From Opitutia bacterium (lineage in GTDB: Bacteria > Verrucomicrobiota > Verrucomicrobiia > Opitutales > UBA953), in the NCBI GenBank assembly GCA_037129735.1, contig JBAXUJ010000001.1, positions 1 through 36,461 on the forward strand: a stretch of DNA of 36,461 nt, given 5' to 3'. Positions 1 through 36,461 of this stretch are shown here, one piece after another; the first letter of the stretch is position 1, and each line of letters begins with the position of its first letter. A program made the translations under genes and the position numbers. Below the pieces are notes generated by a model. The model saw only the letters and a list, made by a program, of their open reading frames with translations, did no database searches and had not been told where the DNA came from.

Positions 1-35
1 GATACGCGCGGAATGATAAAAAGTTAGTTTTATTA

Positions 36-1970
36 ATGTATTTTTCTTTAATCAAAAATCTTGGGCCGAGTTGGTTGGCTCAACGCGTCTGGTTTAAAGT
101 CGAAAATAAACTCGGCTTGCTAGAAAAAAGAATGCCCAAGCAATCTTGGGCAAGTCTGCTGCCTGCCTCCGTATCACAATCAGCGAAGGTATGGAGAAAT
201 AAAACTCCCTCTTTGCCTATCGCTCTTATTTCCCGTGAGGAACTTGCCCCATGGTGCGAAAGTTACGCTGTCGCTAATGGACACTCTCCGGTGGCCGAAG
301 CCCGTGGTTTGGCGCAAGGAAAGATTCGGATATTTAATCACCGTTTTTTTGATTTGGGATTTCCGCTAAACTGGAATCGCAATGTTTTGAGCGGCCGACG
401 TTTGGACTCCACTGCCCACTGGTCAAAAATCACCGATGAGGGGAGCGATGATATTAAGGGCGTTTGGGAGGCTTCGCGTTTCAGTTGGGTTTTCCCATTG
501 GTCCGCGCCTGGATTATTGAAGGCAGCGATTCTTACCCAGAAACCTTTTGGCAGTTATTCGAAGATTGGATGGAAAAAAATCCGCCCAATCAAGGTCCGC
601 AATGGATGTGTGGCCAAGAAGCCTCCATGCGATTGATGGCTGTGGCCTATGCCCTTCAAGCCTTCCGTAATCATTCCGCCACAACCGATCAGCGAATTAT
701 TTTAACGACGCAGTTAGCAGAAGCTACGGCGAATAGAATTAGTGGACATCTTTCTTACGCTATTTCTCAGTCTAATAATCACGGCATCAGTGAAGCAGTG
801 GGATTATTTACCGCAGGTGTGCTTTGGCCGAATTGTCCGCAGTCCAGTGAGTGGAGAGCTAAAGGAATCGAAACCTTGTTGCCACAAATTCAATCTTTGG
901 TAAATGCCGATGGCGGATTCAGTCAGCACTCTACAAATTACCACCGCTTATTTTTACATTTAATGATTTGGACGGAAGTGGTTTTACGATCCGAACACCA
1001 AACATTTCCCGAGGTTATCCTTAAGAAGATTCGTGCCGCGACACGGTTTTTAGGCGACCTATTAGATGATGAAGGCAATGTGCCACGGTATGGTGCGGAT
1101 GACGGAGCTTATCTATTTCCATTGAGTGGAAGTTCGCACGATGATTTTCGTCCAGTCGTAAATACGGCTAAAGCACTGTTTTTAGGTTCACGCCTGCCCG
1201 CTGGTCCATGGGACGAGGAAGCCCTGTTGCTCTGTGGTCCGATTTCTACGACAACATCCGATTTTTCAGTAGCTGACTTTGTTGATAAGCCCGTTTCAGG
1301 AGTGTCGGTTTTAAGAAATCAGCTCGGCTCACTTTTTTTTCGGAATCCTACAGAGTTCAAGTATCGTCCAAGCCACGCCGATCAACTCCATGTCTCGCTC
1401 AAGTGGGGTAATGAATGGGTGGCCGATGATGTGGGAACATTTTCATATAATTCAAAGTTAGCGGGGGCAGATGGTTCTAATGCCAATCAGCATAACGTGA
1501 TTACGATTAATAATCAAAACCCCATGCGTCGGTTCAGTCGGTTTCTTTGGCTACCTTGGACAAAGTGCAGTCGAGTCTTAAAATTAAATCAGATTCGCGC
1601 AGCACATGCCGGCTATACTAATTATTCGTGTGAACGAACGGTCCAAAAGCTTCCGCACGGTTTTATCATTATCGATAAAATCAAAGGTAAAAATAACGCC
1701 GAGATCTGTTTACGCTGGAATGGGCGTTCAAAATTAGCCCTCGAGCAATTATCCATTATTTGCTCGGCTGAATCAAAAGAAGATTGGCAAACGAGTAATG
1801 AGAAAACCGGCGAAGGTTGGTACTCTTCTAGTTATGGCGTCCGTGAACCCTCTTGGGTTCGTACTATCACCACCCGTACCTCTTCGGCTATTTTTGTAAC
1901 CGCCATCGGCTGTACGATTAAATTAGAAAAAAACGAACTTTGGGTAGATGGTAAAAAAACACTAATCTAA
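36..1970 (+). CDS. Heparinase II/III-family (polysaccharide-lyase fold) protein; role in this locus unknown
   Basis: 644-aa ORF. Family-like motifs in the translation: WEASRFSW, SNNHGISEA and the C-terminal PSHADQLHVSL (H-x-D-x-L, as in heparinase II/III C-domains). The frame stays open upstream to base 3 of the window, so ATG 36 is the first Met but is not proven to be the start. Confidence 0.65.
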   Translation: MYFSLIKNLGPSWLAQRVWFKVENKLGLLEKRMPKQSWASLLPASVSQSAKVWRNKTPSLPIALISREELAPWCESYAVANGHSPVAEARGLAQGKIRIFNHRFFDLGFPLNWNRNVLSGRRLDSTAHWSKITDEGSDDIKGVWEASRFSWVFPLVRAWIIEGSDSYPETFWQLFEDWMEKNPPNQGPQWMCGQEASMRLMAVAYALQAFRNHSATTDQRIILTTQLAEATANRISGHLSYAISQSNNHGISEAVGLFTAGVLWPNCPQSSEWRAKGIETLLPQIQSLVNADGGFSQHSTNYHRLFLHLMIWTEVVLRSEHQTFPEVILKKIRAATRFLGDLLDDEGNVPRYGADDGAYLFPLSGSSHDDFRPVVNTAKALFLGSRLPAGPWDEEALLLCGPISTTTSDFSVADFVDKPVSGVSVLRNQLGSLFFRNPTEFKYRPSHADQLHVSLKWGNEWVADDVGTFSYNSKLAGADGSNANQHNVITINNQNPMRRFSRFLWLPWTKCSRVLKLNQIRAAHAGYTNYSCERTVQKLPHGFIIIDKIKGKNNAEICLRWNGRSKLALEQLSIICSAESKEDWQTSNEKTGEGWYSSSYGVREPSWVRTITTRTSSAIFVTAIGCTIKLEKNELWVDGKKTLI

Positions 1971-3325
1971 TGAAGATTAAAAATATAACCTGTATTGGTG
2001 CGGGCTACGTAGGTGGCCCAACAATGTCGGTCATCGCAGATCGTTGTCCCGATATTCGAGTTACCGTTGTCGATATGAATGCTGACCGCATTGCGGCTTG
2101 GAATTCTGATCACATTCCTATTTTTGAGCCCGGCCTAGATGTGATTGTAAAACGTGCTCGTGGTAATAATCTATTTTTTAGCACCGATATCGATGCTGCA
2201 ATTAAATCAGCAGACTGTATTTTTATGTCGGTTAATACGCCGACCAAAACTGAAGGGGAGGGTGCCGGTCGCGCTGCCGACTTAAAATACATCATCGCTT
2301 GTGCTGAGCAAATCGCACGTTCGGCCCAAGATCATACGATTGTCGTAGAGAAATCTACTTTGCCAGTACGCACTGCAGAAAAAATTAAAGAAATTTTAGC
2401 AAAAAACAGTAAGCACACCTTTGACGTGCTTTCTAATCCGGAGTTTTTAGCCGAGGGAACAGCGGTTAAGGATTTAGAAAACCCTGACCGTGTTCTCATT
2501 GGAGGTGAAGCCCCCGCTGCCGTCAGTGCGCTGTTCGATATTTATGCTCACTGGGTAGCAAAAGAGAAAATCATTACTACCAATGTATGGTCGGCTGAAA
2601 TGGCCAAGCTCGCCGCTAATGCCATGCTCGCTCAACGTGTGTCGTCCATCAACTCACTCTCCGCTTTCTGTGAAGCGACTGAAGCTGATATTGATGAAGT
2701 CGCTAAAGTTTTAGGTAGTGACTCCCGTATCGGCGCCAAATTTTTAAAAGCCGGTATTGGTTTCGGCGGATCCTGTTTTAAGAAGGATATCTTAAATCTC
2801 GTGTATCTTTGTGAGCATCATGGCTTACCCGAAGTAGCTGCCTACTGGGAGCAGGTTTTAGTGATGAATGATTGGCAGAAAAAACGCATCGCCCAATTAG
2901 TTATCAAAAAATTAGGGGGTTCGGTTAAGGGTAAGAAAATTGCGGTCCTCGGTTTTGCTTTTAAAAAAGACACCAATGACACGCGCGAAGCCCCAGCCAT
3001 TTCGGTGTGTGAAACTTTACTGCAAGCGGGAGCCGAAGTGGTGGTTTTTGATCCGAAAGTTTCAGCTCAGAAAGTTCAAGCCGACCTTGCTCATCTTTCT
3101 GCTCATCATTCTCAGTTGAAATCTGCAAGTTCAGTCCAGGAGGCTTGTGTAGGTACAGACGCTGCCATTGTTTTGACTGAATGGGATCAATTTAAATCCA
3201 TTGAGTGGTCGAGTGTTGTCACCCAAATGTCACCTCAAGCTTGGGTGTTCGATGCACGTAATTGTACGAATCACATCGCCATCCGTGCATCTGGCTTAAA
3301 TCTTTGGATTGTTGGAAAAGCATAA
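1970..3325 (+). CDS. ugd: UDP-glucose 6-dehydrogenase (long, eukaryote-like UGDH type)
   Basis: 451 aa. N-terminal CIGAGYVGGPT Rossmann motif, plus GRAADLKY, LSNPEFLAEGTAVKDLENPDRVLIGG, GFGGSCFKKDILNLVYLC (catalytic Cys region) and LGFAFKKDTNDTRE. Collinear with my recollection of animal UGDH. The start overlaps the upstream stop (TAATG). Confidence 0.95.
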   Translation: MKIKNITCIGAGYVGGPTMSVIADRCPDIRVTVVDMNADRIAAWNSDHIPIFEPGLDVIVKRARGNNLFFSTDIDAAIKSADCIFMSVNTPTKTEGEGAGRAADLKYIIACAEQIARSAQDHTIVVEKSTLPVRTAEKIKEILAKNSKHTFDVLSNPEFLAEGTAVKDLENPDRVLIGGEAPAAVSALFDIYAHWVAKEKIITTNVWSAEMAKLAANAMLAQRVSSINSLSAFCEATEADIDEVAKVLGSDSRIGAKFLKAGIGFGGSCFKKDILNLVYLCEHHGLPEVAAYWEQVLVMNDWQKKRIAQLVIKKLGGSVKGKKIAVLGFAFKKDTNDTREAPAISVCETLLQAGAEVVVFDPKVSAQKVQADLAHLSAHHSQLKSASSVQEACVGTDAAIVLTEWDQFKSIEWSSVVTQMSPQAWVFDARNCTNHIAIRASGLNLWIVGKA

Positions 3326-3375
3326 CTAATTTGTTCAATCTTAATAAATTAGATTATAAAATATTCTAAATTTAC

Positions 3376-4854
3376 ATGAATAACACTATTAAACATCGAG
3401 GACTAACTTTTATTCATTATGCTATAATATCAATACCCGTAGTACTTTTACTTGCCCGGGCTTTTTTTGAGCCAGCTTGGACAGATGAAGTGTTCTTTGT
3501 GGATCCAGGCGCTCAGTTAGCTTTTACCGGTCGAATGACTTCTACCTGTTCGTATACCAATTCTTCGACGGAACTATGGGGGTCAAGTAATCCAGGTATG
3601 CCTTTAATGTTTGCTGGCTGGTTTAAACTTTTCGGATTTGGGAAGGTACAAGCAAAATTACTTTTCTGTCTTTTAAATTTTACAGGAATCTGGCTTTTTT
3701 TCCAATGGTTGCTTCGTCGATTATCTCCCAATCCTTGGGCGGTTGTAATTGGGGTAACCTGCTCATTACTTCTACCGAGTTTAAATGTGACAATAATAAA
3801 CCCAAGACTAGAAGTCTTGGCGTTCATTATGTGTGCATGGTTTCTGAGGTATTCATGGGATGAAAGAAAAGACATTTTTCACGAATGGATGGCAGCACCC
3901 TTATTGGGAATAGCTATCATCTTTTTTGGACTACATTTTGCTCCCTTCTTTGCTTTGGCAGCTGCTGTGACTTTCTTTATCGCCCCAGGTTGGCGGACAT
4001 TTAGGTTGGGTCTGGGCCTGATTTTTGGCCTATTACTAGGTCTATTTTTACTTAAGGTCGCCTATATCCACTATGGTATTTGGGATATTTTTGTTGCGGC
4101 AAGGTCAGCTCATTTAGATCGTTTAATACCATGGGCTTTTGCAGGGAAGGATAAATTTTTTTCTAAACCCGACCTTATAGTTTTTGCTCTGTTATCTTTA
4201 ATTGGTCTTCTTTCTATAATTTTTCACGAAAGAAAAAGTGATAGGCGCGCTTGGTTGGTTTGGGCCGGGACGCTGGCCTTATTTTTTGCGATTCCTGAGT
4301 TTATTGGTTATATAGGTTTTTATTACAACAGATATATATGGATGGTAGGAATTCCGGTCATGCTTTGTTTCTTCGTAGGCTTGCCGTTCTTGATGCCCAA
4401 CGTCAGAAAATTCTTTGCTTCAATAATTATACTTGGGTTGGTTTTTTATACGTATAAGTCTGTTACCTTCCTACAATTTAATGTTAACCAGTCATCTCAA
4501 AACCAAGCTGTGTTAAGTACTTTGAGACAGTTGGTTCCACCCGGGGCTCCGATTGTTGCAGATCAGCGAATATATTACGAATTAGTCGGCGAGGCTTTTA
4601 TCTATTACCCCGTCCCCATATATTCACGTAGCGAAGGTAAATTAAAAAACTGGAATTTTTTAGGATTTAAAAAAGAACTCAGTTTTTCACCCCAAGTCAG
4701 CAAGACCATTGCAGCAATAGTGATAACCGAGGGCGAAAGTAAGAATAAAGGGTGGGCTGAAGCGGTTGGTGGCGAGTGGAAAGAGATTGCAAAAATTAAG
4801 ACCTCACCGAAATACGATTCCGATAACAATATAATAATTTTTATCCGAAAATAA
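3376..4854 (+). CDS. Polytopic inner-membrane protein, probable GT-C fold glycosyltransferase (ArnT/PMT-like)
   Basis: 492 aa with many hydrophobic spans. An acidic D-E pair (PAWTDEVFF) follows the first TM helix, as in GT39/GT83 enzymes. A soluble C-terminal tail is present. The gene is AT-rich relative to its neighbours. Confidence 0.45.
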   Translation: MNNTIKHRGLTFIHYAIISIPVVLLLARAFFEPAWTDEVFFVDPGAQLAFTGRMTSTCSYTNSSTELWGSSNPGMPLMFAGWFKLFGFGKVQAKLLFCLLNFTGIWLFFQWLLRRLSPNPWAVVIGVTCSLLLPSLNVTIINPRLEVLAFIMCAWFLRYSWDERKDIFHEWMAAPLLGIAIIFFGLHFAPFFALAAAVTFFIAPGWRTFRLGLGLIFGLLLGLFLLKVAYIHYGIWDIFVAARSAHLDRLIPWAFAGKDKFFSKPDLIVFALLSLIGLLSIIFHERKSDRRAWLVWAGTLALFFAIPEFIGYIGFYYNRYIWMVGIPVMLCFFVGLPFLMPNVRKFFASIIILGLVFYTYKSVTFLQFNVNQSSQNQAVLSTLRQLVPPGAPIVADQRIYYELVGEAFIYYPVPIYSRSEGKLKNWNFLGFKKELSFSPQVSKTIAAIVITEGESKNKGWAEAVGGEWKEIAKIKTSPKYDSDNNIIIFIRK

Positions 4855-4977
4855 TTTTTAATAAAACCCATCACCAGCCCAGTGGTTTGTTTTTTAAACT
4901 CGTGATAACGCCACCTTTAAGCAGGTGCCACCCTCCAGTGTTTTAATGGATTACGTCTTTAATTAATATTTTTAAAA

Positions 4978-6033
4978 ATGGAAAAAAATTTATCTAAATA
5001 TTCAAGTGAAGTTATCGCGATAATCCCGGCGCGAAGTGGTTCTAAAACAGTTCCGCATAAAAATATTCGTACATTTGCGGGTAAGCCATTATTGGCTCAT
5101 TCTATTAGCCAGGCTTTAGACTCTGGTGTAGTGAATCGAGTGATTTTAAGTACTGATAGTGAACAGTATGCTGAAATAGGTAAACAATACGGAGCAGCTG
5201 TACCTTTTTTAAGACCGGTCGAAATTTCCGGAGATTTTTCAACGGATCTCGAATGTTTTAAACATGCACTAGAGTGGCTGAATAAAAATGAAGGTCAGGT
5301 TCCAGAATTTATTGTTCACTTACGGCCGACACATCCTAATCGCCGTCCAGCGGATATTGCACGGGCCATTGAGTTACTCCGTCAGCACCCCGAGTGGGAT
5401 TCCGTTCGCTCGGTTGTAGCGGCCCCAGAGACGCCTTATAAAATGTGGTTCCGAAATGATTTAGGAGAACTTACTCCAGTCATAAATTCAGATATTAAAG
5501 AAGCCCATAGTCGCCCCAGACAGGGGTTGCCGAGCACTTTTTTACAGAATGCGAATATCGATGTTATTCGTTCGCGAACTATCCTCGAAAAAAGCTCCGT
5601 AGCCGGTGATCGGGTTGGTTCATTGTTAATGGAAGAAATACACGATATCGATACTCATGCGCAGTTTGCCCGAGCTGAAGAATCTTTTATTTGGTCTAAC
5701 GGGATTCCTGTGGGTAAAACTTTTGTTTTTGATATCGATGGAGTGATTGCAACCATCACTCCTGGCAATAACTACGAATTAGCAGGCCCGCTTGTTGATA
5801 ACATTAAACGCATCAACAGAATTTACGAGGCTGGTAATCACATTGTTTTATTCACCGCGCGTGGATCCGCCACGGGAATTAATTGGTCGGAGACAACACA
5901 GCGTCAAATGAATGAATGGGGGGTCAAACATCATAAGCTGATGTTTGGTAAGCCAGCTGCAGATTATTACATTGATGATAAACTCATCAGTTTAGAAACC
6001 CTTTCGCAAATCGACAAATTTCTTAACCCCTAA
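4978..6033 (+). CDS. Acylneuraminate (nonulosonate) cytidylyltransferase-family enzyme fused to a C-terminal HAD-like phosphatase domain
   Basis: N-terminus AIIPARSGSKTVPHKNIRTFAGKPLLAHSI matches the CMP-NeuAc synthetase (CTP_transf_3) signature. The C-terminal ~110 aa carry HAD motifs: FVFDIDGVIAT (DxDG, nt ~5731-5742), FTARG, and GKPAADYYIDDK. Confidence 0.85.
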   Translation: MEKNLSKYSSEVIAIIPARSGSKTVPHKNIRTFAGKPLLAHSISQALDSGVVNRVILSTDSEQYAEIGKQYGAAVPFLRPVEISGDFSTDLECFKHALEWLNKNEGQVPEFIVHLRPTHPNRRPADIARAIELLRQHPEWDSVRSVVAAPETPYKMWFRNDLGELTPVINSDIKEAHSRPRQGLPSTFLQNANIDVIRSRTILEKSSVAGDRVGSLLMEEIHDIDTHAQFARAEESFIWSNGIPVGKTFVFDIDGVIATITPGNNYELAGPLVDNIKRINRIYEAGNHIVLFTARGSATGINWSETTQRQMNEWGVKHHKLMFGKPAADYYIDDKLISLETLSQIDKFLNP

Positions 6034-6037
6034 TATT

Positions 6038-7525
6038 ATGAATCCCCCCAACGACATACTCTACATTTTTGAGATGGCTAATAACCATCAAGGAGATGTT
6101 CAACACGGCCTAAAAATAATCGATGCGATGGCAAAAATCGCTCGTGATAATGGTATTCGCGCCGCGGTTAAGTTCCAGTATCGAGATCTCGATACGTTTA
6201 TTCACCCAGCCCACCAGTCGAGTGATAGTAAACATATTAAGCGTTTTCGTGAGACAAGATTAAGTAGAGAACAGTACCTCACACTCGTTGAAGCAACTCG
6301 TGAGGCCGGGCTGATAACCATGTGTACGCCTTTCGATGAAGTTTCTGTTAAGGATATTATAAATCATGGAATCGAAATTGTAAAAATTGCTTCCTGTAGT
6401 GCTAATGACTGGCCGCTCTTGGAGGCTATTGCTGCGGCGCGTAAGCCTGTAATCTGTTCAACCGGTGGCCTGCGCATCGAACAAATCGACCAAGTGGTTA
6501 ATTTCTTGGAGCACCGTAAAGTCGACTTTTCAGTTCTGCACTGTGTGGGAATATATCCAACGCCCACCGACGGTCTTTATCTAAACTTTATGGAGCGAAT
6601 GATGAAGCGCTATAATTGGCTTCGCATTGGTTATTCAGGACATGAAGATCCCAATGACGTTGATGTTGTTAAGGTAGCGGTAGCGAAAGGTGCGCGTATT
6701 CTTGAAAGGCATGTAGGAGTAGAAACACCGACATCCAAATTAAATGCTTATTCCATGAGCCCTGAGCAAACGGATCGCTGGGTTAAAGCTTCAATCAATG
6801 CTTTGAGAATTGGTGGAGCTCAAGGACAAGAGAAGCAGATTGTTCAAGTTGAAGTTGATTCATTACAATCTCTCCGTCGCGGCACTTATCTGAAGGTTCC
6901 CGTTCGCAAAGGTGAGGTCATTAGTGCCGACAAGGTGTATTTCGCAATGCCCTGTGCTGCCGACCAAACCGCAAGTTGTGAGTGGCTTGCGACCATGGTA
7001 GCTTCGCGTGACTATAAAGTTGATGAAGGAATTCAAGAGCGTCGTCAGTCTACTTTAACCAGTTCGCTGCGCAGTTTAGTTCACCAAGGCAAGGGGATGC
7101 TTTATGAAGCGGGTATTAAAATTGGACCTAAGTATACCGTTGAGATGTCTCACCATTATGGCCCAGAAAATTTTCGATCTCACGGTGCTTTGATTGTTAA
7201 TCTGATTAATCGCGAATATTGTAAGAAGCTCGTGATTGTATTTCCCGGTCAACGTCACCCCAATCATCGTCACCTCAAAAAAGAAGAAGTCTTTCAGGTT
7301 ATTCACGGCGATCTCGAGGCTGTGGTCGACGGCAAGATTCAACAATTAAAGCCCGGTGATATGGTCCTGGTTGAGCGAGGAATGTGGCACAGTTTCTCCT
7401 CTGTAAATGGATGCGTCTTTGAAGAAGTTTCCACAACGCATATTGTGGGAGATTCTTATTATGAGGACGAAAAAATTGCTAAATTGGATCCGATGCAGCG
7501 TAAAACAATTCTTGATATGTGGTAA
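6038..7525 (+). CDS. NeuB-family PEP-condensing (nonulosonate/ulosonate) synthase fused to SAF and cupin domains
   Basis: 495 aa. FEMANNHQGD...AVKFQ and KIASCS, GYSGHE are NeuB/SpsE-like TIM-barrel motifs. The central LRRGTYLKVPVRKGEVIS resembles a SAF domain. The C-terminus HPNHRHLKKEEVFQVIHGDLE...PGDMVLVERGMWHSF is a two-motif cupin. Confidence 0.8.
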   Translation: MNPPNDILYIFEMANNHQGDVQHGLKIIDAMAKIARDNGIRAAVKFQYRDLDTFIHPAHQSSDSKHIKRFRETRLSREQYLTLVEATREAGLITMCTPFDEVSVKDIINHGIEIVKIASCSANDWPLLEAIAAARKPVICSTGGLRIEQIDQVVNFLEHRKVDFSVLHCVGIYPTPTDGLYLNFMERMMKRYNWLRIGYSGHEDPNDVDVVKVAVAKGARILERHVGVETPTSKLNAYSMSPEQTDRWVKASINALRIGGAQGQEKQIVQVEVDSLQSLRRGTYLKVPVRKGEVISADKVYFAMPCAADQTASCEWLATMVASRDYKVDEGIQERRQSTLTSSLRSLVHQGKGMLYEAGIKIGPKYTVEMSHHYGPENFRSHGALIVNLINREYCKKLVIVFPGQRHPNHRHLKKEEVFQVIHGDLEAVVDGKIQQLKPGDMVLVERGMWHSFSSVNGCVFEEVSTTHIVGDSYYEDEKIAKLDPMQRKTILDMW

Positions 7526-7527
7526 AT

Positions 7528-8838
7528 ATGGCTACGATCGGCATACTCATTAATCACTACGATGCCCGAAATGATATTCGGGACTTAGTAGCGGAAATTG
7601 CTCGAAATCATCGGGTGGTATTATTGTCTAAAGAAAAAACTTTAGCTCATCCATTACCTGCTGGAGTCGAACTTCGTGCACTGGTATCGGTTCATCTTAA
7701 TAAAAGAAAATTTTGGAATAAGCTATTTACTTGGTTTGGGAAGCTGCCCCGTTCCAAGGAAAATTATTATATTAACGAGCTCTTTAAGCTAGGTCGACTG
7801 AGCCCGCTTCGACAAACCTTTGGAAAGTTAAAACTCAAACTCCAAATGTGGATGCCAAGGTTTATGAGTATCAATCAGCTTTTACCGTTACTTGCTCCGT
7901 GTGATTCGACTCATATTTCAGATATCGACAGCTTTTTATTAATTACTGAATTCGCTGACATCCCGATGTTGGCACGAATTTGTGATTCAGGGAAACCCGC
8001 CTGGGCCTATCTTTATAGTTGGGATCATCCCTGCAAGCACACCGTTCTCACGGACCGACTTACGGGCTATCTTGTGTGGAATAAAAAATTGGCCAAAGAC
8101 ATGGAAGAACTCCAAGGAGTTTCCCTCGATAAGTGTAAAATTATTGGAGCGACTCAGCTTTGCCCCATTGTTGATTACTTGGCATCTACCTCAACGTTGC
8201 CACGCCAAGGCCGCATCGAAGGTCGCCCTTATTTTTATTTTGGATGTGGCACAGGTTATGCTCCACTTTCACGCCGAGAAATTAAATTGGTTGCAGACCT
8301 CGCAGATCTTTTAAGTAAAGAATTTCCAGAGCATCTCTTATTAGTTCGGCCTTATCCTATGTTTAGTGATGACTCGGTACTCGCGGAAATTAAAGCAAAA
8401 CCCAACGTACGGATTGATGACGAATTTAGATCATTTCAAGTCGGTCGATCCCTACGTTCAGTTGATATCCATAAGCGCTTAGATTTACAGCGAGGCTCAG
8501 CTTGTTTTATTCATGTTGGTACAACCATGGGCTATGAAGCCGCTTTTTTGGGCTGCCCAGTGGTCTTTATTAATCTTATTTCCGACTTAAATACCGGAGG
8601 GGCAACCGATACAGAAAGTCTCTCAACATTTGCTCGGCAATACCACGTCCAGAGATACCTTGTCGGTAATTATCCATCTTCAGCTAATAATTTATCGGAA
8701 GCCGTAGCGGCATTAAAAACAGCGGTTAGTTTTCCTGATAAAATGATTCCTTATAATGATTATGTTTCTTCGGATACACCGCTAATGTCTATGCCTCAAT
8801 TAACGCAAAAGATACTAGATCAGTCACAACAAAATTAA
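7528..8838 (+). CDS. Hypothetical protein; possible GT-B-like transferase for the activated ulosonate made by the two upstream genes
   Basis: The ORF track starts at GTG 7519, and ATG 7528 is the more likely start. I recognise no strong signature. SWDHP and LLLVRPYP are faintly reminiscent of sialyltransferase HP and TagF-like motifs. The position is immediately 3' of the synthase and cytidylyltransferase genes. Confidence 0.3.
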   Translation: MATIGILINHYDARNDIRDLVAEIARNHRVVLLSKEKTLAHPLPAGVELRALVSVHLNKRKFWNKLFTWFGKLPRSKENYYINELFKLGRLSPLRQTFGKLKLKLQMWMPRFMSINQLLPLLAPCDSTHISDIDSFLLITEFADIPMLARICDSGKPAWAYLYSWDHPCKHTVLTDRLTGYLVWNKKLAKDMEELQGVSLDKCKIIGATQLCPIVDYLASTSTLPRQGRIEGRPYFYFGCGTGYAPLSRREIKLVADLADLLSKEFPEHLLLVRPYPMFSDDSVLAEIKAKPNVRIDDEFRSFQVGRSLRSVDIHKRLDLQRGSACFIHVGTTMGYEAAFLGCPVVFINLISDLNTGGATDTESLSTFARQYHVQRYLVGNYPSSANNLSEAVAALKTAVSFPDKMIPYNDYVSSDTPLMSMPQLTQKILDQSQQN

Positions 8839-8865
8839 GTCATTAGAATAAAATTCACAAAAACT

Positions 8866-10353
8866 ATGAAAATAAAAAGATTAGCATTTAACTCTTTAAG
8901 CATAACGCTCATTCGTCCGCTTTCATTGCTGATTAATTTAGCGGCCTTCCCAGTTTTAATTGAGGCGTTTGGTAAAGAGCTCTTTGGAATATATGTTTTA
9001 GCAGTTACTTTTGCATCTAGCATTGTTTCATTCGATTTTGGTATTCAGTCTAATATTGTTAAAGTTGTAGCTGAATCACGGGCAACAGGTTTAACTTCGG
9101 AGGCCAAGAAAGTTGTAAAATTTGCGTCCAAGATTTATTGGATTACAGGTGCCATATTCTTAACCGCAGCAGTTGTCGTAGGCTTTTGGTTAGAGTTTTT
9201 ATTTAAAATTCCGCCAGCATTACACAATCAGTTTGCCTGGGTGGCATTCCACGCCGGCATTGCTTCGGTTTTAATCATTCGACTGAAGGTAGAGGAGGCT
9301 ATTTTAGACGCTTATGAATTTCACTTTGTTAGAAATCTTGTCGCCATTATTCCAGCGATTGGAACGTTGGTGATGATCTTCATTGTTCGCCGTCACGGTA
9401 TTAGCTTCGAATATTTTGCAAGTTTTAGTTTTCTCTTCTTAATTATTCCAGGCTTTGCTAATTGGGTAGCTAGACATTGGATGAAGTTGTTGCCTGGTTC
9501 GCTAGATGTAAATGCGCCACTGCCTCCCGATTTTATCAAAAACAGTGTCCATACTTTTATTACACAAACGTTGGCTTTTTTGACTTTAACAGGCCAACAG
9601 TTTTTTGTGGGTATGGTTATGGGGCCTGCCGCAGTGGCTGGTTTTGCTTCGGCAACGCGTCCAGTTTTTATGTTAAGAATAATGACGAGTCAGACAGCAT
9701 TGCCGCTTATGCCCCATATCGTCTCACTATTAAAGTTGGGAAAATTACATGAGGCCACTCAGTTTATTCGCAATGCTAACGCGCTCATCTTAATTATTAT
9801 ATTATCCGCTGCCTTACCCTTGGCGACTTGCTCGGAGTTATTTTTTAAAACGTGGTTAGATAGTGATGCTACTCACTTAGCTTATTTATCCAATATTGCC
9901 ATTCTTGGATTAGTGGCCGGCGGATGTACTGGAGTGGTCTCACGTTACTTTGTTTTTGCAGGTGAGCCTAAACGCTTGGCGATTATTCAGAGTAAGTGTT
10001 CAATTATTTTTGTACTATCCTCTTTAGCTTCACTGTACTGGGGAGGATTAGAGGCCTTTCTTTGGGTCATTGCTGCCAATGCCATACTAGTTTCGAGTTT
10101 AGTGTTTAAAGAGTATGTGGGCCAGGCGGGTATATCTTGGCGCGATATTTATCCTTCAAAATTGTTTGTATGGCTACTGCTGGCGATTGGACTGTCAGCC
10201 ATGGCCCAAACTTTCATTAAGCGTTTGCCTGCGAGTTGGGTTTGGGTTGGGGCAACGATTGTGCCTATGGGCTTATTGTTAGGCACATTAGCACTTATTG
10301 TTTTTCGTGCTGAAATTAAAGCAGCCATGCAGCGAAGTAAAAAAGATTCATGA
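8866..10353 (+). CDS. wzx: Wzx-type oligosaccharide flippase (MOP/polysaccharide biosynthesis protein family)
   Basis: 495 aa with roughly 12-14 hydrophobic helices. The N-terminus NSLSITLIRPLSLLINLAAFPVLIEAFGKELFGIY is typical of PF01943-type flippases. Confidence 0.8.
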   Translation: MKIKRLAFNSLSITLIRPLSLLINLAAFPVLIEAFGKELFGIYVLAVTFASSIVSFDFGIQSNIVKVVAESRATGLTSEAKKVVKFASKIYWITGAIFLTAAVVVGFWLEFLFKIPPALHNQFAWVAFHAGIASVLIIRLKVEEAILDAYEFHFVRNLVAIIPAIGTLVMIFIVRRHGISFEYFASFSFLFLIIPGFANWVARHWMKLLPGSLDVNAPLPPDFIKNSVHTFITQTLAFLTLTGQQFFVGMVMGPAAVAGFASATRPVFMLRIMTSQTALPLMPHIVSLLKLGKLHEATQFIRNANALILIIILSAALPLATCSELFFKTWLDSDATHLAYLSNIAILGLVAGGCTGVVSRYFVFAGEPKRLAIIQSKCSIIFVLSSLASLYWGGLEAFLWVIAANAILVSSLVFKEYVGQAGISWRDIYPSKLFVWLLLAIGLSAMAQTFIKRLPASWVWVGATIVPMGLLLGTLALIVFRAEIKAAMQRSKKDS

Positions 10354-12173
10354 CCTCAGTCCTCTATATTGGACTAGCTATTGTTATACTCACAATAGTT
10401 TTTGCTTATTGGAGGACTCCGTGGAGTCGCGTTTGGCTTTCGCCGAGCGTGACCAAGCAATGGCGCGAGCATGATTTAAATCTAAAACATGGTCTGCCAG
10501 AGCCAATTTTAGAGGCGACCTTTGAAGGGTGTAAAATCAAACAGCAATCCGACCGCTTTCATTTTGAGGTTAATGGGAGTAAACCTATAGAACTTACGTT
10601 GGCTAATCCATCAAGCCACTGGCTTCGGTCGCATAATGTTCCTGAAATGTTAGCGATGTATGGACTTCAGTACGCTGCCTGTTGTTTGAAGCAATTTGCG
10701 GAAACCTCAGATAAACGTTGGCTCAATAAATTTGATCGTGCTTTAGAAATTGCAGAATTAGAGGCTCGGCGTGGTTTAAAAAACACTTTCTTCCCGTGGA
10801 CAGAGCATGCGTCGGCACTACGGATGACGAGTAGTCGATATTGTTTATATACCCTCTCACAATGTATAGAAAAAGATGGGTCCAATGATCATATGGATGA
10901 TAGATATAGGCGTGTTCTAAAAATACACTTAACGGCCAGCCAATTATCCATGCAGCCATTGTTGTACGACTATATCACTAATCACGGACTCATCACAGAT
11001 AGCGCTCTGTTACAGTGTGCTATAACTTGGCCAGGAGATTACCCCTTAACAAAAAAAGTTTTAAAGACGGTATCGCAACGAGCTGAAAAAGCCGCCGTTT
11101 ACTTTGTCAGTGCCGATGGGGTACCTTTAGAGCCAGCCACTAGTTATTGGTATCTTATTCGTCGTTTGCTCAATGATATTAAGAGCGGCTTGCAGTTAAA
11201 AAATATCAAGCCCTCAGAGGTTTTTTTATCACGCCTCCGTGCCCTCGACTCATTTTTAACTAACACGAATATGGATGGCGCCGTCCAAAGATTTGGTGAT
11301 TCAGCCTGTGGGCATGAAATTAATTTACCTTTTATTGCTCCAACTCGCCAAGATGAGACAAGGCTATGGGTGTACGACACTGGACTAATTTTAATGAATG
11401 TAGTGCAAGGGGGCAGGGTGGTGATGCAGTTTATGGTTAACGCCCAAGATATTTCACCTCGTGTTCATGCTCAAAGTGACAGCGGTGCTTTGGCGCTCTA
11501 TGCCCGCGGAATTTTTTGGATAAATTCACCAGGGAGTTATACGGCGATGAATTTAGCTAAGCGAAAAGTTTATACACATTATACCAACCAAAGCGGAGTG
11601 TGGTCGAATTTAGACCACCGAAATGGCTGCAGGGTTCTTTCTGTAAAAACAGAGAATGATAATTTTGTGATTACTTTAGCGATTGGGACTAGCATCGAAA
11701 GAAGTATTCTGATTTCCAGAAAAGGCGTTAATATCCAAATTATTGACTCCACAAAAGATAAGTCGGATCTGACCGTGGGGCTATTATTGCCTCCAAGCTG
11801 TTTAATAAAAAATGAAGGTAATAGATTTACACTGATGCTTAACGGAAAAGAGCTACCCGTAGTCAGTGATACGAGCATAGTGGAGTCTAAAGGGTATATT
11901 TCTTATCGTCGTAACGAAGTGATTGAAACAAAGTCACTGCGTCGTTCAGCTCCAACGGTGCACACGCAAATACATTTACCTGAATTTGATAACCAGGTCA
12001 CCCTCTTAACTGCGCTTTCCCCATGCAGCATACCCTACATACGTAAGTTTGGATTGGTTGGTGGCTTGGCACAATGCATCCGAAGTATCAGCGTGAGAAA
12101 AGTTCAATTACTTTTGTTGGCTAGTGTGATATTTATTACTCTTAGTTTTGTAACTAAAATTTTTAATCAATGA
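10350..12173 (+). CDS. Membrane-anchored heparinase II/III-family protein (second paralog)
   Basis: 607 aa. N-terminal TM (VLYIGLAIVILTIVFAYW) and C-terminal TM (LLLLASVIFITLSFVTKIF). Contains WTEHASALRM and HAQSDSGALALYARG (H-x-x-D..G..l motif of the heparinase II/III C-domain). ATGA overlap with wzx. Confidence 0.55.
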   Translation: MTSVLYIGLAIVILTIVFAYWRTPWSRVWLSPSVTKQWREHDLNLKHGLPEPILEATFEGCKIKQQSDRFHFEVNGSKPIELTLANPSSHWLRSHNVPEMLAMYGLQYAACCLKQFAETSDKRWLNKFDRALEIAELEARRGLKNTFFPWTEHASALRMTSSRYCLYTLSQCIEKDGSNDHMDDRYRRVLKIHLTASQLSMQPLLYDYITNHGLITDSALLQCAITWPGDYPLTKKVLKTVSQRAEKAAVYFVSADGVPLEPATSYWYLIRRLLNDIKSGLQLKNIKPSEVFLSRLRALDSFLTNTNMDGAVQRFGDSACGHEINLPFIAPTRQDETRLWVYDTGLILMNVVQGGRVVMQFMVNAQDISPRVHAQSDSGALALYARGIFWINSPGSYTAMNLAKRKVYTHYTNQSGVWSNLDHRNGCRVLSVKTENDNFVITLAIGTSIERSILISRKGVNIQIIDSTKDKSDLTVGLLLPPSCLIKNEGNRFTLMLNGKELPVVSDTSIVESKGYISYRRNEVIETKSLRRSAPTVHTQIHLPEFDNQVTLLTALSPCSIPYIRKFGLVGGLAQCIRSISVRKVQLLLLASVIFITLSFVTKIFNQ

Positions 12174-12712
12174 GCCCCGTTTTTTTTGCTCTCTCCCGTT
12201 TCTATGCCTATATTTTAAGGCAATGGGTCAGCTGTATTCCTTTTCATTTTATTCGGCTCCAGATATATCGTCTGTCGGGACTTAAGTTTGGCAATAAATG
12301 CTCCATTTTAATGGGCTGCGAGTTGCGCTACCCTAAAAAAATTATTCTCGGCGATCACTGTGTGATTAACCGTGATGTAGTTCTTGATGGTCGTGGCGGG
12401 CTATTAACCTTAGGTAATAATGTCGATGTGGCCCAAGAGGTAGTTATTTGGACTCTGGGTCACGACATTCACGATGACTCTCACTGTGATAAAGGGGCAG
12501 CCGTAACAATTGAGGATTATGTTTGGATCGGCCATCGAGCCATCATTATGCCCGGTGTCACCCTTGGTCGTGGAGCGGTGGTCGCTGCTGGTGCTGTGGT
12601 GACCAAAAGTGTCCCTGCTATGTCGATTGTTGCTGGAGTGCCTGCAAAAGTAATTGGTCAGCGTCAGAGTGCATTAAGTTACACAAAATTTCACCGTCCG
12701 TGGTTTGAATAA
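12170..12712 (+). CDS. Hexapeptide-repeat (LbH) O-acetyltransferase, WcaF/WbbJ-like
   Basis: 180 aa. Left-handed beta-helix repeats (ILGDHCVINRDVVLDG.., VWIGHRAIIMPGVTLGRGAVVAAGAVVTKSVPAMSIVAGVPAKVIGQR). ATGA overlap with the upstream gene. Confidence 0.85.
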   Translation: MSPVFFALSRFYAYILRQWVSCIPFHFIRLQIYRLSGLKFGNKCSILMGCELRYPKKIILGDHCVINRDVVLDGRGGLLTLGNNVDVAQEVVIWTLGHDIHDDSHCDKGAAVTIEDYVWIGHRAIIMPGVTLGRGAVVAAGAVVTKSVPAMSIVAGVPAKVIGQRQSALSYTKFHRPWFE

Positions 12713-12713
12713 A

Positions 12714-13790
12714 ATGACCCCAAAATTTAAAATCGGATTATTCCCATTCGGAGGAAAAGAAAATCCTTACACCAAAATGGTGGCAGATGCGGTTGAGCAG
12801 GGAGGAAATAAGCCTTTACCATTAAAGGATACTAAATTTTTCCCTATTCGCCGAGCCTGCCAATCAGGGGTGGATTTAATCCATATGTTTTGGCCAAGTA
12901 ATTTCTATCATTCATCCACTTGGTTCGGCACGATGATTAAGAGAGTTATGTTTGCTGACGGCTTAAACTATCTCGGTCGTATTCCCTTAATTTATTCGGC
13001 AGATAATTTGTATCCACACGACGCTGATTCGCCCGATTTCGAAAAAAGCCAAATCCAGAAAATTGTTAATGAAGCCGACGGAATTATTGTCGCTAGTAAA
13101 GCTGCTCAAGAAATTTTTTCTAAATTTTACCAAGTCCCTAAAACGACAAAGTTTTTTATCGTTCCGCACTCTAATTATATCGGTAAATATAAAGATACCA
13201 TCAGTCGCGATCAGGCGCGAATTAAACTGGGCATCGGCTCACAGGAAAAAGTGATGCTTTCTTTGGGTCGCATTAATAAATACAAAGGCTTAGGATTATT
13301 GAGCAAAGCTTTCTTCGCCGCCGACGTTAAGGATTCCCACTTACTCATCGCGGGATCTTGTAATCAGCCTGAGATAATCGAAGAAATAAATAAGAATAAT
13401 AAATCTGAGTCAGGGCAGTCTAAAATGACCATACACGCTCGATTTATCCCTGATGACGAAATCCAGGTTTATATGAGGGCCGCTGATTGTGTGGTTTTAA
13501 GTTACGACGATGTTCCCATGAATCCAGGTTCGGTTATTTTGGCGATGAGCTTTGGCCTCCCCGTTTGTTGTGTGAACACTGGGTCAGTCGCCGAAATTTT
13601 GGGGCCTCGTTGTTTGTTCTCCTATCAGCCTCAGAATTTAGATTCCATGGTAACGGCGATTCGTACGGCGCTTGAATGTACAGATTTACCTGAGAGGGGT
13701 CGCGAGGCTTATGATTTAGCTGTAAAAAAACACTCGCCTGCCTTGGTCGCATCTCGCCTCCAGCAGGCCTATACTGAAGTCATTAAATGA
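12714..13790 (+). CDS. GT-B glycosyltransferase (GT4/GT1-like)
   Basis: The track starts at TTG 12705, and ATG 12714 is more likely. C-terminal half: GRINKYKGL..., VVLSYDDVPMNPGSVILAMSFGLPVCCVNTGSVAEIL (E-x7-E-like region). Confidence 0.7.
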   Translation: MTPKFKIGLFPFGGKENPYTKMVADAVEQGGNKPLPLKDTKFFPIRRACQSGVDLIHMFWPSNFYHSSTWFGTMIKRVMFADGLNYLGRIPLIYSADNLYPHDADSPDFEKSQIQKIVNEADGIIVASKAAQEIFSKFYQVPKTTKFFIVPHSNYIGKYKDTISRDQARIKLGIGSQEKVMLSLGRINKYKGLGLLSKAFFAADVKDSHLLIAGSCNQPEIIEEINKNNKSESGQSKMTIHARFIPDDEIQVYMRAADCVVLSYDDVPMNPGSVILAMSFGLPVCCVNTGSVAEILGPRCLFSYQPQNLDSMVTAIRTALECTDLPERGREAYDLAVKKHSPALVASRLQQAYTEVIK

Positions 13791-14911
13791 AGAAGAAAGT
13801 TATATTCATTACAACTTCTTGGGGGAAGGGTGGGACGGGTCCGGAAATCTATGCCCGCTACTTATGGGAGGCCTTCCGCGACGACCCAGAGATTGAATTT
13901 CATTTAGTCGCCACAGGCTCTGGCTCTGATCATCCACGTTTACATTTAATTAATCCTCCTAAGAGCTCGCTAAACTTATATAGGGCGGTGGCGGAAAAAG
14001 GATTAGCGTTAGCGCGTTCATTGGGCCCTTCTGGAATTTTACACGTCAACAGTAGCAATCTTCATTCCTGCTTACTCCATTCGCCGTGGCCAGTATGGGG
14101 ACAGATTAATGACTACGAAAACACTACGGTTTTTTCTCAGGCATTTAAAATAATCAAAACTTATGGAATGCGACGCTGGGTCGCCTTGCTCCGTCGCTGG
14201 TGGCTGGAGCGCCAATTTGTCAATAAACAGGCACTGAGCTTGTGTAATTCCCAGTTCACGCAGCAGAATATTTTAGAAGCTTATAAACCTCAATATCCTG
14301 AGCGTCTTAAAGTTTTATATAAGGCCGTAGATACAACTCAATTTGAACGTCCTGCGGTCTTACCAGCTAATCCTCATCAGGTTGTTGATCATCGCGCCGT
14401 AGTTTTGTATGTGGGTTCTGATTTTCGTCGGAAGGGCTTAGATGATTTAATCAACGCTCTGCCTTTAATTAAAAATCCGCTGCACTTATCCATCGCGGGC
14501 GTCACCGAGCAACAATTTGTAACTGAATTTCCAGAGTTGGCTGGTTCTATTAAGAGTCCAATTCACACTATTCAATTTCACGGTCAGACCCCACGAGATA
14601 CTACCAAAGCCTTAATGTGGCATGCCGATGTGTTCTGTCTGCCTTCGCGCTCCGAAGCCCTCGGTGTTGCTATTTTAGAGGCTTTAGCTGCTGGCTTACC
14701 CTGTGTGTCTACGACTGTGGGCGGTATTCCTGAAATTGCCCGACATCTCGGCGGATGTGAATTAGTTGCACCCAATAATCCGCAAGCATTAGCTGAAGCT
14801 ATTGATGTAGTCATTCAGTCACCACCTGCCTTTTCTCAGTCTATCCTCGCAAGCTCTCCGTTTACGGTCTCAGCCATGACCCAATCCCTGCGTCATTTAT
14901 ATTTAAAATGA
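13787..14911 (+). CDS. Glycosyltransferase family 4
   Basis: 374 aa. VGSDFRRKGLDDLI and PSRSEALGVAILEALAAGLPCVSTTVGGIPE form the classical GT4 EX7E motif. ATGA overlap on both sides. Confidence 0.85.
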   Translation: MKKKVIFITTSWGKGGTGPEIYARYLWEAFRDDPEIEFHLVATGSGSDHPRLHLINPPKSSLNLYRAVAEKGLALARSLGPSGILHVNSSNLHSCLLHSPWPVWGQINDYENTTVFSQAFKIIKTYGMRRWVALLRRWWLERQFVNKQALSLCNSQFTQQNILEAYKPQYPERLKVLYKAVDTTQFERPAVLPANPHQVVDHRAVVLYVGSDFRRKGLDDLINALPLIKNPLHLSIAGVTEQQFVTEFPELAGSIKSPIHTIQFHGQTPRDTTKALMWHADVFCLPSRSEALGVAILEALAAGLPCVSTTVGGIPEIARHLGGCELVAPNNPQALAEAIDVVIQSPPAFSQSILASSPFTVSAMTQSLRHLYLK

Positions 14912-16062
14912 ATAAACCAAGTTTAGCACCACGATTTCTCTATATTTTTTGTATAGGATATTTAGTTACTATTTTCACGGCCGGGACTAACGCCTTGCCT
15001 TATCTGAGTATGGTAATGATTTCACTCGGACTACTTTTCGGAATGATTTCAGCTTCAGGAAGGTCTAACGCAGGTATCATCATTGTACTAATATTAATTT
15101 CAGTGCTCGCTGCTGTTAATTCAATCATTTCAACTAGTATGGCTGATACCAGTATTAAGTGGGCACTTTGGATGATTACCTTGTTTTCAATGTTTTCAAT
15201 GGCCCAGCGAGCAGGGTCATCCGTAGATGAGGCACTCTGTAAAAATACCGCCCCGGCATTTTTCATTATCTGGCTGGTTTTGGCGATTAAGGGTAACGCA
15301 TTAGCAGATACTGTCAAAGAAAGTACAACAACCCTGCACCTATCTGCTTTTTATGCTAATTTAGTTATTTGCGCGGGGATATTTTATCCTAAAAAATTTC
15401 TCCGTATTTTATTTGTTTTAGTGGGTGCCATCGGAGCTTTGACCTCGGGCTCCCGTGCAGCATTCCTTTTTCTTCCCTTAGTTTTTATTCCAGGAGTTGT
15501 TTACTATTTTAAGGTAAAATTATCCAGTATTGCCATAGTTGCCATGGTATTTGGTCTGTTGTTTACTATTTTAAATAACGATCAACTTACTGCGTTAACT
15601 TTTGGACGTAAAGGTGAAGAGATTACAAACATTGACTCGATGGAGTTGGCGGAAAGATCGGCCGGTGGTCGTGCTGAATTAAGAGAAATGGGAGTGAATT
15701 ATATTAAAGATAAGCCCTGGGGTTACGGGTATGGGCAAAGTATCGATGTCGTTATGGATGGCAAAAGCTTAGGTAACAACCTGCACAATGGATATCTTAA
15801 TGTCGCCACCCAGATGGGGCTTCACATCTTTTTAATTTATATGTCAGTGATTACATGGACTTACTATAAGCTTATGACATATGAGCGTATTTCTCGGCGT
15901 TCTCGTTTTTTCACACTGAGTATTTTAACTTGTGTATTTTTGCGTGCTATTTCCGAAAGTTTTAGTCTTTTCGATTTAGGTCACCCAGCGGCCTTTTTCT
16001 GTATCTTTCTTATTTCACTCTTTGTTATTCGCTACCAAAATCCACAGCGCCAATTTACCTAA
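14908..16062 (+). CDS. Wzy_C-domain membrane protein (O-antigen polymerase or ligase-like)
   Basis: 384 aa with about 10 TM helices. LTSGSRAAFLF sits before a large periplasmic loop, as in O-antigen ligase/polymerase (PF04932) proteins. Polymerase versus ligase cannot be resolved from sequence. Confidence 0.7.
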   Translation: MNKPSLAPRFLYIFCIGYLVTIFTAGTNALPYLSMVMISLGLLFGMISASGRSNAGIIIVLILISVLAAVNSIISTSMADTSIKWALWMITLFSMFSMAQRAGSSVDEALCKNTAPAFFIIWLVLAIKGNALADTVKESTTTLHLSAFYANLVICAGIFYPKKFLRILFVLVGAIGALTSGSRAAFLFLPLVFIPGVVYYFKVKLSSIAIVAMVFGLLFTILNNDQLTALTFGRKGEEITNIDSMELAERSAGGRAELREMGVNYIKDKPWGYGYGQSIDVVMDGKSLGNNLHNGYLNVATQMGLHIFLIYMSVITWTYYKLMTYERISRRSRFFTLSILTCVFLRAISESFSLFDLGHPAAFFCIFLISLFVIRYQNPQRQFT

Positions 16063-16063
16063 G

Positions 16064-17116
16064 ATGAAGCCCGCTTTATTATTTATATCAGTCAACGATG
16101 GTAGTGATACCAGAATCATTAAGGAAATAAAAAGCCTTAGCCAAAACTTTGAAATTACTTTTATCGGTATTCAAACGCCTACTTCTACGGCAGATATGTT
16201 GCCGCCATCCTGTCAAAAATTCTTTATTAAAGGCCTTCGACGCTCTCCGGTAACCATCGCCAAATTATTTTTTCAAGTCGCTCGGCTCTGCCCTTGGAGG
16301 TTTGGCTCAGTTCATGTTATTAATGAAAACCTAGCATTAGTTTTGCTTCCACTGCTCGTCTTAGCACGTCACTGGGTTTTAGATATTTTTGACTCCTATT
16401 TCCTCAAGTCGACCTCGCGCCTCATGAGTCTGTTTAAGGCTATTCTGCAAAGAATCATTTATGGTTCGGCCTCGATTATATTAGTCACGGACGAGGCCCG
16501 ACTCAATTTACTGCCTGAATGGTCCAGAGCTAAAACCCGCGTTTTGCCTAACTATCCTCTAACCGATAGTTCTAATAACGGTTCACGATCTGTTCGTGAG
16601 GGGCCATTGACCATTTTCTTTTCTGGCTCGATTGGTCGAGATCGCGGAATCCCCTTTTTGATTAATTTATTAAAACAGGATCCTCAATTAGTCGTTCATG
16701 TGGCTGGTTGGTTATATGATCAACCAGGCGAGGAACTTACCCGCCACCCGCAAATTAAATACCACGGTGTGGTTCACCAAATGGAAGCTGCTCAAATTGC
16801 CAAGCAGTGCGACTACATTCTATGCTTATACGAGCCTAATATTCCTAATAATATTTATGCTTCGCCCAATAAAATTTACGACGGAATTCAGGCCGGTGTT
16901 CCGGTGATTATTAATCAGGAGGTACTAGTTTCAGCTTTTGTTCGCGATGAAAATCTCGGGGTTGTTTTAGAGTCTTACAACCCTTCCAATCTTGCTTCAG
17001 TTTTAGAAGAGTTAAAAACCCGACGAAATCAATTTACCCATGTTGTGCAAATGCAGGGAAAATACACTTGGGAAAAAAATGAACCCGTTCTGATTACCGC
17101 CCATTTAAAATCCTAA
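16064..17116 (+). CDS. GT-B glycosyltransferase
   Basis: The track starts at TTG 16022 inside the upstream gene. ATG 16064 (MKPALLFISVNDGSD) lies 1 nt after the upstream stop. FFSGSIGRDRGIPFL and SPNKIYDGIQAGVPVIIN are consistent with a GT-B C-domain. Confidence 0.6.
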   Translation: MKPALLFISVNDGSDTRIIKEIKSLSQNFEITFIGIQTPTSTADMLPPSCQKFFIKGLRRSPVTIAKLFFQVARLCPWRFGSVHVINENLALVLLPLLVLARHWVLDIFDSYFLKSTSRLMSLFKAILQRIIYGSASIILVTDEARLNLLPEWSRAKTRVLPNYPLTDSSNNGSRSVREGPLTIFFSGSIGRDRGIPFLINLLKQDPQLVVHVAGWLYDQPGEELTRHPQIKYHGVVHQMEAAQIAKQCDYILCLYEPNIPNNIYASPNKIYDGIQAGVPVIINQEVLVSAFVRDENLGVVLESYNPSNLASVLEELKTRRNQFTHVVQMQGKYTWEKNEPVLITAHLKS

Positions 17117-17120
17117 TATT

Positions 17121-18122
17121 ATGTCACACTCCACCCATCCGTCGGCAAAATTATTATCCGTAGTTGTACCTTGTTATAATGAACAAGAAGTCATTATGGA
17201 AACTGTAAAGCGATTAAAAGCTTTTGCGACTAATCTCAAAAACTTAGATGTAGAATTTATTTTTGTTGATGACGGCTCGCGTGATCAAACCTTGGCTATG
17301 CTGAAATCATTTGCTGCGTCTGATTCACGAATTAAGATTATTAGTTTTTCTCGGAATTTTGGGCAACAAATGGCGATGACGGCAGGAATAGATGCTACCA
17401 GTGGCGACGCCGTTGTACTTATTGATGCTGATTTGCAAGACCCTCCAGAAGTTATTCATGATATGATCAAAAAATGGGAAGAAGGATTTGATGTAATTTA
17501 TGCAACTCGCACAGAGCGTCCTGGTGAGTCGGTGTTTAAATTAGCGACGGCACGTTTATTCTACCGCCTACTTAATAAATTAACCTCTGTGCCTATTCCT
17601 TTGGATACCGGAGACTTCCGTCTGATGAGTCGTCCCGTGGTTGATACGATTAGGACGATGCCAGAGTGCGATCGTTTTTTACGAGGTATGGTTAGTTGGG
17701 TTGGCTTTAAACAAGTAGCACTTCCTTATAAGCGCTCTGAAAGATTTGCTGGCGAAACTAAATGGTCTGTAGTGAAGTTACTATTTTTAGCGATTGATGG
17801 AATTATTTCATTCTCCAACAAACCGCTAGATTTTATACTCAGTTTGGGGATAGCTCTTACTAGTCTTACTACGTTAGGCATTATAGGAATTTTTGTACAA
17901 AAACTGATTTACGATGTTTGGGCGTCGAACAACTTAATTTTGTTGTTGGGCGTCGGCTTCTTCAGTGGGATTCAATTATTATCACTAGGTATTGTGGGTC
18001 TTTATATTGGGCGTAATTATAATCAGATTAAAGACCGCCCGCTCTATATCGTGCAAGAGTATCTAGGGTTTTCAAAAGAATCTCTCGCGCAAAGCAGAAG
18101 TCCTGTAGTCATTCAAAAATAA
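17121..18122 (+). CDS. GT2 polyprenyl-phosphate glycosyltransferase (GtrB/ArnC/DPM-synthase-like)
   Basis: 333 aa. SVVVPCYNEQEVI, VDDGSRDQT, FSRNFGQQMA, DADLQDPPE, and two C-terminal TM helices. This is the standard architecture of bactoprenol-phosphate sugar transferases. Confidence 0.9.
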   Translation: MSHSTHPSAKLLSVVVPCYNEQEVIMETVKRLKAFATNLKNLDVEFIFVDDGSRDQTLAMLKSFAASDSRIKIISFSRNFGQQMAMTAGIDATSGDAVVLIDADLQDPPEVIHDMIKKWEEGFDVIYATRTERPGESVFKLATARLFYRLLNKLTSVPIPLDTGDFRLMSRPVVDTIRTMPECDRFLRGMVSWVGFKQVALPYKRSERFAGETKWSVVKLLFLAIDGIISFSNKPLDFILSLGIALTSLTTLGIIGIFVQKLIYDVWASNNLILLLGVGFFSGIQLLSLGIVGLYIGRNYNQIKDRPLYIVQEYLGFSKESLAQSRSPVVIQK

Positions 18123-18139
18123 CCATTTCATCATTCAAA

Positions 18140-19774
18140 ATGTTTTCTAATCGTTTTATTAAAAGCGGTAGCCGCTTTTTAGTTTCAGGGTTATTTTTAA
18201 CCTTATGTGATTTTGCCATATTCAAGCTTCTCGGTCACTGGGGTGTTTCGGCCTCCTTAGCCCGTATTGAGTCATTCGCTATTTCTTTTTTATTATCTTT
18301 TGTTTTGCATCAACGATGGACCTTCCAATCTGGTCAGTCTTGGACTAAGTCCTTCCTGCCGTATTTACAGTCCCGCATCGGTTCATTTTTATTAGCCCAA
18401 GTCGTGTTCATGCTTATGCATGATGGACTGGGTTTAACTGATAATCTTTCATTTGCGATTCAGTTACCCATTCAGCCTCTCGTAAATTTTCTCGCGGGCT
18501 ATTTTTATGTTTTTAAGGAACGCGAAAATGAAACTTCTATACCCGACAAGCGTTGGTGGCTCGAAGTAATTTTTGCCCCGATACTTCTGTTTATTGTCTT
18601 AGTTATTCCTTTTAGAAATAAACAGATGCAGCACCCCATCTGGGTTGTACCCTACACTTCGGGAGCTGCCAATTGGTCGATTGGGCAACCTTGGAAGGTG
18701 GCAATTGGTGATGATCAGATTTACAAAAGCAAATCCATTGGAGAGCGCTGGGTGGATGTGGCTCAGCCCGTCCAAGATGCCTCAAAGCTAATTGAGTTCT
18801 CTGCCCATGATGAAGGCTGGATGTGGGTCTTGTGGTTCACCCGAAAAATCTTTCCATTTCTTAGTGATTTAAGAGGTGTAGTTTTATTAGCCGCCATTTT
18901 GCACTTAGGTTTCTCTGCTTTAATTCTTAATCGGCTCAACCCTGGCTGGCAGAGGTATCTATTCACTTTTATATTTGTCTGTAATCCACTCACTCTGTAT
19001 TTATTATCTTTCCCTTATTACTATTATTGGCAGGCCTTTCCCTCACTTCTTGCCATTATAATTTGGCAGTATCGTGATAAAACAAATATTTGGTATCTAC
19101 CGGGAATAGCATTATTTTTGGCGCTCTGTGTCGCGGTTCGCCCTAACGTTATTTTCGTTTCTTTACTGGTTCTTGGCCTTGCTCTTTATTTTATTCGCCA
19201 TTGGTTCACTTACTTAAGTGTCTTAATCTTTGCCCTTTGTTTTTTATCGATACCTAAGGGGAATAAAATGTTTTGGCACACCGTTTATGCTGGGCTTGGG
19301 GCTTATCCTAATACGAATGGACTCTATTTATCAGACGAGTCCTCTTATGACTCATTTAAGAAAAAAACTGGAATAACCCTCGATGCTGCCTTGGGAGGAA
19401 ATTACTACAATTTACAGTTACGTGAAGAGTACAATCAGCACCTGAAAACAGAATCAATCGAATATATAAAGACTCATCCCGTTCAAAGTCTGAGAAACGT
19501 GATTCTTAATCTCAGCATCGGAATTTTTTCTCCCTATAAGCCCAACTCGCCTTCCTGGATTTATTATACCCAAGCGTTTCTTGGATTAATTTTCTTAGCA
19601 GGATTAATCTGGCTACGCCAATGGCCGGTTCTGATTGGGCTTAGTTTGTCTCTGGGGTGTATTGCATTAATTTACCCACCTATTGCTGCGTATGTCGTGG
19701 GTAGTTTAGTTTTTACTGGCTGGGGCTTAACCCAAGTTGTCTCACAGATCGTTAAACGATTTAAAAAAGTATAA
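18140..19774 (+). CDS. GtrA-like domain fused to a large polytopic (GT-C-like) membrane domain
   Basis: 544 aa. The first ~125 aa look like the GtrA family (4 TM; HQRWTF and YFYVFK motifs). The remaining ~420 aa have many TM helices and periplasmic loops. The gene lies directly 3' of the GtrB-like GT2. Confidence 0.6.
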   Translation: MFSNRFIKSGSRFLVSGLFLTLCDFAIFKLLGHWGVSASLARIESFAISFLLSFVLHQRWTFQSGQSWTKSFLPYLQSRIGSFLLAQVVFMLMHDGLGLTDNLSFAIQLPIQPLVNFLAGYFYVFKERENETSIPDKRWWLEVIFAPILLFIVLVIPFRNKQMQHPIWVVPYTSGAANWSIGQPWKVAIGDDQIYKSKSIGERWVDVAQPVQDASKLIEFSAHDEGWMWVLWFTRKIFPFLSDLRGVVLLAAILHLGFSALILNRLNPGWQRYLFTFIFVCNPLTLYLLSFPYYYYWQAFPSLLAIIIWQYRDKTNIWYLPGIALFLALCVAVRPNVIFVSLLVLGLALYFIRHWFTYLSVLIFALCFLSIPKGNKMFWHTVYAGLGAYPNTNGLYLSDESSYDSFKKKTGITLDAALGGNYYNLQLREEYNQHLKTESIEYIKTHPVQSLRNVILNLSIGIFSPYKPNSPSWIYYTQAFLGLIFLAGLIWLRQWPVLIGLSLSLGCIALIYPPIAAYVVGSLVFTGWGLTQVVSQIVKRFKKV

Positions 19775-19784
19775 CCCTCATTTT

Positions 19785-20948
19785 ATGAAAAAAACTGTCG
19801 CAATTATTGCTGGCACTCGTCCTGAGTGTGTAAAAATGGCTCCGATTTATTTTGCACTCCAAGAGTCCAAAATCATTCAGCCTATTTTTCTCTCTACGGG
19901 TCAACACCGCCAGATGTTGGATCAAACCTTAGGGGTCTTTGGTATTAAGCCCGAGTACGATTTAAATCTCATGCAACCTGGCCAAACTTTGCCTGATTTG
20001 ACAGGTCGCGTCATCCAAGCCGCTTCCGCTTGGTTTGTGGAACATAAACCTGCCGCCGTTCTAGTGCAGGGTGACACCACCACGGTTTTAGCTTCGGCCA
20101 TTGCTGCCTTTTATAATCGTATTCCGATTGGTCACGTCGAGGCGGGACTTCGTACGGGCAATATGGATTCACCTTTCCCAGAAGAAATGAACCGCCGCCT
20201 GACTTCTCCCCTAGCGCGTTGGAATTTCTGTCCTACGGAAATTTCCAAAGCGAATTTAGTTAGAGAGGGAATTAATCCAGCAAGCTGCTATGTTACTGGT
20301 AACTCAGTGATCGATGCTTTGCTTCACGTAAGAAAAAATCAAAGCAGTCGGGGACTATCAGCTCAATCGGTCGCCGAAAAAGTAGGAATTCCACCCGCCT
20401 TTGCCCAAGAGTTTTTAGCCGACGGCGCTCGTAAGCCCTGGATTTTAGTTACTGGTCATCGTCGCGAATCTTTCGGCGGAGGTTTTGAGCGCATTTGTGA
20501 ATCTATTAATCGCCTTACGCAAATTCACCCCGACGTCGGAGTGCTTTATCCTGTGCACTTAAACCCACAGGTTCAAGGGCCGGTTAATCGTATTTTAGGA
20601 TCCAATCCACGCATCGCGCTAGTTGCTCCCGCTGCCTACGAAGAATTTGTATGGTTGATGAATCGTTGCACCTTCCTGCTCAGTGATTCGGGTGGCGTGC
20701 AAGAGGAGGCACCTTCATTAGGTAAGCCCGTATTGGTGATGCGCGATACCACCGAGCGTCCCGAGGGCGTTGACGCTGGTACTTGTCGTCTCGTTGGTAC
20801 CGACCCCGAAGTGATTTTACGCGAAGCGGATTTGCTTTTAAATAATCCTGGAGAATATCAACGCCGCTCGAGCTTAAAAAATCCTTATGGCGATGGACAG
20901 ACCTCGCATAAAATCCGACAGATTCTCGAAGCTGGTTTGATTCAATAA
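19785..20948 (+). CDS. wecB: UDP-N-acetylglucosamine 2-epimerase (non-hydrolysing)
   Basis: The track starts at 19737 inside the upstream gene, and ATG 19785 (MKKTVAIIAGTRPE) fits the family N-terminus. QGDTTTVLASAIAAFYNRIPIGHVEAGLRTGN..PFPEEMNRRLTS and SDSGGVQEEAPSLGKPVLVMRDTTERPE are present. Confidence 0.93.
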   Translation: MKKTVAIIAGTRPECVKMAPIYFALQESKIIQPIFLSTGQHRQMLDQTLGVFGIKPEYDLNLMQPGQTLPDLTGRVIQAASAWFVEHKPAAVLVQGDTTTVLASAIAAFYNRIPIGHVEAGLRTGNMDSPFPEEMNRRLTSPLARWNFCPTEISKANLVREGINPASCYVTGNSVIDALLHVRKNQSSRGLSAQSVAEKVGIPPAFAQEFLADGARKPWILVTGHRRESFGGGFERICESINRLTQIHPDVGVLYPVHLNPQVQGPVNRILGSNPRIALVAPAAYEEFVWLMNRCTFLLSDSGGVQEEAPSLGKPVLVMRDTTERPEGVDAGTCRLVGTDPEVILREADLLLNNPGEYQRRSSLKNPYGDGQTSHKIRQILEAGLIQ

Positions 20949-20955
20949 ATCTTAA

Positions 20956-22176
20956 GTGCGGATCCTGTATTTTCATCAACACTTCACCACTCCTAAGGGG
21001 TCGGGTGGCACGCGATCGTATGAGTTTGCCCAAGCTCTTATTAAACGTGGGCATCAAGTGACGATGGTCTGTGGTCAAATGGATCGCGATTCACTCAATT
21101 TACCGTTTGATGAAAAGAGGGGATGGTCGCGTGGGTTGATTGATGGCATTGATGTCATTGCCTTGCCCTTGCGCTATTCCAATCACGATGGGGTAGGCCG
21201 ACGCTTAATCACCTTTTTTAAATATGCGCTCAAGAGTATTAAAATCGCCCTCGATTTTGAATATGATGTAGTCTTTGCAACTTCGACACCCCTCACCGCT
21301 GCGTTGCCAGGAATTTTTGCTAGTTGGTTAAAAGGAAAGAAATTTATTTTCGAAGTTAGAGATTTATGGCCGGAACTGCCTCGTGCCATGGGAATGAAAA
21401 ATCCTATCCTTCTAGGCGGCATGTGGATTATTGAGGGCTGTGCTTATCGAGCATCTTCCGCTTGCGTTGGGTTATCACCAGGAATTGTACAGGGCATCCG
21501 TCATCGTTCCGCAAAAAATCATCCCATCGCTTTAATTCCCAATGGATGCGATCTCGAAATTTTTAAACCTCAGCCTAAGTCTAAAATAAAAATTGAGGGC
21601 ATTAAGGAGGGTGACTTTGTGGCGGGTTTTACCGGAGCTCATGGTAAAGCCAACGGGCTTGACGCCATTATTGAAGCGGCCCGAGAACTTAAAAAAAGAA
21701 ATATAAATCACATAAAGTTTCTCTTAATCGGTGATGGATCTGAAAAAGCACGTCTGCAGAAAGTGGCTACCAGCGAACAGCTCGATTGCATTATTTTCCA
21801 TCCCCCCATTTCAAAGCTAGCGCTCGCGCAAATTACGGCCCAGTTGGATTGTGGGCTAATGTTCCTAGATAATATACCTGCTTTTTATTACGGAACATCC
21901 CCTAATAAGTTCTTCGATTATATCTCAGCCGGTATACCTGTGATTAATAATTACCCCGGGTGGTTGGCTGAAATGATTACACAAAATCAGTGTGGAGTCG
22001 CGGTTCCGCCTAAAGACACGCACGCCCTGGTAAATTCTTTAATAAGGTTGTGTGATAGTCCGGACCAGTGTACTCAGATGGGGCAGTCCAGTCGTCAATT
22101 AGCCCAAGAAAATTTTTCACGATCACTTCTAGCTAACCAATTCTGCGAGTTCATAGACCAACAAGTCACCTCATAA
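20956..22176 (+). CDS. Glycosyltransferase family 4, WbuB-like
   Basis: The GTG start gives MRILYFHQHFTTPKGSGGTRSYEFAQALIKRGHQVTMV, the characteristic WbuB-type N-terminus. The C-terminal SPNKFFDYISAGIPVI is also present. Confidence 0.8.
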   Translation: MRILYFHQHFTTPKGSGGTRSYEFAQALIKRGHQVTMVCGQMDRDSLNLPFDEKRGWSRGLIDGIDVIALPLRYSNHDGVGRRLITFFKYALKSIKIALDFEYDVVFATSTPLTAALPGIFASWLKGKKFIFEVRDLWPELPRAMGMKNPILLGGMWIIEGCAYRASSACVGLSPGIVQGIRHRSAKNHPIALIPNGCDLEIFKPQPKSKIKIEGIKEGDFVAGFTGAHGKANGLDAIIEAARELKKRNINHIKFLLIGDGSEKARLQKVATSEQLDCIIFHPPISKLALAQITAQLDCGLMFLDNIPAFYYGTSPNKFFDYISAGIPVINNYPGWLAEMITQNQCGVAVPPKDTHALVNSLIRLCDSPDQCTQMGQSSRQLAQENFSRSLLANQFCEFIDQQVTS

Positions 22177-23189
22177 TGAGTTATTTACTAGAGCAAGTTT
22201 ACTTCATTTCAGATTCTGTACAATGGACTGAACTCCTAAAGTTTTTTGGGTATTCGGATATTTATCATACCTTTGAATATTCTAGTTTAGAGGCCGAGAG
22301 AATAGGTGGTATCGCTAACCTGATTATTATTAACTTACCTACTGGTATTATTGGATTGCCTGTTATTTTCAGAAAAGTCCCCAACGAAAGTCGATATATC
22401 GACGCCATATCCGTTTACGGATACAGCGGGGTTTTAACCTCTACGTCGCTCACTTCAGAGGATTTTTTATCTGGAATGAAAAAAATAAAAGCTGCGTTAG
22501 TTGAGCGAGACTGTGTCAGCCTTTTTAACCGAGAGTCTAATTTTACCCCCTATCGACTAACTGAATCTACAGAAGCAGGAAAAGTTTTAGCAGTAGATTT
22601 GATGCAAGATCCTGAACAATATGAAAAATCTCTAGCCGAGGGCCATCGTCAAGAAATCAAGGCTCTGCGTAAGTTGAACTACACTGTAGTCAAATCTGCC
22701 GAACCCAAAATCGTTGAGGATTTTCACGAAGTCTATGAACAGACTATGCTCCGACGTGGGGCCAAGATTAACTATTTTTTTAACGCAGTTTATTTTAATT
22801 CAGTATTAAAAATTCACTCGAGTATTCCAGACTTACGGGCGGTTTATCATGAAGGTAAAATGGCCGCTGGAGCAATTTTTATTACCCAAGGTGATCACAT
22901 GTATTATATGTTTTCGGGTACTGTTTTGGGTATTTCACGTTACCCGGCGATGAAACTAATTTTAGATCAGGTGATTCGCGAAAATTTAAATAATGGCAAA
23001 AAGCTACTTCATCTAGGGGGTGGTCTAGGTGGCAAACAAGATTCCTTATATCAATTTAAATTTGGTTTCGGAAAAGTAGTTTTGCCATTTTACACGACGC
23101 AATGGATTTTAATGCCGGAGGTGTATAATCGCCTGAGTGCTCATGTCTTAACGGACACCAGCTTCTTTCCTAGGTACCGTAGCGCTTAA
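22176..23189 (+). CDS. FemAB/GNAT-fold (BioF2-like) acyl- or aminoacyl-transferase
   Basis: 337 aa. The general layout and the C-terminal LHLGGGLGGKQDSLYQFKFGFG resemble FemAB-related proteins found in EPS and PEP-CTERM loci. TAATG overlap with the upstream GT4. Confidence 0.5.
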   Translation: MSYLLEQVYFISDSVQWTELLKFFGYSDIYHTFEYSSLEAERIGGIANLIIINLPTGIIGLPVIFRKVPNESRYIDAISVYGYSGVLTSTSLTSEDFLSGMKKIKAALVERDCVSLFNRESNFTPYRLTESTEAGKVLAVDLMQDPEQYEKSLAEGHRQEIKALRKLNYTVVKSAEPKIVEDFHEVYEQTMLRRGAKINYFFNAVYFNSVLKIHSSIPDLRAVYHEGKMAAGAIFITQGDHMYYMFSGTVLGISRYPAMKLILDQVIRENLNNGKKLLHLGGGLGGKQDSLYQFKFGFGKVVLPFYTTQWILMPEVYNRLSAHVLTDTSFFPRYRSA

Positions 23190-23235
23190 GGTCTAAAATA
23201 GACAGGCCAGGCTTTCGGTAACGCTCATTTAATTA

Positions 23236-23541
23236 ATGATTACACGTTCACAAATTTTAGTTCTTATACTCAATCGCCTAAAGTCCTTGGGCGTTGAGTT
23301 GCAGAAGCCTGCGTTGATTGCGGCAACTGAACAAACTCGACTCTTTGGCGACAAGGCCGATCTCGATAGTATGGGATTAGTGACTTTAATTGCGGACCTT
23401 GAATATGACCTCCAACAAAACCTAGGACGCACCGTTTCTCTGGTAGACGAAAAAGCCATGAGTCGACTCACTTCACCGTTTCGCCGTGTCGATTATTTGG
23501 CGGATTATTTAGTAGAACTACTCAACGAGCCCAAATCTTAA
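23236..23541 (+). CDS. Acyl/peptidyl carrier protein (ACP-like)
   Basis: 101 aa. DLDSMGLVTLIADLE has the phosphopantetheine Ser motif (Ser45, nt 23368-23370), followed by an amphipathic helix. Confidence 0.65.
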   Translation: MITRSQILVLILNRLKSLGVELQKPALIAATEQTRLFGDKADLDSMGLVTLIADLEYDLQQNLGRTVSLVDEKAMSRLTSPFRRVDYLADYLVELLNEPKS

Positions 23542-23542
23542 A

Positions 23543-24235
23543 ATGCCTAATGCTATTATTACAGGAACTTCGCGCGGGCTCGGCCGTGCCCTAGCAGAAA
23601 AACTACTGAATGAGGGCTGGAAGGTTTGGGGATTTTCTCGGAGTCCATCGCCCATTAAACATGAACATTACTGCGAGCATTTAATCGACATTACCGATGA
23701 AGCCGCGGTGCAAAATGCTATTAGTCAGATCAGTCAAAGTTCATCAGATATTGATCTATTAGTGAATAATGCCGGTGCTGCCTCCATGAACGCTTTTTTA
23801 CTTACTCCTGCTAGAACTGCGGAAGCCTTGATGCGTCTCAATTATTTAGGGACCTTTCATTGTCTGCAGGCGGCGGGTAAGTTGATGGTTCGTCAACGTC
23901 ATGGTTTGGTTATTAATATTACAACGGTGGCGGTGCCCCTGGTGCTTGCAGGCGAAGCAGCTTATGCGGCGAGCAAAGCAGCGGTAGATTCGCTGACCAA
24001 AGTCACCGCCGAAGAATTTAAGTCACATGGCATCACGGTGATTGGTTTAGGGTTTGGACCGATGGACACGGATTTAATCAAAGCAGTGAATAAAGAAAAA
24101 ATTAACCAAATTAATCAGCGTATTAATCGCCCTGAGGGTACCACGTTAAACCAAGCGGTAGATTTTATTTTCGAACACCTAGACAAAAAATCCATCACCT
24201 CGGGCGATTTATATTATTTAGGCACAATTCCGTAG
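23543..24235 (+). CDS. Short-chain dehydrogenase/reductase (3-oxoacyl-ACP reductase-like)
   Basis: 230 aa. ITGTSRGLGRALA (TGxxxGxG), NNAG, YAASKAA (YxxxK). Starts 1 nt after the ACP stop. Confidence 0.85.
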   Translation: MPNAIITGTSRGLGRALAEKLLNEGWKVWGFSRSPSPIKHEHYCEHLIDITDEAAVQNAISQISQSSSDIDLLVNNAGAASMNAFLLTPARTAEALMRLNYLGTFHCLQAAGKLMVRQRHGLVINITTVAVPLVLAGEAAYAASKAAVDSLTKVTAEEFKSHGITVIGLGFGPMDTDLIKAVNKEKINQINQRINRPEGTTLNQAVDFIFEHLDKKSITSGDLYYLGTIP

Positions 24236-25579
24236 ATGAATTTTTGGTTACACGAGCGATTCAAAAAATTTAATACTAAGCCAGCCCTAGTCGGTACTTG
24301 GGGTGAGTTTTCGTATGCCGACTTGGCAAACTTAACCGAAAAAATCGAAAGTGAGTTTAAGGGCTTAGCTGGATCTGCACCGACAACGATTGGTTTAGTG
24401 GGGGACTGGTGTCCCGCTAGCGTTGCTTGGTTGGTCGCCTCCGAGCGTTTACAACACTGGGTTGTGCCGATGACAGATCACGCACAGGAGACCGCGGAAA
24501 AACTTAATCAAATTCATGCCCAGTGGGTGGTCATTACTGAGGGAGCAACTTGGAAAATTTATCCACGCGCAGCTGTCGGTAAATTAGAATTAGATAACGC
24601 CCAATCACTTCCGACATCACACGCAGGCTTAATTTTATTTTCTAGTGGTACGAGTGGTAGTCCGAAAGCGATGCTTCAGGATTTGAGTAACTTACTCAGT
24701 ACTTACGAGTCTCGGCATGAAAATTCCTTAATCATTTTGAGTTTACTCGGTTTTGATCATATCGGTGGTATTAACACATTGTTAGGAGGATTGGCCGCGG
24801 GTTCCCTCATGGTGATTCCCGAAAGTCGAGCCCCCGATCAAGTAGCAGCTATCATCAAAAAATATCACGTAGCGATTCTTCCCGCGACCCCCACTTTCCT
24901 GAATCTACTTTTACTGGCCGCCGCCGACCGCTTAACGGATTTAGCTTCACTCCGTTTAATTACTTATGGAACTGAACCGATGCCTGAGGCCTTGTTGGCT
25001 CGTCTACGTCAGGTGCTTCCCTCGGTTCGTTTAATTCAAACTTTTGGTACGACGGAAACAGGAATTTTAAAAACCGAGAGTCCCGACGGCGATTCCAATT
25101 TTTTAAAAATTAATGATCCCAATGTTGAGTGGAAAATAGTGAATGAAGAGTTGTGGCTAAAAACCCGTACACAGATTCGAGGATATTTAAATGCATCAAA
25201 CGAAAAATTCACAGACGATGGCTGGTTCATGACGGGCGATAAAGTGGAGGTTGGACCTAATAACACTCTACGAATTTTAGGACGCTCCGGTGAGATGATC
25301 AATGTCGGTGGACAAAAGTTAATGCCTACTGAAGTTGAGTCGGTCATCTTAAGTGTGCCAGGCGTAGTTGACTGCAGAGTCTTTGGAGAAAAAAATGCGA
25401 TGGTTGGTCAAACGGTCGCCGTTGATATTGTTGCTAGTGCCGGACAGAATTGGGAAACGTTACGCGCTTTAATCAGACAAACCTGTCGCCAAGCCCTATC
25501 CACCTACAAAGTGCCTACGCGATTGAACTTAGTGAGTGCGATTTCTACAAACCGCCTTAAAAAACAGAGAACGAGTTAA
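24236..25579 (+). CDS. AMP-dependent synthetase/ligase (adenylate-forming; acyl- or aminoacyl-carrier-protein ligase)
   Basis: 447 aa. LILFSSGTSGSPKAM (AMP-binding core), YGTEPMP, GWFMTGD, GRSGEMINVGGQKLMPTEVE. It is shorter than typical acyl-CoA synthetases. The start abuts the upstream stop. Confidence 0.85.
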   Translation: MNFWLHERFKKFNTKPALVGTWGEFSYADLANLTEKIESEFKGLAGSAPTTIGLVGDWCPASVAWLVASERLQHWVVPMTDHAQETAEKLNQIHAQWVVITEGATWKIYPRAAVGKLELDNAQSLPTSHAGLILFSSGTSGSPKAMLQDLSNLLSTYESRHENSLIILSLLGFDHIGGINTLLGGLAAGSLMVIPESRAPDQVAAIIKKYHVAILPATPTFLNLLLLAAADRLTDLASLRLITYGTEPMPEALLARLRQVLPSVRLIQTFGTTETGILKTESPDGDSNFLKINDPNVEWKIVNEELWLKTRTQIRGYLNASNEKFTDDGWFMTGDKVEVGPNNTLRILGRSGEMINVGGQKLMPTEVESVILSVPGVVDCRVFGEKNAMVGQTVAVDIVASAGQNWETLRALIRQTCRQALSTYKVPTRLNLVSAISTNRLKKQRTS

Positions 25580-25593
25580 AAGCCCGCAGCTCT

Positions 25594-26667
25594 ATGCAAA
25601 TAACACTCTCACATTTTCGTCTAGCTGGTTTGGCCGTTTCTACGGGGGCCGACAACCGAGACTATATAAAAGACGGACTGGCTCATGGCATCAGCCTCGC
25701 TCATTTAGAACGTGTCGCTAAAACAATCGGGCTAAAAGAACGCAAAGTAGCGTCAGCAGGTGTGACGGCGTTGGATTTATGTGAAGATGCTAGTCGTCGA
25801 CTTTTGGCTGCGATGGATATCGATGTCTCCACAATTGATGCCATTATTTTCGTCACCCAAACTCCTGATCATTCTCAGCCTAACAACGCATGTCTTTTGC
25901 ATGGTCGCTTGGGTTTAGCTAAATCTTCCATCGCTTTTGATTTATCGTTGGGTTGTTCGGGTTGGGTTTATGGACTTCATCAAGCGGGTTTACTTTGCGC
26001 CCATGGCGGGGCAGGGCGCGTTTTACTCTGTAGTGGTGATACCTTAAGTCGGTTAACTCATCCACAGGACCAGTCCATGAACCCTCTATTTGGTGATGCA
26101 GGCTCGGCCGCGATTGTAGAGCGTACAGGCTCTCACACTCCTTGGTATTTTGTTTTGGGGTCCGATGGAAAACTCTCCGCGACGATTAAAGTACCTGCAG
26201 GGGGCGCACGCTTACCGACTTCATCAGAAACTCGTGTAGAAAGTAAAGGCTCTAACGGTAATATTCACCACGCTGAAAATCTAATGATGGACGGCGCCGA
26301 GGTTTTTAATTTTTCACTTCGTGAAGTTCCCGCTGCTATCAATACAGTTATTAAAAACGCTCAGTGGAGTTTAACCGAGGTCGATGCATTGGTCTTACAC
26401 CAGGCTAATAAATTTATTATCGAAAATATTGCGACTAAGTGTGGATTAAAAGCTACTCACGTTCCGTCGAACTTAGTAGAGAAATACGGCAACCAAAGCT
26501 CGGCCTCTATTCCAGCCGCATTGATTGAGGGCCTAGGGGAGAAACTCGCTAACCGTTCGCAGAAAATTGTGGGCTGTGGATTTGGGGTAGGCTTGTCTTG
26601 GGCAGCTTTTGCCTCTGAGATCGGGCCAGTCATAACGTGTCCTATTCAGCCCTATCCTTTAAAATAA
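25594..26667 (+). CDS. 3-oxoacyl-ACP synthase III (FabH/KAS III family)
   Basis: 357 aa. Cys-His-Asn triad contexts: SLGCSGWVYGL, VLHQANKFIIENI, GNQSSASIP. Confidence 0.85.
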   Translation: MQITLSHFRLAGLAVSTGADNRDYIKDGLAHGISLAHLERVAKTIGLKERKVASAGVTALDLCEDASRRLLAAMDIDVSTIDAIIFVTQTPDHSQPNNACLLHGRLGLAKSSIAFDLSLGCSGWVYGLHQAGLLCAHGGAGRVLLCSGDTLSRLTHPQDQSMNPLFGDAGSAAIVERTGSHTPWYFVLGSDGKLSATIKVPAGGARLPTSSETRVESKGSNGNIHHAENLMMDGAEVFNFSLREVPAAINTVIKNAQWSLTEVDALVLHQANKFIIENIATKCGLKATHVPSNLVEKYGNQSSASIPAALIEGLGEKLANRSQKIVGCGFGVGLSWAAFASEIGPVITCPIQPYPLK

Positions 26668-26894
26668 TGTCGTTAACTTTCGAATCCCATCTTCAAGCAC
26701 TTCAAAAAGAAGTCGATGTACTTGTGGGAGTGTCACCCGATGCTCCCTTAAGCGGTCTGCCACAATGGGACTCACTGGCAATTTTATTAGTGATTTCTCA
26801 TTTTGAGTCTACTTACAAAATGAGTGTGACCGGAAAAGAAATTCGTCAGTGTAAAACCATTCGAGAACTTATTAAACTTATCCCTCAATCATGA
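26667..26894 (+). CDS. Second acyl carrier protein-like protein
   Basis: The track starts at 26637 inside the KAS III gene. ATG 26667 (TAATG overlap) gives a 75-aa protein with LPQWDSLAILLVISHFE (Ser36, nt 26772-26774). Confidence 0.6.
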   Translation: MSLTFESHLQALQKEVDVLVGVSPDAPLSGLPQWDSLAILLVISHFESTYKMSVTGKEIRQCKTIRELIKLIPQS

Positions 26895-27517
26895 AAAATC
26901 TTTTTATTGTCGGTGCTGGCGGATTTGGTCGCGAGGTTTATGCCTGGATCAAGCAACATCCTGAATTTAACAAGACTTGGGTTCTAGCTGGATTCTTGGA
27001 TGACAATCTCGAAGCCCTTAATCCTTTTGGTAATTTCGCCAATGTCTCAGTTTTAAAGAATCACCAAGTTTCACCCGCTAACGTTTATATCTGTGCCTTA
27101 GGACTCCCCCTGGTTAAATCGAAATTACTTGCTCCATTGATTGAGCAGAAGGCAGAGTTTATTTCTTTTATTCATCCGACGGCTGTCATCGGCGAAAGAG
27201 TAAAGATAGGTCGCGGAGTGGTTGTTTGCCCCGGAGCGAGTATTTCCGTGGATATTTCGATTGGCGATTTTTCTATGATTGGACCCAATACTACCATCGG
27301 ACATGATGGCACTATTGGCGCATGGTGTACGCTGTGTGCACAGTGCGATGTCACTGGTCGTGTTACCATTGGCGACGGAGTGTTTTTAGGAAGTCGGGTT
27401 TCCATTATACCCAGCAAAAAAGTTGGCCGTGGCTCTATTCTTGGTGCTGGTTCCGTGGTAATATCCGATGTCCCCGAGGGAGTGACGGTGGTCGGTAACC
27501 CCGCGCGTATTTTATAA
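26891..27517 (+). CDS. NeuD/PglD-family sugar N/O-acyltransferase (Rossmann-like N-domain plus LbH)
   Basis: 208 aa. LFIVGAGGFGREVYAWI...AGFLDD, then the hexapeptide repeats IHPTAVIGERVKIGRGVVVCPGASIS...VVGNPARIL. ATGA overlap with the ACP gene. Confidence 0.85.
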   Translation: MKNLFIVGAGGFGREVYAWIKQHPEFNKTWVLAGFLDDNLEALNPFGNFANVSVLKNHQVSPANVYICALGLPLVKSKLLAPLIEQKAEFISFIHPTAVIGERVKIGRGVVVCPGASISVDISIGDFSMIGPNTTIGHDGTIGAWCTLCAQCDVTGRVTIGDGVFLGSRVSIIPSKKVGRGSILGAGSVVISDVPEGVTVVGNPARIL

Positions 27518-27524
27518 ATCTCAT

Positions 27525-28253
27525 ATGAAAAAATTTATCTTATATTTTGGCGGGTTTTTATTACTAAGTATTTTTGCTTTAATCATTTATACGGAGTTTT
27601 TAAGTTCCCGTTCACGTCGCTTCACGGGAAGCTTGGAAAAAGTTTTACCACCCGACGGTTTTGACGGTTGGAAACGTGAATCTATTCCGCTGGGCGATTC
27701 AAATGCCGCCAAAGCTAATGTGCAGGGTATTTTAAATTACAGTCAGGCTGTTCAGTATTTATATACCAAAAATAAATCGCAGTTCCTCATCTATGTTGCC
27801 TATTGGGAGCCTTCTACTGTTTCCGTGGCGGATGTAGGAACGCATAACCCCGATTCTTGCTGGGTGAATAATGGCTGCACGAGAACTGACCGCGACTTTG
27901 CCGTCGCTGGAAAAGTGGGTTCACGCTTACTTCAGCCCTACGAATATGGACAATATATTACGCCGCGTGGTGATCGTCAGAATGTGTTATTTTGGCACCT
28001 AGTAAATGGGCAGCCTAATCGTTATGCGGATCAAGAACAAGGCTGGCGTGCTGGACTCAAGGGGCGCATGGAAAGACTTCCCTTGCTCATCAAAGACTTC
28101 AAAGAATTTGGACTTAACCAAAAAAACGAGCAGATGTTTATCCGTGTTTCCACCTTTTTACCCGTAAAAAATTTACTCGCTGATCCAGCGAACGAGAAAA
28201 TTTTTAATGCTTTAGAAGAAATTGGAATCTTTCAAAACCAAGCTTGGAAATAG
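27525..28253 (+). CDS. EpsI-family-like (DUF3485, exosortase-associated) membrane-anchored periplasmic protein
   Basis: 242 aa with an N-terminal TM. LPPDGFDGWKRESIPLG, LIYVAYWEPS...GTHNPDSCWVNNGC and VLFWHLVNG follow the pattern I recall for EpsI proteins (lP..GW.., vaYY.., H.P..ClpG.GW). Confidence 0.55.
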   Translation: MKKFILYFGGFLLLSIFALIIYTEFLSSRSRRFTGSLEKVLPPDGFDGWKRESIPLGDSNAAKANVQGILNYSQAVQYLYTKNKSQFLIYVAYWEPSTVSVADVGTHNPDSCWVNNGCTRTDRDFAVAGKVGSRLLQPYEYGQYITPRGDRQNVLFWHLVNGQPNRYADQEQGWRAGLKGRMERLPLLIKDFKEFGLNQKNEQMFIRVSTFLPVKNLLADPANEKIFNALEEIGIFQNQAWK

Positions 28254-28291
28254 TTTAACTGATTAAGCAAAAATTATTTTCCTAAAATTTC

Positions 28292-29710
28292 ATGATTCCT
28301 TTATACGTTGATTTAGATGGCACCTTACTTCGTGGTGATTCCTTGCACGAGGCTTGCACCCGTCTACTTTTAAAGCCGAGCAAGTTTTTGAGCGTGGCTT
28401 TGTCGTTACTACGTGGAAAAGCTGCCTTTAAACAAAAAGTAATCGAATCCGTTGAGCTCCCCGCCGCAACATTGCCTTATCGCCATGATTTTATTGAATG
28501 GCTTAAAATACAAAAAGCATCTGGCCGTAAACTCATTTTAGCCACTGGAGCTGACCGTGAAATTGCCACACGTGTTGCGGAATATTTAAATCTTTTCGAC
28601 GAGGTCTTGGCTAGCGAGGGGAAGATTAACATTACCGGAGGAAATAAATTAGATGTCATTAAAGCACATGCTGGAAATCAGCCTTTTGCCTATGCTGGCA
28701 ATGACACCATTGACCTGATTATTTGGAATGAATGCGCTTCGGTTGTTCTAGTGGGGGATGGTGTTAAATATGTTAAAAAAATTAAACCCTCCGTCCTTAT
28801 CGAAAAACAATTTTCTGATGAGGTTAACAAACCCGCTAAAATCCTGAAGTTATTACGTCCGCATCAATGGGTAAAAAATATATTAATTTTCCTACCTGCC
28901 GCCGCTGCTCATCAGCTAACTTCACTGCCGATTATAAAATCAGACTTAGCCTTATTCGCAGCCTTTTCACTCTGTGCCTCAGGTGTTTATGCCGCCAATG
29001 ATTTATTAGATTTACCGAGTGATCGAAAGCACGCTCATAAGCATAATCGTCCTTTAGCTTCAGGTGCTGTCAGCATTCCTGTAGGTTTATTTTTAGCGAT
29101 AACGCTTCCTGTGGCTGGTTTAATCACTGCAACCTACACGGTGGGCTGGGGTGCCACAGCCATGGTAGCTTCCTATTGGATTATTACTACCTATTACTCC
29201 TTCAGTGGTAAACGCGTGCCGCTCTTAGATGTTTTTCTCCTTGCTGGACTTTATACATTCAGAGCGGTTGCCGGGTCCTTGCCGATTAATTCAGGTATGT
29301 CCGAGTGGATGGCTGCCTTCTTGCTCTTTTTATTTTTCAGTTTGGCATGTCTCAAACGCTTTTCTGAATTATTAAATTTACCTGCTAATCAAAACGAAAA
29401 AATAGCTGGTCGTGGTTACATCAGAGAAGATTACCAATTAATGGCGCTACTAGGAGTCGGATCGGCGTTCGCCTCAACTTTGGTTGTTTGCCTCTACGCT
29501 GCTAGTCCCTCGGTGACTGGACTTTATGCCAAGCCATTTTATTTAATGGCGATAGCTCCCTTGGTGTTATTCGGCTTGGCGCGCTTTTGGCTGCAAGCTT
29601 GGCGTGGCGAGTTGCACAACGATCCCGTAGTCCATGCCTTAAAAGATGGAACATCATACCTATTGATCCTGTTGTCTGCCCTAGCCATGTTGGCAGCAAC
29701 AAGCCTATAA
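28292..29710 (+). CDS. HAD-IB phosphatase domain fused to a UbiA-family polyprenyl-phosphate phosphoribosyltransferase (DPPR synthase-like)
   Basis: 472 aa. N-terminus MIPLYVDLDGTLLRGDS (HAD motif I) ...GNDTIDL. The C-terminal ~290 aa have 8-9 TM helices with YAANDLLDLPSDRKHAHKHNRPLASG (NDxxDxxxD; nt 28996-29022), very like Rv3806c-type enzymes. Confidence 0.8.
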   Translation: MIPLYVDLDGTLLRGDSLHEACTRLLLKPSKFLSVALSLLRGKAAFKQKVIESVELPAATLPYRHDFIEWLKIQKASGRKLILATGADREIATRVAEYLNLFDEVLASEGKINITGGNKLDVIKAHAGNQPFAYAGNDTIDLIIWNECASVVLVGDGVKYVKKIKPSVLIEKQFSDEVNKPAKILKLLRPHQWVKNILIFLPAAAAHQLTSLPIIKSDLALFAAFSLCASGVYAANDLLDLPSDRKHAHKHNRPLASGAVSIPVGLFLAITLPVAGLITATYTVGWGATAMVASYWIITTYYSFSGKRVPLLDVFLLAGLYTFRAVAGSLPINSGMSEWMAAFLLFLFFSLACLKRFSELLNLPANQNEKIAGRGYIREDYQLMALLGVGSAFASTLVVCLYAASPSVTGLYAKPFYLMAIAPLVLFGLARFWLQAWRGELHNDPVVHALKDGTSYLLILLSALAMLAATSL

Positions 29711-29714
29711 ATTT

Positions 29715-31070
29715 ATGCCAGATAACCTTATAGCCGGTTGGGGAAATTTGCCTATTTCAAATGCCGAGGTGAAAACACCTGATACTGACCTTGGTCTTTC
29801 CAACCAAGTATCATCGGGTTCGCAGTTTATAAGTCGTGGGCTTGGTCGTGCCTATGGTGATGCAGCTTTACCCTCAAAAGAGAGCGGCGCGGTCATAAGC
29901 GGACTTGGGCTAAAAAGATTTTTATCTTTTGATGAGTCTTCGGGTATTTTAGTCGCTGAGTCGGGCGTTAGCTTGGCCGAAATAATAAAAGTTTTTTTAC
30001 CTCGGGGATGGTTTCTTCCCACCGTGCCTGGCACAAAATTTGTTACTTTAGGCGGAGCGGTGGCTGCAGATATACACGGAAAAAACCATCATATCGACGG
30101 CACGCTGGGTGTTCACGTGGTCTGGCTTGATCTGGTTATTGCCAATGGGGAAACCCTCCAATGCTCGCCTTCCCAAAATGTAGATATTTTTCGGGCTACA
30201 GTGGGTGGCATGGGTTTAACTGGTCATATCATCCGTGTGGCCATTCGCCTTCGTCGTGTCCCTAGCGCCTATTGCAAAGTTAGATATATCAAAAGTAAGA
30301 ACCTTGCTCACACCCTTTCTCTGCTGTCCGAGCATGATGTAAATTATCGTCACACAGTCGCATGGATGGACTGTCTGGCCAGTGAGGAAAAATTAGGCCG
30401 TGGGGTTTTAATGTTAGGCAATGAAGCAGAAACAACGGATTTATCTCAATCACAGCTAAAATCCGGACCACATAAGTTACCCAATCGCCCACAGCTTTCG
30501 GTACCCTTTAATTTCCCCTCCTGGTTTCTGGGTAATACTTTTGTCAGTATTTTTAATTTTCTCTTCTATGGTTTGGCTAAAAATACGGTAAAGATTGTAG
30601 ATTACGAAAAATTCTTTTTTCCACTGGATACAATAAAACACTGGAATCGAATTTATGGTCGTCGGGGCTTCGTTCAGTTCCAAGCCTATTTTCCTGATGC
30701 CACGGCAGAAAAAGGCTTACAAGAGTGTCTTGAGGCAATCAGTCGAGTAGGCTTAGCATCGTTTTTGGCCGTATTAAAGCGTTCAGGCAAAGCGAATGAA
30801 TTTCCGTTATCTTTTTTAGATAAAGGCTATACCTTGGCTTTAGACATACCGGGTGACCCCAAAAAACTTCCGCTATTGATGAACGAACTAGATGCTATTC
30901 TAGCAAAATATAACGGCAGAATTTATTTTGCTAAAGATGCCATGGTGAATCCGGATTTAATCCCTACCATGTATCCAGGACTCAATGAATTTAAGCGTAT
31001 CAAGGCTTCGGTAGATCCCAAGGGGCTTATTCAATCACGTCTTTCTAAGAGACTCCATTTACATGACTAA
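29715..31070 (+). CDS. DprE1-like FAD-dependent polyprenylphospho-ribose 2'-oxidase
   Basis: 451 aa. GWGN, RGLGRAYGDAAL, LPTVPGTKFVTLGGAVAADIHGKNHH, TVGGMGLTGHI, FFFPLDTIKHWNRIYGRRGF, RIYFAKD. Collinear with M. tuberculosis DprE1 as I recall it. Confidence 0.85.
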   Translation: MPDNLIAGWGNLPISNAEVKTPDTDLGLSNQVSSGSQFISRGLGRAYGDAALPSKESGAVISGLGLKRFLSFDESSGILVAESGVSLAEIIKVFLPRGWFLPTVPGTKFVTLGGAVAADIHGKNHHIDGTLGVHVVWLDLVIANGETLQCSPSQNVDIFRATVGGMGLTGHIIRVAIRLRRVPSAYCKVRYIKSKNLAHTLSLLSEHDVNYRHTVAWMDCLASEEKLGRGVLMLGNEAETTDLSQSQLKSGPHKLPNRPQLSVPFNFPSWFLGNTFVSIFNFLFYGLAKNTVKIVDYEKFFFPLDTIKHWNRIYGRRGFVQFQAYFPDATAEKGLQECLEAISRVGLASFLAVLKRSGKANEFPLSFLDKGYTLALDIPGDPKKLPLLMNELDAILAKYNGRIYFAKDAMVNPDLIPTMYPGLNEFKRIKASVDPKGLIQSRLSKRLHLHD

Positions 31071-31791
31071 ACTAAAAGCTGTTCTTATTGTTGGGGCAAC
31101 CTCACCGATTGCACGGGCCTATGCGGACCGATGTGCTCAAGCGGGACACCCTTTAATCCTGGCGGGCCGTGATTTAAAAGAAATCAATAGCACGGCTAGT
31201 GATTTAGCGATTCGCTATGAAGTTAAAACAGACGTAGTATTTTACAACGCCGCTGAACAAGGGGCAGGAGTATCGCTTGCCAAACAAGCTTTAGCCCAAG
31301 ATCTCGCCAGCGTGGTTGTATTTCATGGTATTATGGTTGGCCGTGAAGGCTTCTCGGAAATGTTGCAGATTAACTGCGGCTCGATTGCAGAATTATTTGA
31401 AGCGCTGATTGATGGTGCTGTAGCATCTAATCAAAAGCCCACTTTGGCTGCGGTATCCTCTGTGGCCGGAGATCGTGGTCGCCAATCTAATTATCCCTAT
31501 GGTGCATCTAAAGCTGCTCTGGATGCCTATTTATCGGGTTTAAGAAATCGTGCCTATCCACTGGGTATCAATGTCATCACCATTAAGCCTGGTTTCGTGC
31601 GAACCCGTCTCACTGAAGGAAAAGTAAATCCGAAATCACCCTTACTAGCTTCACCTGAAAAAGTGGCTGGAGATATTTTTAATGCCGTTCAGTCGGGTCG
31701 TAGTATTTGTTACACTCCCTGGTTCTGGGCTTATATTATGTGTATTATTCGTTCTATTCCGGAGTTTATTTTTAAAAGGCTGAAACTGTGA
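31063..31791 (+). CDS. DprE2-like SDR (polyprenylphospho-2'-keto-pentose reductase)
   Basis: 242 aa. VGATSPIARAYA, YGASKAAL, KPGFVRTRL, and the C-terminal tail WFWAYIMCIIRSIPEFIFKRLKL resembling the Rv3791 tail. 8-nt overlap with the DprE1-like gene. Confidence 0.75.
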   Translation: MTKLKAVLIVGATSPIARAYADRCAQAGHPLILAGRDLKEINSTASDLAIRYEVKTDVVFYNAAEQGAGVSLAKQALAQDLASVVVFHGIMVGREGFSEMLQINCGSIAELFEALIDGAVASNQKPTLAAVSSVAGDRGRQSNYPYGASKAALDAYLSGLRNRAYPLGINVITIKPGFVRTRLTEGKVNPKSPLLASPEKVAGDIFNAVQSGRSICYTPWFWAYIMCIIRSIPEFIFKRLKL

Positions 31792-32189
31792 TTACGGCCA
31801 CCCAGATTTTTTGGCGGTATTTATTGTTCTGTTTATTAGCGATCATCGCTAATTTAGGGCTCCAAGCGATTGCCCACGAAATAGTGCACACGCCTGATTG
31901 GTTTTCCATGGGAATAGGAACCGCCGGGGGCCTAGTTTTAAAATATATCTTAGATAAAAATTTCATTTTTTTCGCAGAAAAAACTACGGCCGTGCGAGAT
32001 TTCAAACGTTTTGTTATTTATACTCTCTTTGGTCTACTGACGACATTCCTCTTTTGGTCTACCGAATGGGCCTTTATTAAACTTTGGGCTCATCCCTTCT
32101 CGCGCTATTGCGGCGGAGTTATCGGTTTGTCTCTAGGATACTATATTAAATATAACTTAGACCGAAAGTGGGTTTTTAAAATTATCTAA
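31788..32189 (+). CDS. GtrA-family small membrane protein (putative lipid-linked sugar translocase)
   Basis: 133 aa with a GTG start (GTGA overlap) and 4 TM helices. KYILDKNFIFF and KYNLDRKWVFK are the GtrA-family half-repeat endings. Confidence 0.75.
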   Translation: MITATQIFWRYLLFCLLAIIANLGLQAIAHEIVHTPDWFSMGIGTAGGLVLKYILDKNFIFFAEKTTAVRDFKRFVIYTLFGLLTTFLFWSTEWAFIKLWAHPFSRYCGGVIGLSLGYYIKYNLDRKWVFKII

Positions 32190-32198
32190 TCTTAAGCC

Positions 32199-33284
32199 AT
32201 GTTTTCCAAATTCAAAAAAAATTTTTTAGTATTTTCAGTTTTCTGGCTTGTGGCGTCAGCTACTTATTCCGGCTTTATTGCGAAGTGGGGTTTGAGGGAC
32301 TCGCCCCAGGATTATAAATATAACTTAGAAAAAATGCTAGATGGTACTGCTTATAAACCCTTTGTTTACAGACAGCTACTTCCGTCGTCGGCAAACTTTA
32401 TAGGCAATAATACACCCGAAAATTTTATAAATTTAGTAAATGAAAAATATAAATACGGGCCTTTTAGAGATTATGCTTTTTCCAGTAGTCTGATTGGAGC
32501 TCCAGCTAAATATAAATTTAAGTGGCTTATTGTATATTGGATGGGCTTTGGTATGTTGCTGGGATCTTTATACATAATACGTGGCATTCTTTCTGACCTT
32601 GGTCTTAGCCCTTTAGCTGCTGTTTTTGCTCCGTGTATATTTAGCCTATGTATGCCCATTATCCAAACCGGTGGGGGCTACGTATATGATTATAGCGAAC
32701 TCTTTTTTATGTCTTTAGCGGTCTATTTGACACAAAAGAATCGCCCCGTGCTACTCTTGCTTGTTGTTGCTTTAGCCACCTTTAATAAAGAATCATTTAT
32801 ATTTTTCCTACCTGCTCTTTACCCATTTTTACCTAAGTCCGAGCTGATAAGTAAAACACACTTTTTTTATGGGCTACAGTTTTTATTTTCAGCCTGCATA
32901 AATTTATGGATAAAAAATATCTATAGTGGCAACGAAGGTAAAATGCTAGAAATCTGGTTCACGACAAACATCCAAAATTATCTTAATCCTATTACTTATT
33001 TAAAATTTGATGGGTCTTACGGTTTACTTGCGCCTAAAGGTTTTAACATACTTACTGTTTTGTTAATTTTAATTTTAATTAAAATATCATGGAAATATTT
33101 AGACCCAAAATTGCAGAAGCATTGTTTAATCGCCTTTTTTATTAATTTCCCTCTCTTTATCATCCTTGGGTTTTATAATGAGATTCGAGGTTTAAGTCTT
33201 CTCTATATATCATTAACTTTTTTAATTGCTTATGCTATCGACAACTACGGCAAGGAATTTCCTTCAGAGCCTTTAAAGATATAA
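32199..33284 (+). CDS. Polytopic membrane protein; candidate GT-C-type transferase using the lipid-linked pentofuranose donor
   Basis: 361 aa with about 9-10 TM helices and no signature I recognise. Very AT-rich. It occupies the position held by arabinofuranosyltransferases next to GtrA/DprE1/DprE2 in mycobacteria. Confidence 0.35.
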   Translation: MFSKFKKNFLVFSVFWLVASATYSGFIAKWGLRDSPQDYKYNLEKMLDGTAYKPFVYRQLLPSSANFIGNNTPENFINLVNEKYKYGPFRDYAFSSSLIGAPAKYKFKWLIVYWMGFGMLLGSLYIIRGILSDLGLSPLAAVFAPCIFSLCMPIIQTGGGYVYDYSELFFMSLAVYLTQKNRPVLLLLVVALATFNKESFIFFLPALYPFLPKSELISKTHFFYGLQFLFSACINLWIKNIYSGNEGKMLEIWFTTNIQNYLNPITYLKFDGSYGLLAPKGFNILTVLLILILIKISWKYLDPKLQKHCLIAFFINFPLFIILGFYNEIRGLSLLYISLTFLIAYAIDNYGKEFPSEPLKI

Positions 33285-33299
33285 AAGTTTTCAATAATT

Positions 33300-34427
33300 A
33301 TGAAAAAAATCTATTTATCTGCGCCTGATATCGGTAAACTTGAGCAGGTCTACGTGAATGAGGCCTTTGCCACCAATTGGGTGGCTCCTGTGGGTCCTCA
33401 CATCGATGCCTTCGAAAGAGAATTTTCTCAGGTCGTTGGAACGAAGTATGCCGTCGCGTTATCTTCAGGCACGGCCGCTTTACACTTAGCACTCCGCCTG
33501 GCTGGGGTGACAGCGGGTGACGAAGTTTTGTGCTCTTCGCTCACGTTCATTGCTTCCGCTGCTCCGATTACTTACTTGGGCGCCCATCCAGTATTTATTG
33601 ATTCCGATGAAGTCAGTTGGAATATGGATCCCGCTTTAGCTATTGAAGTTATAGAGAAAAAGGTGCGCGCTGGTAAAACTCCTAAGGCGCTCGTCTTAGT
33701 TCACTTGTATGGACAATCCGCCGATACCCAACCGATTAAGGAGTGCTGCGATAAGCACGGCATTAAACTCATTGAGGACGCCGCCGAGGCCCTTGGAGCT
33801 ACTTATAAGAGCGGTACACCAGGTTCAATGGGTTGGGCCGGAATTCACTCCTTTAATGGTAATAAAATTATCACCACGTCAGGAGGCGGTATGCTGGTCA
33901 CGAATGACGAGAAATTAGCGACAACCGCCCGATTTTTATCCACCCAAGCTCGCGATCCAGCTCCACATTATCAACACACGACGATTGGTTATAATTATCG
34001 TATGAGTAATATTTGTGCGGGTATTGGTCGTGGTCAATTAAGTGAGCTCGGCAAGAAGGTGGCGCGACGCCGAGCGCACTTCGCCGCTTATCAAGAAGCA
34101 TTTAAAACTTTTCCTGGTGTAGCGATGCAACCCGAGGCGTCTTGGGGTAAATCCACCCATTGGTTAACCTGTTTAACAGTCGATCCAAGCAAGTCGCCAG
34201 TATCCCGTGAAGAGGTTAGACTGGCTTTAGAAAAAGAAGATATTGAAAGCCGGCCGATCTGGAAGCCCTTACACCTTCAGCCCGTATTTGCTCAAGCTGA
34301 GTATCATGGTCGTGGGGTGAGTGATAGAATTTTCGAACAAGGCTTATGTGTTCCGTCGGGCTCAGGTATGTCGGACAGCGAGCGCAATCGCGTCATTGAT
34401 TCGACGGTGAAACTGTTTGCTAAATAA
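33300..34427 (+). CDS. DegT/DnrJ/EryC1-family PLP sugar 4-aminotransferase (PglE/EpsN-like)
   Basis: 375 aa. KIYLSAPDIGKLEQVYVNEAFATNWVAPVGPHIDAFEREF..ALSSGTAALHLAL...FNGNKIITTSGGGML (PLP Lys context). Close to the B. subtilis EpsN N-terminus as I recall it. Confidence 0.9.
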   Translation: MKKIYLSAPDIGKLEQVYVNEAFATNWVAPVGPHIDAFEREFSQVVGTKYAVALSSGTAALHLALRLAGVTAGDEVLCSSLTFIASAAPITYLGAHPVFIDSDEVSWNMDPALAIEVIEKKVRAGKTPKALVLVHLYGQSADTQPIKECCDKHGIKLIEDAAEALGATYKSGTPGSMGWAGIHSFNGNKIITTSGGGMLVTNDEKLATTARFLSTQARDPAPHYQHTTIGYNYRMSNICAGIGRGQLSELGKKVARRRAHFAAYQEAFKTFPGVAMQPEASWGKSTHWLTCLTVDPSKSPVSREEVRLALEKEDIESRPIWKPLHLQPVFAQAEYHGRGVSDRIFEQGLCVPSGSGMSDSERNRVIDSTVKLFAK

Positions 34428-34449
34428 CCTTAAACTAAATCACAAAATC

Positions 34450-34474
34450 AAACCGCTAACGAAGCGGTTTTTTT
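34450..34474. terminator. Bidirectional rho-independent terminator between convergent operons
   Basis: AAACCGCT-aacga-AGCGGTTT: a perfect 8-bp stem and 5-nt loop followed by a T7 run on the plus strand. An A-rich 5' flank gives a T-rich tail on the minus strand. It lies between the stop codons at 34427 (+) and 34505 (-). Confidence 0.8.
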
Positions 34475-34504
34475 GTGCCTGTTTATTTGGGTTGGGTCTT
34501 TAAA

Positions 34505-35440
34505 CTATCTACCTAAATTTTGACGAAAGTACGCCAACGATTTTTCCAGGCCTTCACGGAGTTGAATTTTGGGTTCCCAGTGATTTAAAAGTTCTTTTGC
34601 CTTATCGATATTGGGGCAGCGTTGCTTGGGGTCATCCACGGGCAGGGGATTGAACACGATGGGTAGTTTGGATCCGACCAGCGCTTGGACTTTTTCGGCG
34701 AGTTCGAGCATGGTGAACTCATTGGGATTACCGAGATTGATGGGTCCTGGATTAGAGGGCAGGGCGAGTACACGAACAAATCCCTCAATAAGATCGTCCA
34801 CATAGCAGAAGGAGCGGGTTTGTTGTCCGGTTCCATACACGGTGAGTGCCTGGCCTTTCAGCGCCTGTAGGATGAAATTCGTCACTACGCGTCCATCATC
34901 ATCACGCATGTAAGGTCCGTAGGTGTTAAAGATGCGAACTAGACGTGCATCCACTCGCCCTAACCGCTGGAAGTCGGCACACAGGGTCTCGGCGGCACGT
35001 TTACCTTCGTCGTAACAAGCCCGAGGCCCGATTGGATTTACATTTCCGACATAGTTTTCTGACTGAGGGTGAACGAGGGGGTCGCCGTAAATTTCTGAGG
35101 TCGAAGCCTGCAGCAGACGGGCCTTATAGCGCTCCGCATTATCGAGCGCATTAAGCATGCCTAATACAGAAATACGCAGCGTATAAACGGGGTCGCGTTG
35201 ATAATGAGGTGGTGACGCCGGGCAGGCTAAATTACAAAGCACATCACACGAAATATCATAGGGGTTAACCACGTCATGTTCAATGAAGCTAAACCGTGGA
35301 TTCTTTTGTAATAAAGCGATGTTCGATTTGCTACCGGAGTGAAAGTTGTCGAGTCCAATGACCTCGTGTCCGTCAGACAGTAAGCGTAATGCTAGATTGG
35401 TACCTAAAAACCCTGCCGCTCCAGTGATGAGGTACTTCAT
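34505..35440 (-). CDS. UDP-glucuronate decarboxylase (UDP-xylose synthase, UXS-like SDR)
   Basis: 311 aa. ITGAAGFLGTNLALRLLSDGHEVIGLDNFHSGSKSNI, STSEIYGDP, CYDEGKRAAETL (UXS-type YxxxK context), RIFNTYGP. Confidence 0.85.
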   Translation of the reverse strand: MKYLITGAAGFLGTNLALRLLSDGHEVIGLDNFHSGSKSNIALLQKNPRFSFIEHDVVNPYDISCDVLCNLACPASPPHYQRDPVYTLRISVLGMLNALDNAERYKARLLQASTSEIYGDPLVHPQSENYVGNVNPIGPRACYDEGKRAAETLCADFQRLGRVDARLVRIFNTYGPYMRDDDGRVVTNFILQALKGQALTVYGTGQQTRSFCYVDDLIEGFVRVLALPSNPGPINLGNPNEFTMLELAEKVQALVGSKLPIVFNPLPVDDPKQRCPNIDKAKELLNHWEPKIQLREGLEKSLAYFRQNLGR

Positions 35441-35476
35441 GTGTGTTATTCTGTTAAAATAGTTATTATAGCCAAG

Positions 35477-36082
35477 TTACTTAGCGTCACCCTCAAACTC
35501 TTCCATGGTAGCTGCCTTACTTGAATTAATATTGCTACGATTTAGGACGACAAAAAAAGTTCTTACGACGATTTTAAGATCCAACCAAAAGCTACTGTTA
35601 TCGATGTATGAAACATCGAGCGCAAATTTCTCATCCCAACTGATGGCGTTGCGGCCATTGATTTGGGCTAAACCCGTGACGCCTGGTTTCATTTCCATGC
35701 GTCGCGCCTGAAATTTATTATAGCGTGGTAAATAGCGCATCATTAAAGGGCGTGGGCCGACGACGCTCATATCTCCGATGAGCACATTCCACATTTCGGG
35801 AAATTCATCGAGCGTGGTGGATCGCAAAAATTTGCCAAAGGTGGTCAGGCGTACTTCGTCAGACAGTAGATTTCCTGCTTCGTCTCTGGCATCTGTCATG
35901 GTTCGGAATTTTACCATACGAAAGGGCTTCGCGTCTTTACCGGGGCGCTCTTGAATAAAGAAAATGGGTGAGCCGAGTTTAATCCGTACTAAAACTCCAA
36001 CGACGATTAAGAGTGGCGAAAACCCGATGAGCCAAGCCAGCGAAAAAATAATATCGAAGGCTCTTTTGAAAAAATGATACAT
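35477..36082 (-). CDS. Small monotopic phosphoglycosyl transferase (PglC/EpsL-type bacterial sugar transferase), initiating enzyme
   Basis: 201 aa. KRAFDIIFSLAWLIGFSPLLIVVGVLVRIKLGSPIFFIQERPGKDAKPFRMVKFRTM, DEFPEMWNVLIGDMSVVGPRP, KPGVTGLAQINGRN. Confidence 0.92.
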   Translation of the reverse strand: MYHFFKRAFDIIFSLAWLIGFSPLLIVVGVLVRIKLGSPIFFIQERPGKDAKPFRMVKFRTMTDARDEAGNLLSDEVRLTTFGKFLRSTTLDEFPEMWNVLIGDMSVVGPRPLMMRYLPRYNKFQARRMEMKPGVTGLAQINGRNAISWDEKFALDVSYIDNSSFWLDLKIVVRTFFVVLNRSNINSSKAATMEEFEGDAK

Positions 36083-36161
36083 TGGGGTAGTGGTGCACTA
36101 ATTTTAGATTTAATAAGGGTAGAGCAACACCTATATATAACCCTAGAGTAAAAAGAAATTA

Positions 36162-36461
36162 CTAGAGATTTATTTCACTGATTTCTAGGGCCTTCAATTC
36201 AACCGCATTTTCAAACTGAACCTTAAATTCTACTTGTTCGGCCCAAGCGGGAGATGAGACAATCAGCGATCCAGTGGATTCATCGACAAGCTGTGATCGA
36301 GTAAGGCTGCGTTCATTCCCGGTTGAGTCGTGGCCCTGGGCGTCACGACCTTTGAAAGTCGCTAATAACATTATTTTCCCGCCTACGGGGTTATGGGTTA
36401 GGCTAAACTTTAATAATTTTTTCGCACTGGTGGTTTCAGTATGACGTAAGATGCCACTTTG
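36162..36461 (-). CDS. Hypothetical protein, 5'-partial (frame open to the window edge)
   Basis: The track lists 36162..36371 from the first Met. I translated the 90 nt upstream on the minus strand (QSGILRHTETTSAKKLLKFSLTHNPVGGKI-MLL...) and found no in-frame stop up to base 36461, so this is probably the C-terminus of a larger protein. No recognisable family. Confidence 0.4.
   Translation of the reverse strand, partial: QSGILRHTETTSAKKLLKFSLTHNPVGGKIMLLATFKGRDAQGHDSTGNERSLTRSQLVDESTGSLIVSSPAWAEQVEFKVQFENAVELKALEISEINL

What the first reader, a model, noticed from the sequence alone, without database searches (positions are those of the whole stretch)
4978..7525. Ulosonic-acid branch built from two unusual fusions: cytidylyltransferase::HAD and NeuB::SAF::cupin
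The cytidylyltransferase carries a C-terminal capless HAD domain (DIDGV ... GKPAADYYIDDK). This differs from the SGNH esterase domain seen in some NeuA proteins. The NeuB-family synthase carries an extra C-terminal cupin (HPNHRH...GDMVLVERGMWH).

A HAD phosphatase in this position is the logic of the 9-phosphate routes (animal Neu5Ac-9-P, Bacteroides Kdn-9-P): condensation of PEP with a sugar phosphate, then dephosphorylation, then CMP activation. No hydrolysing NeuC-type epimerase is present, and the WecB at 19785..20948 has the non-hydrolysing signature. The substrate is therefore probably not free ManNAc. The cupin could isomerise or epimerise the sugar or sugar-phosphate precursor. Together these point to a non-standard Kdn/Neu-like nonulosonate or octulosonate.
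Basis: partly seen in the sequence, partly recalled or inferred. Interest (0 to 1): 0.6.

Follow-up and report, generated by a model that had tools for sequence, protein, structure and literature searches.

The report
Two-gene CMP-ulosonic acid (Kdn-like) cassette
Two adjacent genes pack four enzyme domains (sugar isomerase, sialic-acid-type synthase, phosphatase, CMP-activating enzyme) that most likely turn a common sugar phosphate into an activated nitrogen-free sialic-acid relative (probably Kdn) for the cell surface. The pair is real and untested at the bench, but it is common across bacteria rather than rare.

Summary
Both fusions exist as described. ORF 4978-6033 is a NeuA/PseF-type cytidylyltransferase with a C-terminal capless HAD domain whose four catalytic motifs are intact. 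ORF 6038-7525 is a NeuB-family synthase. Its last 160 residues are a complete D-lyxose/D-mannose isomerase domain with the metal ligands conserved, not a bare cupin.

Neither fusion is unusual. NeuB::isomerase occurs in at least 506 species genomes across many phyla. The CT::HAD gene lies beside it in most loci. This scan has already noted the cassette on other DNA (48 notes in at least 47 genomes).

Other fusions tie the four activities to one pathway: HAD::NeuB::isomerase and NeuB::isomerase::CT. Other cassettes place unrelated HAD types next to the synthase. In Clostridia and Lachnospiraceae the pair sits in flagellin glycosylation islands beside Maf transferases, which use CMP-nonulosonates.

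Best reading:
- Ketose phosphate is isomerised to aldose phosphate.
- PEP condensation follows, then dephosphorylation, then CMP activation.
- This parallels the Kdn-9-P route of Bacteroides and Prymnesium.

Kdn is the most likely product but is unproven. No paper on this fusion type was found. A Serratia marcescens NeuB fused to a different isomerase-like domain is required for a Kdn-containing capsule.

The parts
4978..6033 (+). Gene for the cytidylyltransferase::HAD fusion (351 aa).
   Evidence: ORF. Pfam and NCBIfam matches. PDB matches.
5014..5685 (+). CMP-ulosonate cytidylyltransferase domain (residues 13-236), of the NeuA/PseF type rather than the KdsB type.
   Evidence: PF02348 scores 79.6 bits. 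TIGR03584 PseF scores 136 bits against 33-42 bits for KdsB models. The N-terminal IIPARSGSK..KN motif aligns to solved NeuA 9ftb.
5716..6009 (+). Small capless HAD phosphatase domain (residues 247-344) with motifs DIDGV, TARG, GKP and DD.
   Evidence: Motifs seen in alignment A3. The model has pLDDT 93.8. The nearest solved structures are 9iqw (phage AfhF, D-arabinose 1,5-diphosphate phosphatase) and 1xpj.
6038..7525 (+). Gene for the NeuB::SAF-like::D-lyxose-isomerase-like fusion (495 aa).
   Evidence: ORF. Pfam matches. Homologues of 495-500 aa conserved along the full length.
6059..7033 (+). PEP-condensing synthase: NeuB TIM barrel plus SAF-like tail (residues 8-332).
   Evidence: Aligns to PDB 3g8r over residues 8-317 (E 2e-88). 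The alignment to N. meningitidis NeuB keeps the equivalents of E25, K129, S132, S154, S213, H215, E234 and H236. By my reading of the AVKFQ motif, which HMMER placed differently, K53 and Q55 are kept too. Ser stands at E134, Gly at N184 and Met at R314.
7043..7522 (+). D-lyxose/D-mannose isomerase-like cupin domain (residues 336-495) with H410, H412, K415, E417, H451 and E463.
   Evidence: The model has pLDDT 92.4. Foldseek matches 2y0o and 7nzo/p/q at TM 0.73-0.76 over about 165 columns. The profile against PDB gives E 9e-15 and 9e-14 to the same enzymes. The residues are invariant in A1.
7519..8838 (+). Candidate ulosonate transferase (439 aa), translationally coupled to the synthase gene.
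   Evidence: No Pfam hit. hhalign gives 96.7% probability (E 3.6e-10) to proteins encoded near NeuB::isomerase in seven other loci, directly downstream in several. One of these matches PF04464, the TagF-like family. The function is inferred from position only.

Best explanation
The two genes form a self-contained four-domain pathway to a CMP-activated 3-deoxy-2-ulosonic acid.

Proposed steps:
1. The C-terminal lyxose/mannose-isomerase-like domain converts a central ketose phosphate (most likely fructose-6-P) to the aldose phosphate (mannose-6-P).
2. The NeuB domain condenses it with PEP to give the omega-phosphorylated ulosonate (Kdn-9-P).
3. The HAD domain removes that phosphate.
4. The cytidylyltransferase domain makes the CMP-sugar (CMP-Kdn).
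5. The downstream 439-aa protein adds the sugar to the repeat unit of this Wzx/Wzy polysaccharide.

Shown here: the domain identities, the intact catalytic motifs, the genetic linkage and the fusions.

Inferred: the order of steps, a phosphorylated substrate, and Kdn as the product.
For: All four domains keep their catalytic residues.

Linkage of the two genes:
- CT::HAD lies within about 5.5 kb of NeuB::isomerase, and usually directly beside it, in about 55 of 80 species loci spanning Verrucomicrobia, Planctomycetes, Proteobacteria, Bacteroidota, Chloroflexi and Firmicutes.
- No other sugar-modifying gene is conserved with the pair. This argues for a substrate taken from central metabolism.

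Fusions that join the activities:
- HAD_2::NeuB::isomerase, 678-760 aa.
- NeuB::isomerase::CT, 741-954 aa.

HAD phosphatases of different types flank the synthase in other cassettes: a stand-alone HAD_2 and a weakly NT5C-like protein.

The nearest solved relative of the window's HAD domain removes a terminal sugar phosphate: 9iqw AfhF, a D-arabinose 1,5-diphosphate phosphatase.

The NeuB domain lacks Arg314 and Glu134 of the ManNAc-using enzyme. PMC8208679 reports that eukaryotic NanS, which uses a phosphosugar, also lacks Arg314 and has Asp in place of Glu134.

The CT domain is of the nonulosonate type, not the KdsB type.

Forty of 80 loci carry Maf flagellin glycosyltransferases. Maf enzymes are known to use CMP-nonulosonates (abstracts listed).

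Precedents:
- The Kdn-9-P route of B. thetaiotaomicron and P. parvum (PMC6200933).
- A Serratia marcescens neuA plus neuB(isomerase-fusion) pair required for a Kdn-containing capsule (PMC9000132).

Kdn/Neu-type acids are detected often in prokaryotes (PMC8157484).
Against: - No enzyme of this subfamily has been assayed, so the product is unknown.
- The solved lyxose isomerases that the domain resembles were crystallised with free fructose or mannose. From my own knowledge, characterised members act on unphosphorylated sugars.
- Eighteen of 68 genome loci and 10 of 26 metagenome loci with enough flank show no HAD gene within 4 kb.
- Three homologues carry a HAD domain without the nucleophile Asp.
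- The HAD is not the KdsC type used in the known Kdn and Neu5Ac-9-P routes.
- The Serratia NeuB belongs to another clade (27-29% identity) with a non-homologous isomerase-like domain, so it is an analogy and not homology.
- The sequences of BT1714 and human NANS could not be compared here.
Confidence: 0.55

Rival explanations
1. Same cassette and same chemistry, but a different sugar. The isomerase acts on xylulose-5-P to give lyxose-5-P. The product is then an eight-carbon acid (3-deoxy-D-galacto-octulosonate, an isomer of Kdo), or another undescribed ulosonic acid, activated as a CMP-sugar.
For: The isomerase domain's best matches are D-lyxose isomerases. From my own knowledge, several of these prefer the pentose. 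The NeuB domain is far from every characterised equivalog: TIGR03569 scores 160.8 bits against a 399.65 cutoff, and PseI 121.5 against 340.25. Its sugar-side residues differ from NeuB. A preprint abstract states that C. botulinum Maf can transfer Kdo, so Maf linkage does not fix the chain length.
Against: The cytidylyltransferase is far closer to NeuA/PseF than to KdsB. To my knowledge no such eight-carbon acid has been reported. Kdn-type signals are common in prokaryotes and would be explained by this widespread cassette.
Confidence: 0.15
2. Free-sugar route. The isomerase converts free fructose to mannose, and NeuB condenses free mannose with PEP directly to Kdn. The HAD domain does something else, for example releasing the free ketose from its phosphate, or serving as a structural or oligomerisation module as in vertebrate CMP-sialic acid synthetase.
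For: Solved relatives of the isomerase bind free fructose and mannose. A sizeable minority of loci lack any nearby HAD, and three homologues have a dead HAD. The vertebrate CMAS C-terminal HAD-like domain (3ewi) shows up among the weak fold matches. From my own knowledge that domain is reported to be inactive.
Against: The HAD motifs are strictly conserved in 33 of 36 homologues. HAD domains of unrelated subfamilies are recruited next to the synthase, or fused directly to it rather than to the CT. A phosphatase acting on fructose-6-P would drain a central metabolite. The NeuB domain lacks the Arg314 that free-ManNAc enzymes need.
Confidence: 0.15
3. Classical amino-nonulosonate pathway (legionaminic or pseudaminic type). 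The NeuB-like enzyme condenses a 2,4-diacylamido-2,4,6-trideoxyhexose made by the aminotransferase and acyltransferase genes further down the window.
For: The window holds a LegC-like aminotransferase at 33300-34427 (377.7 bits, just under the 420 cutoff). It also holds a PglD-like acyltransferase at 26891-27517.
Against: There is no hydrolysing 2-epimerase (NeuC/LegG). The only epimerase is WecB. The two-gene pair recurs in many genomes without such genes. The PseI and NeuB equivalog scores are far below their cutoffs. The aminotransferase and acyltransferase sit beside a small phosphoglycosyl transferase at 35477-36082. That fits a bacillosamine-type first sugar.
Confidence: 0.05

Closest known systems
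Kdn-9-phosphate pathway of Bacteroides thetaiotaomicron (BT1714 synthase, BT1713 phosphatase, CMP-Kdn synthetase) and Prymnesium parvum (PMC6200933)
   Same: A NeuB-family synthase, a HAD phosphatase and a CMP-transferase make a nitrogen-free nonulosonate from a hexose 6-phosphate and PEP. No NeuC is involved.
   Different: Here an isomerase is built into the synthase, so the pathway can start from a ketose phosphate. The phosphatase is fused to the transferase and belongs to another HAD subfamily (TIGR01689/AfhF-like, not KdsC-like). The substrate and product are untested.
Serratia marcescens KL1/KL2 capsule genes neuA and neuB (PMC9000132)
   Same: Two genes at the head of a Wzx/Wzy capsule locus. 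NeuB carries an extra isomerase-type domain. The capsule contains Kdn, and neuB is required.
   Different: The extra domain there is COG1082 (sugar phosphate isomerase/epimerase), not a cupin. Proteins of the same length as that neuB ORF (746 aa from 2241 bp), with NeuB+SAF+AP_endonuc_2+CBS domains, are only 27-29% identical to the window's NeuB domain. That these are the Serratia type is my inference from length and domains; the Serratia sequence itself was not compared. The resemblance is therefore a parallel invention.
D-lyxose/D-mannose isomerases (B. subtilis YdaE 2Y0O, Thermofilum 7NZO-7NZQ, E. coli Z5688 3KMH)
   Same: Same fold over the whole 160-residue domain. Same HxH..KxE..H..E active-site pattern.
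   Different: About 21-24% identity. Always fused (or occasionally adjacent) to a NeuB synthase. The family has its own invariant motifs (SHHYG, NREYCKK, STTH..DSYY) not shared with the two lyxose isomerase sequences shown. Whether these bind a phosphate is unknown.
Vertebrate CMP-sialic acid synthetase (CMAS) with a C-terminal HAD-like domain (PDB 3ewi)
   Same: A cytidylyltransferase followed by a capless HAD-fold domain in one chain.
   Different: The CMAS domain is KdsC-like. From my own knowledge it is reported to be inactive. The window's domain is AfhF/1xpj-like and keeps all four catalytic motifs.
PDB 3g8r, Chromobacterium violaceum 'SpsE' (structural genomics, no assigned function)
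   Same: The closest solved relative of the synthase domain (E 2e-88 over residues 8-317). It shares the subfamily motifs.
   Different: The solved 350-residue chain has no isomerase domain. Its genomic context was not examined here.

Membership tests
NeuB family of PEP-condensing ulosonate synthases (PF03102) | Pfam model scores above the gathering cutoff. | tested here: met
   153.7 bits against 22.1.
NeuB family of PEP-condensing ulosonate synthases (PF03102) | Metal and PEP residues of N. meningitidis NeuB are present (E25, K53, Q55, K129, S132, S154, S213, H215, E234, H236). | tested here: met
   The equivalents are E12, K116, S119, S141, S200, H202, E223 and H225 in the alignment. K45 and Q47 come from my reading of the AVKFQ motif, which HMMER aligned differently. 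All are invariant or nearly so in A1. The residue roles come from PMC8208679 and my own knowledge.
N-acetylneuraminate synthase proper (TIGR03569) or pseudaminate synthase (TIGR03586) | Equivalog score cutoff, plus Glu134 and the SAF-domain Arg314. | tested here: not met
   160.8 bits against 399.65, and 121.5 against 340.25. Ser121 stands at E134 and Met304 at R314.
D-lyxose/D-mannose isomerase family (PF07385) | The fold, and the metal tetrad plus the Lys and Glu pattern. | tested here: met
   TM 0.73-0.76 to 2y0o and 7nzo/p/q. H410, H412, K415, E417, H451 and E463 are aligned and invariant. PF07385 scores 28.2 bits against a 20.8 cutoff.
D-lyxose/D-mannose isomerase family (PF07385) | NCBIfam equivalog NF051472, and activity on free lyxose or mannose. 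| tested here: not met
   15.6-19.4 bits against a 350 cutoff. Activity cannot be tested with these tools.
HAD superfamily phosphatases | Motifs I-IV (DxD nucleophile, Ser/Thr, Lys, acidic pair) and the Rossmannoid fold. | tested here: met
   DIDGV, TARG, GKP and DD are present. The model has pLDDT 93.8 and matches 9iqw and 1xpj.
KdsC-type (C0) ulosonate-phosphate phosphatases (Kdo-8-P, Kdn-9-P) | Close sequence or fold relationship to KdsC/YrbI/BT1713. | tested here: not met
   KdsC structures appear only at E 7e-3 to 2e-2 and TM 0.43-0.49, behind AfhF, 1xpj, Pnkp phosphatases and HisB-N. No KdsC model hit appears in NCBIfam.
CMP-nonulosonate cytidylyltransferases (PF02348, NeuA/PseF type) | Pfam model above cutoff, and the N-terminal PARxGSK..KN nucleotide motif. 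| tested here: met
   79.6 bits against 22.6. The motif aligns to NeuA 9ftb. The PseF equivalog cutoff is not reached (136.4 against 205.7).
Kdn-9-phosphate pathway | The synthase uses mannose-6-P, the phosphatase hydrolyses Kdn-9-P, and the transferase activates Kdn. | not testable with these tools
   Needs enzyme assays. Only indirect evidence is available.

The most novel reading that the evidence does not exclude
The cassette does not make Kdn. It makes a so far undescribed ulosonic acid, for example an eight-carbon 3-deoxy-D-galacto-octulosonate from xylulose-5-P. Its isomerase domain would be the first phosphosugar-specific member of the lyxose isomerase family. That would add a new CMP-sugar to bacterial surfaces and to the flagella of gut Lachnospiraceae.
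Probability: 0.2. Interest if true: 0.8.

Novelty: new variant of a known kind. Interest (0 to 1): 0.58.

Why it matters
Kdn-type acids are detected often in prokaryotes (PMC8157484), yet the only bacterial genes I found tied to Kdn are in Bacteroides thetaiotaomicron and Serratia marcescens. This compact pair occurs in at least 506 species genomes. It could be the main bacterial source of such sugars.

If two proteins suffice to make the CMP-sugar from glycolytic intermediates, they would be a handy tool for glyco-engineering.

The link to Maf flagellin glycosylation islands in Lachnospiraceae and Clostridia predicts a new flagellin modification in abundant gut bacteria. That prediction can be tested directly by mass spectrometry.

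Tried and rejected
- Literature. Searches for NeuB with cupin, lyxose isomerase with sialic acid synthase, Kdn-9-phosphate in bacteria, teichulosonic acid genes and AfhF found no paper on this fusion. Two flagellin-island papers do not mention it.
- Unfused relatives. I looked for genuinely unfused members of the synthase subfamily to see which isomerase they pair with. The metagenome relatives of the 'short' representatives proved to be fused too (c0 median 506 aa). One short representative is annotated as partial.
- Downstream protein. I tested whether the window's 439-aa protein belongs to the Firmicute TagF-like group that follows the synthase. It does not (hhalign probability 1.2%).
- Missing comparisons. 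A direct comparison with BT1714, human NANS or Serratia NeuB was not possible, because no tool gave those sequences.
- No coordinates.
- Rejected reading. The legionaminic or pseudaminic interpretation was rejected.
Full report
**Observation.** The window is one long co-directional polysaccharide locus. It holds heparinase-like proteins, Ugd, GT4 and GT2 transferases, Wzy, WecB, an acyl-carrier cassette, a UbiA/DprE1-like arabinose module and a small phosphoglycosyl transferase.

ORF 4978-6033 encodes 351 aa and ORF 6038-7525 encodes 495 aa. They lie 4 nt apart, and the next ORF overlaps the second stop.

**Gene 1, the cytidylyltransferase::HAD fusion.**
- It matches PF02348 at 79.6 bits.
- It matches the PseF model over residues 13-236 at 136 bits, below the equivalog cutoff. 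KdsB models reach only 33-42 bits.
- Solved NeuA and CMP-Neu5Ac synthetases match at E 2e-31 to 4e-19.
- Residues 247-344 match TIGR01689 weakly and PDB 9iqw at E 9e-8.
- An alignment of 36 such domains shows HAD motifs I-IV (DIDGV, TARG, GKP, DD) in 33 of them, including the window. Three gammaproteobacterial copies (L014, L024, L043) have lost the nucleophile.
- A model of the domain (pLDDT 93.8) is closest to 9iqw and then 1xpj. The library titles 9iqw as phage HY126 AfhF, a D-arabinose 1,5-diphosphate phosphatase.
- KdsC-type phosphatases and the mouse CMAS C-terminal domain follow only at E about 1e-2.

**Gene 2, the synthase::isomerase fusion.**
- It matches PF03102 at 153.7 bits and Cupin_2 at 43 bits. 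PF07385 (D-lyxose isomerase) scores 28.2 bits.
- The NeuB and PseI equivalogs are far below their cutoffs.
- The best solved relative of the synthase part is 3g8r, an unassigned C. violaceum protein (E 2e-88).
- In the alignment to N. meningitidis NeuB the PEP and metal residues are kept. Ser stands at Glu134, Gly at Asn184 and Met at Arg314.
- PMC8208679 lists E25, E134 and E234 as catalytic and R314 as essential in bacterial enzymes. It reports that eukaryotic NanS, which uses a 6-phosphosugar, has Asp at 134 and lacks R314.

The last 160 residues were modelled on a 40-sequence alignment (pLDDT 92.4).
- The best structural matches cover the whole domain. They are the D-lyxose isomerases 2y0o, 7nzo/p/q and 3kmh (TM 0.71-0.76). 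Small phosphomannose isomerase cupins match only the barrel.
- A profile of the domain finds 2y0o and 7nzo at E 9e-15 and 9e-14, with the HxH..KxE and H..E motifs aligned.
- These residues are invariant across homologues.
- The 'cupin' is therefore a complete aldose-ketose isomerase domain.

**How common it is.**
- A word-indexed search returned 7353 hits. The best 120 are all 415-515 aa with NeuB plus Cupin_2.
They span Verrucomicrobia, Planctomycetes, several proteobacterial classes, Bacteroidota, Chloroflexi, Myxococcota, Bacillota and one archaeal bin.
- An exhaustive HMMER search with the synthase part gave 241 clusters (50% identity) at E 1e-30 or better. Most of the best 150 are 450-535 aa.
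- Apparent short forms are partial, or have fused relatives.
- The fusion is therefore the normal state of this NeuB subfamily.
- The scan's notebook holds 48 earlier notes on this cassette in at least 47 other genomes, read in the same way.

**Linkage.**
- tblastn of the window's domains against the 80 genome loci shows the CT domain near NeuB::isomerase in most loci. The HAD domain sits directly behind the CT in about 55 of them.
- ORF clustering found no other biosynthetic gene conserved with the pair across phyla.
- In Bacillota the pair lies in flagellin glycosylation islands. Maf-type proteins (PF01973) occur in 40 loci and flagellin in 35, with FliS and FliD nearby.
- TagF-like proteins occur in 30 loci. 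They often come with IspD-like or TagD-like cytidylyltransferases.
- The abstracts listed describe Maf enzymes as CMP-nonulosonate-dependent flagellin glycosyltransferases.

**Is a phosphatase part of the pathway?** Five observations bear on this.
- The HAD motifs are conserved.
- Longer proteins of the same synthase subfamily (46-55% identical) exist as HAD_2::NeuB::isomerase, NeuB::isomerase::CT, NeuB::oxidoreductase::isomerase and NeuB::SDR::isomerase.
- In metagenome loci, two other cassette types put a stand-alone HAD_2 protein, or a protein weakly matching the NT5C model (E 1.8e-4, just under its cutoff), right after NeuB::isomerase.
- Against these, 18 of 68 genome loci and 10 of 26 metagenome loci with enough flank have no detectable HAD within 4 kb.
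- P. parvum also lacks a dedicated Kdn-9-P phosphatase, which its authors put down to redundant sugar phosphatases.

**Interpretation.** The simplest scheme that uses all four domains runs as follows.
1. Ketose phosphate is isomerised to aldose phosphate.
2. The aldose phosphate is condensed with PEP.
3. The terminal phosphate is removed.
4. The acid is activated with CTP.

With fructose-6-P as the substrate, this gives CMP-Kdn through Kdn-9-P, as in B. thetaiotaomicron and P. parvum.

A Serratia marcescens neuA-neuB pair offers a parallel. Its NeuB carries a COG1082 isomerase-like domain, and it is required for a Kdn-containing capsule. Proteins of that length and architecture are only 27-29% identical to the window's synthase domain, so this is analogy, not homology.

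Three points remain open:
- whether the isomerase takes a phosphosugar;
- whether the chain has nine or eight carbons;
- what the HAD-less loci do.

The only 2-epimerase is a non-hydrolysing WecB, and the bin holds a single NeuB homologue.

**Transferase.** The coupled 439-aa protein has no Pfam hit. It is related to proteins encoded near NeuB::isomerase in seven other loci, directly downstream in several (96.7%, E 3.6e-10). One of these matches PF04464. The invariant R-x-H-P of those proteins aligns with R-P-Y-P in the window.

**Verdict.** This is a widespread, experimentally untested variant of the phosphate-route sialic acid pathways.

Noticed in passing
L016, L017, L025, L032, L060, L075, L080 and about 30 other loci (Lachnospiraceae, Clostridia, Paenibacillus): The CT(::HAD) and NeuB::isomerase pair sits between flagellin/FliS/FliD genes and Maf-type glycosyltransferases. 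This predicts an undescribed ulosonate modification of flagellin in gut and soil Firmicutes.
   Followed up: partly
L014:8652-8933, L024:8317-8625, L043:8656-8958: In Panacagrimonas and Salinisphaerales homologues the fused HAD domain has lost the DxD nucleophile (FSLGAL, FALSSL, FSLSAL) but is retained.
   Followed up: no
P0273-P0288 and P0135: Higher-order fusions occur in the same synthase subfamily. NeuB::isomerase::CT (741-954 aa) includes members named as Patescibacteria. HAD_2::NeuB::isomerase (678-760 aa) includes one named as Gemmatimonadales. NeuB::GFO-oxidoreductase::isomerase and NeuB::SDR::isomerase also occur.
   Followed up: partly
L110, L112, L115, L117, L122, L123, L136, L141, L148 (metagenome loci): A second, larger conserved cassette surrounds NeuB::isomerase. 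It holds a DegT aminotransferase, an SDR, a nucleotidyltransferase, an NT5C-like HAD, a 600-aa thiamine-diphosphate enzyme, a NUDIX protein, a C-methyltransferase and a radical SAM/SPASM enzyme. Its product is unknown.
   Followed up: no
L084-L090, L101-L103, L113 (metagenome loci): A third cassette type runs: GFO/IDH/MocA oxidoreductase, NeuB::isomerase, stand-alone HAD_2 phosphatase in some of these loci, a 235-aa cytidylyltransferase without HAD, a methyltransferase, and often a TagF-like protein.
   Followed up: partly
window 7519-8838: The candidate transferase aligns R-P-Y-P with the invariant R-x-H-P of its relatives, so the conserved His is a Tyr here. This may mean altered chemistry or an inactive copy.
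   Followed up: no
window 33300-34427, 26891-27517 and 35477-36082 (minus strand): A LegC-like aminotransferase (377.7 bits, just under the 420 cutoff), a PglD-like acyltransferase and a small PglC-like phosphoglycosyl transferase suggest a bacillosamine-type first sugar. This is separate from the ulosonate branch.
   Followed up: no
whole genome of the window (G000): The assembly is a 1.4-Mb bin in 233 contigs, rated 85% complete, with a single NeuB homologue.
   Followed up: no

Follow-up and report, generated by a model that had tools for sequence, protein, structure and literature searches.

Comparative sequence analysis makes it moderately probable that a six-gene cassette in an Opitutales surface-polysaccharide locus encodes a two-module carrier pathway, through which a bacillosamine-type nucleotide sugar receives a short oxygenated acyl group at its 4-amino group. 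The cassette lies in the window, the whole stretch of 36,461 nucleotides that was analysed, all of which is a polysaccharide locus. It consists of two separable, conserved modules: module A (ACP1, SDR, and ligase) and module B (KAS III, ACP2, and a PglD/VioB-type transferase). Most likely, it builds a short fatty-acid-like chain on carriers and attaches it to an amino sugar. The central idea of an earlier sequence-only reading, a carrier-built acyl group delivered to an amino sugar, is partly supported, being backed by gene context and already present in the literature; new here are the combination of modules A and B and its wide spread.

The six open reading frames and their dense packing, with gaps of 0–14 nt or overlaps, stand as first described (Table 1). 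From ACP1 onward, the first three junctions leave gaps of 1, 0, and 14 nt, and the last two genes overlap their predecessors by 1 and 4 nt; the KAS III stop and the ACP2 start overlap as TAATG, and ACP2 is translationally coupled to both KAS III and the transferase. The same gene set recurs in dozens of other genomes, and the cassette is therefore no chance run of reading frames.

Table 1. Genes of the acyl cassette and related genes of the window.
Feature	Position	Strand	Length (aa)	Description
FemAB/GNAT-like protein	22176–23189			Directly upstream of ACP1
ACP1	23236..23541	+	101	Divergent free-standing carrier-like protein; opens module A
SDR1	23543..24235	+	230	Classical FabG-type SDR; module A
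AMP-binding ligase	24236..25579	+	447	Short adenylate-forming ligase; module A
KAS III (FabH-like)	25594..26667	+	357	Opens module B
ACP2	26667..26894	+	75	Ser36 in WDSL; module B
LbH transferase	26891..27517	+	208	NeuD/PglB/VioB-family sugar N-acyltransferase; module B
EpsI-like protein	27525..28253	+	242	Directly after the transferase
DegT aminotransferase, PglE/LegC-like	33300..34427	+		Putative maker of the 4-amino sugar acceptor
PglC-type polyprenyl-phosphate phosphoglycosyl transferase	35477..36082	-	201	Putative user of the N-acylated sugar

The cassette had been read as a single six-gene unit, but the survey loci show that its two modules can part. Of 65 testable survey loci, 62 have a contiguous module A, with ACP1 and the SDR immediately preceding the ligase; among the 24 fully flanked loci, 20 have KAS III no more than 10 kb from the ligase, and 17 have both KAS III and LbH in that range. 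All six genes are kept in a locus whose ligase is only 57% identical to that of the window (L001), and A and B are contiguous in Verrucomicrobiota (the window, L001, L011, and L012), Campylobacterota (L061, L064, L066, and L073), one Alphaproteobacterium (L067), and Roseivirga (L077 and L078). An Arcobacteraceae flagellin glycosylation island has A beside B plus a second SDR (SDR2). In L073, the cassette sits between a flagellin gene and genes for NeuB, DegT, and a CMP-transferase, neighbors which suggest that different amino-sugar pathways receive the same acyl unit. The seven-gene versions correspond to a Pseudomonas syringae-like set (KAS III, ACP, SDR2, and LbH) plus module A, fitting a role for module A in swapping the acetyl-CoA primer for a dedicated starter.

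Other arrangements count against a joint pathway. Many Opitutae loci have 1.5–6 kb between A and B, occupied by ordinary glycan genes (glycosyltransferases, a methyltransferase, and an AsnB-like enzyme), and the two modules are divergent in L063, L072, L079, and L080. Module A also occurs without KAS III: in L054, where a GNAT gene follows; in L086, with ACP2 and LbH only; in L087; in Aeromonas islands, with luxE and luxC; and in non-sugar plasmid contexts. Such separation is expected if two independent acylation systems share one locus, an explanation that we regard as possible but unlikely. Module B would then condense acetyl-CoA with malonyl-ACP2 to acetoacetyl-ACP2, moved by LbH with or without reduction, while module A would load another acid on ACP1 for a different transferase, the candidate being the FemAB/GNAT-like protein. 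In the window and in L003, L004, L008, and L009, ACP1 comes directly after a FemAB-like gene, as it also does in L013, L015, L035, and L040, where that gene is 34–35% identical; moreover, the systems of P. syringae and Flavobacterium psychrophilum work without a ligase or second carrier (PMC3927599, PMC6519341). However, A and B are contiguous and on the same strand in at least three phyla and closely packed in the window, the proximity of KAS III to the ligase is the rule in fully flanked loci, and the FemAB-like gene is adjacent in a minority of loci only. In L086, the ligase module adjoins ACP2 and LbH and no further transferase gene intervenes, which also speaks for one pathway.

Within this joint pathway, chain extension would fall to KAS III, which contains ACP_syn_III and its C-terminal domain, scores below the cut-off of NCBIfam PRK09352 (228 versus 249 bits), and finds its best PDB matches in the Burkholderia KAS III structures 4efi and 3gwa (E = 1e-61). 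Its Cys-His-Asn triad is indeed intact, with Cys121 in 46/46 orthologs and His269 and Asn300 each in 45/46, and this near-invariance favors condensation over plain acyl transfer, an alternative that had been raised for this enzyme. In that alternative, to which we give little credence, a non-condensing KAS III would relay the acyl group that the ligase had loaded on ACP1, either to ACP2 or directly to the sugar, and the final group would be the unextended starter acid. KAS III-like acyltransferases exist in secondary metabolism, the window's enzyme is below the NCBIfam FabH cut-offs, and L086 combines ACP1-SDR-ligase with ACP2-LbH without KAS III, so extension is not obligatory for the system. 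Yet the decarboxylation residues, His and Asn, could vary freely in an enzyme that only transferred acyl groups, and the number of KAS III genes tracks acyl length, one accompanying the C4 group of P. syringae and two the C6 group of F. psychrophilum.

The starter acid is probably a free acid that the ligase loads onto ACP1. The ligase has AMP-binding and AMP-binding_C domains; its NCBIfam matches are all far under their cut-offs, and its closest NCBIfam and PDB relatives are acyl- or aryl-CoA ligases, not DltA. The P-loop, FGT[ST]ETG, TGD, and Lys442/443 are conserved in the ortholog alignment. Relatives are found in about 350 species-representative genomes, and distant ones (35–41% identity) still follow a ~100-aa reading frame on Rhizobium, Burkholderia, and Bacillus plasmids. 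An earlier suggestion, a Dlt-like ligase that loads an amino acid, appears very improbable; with the amino acid on ACP1, the sugar would end up N-aminoacylated. N-aminoacyl amino sugars do occur in bacterial glycans, and a short ligase always paired with a small carrier, near a FemAB-like gene, would suit this suggestion. However, the A4 motif (GFDHIGG) carries His175, aligned with His207 of 4-chlorobenzoate:CoA ligase, at what we take to be the site of the alpha-amino-group-binding Asp in amino-acid-activating enzymes; this His in place of Asp disfavors the Dlt-like reading, as do the ligase's relatives and the presence of KAS III and of a constant FabG-type SDR partner, neither with an obvious aminoacyl role.

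On the acceptor side, the LbH transferase (PglD_N plus Hexapep) passes the cut-off of TIGR03570 (NeuD/PglB/VioB; 177.6 versus 160.8 bits), in agreement with its first assignment as a NeuD/PglD-type sugar acyltransferase. His138 is invariant (41/41), and the best PDB matches are VioB 7txp (E = 5e-27), 4m9c, the perosamine N-acetyltransferase 4ea7, and 4m98, with LpxD/LpxA among the weaker ones. Structurally characterized relatives use acyl-CoA; the gene neighborhood suggests acyl-ACP as the donor here. The EpsI-like protein matches NF045609 weakly (17.5 bits), and its L001 counterpart weakly matches PF11984; the gene is present in 16 of the 24 fully flanked loci, each time after LbH. In Opitutae, module B is usually followed by the EpsI-like gene and a PglE/LegC-like aminotransferase, the DegT gene directly adjoining the EpsI-like gene in L001, L010, L011, and L012. 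In L001, the six genes run directly into those for the EpsI-like protein, DegT, and a small phosphoglycosyl transferase, which bears out the assignment of the cassette to a sugar pathway. The PglC-type transferase of the window (Bac_transf, E = 8e-63) has 77–82% identical counterparts beside DegT in the distant loci L001, L002, L011, and L012.

The window's DegT enzyme (DegT_DnrJ_EryC1, E = 2e-98) scores 377.7 bits against the LegC family, under the 420-bit cut-off, and is closest to Campylobacter jejuni PglE (E = 2.5e-85), the best PDB matches being 1o61 and 4ztc. The proposal that it makes the 4-amino sugar gains from this closeness to PglE and the LegC family and loses from the missing partner enzyme: a 4,6-dehydratase, needed upstream of the aminotransferase, was not found in the window or just beyond, so that the acceptor sugar is assigned tentatively, by similarity. 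That the cassette serves a lipid or secondary-metabolite pathway unrelated to sugars is scarcely credible: distant ligase/ACP1 pairs do have a PKS (Burkholderia) or a halogenase (Rhizobium) as neighbor, but all survey loci with KAS III and LbH are in a glycan or flagellin-glycosylation context and carry DegT plus phosphoglycosyl transferase, or NeuB genes, in keeping with the curated NeuD/PglB/VioB match of LbH and the polysaccharide character of the whole window.

Both small proteins had been called ACP-like, a description that their conserved serines sustain and their domain scores leave less secure. ACP1 has no match in Pfam or NCBIfam, and only four of 20 members of its family match PP-binding, weakly (best E = 0.01). 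The family counts 955 representatives (E ≤ 1e-10). The candidate phosphopantetheine site, Ser45 in LDSMGL, is kept in 69/69 orthologs, and across 46 representatives with 32–52% identity, Ser45, Glu56, and Ser80-Pro81-Phe82 are invariant. An AlphaFold2 model (pLDDT 87, pTM 0.81) is a helical bundle in which Ser45 begins a long helix (45–63). Foldseek matches to this model in the PDB are nearly all ACPs or PCPs at the top (e.g., MacpD, probability 0.99; PltL, TM 0.64/0.70), yet with E-values of 0.056 or weaker. ACP1 is thus predicted to have a carrier fold with an invariant Ser. Its profile shows no significant similarity to that of ACP2 (hhalign probability 1.4%), and this, like its failure against Pfam PP-binding, counts against the two-carrier pathway. 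ACP2 reaches 19.4 bits against PP-binding, just under the 20.8-bit cut-off, which its orthologs in L073 (24.0 bits) and L086 (21.8 bits) exceed; Trp34 and Ser36 are invariant in 39/39 orthologs. A GTG start at 26637, giving the longest reading frame (85 aa), was set aside; the ortholog lengths of 75–76 aa and the overlap of ATG 26667 with the KAS III stop codon place the start at 26667, and with it the original numbering of Ser36 holds.

The SDR matches adh_short (E = 3e-41) and scores 116 bits, below the cut-off, against TIGR01830 (3-oxoacyl-ACP reductase); Tyr141 and Lys145 are kept in 71/71 sequences, and the NNAG motif is invariant or nearly so. Compared with L073, it is orthologous to SDR1 (38% identity, E = 2e-50) and not to SDR2 (22%, E = 2e-7), which adjoins ACP2 in the seven-gene versions. 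Judged by orthology, it is part of the ACP1-ligase loading module and not the module-B ketoreductase. It is the sole SDR of the window, which holds no SDR2 ortholog, a gap that counts against the favored pathway. An SDR is present as first read, whereas keto-reduction of the KAS III product by it becomes an assumption, the enzyme being orthologous to the module-A SDR. Its substrate may be the ACP1-bound starter, the 3-oxoacyl product, or both, and the group reaching the sugar could be 3-oxo or 3-hydroxy.

The proposed reaction can be rationalized into five steps. (i) Loading: the ligase would adenylate a small free acid and load it on holo-ACP1, where the module-A SDR may reduce or oxidize a group on the bound starter. 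(ii) Condensation: the starter would move to Cys121 of KAS III and condense with malonyl-ACP2, supplied by the housekeeping malonyl transferase, to a 3-oxoacyl-ACP2 two carbons longer than the starter. (iii) Reduction: the 3-oxo group would be reduced by the module-A SDR or by housekeeping FabG, or left unreduced. (iv) Transfer: the PglD/VioB-family transferase would acylate the amine, introduced by the PglE/LegC-like aminotransferase, with the group carried by ACP2. (v) Priming: the PglC-type transferase would start the repeat unit with the N-acylated sugar, transferring it as sugar phosphate to the lipid carrier.

The route had been described as not well characterized; in fact, passage from an ACP, KAS III, and ketoreductase to a PglD/VioB homolog has already been proposed (PMC3927599, PMC6519341), and what the window adds is the ligase module. 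By gene descriptions, the vio island of P. syringae pv. tabaci resembles the window: vioS (KAS III), vioR (3-oxoacyl-ACP reductase), a small acp, and vioB (NeuD/PglB/VioB family) lie beside vioA, the DegT 4-aminotransferase (Yamamoto et al. 2011, PMC3927599). The sugar produced there, a 4-amino-4,6-dideoxyhexose, carries an N-(3-hydroxybutanoyl) group; vioA, vioB, vioT, and vioR mutants lose N-(3-hydroxybutanoyl)viosamine, and vioR deletion removes the sugar from flagellin (PMC3927599). In the authors' sketch, acetylation comes first and the chain is then extended on the sugar, not assembled on a carrier, and, unlike the window, their paper mentions neither an adenylate-forming ligase nor a second carrier (PMC3927599). 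That glycan is built on flagellin from a dTDP sugar, whereas the window's would enter a polysaccharide repeat unit.

The O-polysaccharide R-group genes wfpB-wfpG of F. psychrophilum (Cisar et al. 2019, PMC6519341) likewise comprise a PglC-type transferase, KAS III, a 76-aa ACP, a FabG-type reductase, and a PglD homolog and are accompanied by pglE and pglF. WfpC/D/E/F/G were predicted to transfer 3,5-dihydroxyhexanoyl from ACP to UDP-Qui2NAc4NH2, with the explicit prediction that the PglD homolog takes the acyl group from the locus-specific ACP, and the 3,5-dihydroxyhexanoyl of Qui2NAc4NR was established by NMR (PMC6519341). F. psychrophilum combines two KAS III genes with a single ACP and lacks a ligase, in contrast to one KAS III, two carriers, and a ligase in the window, whose SDR is of the ligase-module type. 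WfpB (PglC homolog, 200 aa) occupies the place equivalent to the window's PglC-type transferase.

Module A has its own counterpart in the ACP-reductase-AMP-ligase trio reported from flagellin islands of Aeromonas and enterobacteria, which was left unexplained there; the only reading offered was ‘fatty acid synthesis / liposugar’. By gene order, the trio is alike and also lies in a glycan locus, beside nonulosonic-acid genes; it is followed by luxE and luxC (found with it in 98 Aeromonas strains), where the window has KAS III, ACP2, and LbH. In the O-antigen locus of Vibrio cholerae O1, the genes for the tetronate N-acyl group of perosamine, rfbK-rfbO, encode reductases and a hexapeptide acyltransferase alongside an ACP and an adenylate-forming ligase; together they were proposed to make a hydroxylated C4 acyl group and deliver it to a 4-amino sugar. 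The reductases differ, being an iron alcohol dehydrogenase and a LuxC/LuxE-like protein, and to our knowledge the set includes no KAS III. Two-carrier priming modules around KAS III are established for non-acetate starters in type II polyketide synthases. LpxD and LpxA, which also have the left-handed beta-helix fold, use ACP-bound (R)-3-hydroxyacyl groups, akin to the role proposed for the window transferase, which belongs instead to the PglD_N-containing NeuD/PglB/VioB family; its product would be a short sugar N-acyl group, not a lipid (LpxA/LpxD) or an aromatic polyketide (type II synthases).

The six-gene cassette consists of two conserved sub-modules: module A, comprising ACP1, an SDR, and a ligase, and module B, comprising KAS III, ACP2, and an LbH transferase. 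The positions and tight packing of the six plus-strand reading frames, proposed in a sequence-only reading of the window, are borne out by their coordinates and by junctions of, in order, +1, 0, and +14 nt, followed by overlaps of 1 nt and 4 nt. The ATG of ACP2 (26667) has one A in common with the TAA stop of KAS III, and ACP2 orthologs are annotated at 75–76 aa; on both grounds, the 75-aa ACP2 carrying Ser36 is correct, rather than the 85-aa longest reading frame. Residues invariant or nearly so across orthologs include SDR Tyr141/Lys145, ACP1 Ser45, ACP2 Trp34/Ser36, LbH His138, and the core motifs of the ligase. Promoter-like and terminator-like sites within 22000–28500 are no commoner than in shuffled sequence, so the limits of the operon cannot be drawn.

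Features of the cassette and the surrounding locus
Feature	Position (nt)	Strand	Length (aa)	Remarks
UDP-glucose dehydrogenase	1970-3325
Large ORF	3376-4854			one of four
CMP-transferase-like protein and NeuB homolog	4978-7525
Large ORF	7519-8838			one of four
Large ORF	8866-10353			one of four
Large ORF	10350-12173			one of four
FemAB/Acetyltransf_6-like protein	22176-23189
ACP1	23236-23541	+	101
SDR	23543-24235	+	230	Pfam/NCBIfam support
Ligase	24236-25579	+	447	AMP-binding by Pfam/NCBIfam
KAS III	25594-26667	+	357	Pfam/NCBIfam support
ACP2	26667-26894	+	75	Ser36
LbH transferase	26891-27517	+	208	NeuD/PglB/VioB family, above curated cut-off
EpsI-like protein	27525-28253		242
Five-gene block	28292-33284
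DegT aminotransferase	33300-34427			closest to 1o61 and 4ztc, C. jejuni PglE structures (E = 2.5e-85), and LegC family
UDP-glucuronate decarboxylase	34505-35440	-	311
Bac_transf protein	35477-36082		201	small PglC type

When species-representative genomes were scanned, ~350 proved to encode a ligase relative, and the best 80 were compared with the window proteins. In this set, module A is contiguous, in the order ACP1–SDR–ligase, in 62 of the 65 loci with enough flanking sequence. Of the 24 fully flanked loci, 20 have KAS III no more than 10 kb from the ligase, and 17 have both KAS III and the LbH transferase within that distance. The two modules sit side by side in the window and in loci closely related to it, in more distant Verrucomicrobiota (L001, L011, and L012, with ligases 57–58% identical), in Campylobacterota (L061, L064, L066, and L073), in an alphaproteobacterium (L067), and in Roseivirga (L077, L078). 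A gap of 1.5–6 kb is seen in many further Opitutae loci, filled by glycosyltransferases, an AsnB-like enzyme, and a methyltransferase of the FkbM type; considered as an acyl-tailoring set, these proved to be ordinary glycan genes. The modules have opposite orientations in four loci, and module A occurs without KAS III in L054 (with a GNAT), L086 (with only ACP2 and the LbH transferase), and L087 (alone beside a phosphoglycosyl transferase). Against this pattern of adjacency and separation, we lean slightly toward a coupled model, in which both modules act in one pathway; the main rival, in which A and B acylate independently of each other within one locus, appears unlikely, if still a serious contender.

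Downstream of module B, the Opitutae carry an EpsI-like gene and then DegT. The EpsI-like protein of the window has only weak matches, and in Opitutae its gene is invariably the one after the LbH transferase (16 of the 24 fully flanked loci). The window as a whole yielded no exosortase. Immediately upstream of ACP1 is a FemAB/Acetyltransf_6-like protein, an adjacency that recurs in L013, L015, L035, and L040 (34–35% identity), and which could be a second transferase tied to the ligase module.

Within module B, the LbH transferase scores above the cut-off of the NeuD/PglB/VioB model TIGR03570 (177.6 versus 160.8 bits), has a PglD_N domain at residues 3–80 with Hexapep repeats C-terminal to it, and aligns end to end with VioB (7txp) in a PDB search. 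His138, in a GHD motif kept in 41 of 41 orthologs, is equated with the catalytic His of PglD by motif alone. Structurally characterized members of this family use acyl-CoA donors, acetyl-CoA in the case of PglD; the gene neighborhood here suggests acyl-ACP as the donor. KAS III contains both ACP_syn_III and ACP_syn_III_C, and the intact Cys-His-Asn triad noted from the sequence was confirmed in its orthologs (Cys121 in 46/46, His269 in 45/46, and Asn300 in 45/46). It falls below both housekeeping FabH cut-offs (PRK09352, 228.1 versus 249 bits; TIGR00747, 187.9 versus 292.1 bits) and is a specialized KAS III, distinct from the housekeeping enzyme. Its PDB sequence matches, generic structural-genomics entries, were uninformative on the substrate. 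With the triad conserved to this degree, a KAS III that does not condense is a distinctly improbable alternative to the extension step of the coupled model.

The two carriers differ in how readily they are recognized. ACP2 appears to be the more ordinary small carrier judging by its sequence: its WDS(L) motif is invariant in 39 of 39 orthologs, and its score against PF00550 (PP-binding) is 19.4 bits for a cut-off of 20.8, which the orthologs from L073 (24.0) and L086 (21.8) both pass. ACP1 has no match in Pfam or NCBIfam; in a Pfam scan of 20 relatives, PP-binding matched four, weakly (best E = 0.01), an ACP1 profile gave no significant PDB match (best E = 1), and hhalign found no significant similarity between ACP1 and ACP2 (probability 1.4%). 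The AlphaFold2 model of ACP1 (pLDDT 87.1, pTM 0.81) is a helical bundle in which Ser45 opens a long second helix (residues 45–63), and the top Foldseek matches in the PDB are nearly all ACPs or PCPs (probability up to 0.99, E of 0.056 or weaker). Among 46 representatives at 32–52% identity, Ser45 (in LDS[LMI]GLV), Glu56, and a Ser-Pro-Phe motif are invariant. Since the sequence comparisons are not significant, it is only the fold and the motif that point to a carrier, and ACP1 is best described as a divergent carrier-like protein with Ser45 as the candidate attachment site. The ACP1 family lacks a Pfam model, is almost exclusively free-standing at ~95–110 aa, and numbers 955 representatives at E ≤ 1e-10, rising to 2,562 at E ≤ 0.001. 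This large family of ~100-aa proteins, together with the short ligase and the SDR, makes a portable acid-loading unit, which in several phyla has been joined to the known KAS III/ACP/PglD-type set.

The ligase and ACP1 have their closest relatives in freshwater Opitutales MAGs (84–91% identity); an exact-sequence search with the window ligase matched no contig, and the comparisons therefore drew on near relatives. The ligase has a complete set of ANL features, namely AMP-binding and AMP-binding_C domains, the P-loop SSGTSGSPKA, FGTTETG, TGD, GR..INVGG.K, and the C-terminal Lys442/443. It fits no named substrate subfamily (FadD, MenE, MatB, DltA, TIGR03098, and others), with 100 of 100 NCBIfam matches far under their cut-offs; for instance, it scores 103.9 versus 592 bits for the exosortase-associated TIGR03098 and 125.5 versus 330 bits for MenE. 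The best PDB relative is 4-chlorobenzoate:CoA ligase, in an alignment covering residues 125–443 only, and the PDB search as a whole returned generic relatives of this kind that were uninformative on the substrate. What we take to be the pocket positions of 4-chlorobenzoate:CoA ligase map onto Leu153, His175, Pro216, Gly245, Thr269, Gly271, and Gly276, a mapping made by hand from the alignment and judged too indirect to predict a substrate. The substrate cannot be named from sequence. His175, which lies in an invariant GFDHIGG and pairs with His207 of 4-chlorobenzoate:CoA ligase, bears on the suggestion that the ligase loads an amino acid in the manner of Dlt systems. Amino-acid-activating domains have Asp at this position, and the His in its place counts against a Dlt-like function, which we consider very improbable.

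Ligases at 35–41% identity are still found behind a small ORF of ~100 aa on plasmids of Rhizobium, Burkholderia, and Bacillus. On the Rhizobium plasmid (L005, 7040–14659), the small-ORF-plus-ligase(+SDR) distant relatives adjoin a CmlS-like halogenase, and on the Burkholderia plasmid (L006, 8712–17781), the distant unit adjoins a ~2,100-aa protein annotated as SDR family and PKS-like by size. As evidence for a glycan context, these plasmid relatives were set aside, since their surroundings are non-glycan and they show only that the small-ORF-plus-ligase pair is portable. The halogenase and PKS-like neighbors indicate that the loading module is also used outside glycan pathways; that the cassette of the window itself serves a non-sugar pathway is scarcely credible. 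More broadly, we think it quite probable that the N-acyl group of the amino sugar is the product of this cassette.

The window lies in an Opitutales genome, within an extensive locus for a surface polysaccharide. It encodes glycosyltransferases, a Wzy-like polymerase, WecB, Ugd, UDP-glucuronate decarboxylase, a NeuB-cupin fusion with a CMP-transferase, and a UbiA/DprE1/DprE2/GtrA-like block. The DegT aminotransferase, the LbH transferase, and the phosphoglycosyl transferase form a PglE/PglD/PglC-like trio. A search for a PglF/PseB-type 4,6-dehydratase came up empty, both in the window and, in the near relative L010, in 4.5 kb past the phosphoglycosyl transferase, so the acceptor sugar is deduced from similarity only. 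The 311-aa SDR beside DegT, a candidate for this dehydratase, is instead clearly the UDP-glucuronate decarboxylase (E = 7e-103 to human UXS1); together with the UDP-glucose dehydrogenase, it indicates that the locus also makes UDP-xylose.

Simpler gene sets of this type have been published. The viosamine island of Pseudomonas syringae pv. tabaci contains vioA (aminotransferase), vioS (KAS III), vioB (acetyltransferase), vioR (3-oxoacyl-ACP reductase), and acp, and its flagellin sugar is 4-(3-hydroxybutanamido)-viosamine, which is lost on vioR deletion (PMC3927599). The O-polysaccharide locus of Flavobacterium psychrophilum encodes a PglC homolog, two KAS III genes, a 76-aa ACP, FabG, and a PglD homolog, and R1 was identified by NMR as 3,5-dihydroxyhexanoyl (PMC6519341). 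In these two systems, one KAS III accompanies a C4 acyl group and two accompany a C6 group. What the window shares with the published vio and wfp gene lists is a cluster in which a DegT 4-aminotransferase accompanies KAS III, a small ACP, and a transferase of the NeuD/PglD/VioB family. In 98 Aeromonas strains, an ACP, a 3-oxoacyl-ACP reductase, and an AMP-dependent synthetase adjoin pse genes, followed by luxE and luxC (PMC7874193); the gene order of this trio is that of module A, with luxE/luxC next to it in Aeromonas. Enterobacterial flagellin islands hold similar genes (PMC4875605), and the authors interpret the trio only as “fatty acid synthesis / liposugar” (PMC7874193, PMC4875605). In a search of mostly open-access literature, we came across no description of modules A and B in combination, nor any biochemical study in which dependence of a PglD-type enzyme on acyl-ACP was tested. 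The cassette extends an existing idea and is not a new kind of system: a published ACP/KAS III/PglD-type N-acylation system, proposed from genes, is joined to a widespread, unexplained acid-loading module.

The seven-gene version of the cassette, in an Arcobacteraceae flagellin island (L073), has an extra SDR (SDR2) between ACP2 and the LbH transferase. The SDR of the window is the ortholog of the module-A enzyme of that island (SDR1; 38%, E = 2e-50) and not of SDR2 (22%, E = 2e-7). Unlike the KAS III/ACP unit of L073, the window thus lacks an SDR2 ortholog; its cassette has one FabG-type SDR, of the SDR1 type, whose place in the pathway is uncertain. The sequence-only reading had a starter acid loaded, extended by KAS III, reduced by this SDR, and transferred to the DegT-made 4-amino sugar. 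This interpretation is supported in part: its sugar N-acylation context holds, but its claim to novelty goes too far, as the P. syringae and F. psychrophilum proposals came earlier, and its assignment of the SDR is uncertain given the SDR1-type orthology.

In the coupled model, the ligase would load a small free acid onto ACP1, where the module-A SDR may act on it, and KAS III would join this starter with malonyl-ACP2. The resulting 3-oxo group might be reduced, by the module-A SDR or a housekeeping FabG. The acyl group would then pass from ACP2 to a 4-amino sugar via the LbH enzyme, and the small PglC-type transferase would place the sugar on a lipid carrier. In composition, the seven-gene versions resemble a P. 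syringae-type set to which module A has been added; this fits a dedicated starter supplied by module A in place of an acetyl-CoA primer. A more specific form, a miniature primed synthase with a non-acetate starter, a single KAS III extension on ACP2, and PglD-family transfer directly from holo-ACP2 and not from CoA, is advanced tentatively, at somewhat under even confidence. With low confidence, we can also imagine a 3,5-dihydroxyhexanoyl route, in which acetoacetate or 3-hydroxybutyrate on ACP1, reduced if needed, would be extended once, module A standing in for the first KAS III of F. psychrophilum.

Hydroxyacyl N-substituents such as 3-hydroxybutanoyl and 3,5-dihydroxyhexanoyl on bacillosamine, viosamine, and nonulosonic acids shape the antigenicity of O-antigen, capsule, and flagellin, and in the accessible literature their making and delivery have been inferred only from gene lists. 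The cassette is a compact set of six soluble proteins suited to the questions of donor (acyl-ACP versus acyl-CoA), starter acid, and reductase, and predicts uncharacterized N-acyl sugars in many environmental Verrucomicrobiota and Campylobacterota. If the primed-synthase reading is true, the LbH transferase would become the first of the NeuD/PglD/VioB family whose dependence on acyl-ACP is defined biochemically. N-acyl groups so far undescribed would be predicted, and the variety of N-acyl groups in bacterial glycans would follow a general logic of starter units, shared by hundreds of species whose products range from Verrucomicrobiota capsules to sugars on Arcobacter flagellin.

In L073, the gene order, a flagellin gene, the cassette, and then NeuB, DegT, and CMP-transferase genes, indicates that the acyl unit also serves a flagellin nonulosonic-acid pathway. 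Behind the seven-gene cassette, this island (8060–18009) encodes NeuB, a xylose-isomerase-like TIM barrel, a CBS-DegT fusion, and a CMP-transferase, and predicts an N-acylated nonulosonic acid on flagellin.

The window also holds genes of other apparent pathways. The five-gene block between the EpsI-like gene and DegT encodes a HAD+UbiA fusion (472 aa), a FAD_binding_4 oxidase (451 aa), an SDR (242 aa) overlapping the oxidase by 8 nt, a GtrA protein (133 aa), and a 361-aa polytopic membrane protein weakly matching the AZOBR_p60025 glycopolymer family. It resembles a polyprenyl-phospho-arabinofuranose-type (DprE1/DprE2-like) donor pathway with a membrane transferase, and is missing from L001, L010, L011, and L012, where the EpsI-like gene and DegT adjoin. 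Four large ORFs (439–607 aa) have no Pfam or NCBIfam match. The 351-aa CMP-transferase-like protein and the NeuB homolog with its C-terminal cupin both score well under the curated Pse/Neu cut-offs, and the locus may also make an unusual ulosonic acid.

Follow-up and report, generated by a model that had tools for sequence, protein, structure and literature searches.

An EpsI-like protein of Opitutales whose gene lies in an N-acyl-aminosugar cassette, unlinked to the exosortase gene

What does an EpsI-family protein do in a polysaccharide locus that holds no exosortase gene? EpsI was originally noticed in Methylobacillus sp. 12S, where its gene lies downstream of epsH, and was listed as having "no known function" (Haft 2006, PMC1569441); a 2026 paper groups EpsH and EpsI merely under "protein modification" (PMC13751637). 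The stretch of DNA analyzed here, the window, is the complete 36.5-kb contig C1 (36,461 nucleotides) of a freshwater Opitutales MAG (G000; 1.40 Mb, 233 contigs, 85% complete). An initial annotation of the window had described one of its genes as an orphan member of the EpsI/DUF3485 family:

27525..28253, + strand: EpsI-family protein, 242 aa, ATG start, with an N-terminal anchor (residues 2-26) and a predicted periplasmic alpha/beta domain

The motifs on which that description was based, namely a hydrophobic N-terminus, LP..GW, YW/YY and H-x-P-x-x-C, are all present in the 242-residue frame, as LPPDGFDGW (residues 41-49), YVAYWEP (90-96) and THNPDSCWVNNGC (106-118). The protein thus has the layout of an N-terminal anchor followed by an H-x-P-x-x-C domain; the motif was examined here on Opitutales sequences, and we take it to be typical of PF11984 as a whole. 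The first 30 residues contain no Cys and no obvious signal-peptidase site. We therefore read the helix at residues 2-26 as a signal anchor and the domain as periplasmic, so that the protein would be a type II membrane-anchored periplasmic protein.

Direct profile searches place the window protein below all curated thresholds. PF11984 did not match it in a Pfam search at E≤10, and a PF11984 scan of the whole genome returned zero matches, the window gene included. Among NCBIfam models, EpsI_type_B matched at E 0.002 with 17.5 bits (cutoff 220) and EpsI_type_V with 13.4 bits (cutoff 228). The TIGR02914/PF11984 check proposed in the initial annotation therefore failed for the protein itself but gave clear matches for its homologs. 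The homolog pool comprised 395 near-length clusters (90% library) and 521 representatives (50% library), nearly all of them stand-alone proteins of ~240 aa. PF11984 matches 57 of 60 aligned homologs (best E 1.5e-18), and TIGR02914, EpsI type B, EpsI type V or the XrtD C-terminus matches 45-53 of the 60 (TIGR02914: 45/60). In the ESM Atlas, the clusters closest to the protein bear the automatic name "exosortase-associated EpsI family protein", and the window-family profile matches the C-terminal domains of fused exosortases. Based on the homolog matches to PF11984 and on the H-x-P-D-x-C-W core common to exosortase-fused EpsI domains, the window protein is, as judged from sequence through intermediates and profile, clearly a divergent member of the EpsI superfamily, and the original assignment was right. 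In Table 1 of Haft 2006 no EpsI is listed for Verrucomicrobium spinosum (PMC1569441), which would fit if verrucomicrobial copies, like the one in the window, go unrecognized by the model.

Seven residues (L70, W94, H107, P109, C112, Q203 and R207) are invariant in 60/60 aligned homologs, and these together with D110, W113, G117 and W157 show little or no variation across copies that are fused, next to an exosortase gene, cassette-linked or otherwise placed. Fused, adjacent and unlinked copies do not differ at any motif residue, which speaks for a single molecular function conserved among them. Among the invariant residues are a His (H107) and just one Cys (C112), a pair that might be catalytic rather than binding. 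Against five orthologs that are 91-93% identical, dN/dS is 0.03-0.05, indicating that the gene is under strong purifying selection and is no relic; it is best explained as encoding a functional EpsI.

An AlphaFold2 model built from the 60-sequence alignment (mean pLDDT 93.1, pTM 0.88) begins with a helix (residues 2-26) and continues into a compact alpha/beta domain. Foldseek found no match to this model in the PDB at E≤0.001, and a profile search of PDB sequences returned chance-level matches only (E > 0.1), with no solved EpsI structure found. In a wide VIA-align search nearly all of the top 20 matches were Mog1/PsbP-like, with Z scores of 5.4-7.0 over 109-137 aligned residues (model residues ~32-242); because Z scores below 8 may reflect only a common arrangement, this fold assignment is tentative. 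The top matches were TM1622, Mog1, PsbP (2xb3), the PknH sensor domain (4esq), DcrB (6e8a), SciW, MTC28 (4pws), TiME (7cu8) and LpqN (6e5d). Mog1/PsbP-like domains are extracytoplasmic, often membrane-tethered, non-enzymatic adaptors, and folds of this kind are typically non-catalytic. Their identity to EpsI is 5-13% and none has the HxPDxCW motif, so the likeness is one of fold only and not of family membership. EpsI thus probably, if tentatively, has a Mog1/PsbP-like binding fold that carries an invariant His-x-Pro-Asp-x-Cys-Trp loop. If the assignment holds, EpsI is more likely to bind a ligand or serve as an adaptor than to be an enzyme, and a binding role, not a catalytic one, is what we infer for it.

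The claim that the window holds no exosortase gene is borne out for the full contig C1. Elsewhere, however, the genome has exactly one exosortase, alongside exactly one EpsI-family ORF. The exosortase (337 aa) is encoded on contig C195 beside a glycogen-synthase-like gene and housekeeping genes, and the Cys-x-Gly, Asn-x-x-Arg and His-x-x-x-Gly motifs defined by Haft 2006 (PMC1569441) are intact in it as CSG, NIFR and HDFAG. It scores 43.7 bits on the exosortase/archaeosortase signature model (cutoff 23) and lies below the cutoffs for XrtA (TIGR03109, 60.5 bits, cutoff 208), XrtV (20.2 bits, cutoff 313) and the other subtypes. At least eight ORFs in the genome encode PEP-CTERM proteins, with tails that run from PEPSTYGL through a hydrophobic stretch to RRRK. 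The EpsI gene is thus not a true orphan, and between the remnant and the split exosortase system that had been offered together as one explanation, the split system is the right description.

In the genus of the window, the EpsI and exosortase genes are always on different contigs. On long contigs from the same genus (G053, G247 and G265) the contig ends are no closer than 175-412 kb to the EpsI gene, and in relatives with closed or near-closed genomes, where both genes are on a single replicon, they are separated by 0.64 Mb (G035), 0.86 Mb (G118), 1.1 Mb (G223), 1.35 Mb (G152) and 2.0 Mb (G158). The other arrangement that had been considered, an exosortase gene in the same operon just past the ends of C1, is ruled out by these long contigs of relatives, with distances of at least 175-412 kb and up to 2 Mb. 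The initial annotation also took it as the norm that EpsI is encoded next to, or fused to, an exosortase. In Opitutales this is so in two places. Throughout family f3 and nowhere else (G026, G211 and at least 11 other genomes), the EpsI gene is directly upstream of an unfused exosortase gene, and in part of family f23 an EpsI domain is fused to the exosortase in proteins of 535-552 aa. Elsewhere the two are unlinked, and unlinked EpsI and exosortase genes are the norm in the order, a point that had been missed. In a FastTree tree (no support values displayed) the branching is too weakly resolved to tell whether the adjacency in f3 is ancestral or derived.

The two genes tend to occur in the same genomes. 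A single set of 251 Opitutales genomes, nearly all of which reach 90% completeness or more, was searched with three profiles; these matched EpsI in 160, any exosortase (PF09721) in 198, and the unfused exosortase clade to which the protein on C195 belongs in 152. Counted by hand, an exosortase is present in 158 of the 160 genomes with EpsI; the two others are G084, with a weak EpsI match, and G131, which is 91% complete in 200 contigs. No family in the draw has EpsI but no exosortase. A hand tally of EpsI against the unfused clade gave 146 genomes with both, 14 with EpsI only, 6 with the exosortase only and 85 with neither; the 14 are mostly genomes with fused or weak matches, or members of f35 with exosortases at the E-value threshold. 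In families f11, f18, f19, f24 and f30 the exosortases are of other kinds, mostly fused, and both stand-alone EpsI and the unfused clade are absent. Because the genomes are related to one another, these counts overstate independence. The co-occurrence is confounded by phylogeny, since there are reduced-genome families without either gene, and exosortases are common in the order. Across Opitutales, stand-alone EpsI co-occurs with one unfused exosortase clade.

The immediate neighbors of EpsI in the window are of another kind. The gene is part of a co-directional array from 36 to 34427, with no terminator-like site before a hairpin at 34450-34470. The genes of this array and its surroundings that matter here are:

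14908..16062, + strand: Wzy_C (O-antigen ligase/polymerase-like) membrane protein, in the same operon
22176..23189, + strand: FemAB/GNAT-fold protein, in the same operon
23543..24235, + strand: SDR, 3-oxoacyl-ACP reductase-like (VioR-like)
24236..25579, + strand: AMP-forming acyl ligase (many matches, including the exosortase A-associated ligase model TIGR03098 at 103.9 bits)
25594..26667, + strand: KAS III (FabH/VioS-like) condensing enzyme (Pfam/NCBIfam, synteny)
26637..26894, + strand: candidate acyl carrier protein (ACP), 85 aa (WDSLAIL serine motif, position between KAS III and NeuD)
26891..27517, + strand: NeuD/PglB/VioB-family sugar N-acyltransferase (TIGR03570 177.6 bits, cutoff 160.8; Pfam; synteny)
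28292..33284, + strand: five-gene polyprenyl-phospho-pentofuranose (DPA-like) module, an insertion that separates the EpsI gene from DegT
33300..34427, + strand: DegT/LegC/VioA-type sugar aminotransferase (TIGR04181 377.7 bits; Pfam; synteny)
35477..36082, - strand: small Bac_transf (PglC-like) polyprenyl-phosphate sugar-phosphate transferase, which recurs near EpsI in many families

The FemAB-like protein, the AMP-ligase, the Wzy_C protein, the NeuD-type acyltransferase and the HAD-UbiA protein had been named previously and were recovered here. The carrier protein that had also been named has no match in Pfam or NCBIfam; its serine motif and its conserved position in relatives stand, and it is assigned on these two grounds. 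The parts of a viosamine/bacillosamine-type module are thus co-located in the window: aminotransferase, NeuD/VioB, KAS III, reductase, candidate ACP and PglC-like transferase. Of the markers of an XrtA/PEP-CTERM locus (Haft 2006) that were searched for, namely the exosortase, the ligase and FemAB, none is present in the locus at the equivalog level: the ligase is far below the TIGR03098 cutoff of 592, the exosortase is elsewhere, and the FemAB-like protein gave no match to the PEP-CTERM FemAB model. The closest described counterpart of the cassette is the viosamine island of Pseudomonas syringae pv. tabaci, which consists of vioA, vioS, vioB, vioR and acp and makes an N-(3-hydroxybutanoyl) amino sugar used for protein glycosylation (PMC3927599). 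In a comparison of gene content only, the window matches the island part for part, with DegT, KAS III, NeuD/VioB, a 3-oxoacyl-ACP reductase and a small ACP, whereas EpsI and the AMP-ligase are present in the window cassette and not in the island.

We compared 140 fetched loci, in which ORFs were called, with the window proteins and with an HMM built from exosortase cores only. In the family of the window the gene order is almost invariant: SDR, AMP-ligase, one to three variable genes, KAS III, ACP, NeuD/VioB, EpsI and DegT, with Bac_transf nearby. The most constant upstream neighbor is the NeuD-type acyltransferase gene, whose stop codon in the window is 7 nt before the EpsI start, and in relatives the DegT gene either directly follows the EpsI gene or diverges from it. 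The variable genes in relatives often encode an AsnB-type amidotransferase, with TIGR03108 (XrtA/PEP-CTERM amidotransferase) as the best NCBIfam match at 412 bits (cutoff 817). The DPA-like module is not in the conserved EpsI neighborhood and is absent at the same position in relatives with 91-93% identity (L016-L018).

Cassette genes also surround EpsI in f2, f10, f12, f14, f17, f22, f26 and f32, and single cassette genes are near it in f13, f15, f16 and f23. The arrangements differ: EpsI is divergent from DegT and a PglF-like dehydratase gene in f12, is followed by NeuD, ligase, SDR and KAS III in f14, and adjoins a gene for a 650-aa Wzy_C-TPR protein in f32, and in one genome of f3 (G211, locus L155) exosortase, EpsI, SDR, ligase and Bac_transf are contiguous. 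At least two cassette genes lie within 6 kb of EpsI in 90 of 139 EpsI loci, and one in 14 of 139, in a sample biased towards the window genus. Altogether, cassette-linked EpsI occurs in at least 12 families with varied gene orders and orientations. No cassette is nearby in about one-fifth of the loci, namely those of f31, f35, most of f23 and an animal-gut clade in which EpsI is beside argS and folD. EpsI is thus repeatedly and specifically embedded in an N-acyl-aminosugar cassette, which the initial annotation had missed.

Presence and absence within the genus follow the same line. A NeuD ortholog occurs in exactly the EpsI-bearing genomes, except for G017, which has EpsI fragments at contig ends. 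Six genomes of the genus lack both NeuD and EpsI and keep the exosortase, and four such genomes, of 87-96% completeness in 10-40 contigs (G023, G015, G006 and G271), are also devoid of Bac_transf and DegT orthologs. This joint presence and absence suggests that EpsI behaves as part of a glycan module that varies between genomes. Since seven genomes of the genus keep the exosortase without EpsI, EpsI is not an obligatory exosortase subunit.

Compared with the EpsI proteins already described, the window protein differs mainly in its genomic setting. With classical EpsI (TIGR02914/PF11984) it shares homology, a bitopic layout, a periplasmic domain, the H-x-P-x-x-C core and a polysaccharide locus, as well as a genome that encodes an exosortase and PEP-CTERM proteins; in contrast, its gene is unfused, hundreds of kb from the exosortase gene, and located between N-acyltransferase and aminotransferase genes. 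EpsI type B (NF045609) and type V (NF045608), the partners of XrtB and XrtV, are separate proteins of ~220 aa that are named as exosortase-associated and whose genes typically adjoin their exosortase gene. They are the best direct matches of the window protein and match 49-52 of its 60 relatives, but the window protein itself reaches only 13-17 bits (cutoffs 220-228) and the exosortase of its genome is neither XrtB nor XrtV. In exosortase-EpsI fusions (the XrtD TIGR04152 type and the 535-552-aa proteins of f23) the EpsI part keeps all of the invariant residues and matches the family profile at about E 1e-45. There EpsI is joined to an 8-TM exosortase, whereas in the window it is a separate gene product with its own anchor, paired by co-occurrence with an unfused exosortase clade of ~340 aa.

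Several pieces of evidence suggest that EpsI could have a glycan role independent of exosortase, its fold having been recruited to bind or process a lipid-linked acylated sugar, perhaps with Cys112 and His107 as a catalytic dyad: (i) Linkage to NeuD, DegT, KAS III, ACP and Bac_transf is tight and resists rearrangement in many families. (ii) Within the genus EpsI and the module are strictly present or absent together, and the exosortase persists without the module. (iii) The gene is 7 nt from an acyltransferase gene in a long co-directional operon. (iv) The protein offers one Cys and a His that never vary. We nevertheless do not favor such a role, which had also been raised at the outset, because an exosortase accompanies EpsI in 158 of 160 genomes and because EpsI is adjacent or fused to it in sister lineages. 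No family has EpsI alone, the exosortase-fused copies have the same invariant residues, many copies (f23, f31, f35 and the gut clade) have no cassette near them, and the Mog1/PsbP-like folds are, as noted, mostly non-catalytic. Known viosamine-type cassettes also need no such periplasmic protein (PMC3927599). Taken together, we regard an exosortase-independent role as unlikely, though it deserves to be taken seriously.

The distribution and homology that tie EpsI to the exosortase would also fit if EpsI were a generic exosortase partner that rearrangement has moved, with its position accidental and no functional tie to the sugar cassette. A chance position, however, would not turn up again and again in 12 or more families of differing gene order, nor would it lead to the joint loss of EpsI and the cassette from genomes that retain the exosortase; we find this reading rather improbable. 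That the gene is a decaying, non-functional remnant of a former EpsH-EpsI operon, as was also proposed, might be thought from the lack of an exosortase in the contig and from scores below the Pfam and NCBIfam thresholds. This is scarcely credible and is rejected, given the dN/dS of 0.03-0.05, an intact frame in which the family-invariant residues are all kept, a confidently predicted fold, and conservation in 160 of 251 genomes.

Homology and distribution thus tie EpsI to the exosortase, and neighborhood and co-loss tie it to the glycan module. Both ties fit a reading in which EpsI is a membrane-anchored periplasmic accessory that works in trans with a distant exosortase and is specific to an N-acyl-aminosugar glycan; we put the probability of this reading at roughly 60%. 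Such an accessory would act together with the exosortase on the periplasmic side of the inner membrane, perhaps in physical contact with it, and would couple the processing of PEP-CTERM proteins to a polyprenol-linked glycan bearing the N-acylated amino sugar made by the neighboring genes. It might bind the glycan or lipid and hand it to the exosortase, or it might recognize glycan-decorated cargo, and it would be dispensable where a species carries a different glycan locus. One could speculate further that the glycan is the acceptor of the exosortase and EpsI its adaptor. In its most specific and quite doubtful form, this would make EpsI of Opitutales an acceptor-specificity module that recognizes a polyprenol-linked glycan containing an N-acylated 4-amino-4,6-dideoxyhexose, a product of the flanking genes, and presents it to the unlinked exosortase, so that PEP-CTERM proteins are transferred onto the glycan or sorted with it. 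If true, it would name the acceptor of exosortase transpeptidation and explain why EpsI travels with glycan-specific genes.

We have not found described elsewhere the order-wide unlinking of stand-alone EpsI from the exosortase, its repeated embedding among N-acyl-aminosugar genes, or its joint loss with that module. For annotation, the window gene illustrates that pipelines run at curated thresholds miss EpsI copies of this type, and that the absence of an exosortase nearby should not be equated with an orphan. For the biology of the family, that the EpsI gene follows one sugar-modification module and not the exosortase provides a lead, namely that within the sorting machinery EpsI may be the component that confers specificity for a glycan.

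In locus L001 (contig C195, region 4358-6823), the only exosortase gene of the source genome lies directly 5' of a gene for a glycogen-synthase-like GT5 protein of 483 aa. Its surroundings are housekeeping genes, including a UvrD-like helicase and a lipoyl-synthase-like gene, rather than a polysaccharide locus, and on its upstream side the contig extends ~100 bp beyond the exosortase gene. In the same genome, at least eight ORFs carry the PEP-CTERM tail PEPSTYGL...RRRK at their C-terminus. These ORFs are spread over contigs C36, C57, C80, C101, C160 and C223, and include two giants (1950 and 2918 aa) as well as two tandem pairs encoding proteins of ~180-270 aa.

EpsI homologs also occur in other settings. 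A gut-associated clade of the window's EpsI family, found in animal-gut Opitutales/Puniceicoccales MAGs (fetched loci L084-L093), is flanked by housekeeping genes, with argS upstream and folD downstream in L087 and L093, and no polysaccharide genes are nearby in these loci. In the Opitutales family f32, the EpsI gene adjoins one for a ~650-aa protein that combines a Wzy_C (O-antigen ligase/PglL-like) membrane domain with C-terminal TPR repeats:
L127, 5926-7875, minus strand: Wzy_C-TPR protein
L128, 8838-10802, plus strand: Wzy_C-TPR protein

Certain homologs lie within far longer open frames of 385-679 aa, which may represent N-terminal extensions, fusions, or merely early in-frame start codons:
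L116, 9545-10702, minus strand: long frame with EpsI homolog
L125, 1388-2731, minus strand: long frame with EpsI homolog
Genome G007, contig C45: 679-aa open frame with EpsI homolog

Most relatives carry an AsnB-type amidotransferase gene upstream of KAS III that is absent from the window (L158, 4199-6094, plus strand; equivalent ~632-aa genes occur in many same-family loci). Its top NCBIfam match is TIGR03108, the XrtA/PEP-CTERM system amidotransferase, at 412.5 bits over the full length, under the 816.9 cutoff.

In the window, EpsI and DegT genes are separated by an insertion that occupies precisely the space between them, a five-gene, DPA-like donor module for polyprenyl-phospho-pentofuranose (28292-33284) comprising:
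HAD-UbiA protein (PRK08238, 508.8 bits)
DprE1-like FAD oxidase (405.6 bits)
SDR
GtrA
AZOBR_p60025-like membrane protein (361 aa)

Relatives L016-L018 (91-93% identical) are without the module at that position, and L019 has a UbiA gene downstream of its EpsI gene.

Elsewhere in the window, 4978-7525 forms a nonulosonic-acid branch, in which a cytidylyltransferase (351 aa) is followed by a NeuB-family synthase (495 aa) with an additional C-terminal cupin domain. Four long, co-directional ORFs of the polysaccharide operon (439-607 aa) have no Pfam match at E<=0.001 and are presumably membrane proteins or novel transferases:
3376-4854: long ORF
7519-8838: long ORF
8866-10353: long ORF
10350-12173: long ORF

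Follow-up and report, generated by a model that had tools for sequence, protein, structure and literature searches.

Extracytoplasmic pentofuranosylation has been described as the work of three-component systems, some versions of which contain DprE1/E2 (Kelly et al. PNAS 2024, PMC11127046). The scheme consists of a PPPRS, a transporter and a GT-C enzyme, with DprE1/E2 added for arabinofuranose (Araf), and its prototype is Citrobacter youngae O1/O2 ORF15-ORF14-ORF12, with or without ORF13 (PMC11127046). ORF15 forms farnesyl-P-ribofuranose in vitro, and its residues D18, N247, D248, D251, D255, R366 and E369 were mutagenised; ORF12, the founder of GT136, has 652 aa, 11 transmembrane helices, a C-terminal carbohydrate-binding module and an EpsG-type CDD match (PMC11127046). 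DprE1/E2 homologues were reported for Araf-containing glycans, e.g., in Stenotrophomonas maltophilia, and the loci of Fig. S12, Burkholderia multivorans among them, have SMR-type transporters and "hypothetical" GT-Cs (PMC11127046).

Nod-factor D-arabinosylation in Azorhizobium caulinodans, Rhizobium sp. IRBG74 and Sinorhizobium alkalisoli is assigned to the noeC-N-H-O-P operon, which encodes a UbiA synthase, a GtrA protein, DprE1 (NoeH), DprE2 (NoeO) and, last, NoeP, a polytopic protein of ~400 aa. Deletion of noeP in IRBG74 abolishes this arabinosylation (PMC5080398). The mycobacterial DPA pathway comprises Rv3806c, Rv3807c, DprE1 (Rv3790), DprE2 (Rv3791) and Rv3789, together with the AftA/Emb arabinofuranosyltransferases. 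The Gram-negative cluster PsPA7_6245-6249 of Pseudomonas aeruginosa PA7/Pa5196 encodes a UbiA synthase, a GtrA-like protein, DprE1 and DprE2; the gene for TfpW (646 aa), the GT-C for which the lipid-linked D-Araf serves as donor, lies outside this cluster, and the enzyme forms alpha-1,5-Araf polymers and glycosylates pilin.

The module at 28292-33284 of the 36,461-nt stretch of DNA analysed here (the window) matches this described class and is not a new kind of system; its gene content also agrees with that of the noe operon. The idea of such a module is no longer unusual, given the class of Kelly et al. 2024, the 65 plasmid records on which DprE1/E2 + UbiA clusters were found and the DprE1 homologues, which number at least 8,000 at E <= 1e-20. 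Its new part is the 361-aa protein encoded by the last gene, which belongs to a large family whose members are so far uncharacterised.

Gene order and predicted donor enzymes

Five adjacent plus-strand open reading frames (ORFs) fill the module, all of them where the preliminary description had put them: a HAD-UbiA synthase (gene 1, 28292-29710, 472 aa), a DprE1-like FAD oxidase (gene 2, 29715-31070, 451 aa), a DprE2-like short-chain dehydrogenase/reductase (gene 3, 31063-31791, 242 aa), a GtrA-family protein with a GTG start (gene 4, 31788-32189, 133 aa) and a polytopic protein of 361 aa, here called X361 (gene 5, 32199-33284). Genes 1 and 2 are separated by 4 nt, genes 2 and 3 overlap by 8 nt (ATGACTAA), genes 3 and 4 overlap by 4 nt (GTGA) and 9 nt lie between gene 4 and X361; these sizes are consistent with translational coupling. 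The order is UbiA-DprE1-DprE2-GtrA-putative transferase and not, as had been proposed, GtrA/DprE1/DprE2/transferase after the model of Rv3789-Rv3792. That echo is loose, and noeC-N-H-O-P is closer, although GtrA stands ahead of DprE1/E2 there and behind them in the window. The family assignments of genes 1-4 lie far beyond chance, and the products of genes 1, 4, 2 and 3 share 41, 37, 42 and 36% identity with those of IRBG74 noeC-N-H-O.

Gene 1 is most likely a bifunctional polyprenyl-phosphate 5-phosphoribosyltransferase in which a HAD phosphatase is fused to a UbiA domain. Its N-terminus (aa 1 to ~175) is a HAD-IB domain of the phosphoribose phosphatase type with DLDGT at 7 and GNDTID at 136, and its C-terminal part (aa ~178-472) is a UbiA-family membrane domain with N236-D237-x2-D240-x3-D244 (motif NDLLDLPSDRKHAHKHNRPLASG, beginning at residue 236) and R356/E359. 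Both domains were matched in Pfam (UbiA 3e-21, HAD 2.3e-7). The best NCBIfam model was PRK08238 at 509 bits (cut-off 351); three DPPRS models came next with 98-132 bits, whereas heme O synthase and UbiA reached 32 and 26 bits; the top PDB chain was Rv3806c (8J8J, E 4.7e-21, aa 178-461). This supports a grouping of the UbiA domain with decaprenyl-phosphate phosphoribosyltransferases and not with quinone or heme prenyltransferases. The domain architecture is identical to that of ORF15, whose mutagenised residues correspond, at equal spacing, to D7, N236, D237, D240, D244, R356 and E359 of gene 1. The fused HAD domain would account for the Rv3807c-type phosphatase step and make the pathway complete. 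The mycobacterial pathway has a PAP2 phosphatase instead, the phosphatase of P. aeruginosa is a separate gene and NoeC is without a HAD domain.

Gene 2 most likely encodes a DprE1-like FAD-dependent polyprenyl-phospho-ribofuranose 2'-oxidase. Its top PDB chain was DprE1 (4AUT, E 2.1e-77, aa 6-449) and the best non-DprE1 chain, an unrelated FAD oxidase, reached 5e-9, which supports placement with DprE1 and not with lactone or vanillyl-alcohol oxidases (E 2e-77 vs 5e-9 or worse). GGAVAADIHGKNHH begins at residue 113, and WNRIYG at 310. H121/K123 (DIHGKNHH) and K407 (YFAKDA) are aligned to H132/K134/K418 of DprE1; the Cys targeted by benzothiazinones in the mycobacterial enzyme is Ala375 in gene 2. 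Gene 3 is most likely the 2'-keto reductase. DprE2 of the DprE1-DprE2 complex was its top PDB chain (21gq_C, E 1.5e-18, aa 7-241), with the C-terminal tail, FIFKRLKL, aligned, and its motifs are GATSPIA at 11, S132 and Y146-x3-K150. The DprE1 equivalog model was the top NCBIfam match of gene 2 at 405.6 bits (cut-off 500), and gene 3 scored 235 bits with PRK07102 and 120 bits with the DprE2 model, both under their own cut-offs; with the DprE1, DprE2 and DPPRS models all below their equivalog cut-offs, strict functional equivalence of genes 1-3 is not certified.

Gene 4 matched NCBIfam gtrA_1 at 136 bits (cut-off 50) and Pfam GtrA_DPMS_TM at 9.8e-9. This small membrane protein may act as a flippase, or as a hub, for the polyprenyl-P-pentofuranose, with Rv3789, PsPA7_6247 and the rhizobial "NoeN" as counterparts, whereas the C. 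youngae prototype has a MATE-type transporter. The window shares with the systems of Kelly et al. the HAD(PRP)-UbiA fusion and its catalytic motifs, a small transporter of its own, an adjoining gene for a polytopic protein of (here predicted) GT-C type, the setting in a polysaccharide cluster and the optional pentose-setting epimerases. With the mycobacterial pathway it shares the GtrA-family partner, the DprE1-DprE2 adjacency and, by implication, the chemistry, and the best solved relatives of genes 1-3 are enzymes of that pathway. The motifs quoted in the preliminary description for genes 1-3 were found again, and its family placements of genes 1-4 hold. Its claim of a complete donor pathway was right as to the enzymes but overlooked the fused HAD phosphatase that completes it.

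The X361 family

X361 has ~10 transmembrane helices and is without a soluble domain. It matched no family in the Pfam search and no chain in the PDB sequence search, including any solved GT-C. No similarity to EmbA/B/C, AftA or AftD could be detected in its sequence, and it is one quarter to one third their size. When its confident AlphaFold model (pLDDT 91.4, pTM 0.91) was compared with the PDB by Foldseek, the top 15 matches were all GT-C enzymes (STT3/OST, PglB, Pmt4, ALG12), with probabilities of 0.91-1.00, query TM-scores of 0.39-0.54 and E values of 0.02-0.2, no match reaching E <= 0.001; the first transporter appeared at rank 29 with negligible probability. The model supports the earlier view of X361 as a small GT-C-like membrane protein of an unclassified family, and makes it a candidate polyprenyl-P-pentofuranose:glycan transferase.

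In the family (258 sequences), P54, R58, D164, E167, K197 and E198 are invariant. With the Lys-rich N-terminus taken as cytoplasmic, every invariant polar residue is predicted to sit on the periplasmic side, in a loop or at the end of a helix; this holds for R58, D164, E167, K197-E198 and E328/R330. The usual GT-C catalytic Asp directly past TM1 is not invariant in the 258 sequences: D34 is conserved at 90% or more in 41 sequences and at less than 90% in 258. X361 and NoeP show weak, reciprocal and position-consistent similarity, in which D164 and K/R197-E198 are aligned with identical spacing; with an hhalign probability of 10% this falls short of established homology. By its published description ORF12, the GT136 founder, differs from X361 in its 652 aa and its carbohydrate-binding module; the EpsG signal was all but absent from the X361 family (one of 41 members, E 0.067), and X361 did not resemble the 658-aa GT-C candidate in the Rhizobium sp. 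CCGE531 locus of Kelly et al. Among curated models, a signal came from NF046093 alone ([quoted passage not shown], a contextual name), which weakly matched 17 of the 41 members over TM2-TM6, the region with D164 and the NKE motif. With scores of ~26 bits where the cut-off is 150, X361 was not accepted as a member.

The family comprises ~1,860 clusters at 50% identity. Genome context was sampled at 80 loci (Burkholderiales, Methylophilaceae, Acidobacteriaceae, Selenomonadaceae, Commensalibacter, Ignavibacteria and others). In 34 of them a UbiA-type PPPRS gene (24 HAD-fused, 10 UbiA only) is found no more than 1.5 kb from the X361 homologue, and in a further 4 it is found within 10 kb; no PPPRS was nearby in 31 loci, all of which had 3 kb or more of sequence to either side. 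The complete five-component set recurs in Paraburkholderia kururiensis, four-gene modules such as X361-GtrA-UbiA-DUF212 (locus L091) occur, and a natural HAD-X361 fusion (P0312) stands 3' of a UbiA-only gene. The closest syntenic relative of the window (L090) has kept X361 and lost the donor genes.

Proposed function and alternatives

Most likely, the five genes serve to build D-arabinofuranose on a lipid carrier, to bring this donor to the other side of the membrane and to link the sugar to a polymer. The analysis shows which folds and families are present, that catalytic motifs are conserved and that the genes are linked in genomes and, in one case, fused; we infer each step of the chemistry, and also which lipid, sugar and acceptor take part and which anomer results. 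After phosphoribosyl transfer to a lipid that is probably undecaprenyl, the fused HAD domain would strip the 5-phosphate to give polyprenyl-P-ribofuranose. Oxidation at C2' by the DprE1-like enzyme and reduction of the keto group by the DprE2-like enzyme would then epimerise ribose to arabinose, and the resulting polyprenyl-P-D-Araf would be moved to the periplasmic leaflet with the help of the GtrA protein. X361, as a minimal GT-C-like enzyme, would transfer the pentofuranose to the polysaccharide of the surrounding operon, with an alpha linkage if, like the known GT-C side-chain enzymes, it is inverting. Arabinose would be expected in the polymer, and transferase activity in X361. That the module is a self-contained device for periplasmic D-Araf side-chain addition after polymerisation is probable; it would differ from the mycobacterial transferases, which build arabinan, and from the noe system, whose acceptor is a lipo-chitooligosaccharide.

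It is unlikely that X361 is an accessory factor (flippase, scaffold or acceptor-presenting factor) to the same donor pathway and that another polytopic protein is the transferase, such as the 544-aa GtrA-fusion protein (18140-19774), a second candidate periplasmic transferase, or one of the unassigned ORFs at 3376-4854 and 8866-10353. The transferase role is a prediction, the Foldseek E values are weak, no Asp directly after TM1 is invariant, other polytopic proteins of the operon are without assignment, and many X361 + PPPRS pairs are without a recognisable GtrA, which would fit X361 as a flippase. The roles are also not cleanly split, since the GT-C TfpW has itself been proposed as a translocase. 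Nevertheless, the 544-aa protein immediately follows a PgfS/ArnC-type GT2 polyprenyl-P-hexose synthase and is therefore more naturally part of a separate GtrB-type system. Two-gene units of X361 and HAD-UbiA on Sphingomonadaceae plasmids, and the X361 homologue immediately after the HAD-UbiA gene in B. multivorans, have no other candidate transferase adjoining, the 15 best structural matches are glycosyltransferases, and NoeP, in the same operon position, is needed for arabinosylation.

It is decidedly unlikely that the module works with ribofuranose or another pentofuranose, whether because the DprE1/DprE2-like pair is inactive or has another outcome, or because X361 might take polyprenyl-P-ribofuranose. 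DprE1/E2 are present in only 4 of the 80 loci, PPPRS neighbours being usually without them, so the usual donor of the family is probably polyprenyl-P-ribofuranose; ORF12 takes both Ribf and Xylf donors, and the sub-cut-off scores of genes 2 and 3 point the same way. Against this, neither gene is disrupted, the two overlap by 8 nt and their catalytic residues are retained, similarly divergent homologues serve D-Araf synthesis in rhizobia and in P. aeruginosa, where identity to the M. tuberculosis enzyme is 33%, and DprE1/E2 homologues accompanied Araf in the surveyed glycans. Very unlikely is a D-Araf destined for a protein, the LPS core or lipid A, or a secreted oligosaccharide, with the operon position incidental. 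Both non-actinobacterial systems with genetic data do use non-polysaccharide acceptors (pilin and lipo-chitooligosaccharide), and many homologues of X361 are encoded away from polysaccharide loci, as in Caballeronia terrestris and, beside a prophage, in Buttiauxella. The module of the window, however, stands in an unbroken co-directional run between sugar-modifying genes, 15 nt before an aminotransferase gene; the same genes flank it in two independent contigs (L001, L002), and the modules of Kelly et al. lie inside O-antigen/EPS clusters whose products bear pentofuranose.

The surrounding polysaccharide operon

The preliminary description had placed the module in a Wzx/Wzy operon, of which the second half stands. 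A polytopic protein with a Wzy_C domain of the polymerase/ligase type (14908-16062, plus strand; Pfam 3.2e-14, ~10 hydrophobic segments), encoded in the co-directional run to which the module belongs, likely marks the pathway of the acceptor polymer, and an initiating polyprenyl-phosphate sugar-phosphate transferase (Bac_transf, 7.8e-63) is encoded on the minus strand at 35477-36082. No ORF in the window matched a Wzx model, and the unassigned polytopic ORFs at 3376-4854 and 8866-10353 are the only Wzx candidates left. The aminotransferase gene, the last on the plus strand, ends at 34427. In the 77-nt gap between it and the convergent minus-strand genes lies a terminator-like hairpin (34450-34470, both strands) with an 8-bp stem and T-runs on either strand. 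It probably marks where the transcription unit of the module ends, an argument from position only, as terminator-like sites are in total no more frequent in the region than expected by chance.

Module layout and predicted donor-pathway enzymes

The genes of the window run on the + strand from 36 to 34427 and are followed by convergent genes on the minus strand. Five of them, all on the + strand, form the module: gene 1 (28292–29710, 472 aa), gene 2 (29715–31070, 451 aa), gene 3 (31063–31791, 242 aa), gene 4 (31788–32189, 133 aa, with a GTG start) and gene 5 (32199–33284, 361 aa). The polytopic product of gene 5 is called X361 here. The junctions from gene 1 to gene 5 are a 4-nt gap, an 8-nt overlap of genes 2 and 3 (ATGACTAA), a GTGA overlap and a 9-nt gap. 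A preliminary description had delimited the same five open reading frames, and all of the peptide motifs that it cited were located in the translated genes. Identical copies of the X361 gene with the same neighbours were present on two independent ENA metagenome contigs (L001 and L002), so the gene arrangement is not an assembly artefact.

The surrounding operon codes for GT4 and GT2 glycosyltransferases, a Wzy_C protein and a Bac_transf initiating enzyme, together with a UDP-glucose dehydrogenase (89% identical to a protein of an Opitutales MAG), a UDP-GlcNAc 2-epimerase, a NeuB-type synthase with a cytidylyltransferase, and an N-acyl amino-sugar branch. From the dehydrogenase match, one gene of a class prone to horizontal transfer, the host is tentatively taken to be a member of Verrucomicrobiota, probably from freshwater. 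Its earlier designation as a Wzx/Wzy operon holds for the Wzy part, through the Wzy_C protein; the Wzx part was not recovered, as no Wzx model matched. This operon presumably makes the acceptor polymer. A scan of the region for promoters and terminators revealed no enrichment relative to shuffled sequences. The G+C content is 0.36 at 32001–33000, over the X361 gene, compared with 0.43–0.45 in the adjoining genes; membrane-protein codon bias or separate acquisition may account for this difference.

The product of gene 1 passes the NCBIfam equivalog PRK08238 with 509 bits (cut-off 351). The next models are three for decaprenylphosphoryl-5-phosphoribose synthase (DPPRS; 98–132 bits), followed by heme O synthase (32 bits) and UbiA (26 bits), and the far higher DPPRS scores rule out a quinone or heme prenyltransferase. 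Residues 178–472 constitute a UbiA-family membrane domain, whose closest solved relative is Rv3806c (8J8J, E 4.7e-21) and in which the UbiA motifs N236/D237/D240/D244 and R356/E359 are present. Residues 1 to approximately 175 form a HAD-IB phosphatase domain with motif I (DLDGT) at position 7 and motif IV (GNDTID) at position 136, supported by Pfam HAD (2.3e-7) and HAD-IB (3.3e-4) matches over residues 1 to approximately 120. This domain is a predicted 5-phosphoribose phosphatase. It had been overlooked in the preliminary description, which recognised the UbiA half.

The product of gene 2 aligns to DprE1 (4AUT) from end to end, across both domains of the FAD fold (aa 6–449, E 2.1e-77), which rules out a lactone oxidase; the first FAD oxidase outside the DprE1 group follows 68 orders of magnitude behind. 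The active-site residues H121 and K123 (DIHGKNHH) and the C-terminal catalytic K407 are retained. The position of DprE1 Cys387, the cysteine targeted by benzothiazinones, is occupied by Ala375. The DprE1 equivalog NF053785 is the best match by a wide margin, at 405.6 bits; its cut-off of 500 bits was possibly set for close orthologues of mycobacterial DprE1. For gene 3, the best solved relative is DprE2 of the DprE1–DprE2 complex (E 1.5e-18). The alignment takes in the C-terminal tail, which is hydrophobic and basic and corresponds to DprE2 residues 215–253; the SDR catalytic residues are S132 and Y146-x3-K150. It scores 120 bits against the DprE2 equivalog NF053786 (cut-off 250), and its best NCBIfam model is the generic PRK07102 (235 bits, cut-off 267). 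Gene 4 belongs to the GtrA family (136 bits, cut-off 50). The DprE1, DprE2 and DPPRS model scores all remain under the NCBI equivalog cut-offs, which is unsurprising because these proteins are so diverged from their mycobacterial relatives. Judged from their sequences, the products of genes 1–3 are probably functional equivalents of the mycobacterial enzymes.

By analogy with the mycobacterial DPA pathway and with C. youngae, the UbiA domain would join PRPP to polyprenyl phosphate to give polyprenyl-P-ribose-5-P, which the HAD domain would dephosphorylate. DprE1 and DprE2 would then carry out 2'-epimerisation via a keto intermediate, yielding polyprenyl-P-D-Araf. The donor would be translocated with the help of GtrA, and X361 would transfer the pentofuranose to the polymer in the periplasm. 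The arabinofuranose-donor reading first proposed for this locus, with its UbiA/DPPRS, DprE1, DprE2 and GtrA assignments, is essentially right.

The module belongs to an already described kind of system and is not a mycobacterial oddity. Kelly et al. (2024) defined a class of pentofuranosylation systems built from a polyprenyl-phosphoribose synthase (PPPRS), a GT-C and a transporter, to which auxiliary epimerases are added; the transporters can be of the MATE or SMR type, most of the GT-Cs are annotated as hypothetical, and DprE1/E2 homologues belong to the module where the glycan bears Araf side chains (PMC11127046). In vitro, C. youngae ORF15 converts PRPP to farnesyl-P-ribofuranose, and its HAD ("PRP") domain takes off the 5-phosphate (PMC11127046). 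The HAD-UbiA architecture of ORF15 is common to gene 1, and all of the ORF15 residues that were mutagenised have equivalents in gene 1 with the same spacing. The synthase, the fused HAD domain, the GtrA transporter and a predicted GT-C-like protein are all present in the module.

X361 as a candidate GT-C transferase

X361 and 40 relatives matched no family in Pfam or NCBIfam. The only NCBIfam signal of X361 is a partial match (aa 111–208) to NF046093, the AZOBR_p60025 family cell surface glycopolymer formation protein, with 26.3 bits (E 3.7e-6), under the 150-bit cut-off. This weak match is common to 17 of 41 relatives; a literature search found no paper on AZOBR_p60025. Every named homologue of X361 is annotated as a "hypothetical protein". 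Nevertheless, the family is large: a profile search against 1.84 billion representatives returned, counted at 50% identity, 1,860 clusters with E <= 1e-3, of which 355 reach E <= 1e-30, and nearly all members are 340–420 aa long. A search of IMG/VR found no phage-borne X361, and a phage search with the synthase gave one match, a UbiA-only fragment.

The AlphaFold model of X361, built with 41 homologues, has a pLDDT of 91.4 and a pTM of 0.91. Its best 15 PDB matches in Foldseek are all GT-C proteins (STT3/OST, PglB, Pmt4 and ALG12), with probabilities of 0.91–1.00 and query-normalised TM-scores of 0.39–0.54 but E-values of only 0.02–0.2. X361 thus models as a polytopic protein with a GT-C fold adjacent to the donor genes. 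A 41-sequence family profile searched against PDB sequences at E <= 10 gave no GT-C chain, only noise. Wzy, WaaL and SEDS-type proteins are absent from the 50 Foldseek matches listed, and a reading of X361 as one of these types was rejected on that ground. EmbA/B/C, AftA and AftD, the mycobacterial arabinosyltransferases, are likewise not among these 50.

In the model, TM1 is followed by a 70-residue loop with short helices, nine further TM helices and a second loop of 40 residues. If the Lys-rich N-terminus is set in the cytoplasm, both large loops are predicted to be periplasmic. Six residues are invariant in 258 family members (P54, R58, D164, E167, K197 and E198), and with the same orientation assumed, these residues, as well as N196, E328 and R330, would all face the periplasm. 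Such a topology is what should be expected of a transferase using a flipped lipid-linked donor. The usual catalytic base of GT-C enzymes is an Asp just after TM1, and this residue is not invariant in the X361 family.

Indirect signs speak against a place for X361 in GT136. C. youngae ORF12, the founder of GT136, has 652 aa and a CBM, whereas X361, compared with it by description, has 361 aa and no CBM. As stand-ins for GT136, the 658-aa and 518-aa GT-C candidates of the Rhizobium sp. CCGE531 and R. leguminosarum plasmids and the synthase-fused GT87 domain of Azospirillum were used. None of them was related to X361 in hhalign and HMM comparisons, and the 658-aa candidate of Rhizobium sp. CCGE531, from a locus given by Kelly et al., showed no similarity to X361. 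An EpsG signal was obtained for 1 of 41 family members (E 0.067). A literature search on GT136 returned no relevant paper other than that of Kelly et al. (PMC11127046).

Genomic contexts of the X361 family and related clusters

Genomic context is the strongest evidence for X361 function. The survey covered 80 loci on one-genome-per-species contigs, including Paraburkholderia, Caballeronia, Massilia, Achromobacter, Methylophilaceae and Rhodocyclaceae as well as Acidobacteriaceae, Selenomonadaceae, Commensalibacter, Sphingomonadaceae, Ignavibacteria and Verrucomicrobiota, the last with a MAG that carries an X361 homologue (L025). A UbiA-type synthase lies <=1.5 kb from the X361 homologue in 34 loci (24 HAD-fused, 10 UbiA only) and beyond that distance but within 10 kb in 4 more. 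DprE1/E2-type genes occur in only 4 of the 80: both DprE1 and DprE2 in L028 and L034, and a DprE2 match only in L015 and L047. The complete five-component set is found in P. kururiensis (L034), while P. unamae (L028) has DprE1/E2/GtrA with two X361 paralogues. Elsewhere, the order is X361-GtrA-UbiA-DUF212 (L091; DUF212 is a PAP2-like phosphatase), UbiA-DUF212 adjoins X361 in Buttiauxella, the X361 gene overlaps a HAD-UbiA gene on Sphingomonadaceae plasmids, and an X361 homologue comes after HAD-UbiA in B. multivorans, a species that Kelly et al. list with their candidate systems (PMC11127046). These contexts make the polyprenyl-P-ribofuranose synthase the core partner of X361 and DprE1/E2 an accessory that changes the sugar.

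The two partners are also linked by a natural fusion. In the cluster representative P0312, a HAD-IB phosphatase domain (aa 3–178) is joined to an X361-family domain (aa 211–558), and the phosphatase domain has thus moved from the synthase to X361 in this lineage. The fusion was found at L092 560–2257, where a DUF2142 protein follows, and at L093 849–2546, where a UbiA-only gene precedes, and it provides a Rosetta-stone link between the synthase and X361. The closest syntenic relative of the window is L090 5785–9095 (JGI contig Ga0509788_00547). It contains a frameshifted X361 copy, a 3' HAD-UbiA remnant (74% identity) and another X361 copy that is intact (55%), but no DprE1, DprE2 or GtrA. It looks like a module that has decayed or been rearranged, as would be expected of a variable serotype determinant.

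DprE1 homologues are widespread, with at least 8,000 at E <= 1e-20 in many phyla. Clusters of DprE1/E2 with UbiA and GtrA are common and were found in 65 plasmid records, mostly of Rhizobium and Rhodobacterales. Such clusters are paired with various unrelated candidate GT-Cs (GT39, GT87, and 518-, 530- and 658-aa hypothetical proteins), none of which resembles X361. On the Azospirillum lipoferum 4B plasmid AZO_p3 (L089 6507–9413), a 968-aa "UbiA family prenyltransferase" is a triple fusion of an N-terminal GT87 (GT-C; Pfam 3.4e-19), HAD and UbiA, and a small EamA transporter gene follows; its sequence predicts transferase and donor synthase in one polypeptide. On plasmid 11 of Legionella adelaidensis, a DprE1/DprE2-like gene pair (L102 8896–10931) sits alone among fliA, lysS, aspartate kinase, alaS and recA, with no UbiA, GtrA or GT-C gene within 9 kb.

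The noe operon for Nod-factor arabinosylation is an older and, in gene content, even closer parallel than the class of Kelly et al. The operon on the symbiosis plasmids of IRBG74 and S. alkalisoli encodes, in this order, UbiA, GtrA-family, DprE1, DprE2 and a 401-aa hypothetical protein (NoeP); with the first four of these products, the window proteins share 41, 37, 42 and 36% identity, respectively. Deletion of noeP abolishes Nod-factor arabinosylation (PMC5080398). The X361-family HMM gave weak best-domain scores of 12.5 and 9.8 bits on two NoeP sequences, which exceed 200 shuffled controls and all other ORFs in 18 loci. With phmmer, NoeP had one non-self match among 349 ORFs, an X361-family member (E 1e-3). 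An hhalign comparison of the X361 family with NoeP covered 96 columns (E 0.003–0.011), in which D164 and K/R197-E198 coincide with NoeP residues at an identical 34-residue spacing. Because the hhalign probability is only 4–10%, this weak but reciprocal similarity is a lead rather than a result, and the link stays weak since only two NoeP sequences were compared. A metagenome scan for NoeP relatives found none.

The noeN product of Rhizobium sp. IRBG74 (L097 3526–3948; pIRBG74a, NC_022536.1) has been proposed as a DPPR phosphatase (PMC5080398). RefSeq places it in the GtrA family, and it shares 37% identity with the GtrA of the window, so the noe operon seems to be without a dedicated phosphatase. 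On this basis, noeN more likely encodes a flippase or hub component than a phosphatase.

X361 is abundant and unannotated, models as a minimal GT-C, and is tightly linked to phosphoribose-donor machinery, to which it has once been fused. For many systems of this kind, it is the foremost transferase candidate. It is quite possible, if still a little short of probable, that the family represents a large and unnamed group of minimal, membrane-only GT-Cs (~350–400 aa; ~1,860 clusters at 50% identity) that serve as dedicated partners of UbiA-type PPPRS in at least seven bacterial lineages, transferring Ribf by default and Araf where DprE1/E2 are present, with an active site around D164/E167 and K197-E198 instead of the canonical Asp after TM1. 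This same tentative reading would make NoeP a remote relative and the family deserving of its own CAZy family.

The mycobacterial cell wall is the best-known setting of D-arabinofuranose, and DprE1 is a leading tuberculosis drug target. The locus adds to the evidence that Gram-negative bacteria make wide use of the mycobacterial-type donor pathway to modify surface polysaccharides. If confirmed, X361 could serve structural work as a minimal GT-C model, act as a bioinformatic marker of pentofuranose side chains in uncharacterised glycans and offer glycoengineering a small enzyme. Strains that carry all five genes are in culture, e.g., Paraburkholderia kururiensis JCM 10599, which makes the proposal directly testable.

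Other genes of the polysaccharide operon

The first gene of the operon (36–1970, +) codes for a heparinase II/III-like protein with N and C domains (7e-23 and 8e-14); it may act on a uronic-acid polymer as a C5-epimerase-like modifier, or it may be a polysaccharide lyase. At 4978–7525 (+), the cytidylyltransferase is followed by the NeuB-family synthase, which has a C-terminal cupin domain (aa 399–457). This unusual fusion hints that the polymer contains a nonulosonic acid or a related one.

A GT2 polyprenyl-phosphate glycosyltransferase (PgfS-type 4.5e-90, ArnC-type 9e-52) and a 544-aa protein are encoded at 17121–19774 (+). The latter consists of an N-terminal GtrA domain and ~400 aa of polytopic sequence that belongs to no family; its single-sequence structure prediction (pLDDT 42) gave an unusable model, and it is unrelated to X361 by BLASTP. 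The pair looks like a second periplasmic side-chain system, composed of GtrB and a GtrA-GT-C fusion, for a hexose-type sugar.

The N-acyl amino-sugar branch (23236–27517 and 33300–34427, +) brackets the arabinose module. It comprises a 101-aa ORF, an SDR, an acyl-AMP ligase, a KAS III, an acyl carrier protein, a NeuD/PglD-type N-acyltransferase and a LegC-type aminotransferase, which suggests a sugar N-acylated by a custom short or hydroxy acyl chain. Immediately upstream of the module, at 27525–28253 (+), lies the gene for a 242-aa protein that has a single transmembrane segment at its N-terminus and whose sole family signal is a weak match to exosortase-associated EpsI type B (E 0.0021). This protein is kept on the metagenome contig L001, and a 242-aa ORF at the equivalent position in L090 is its probable counterpart.
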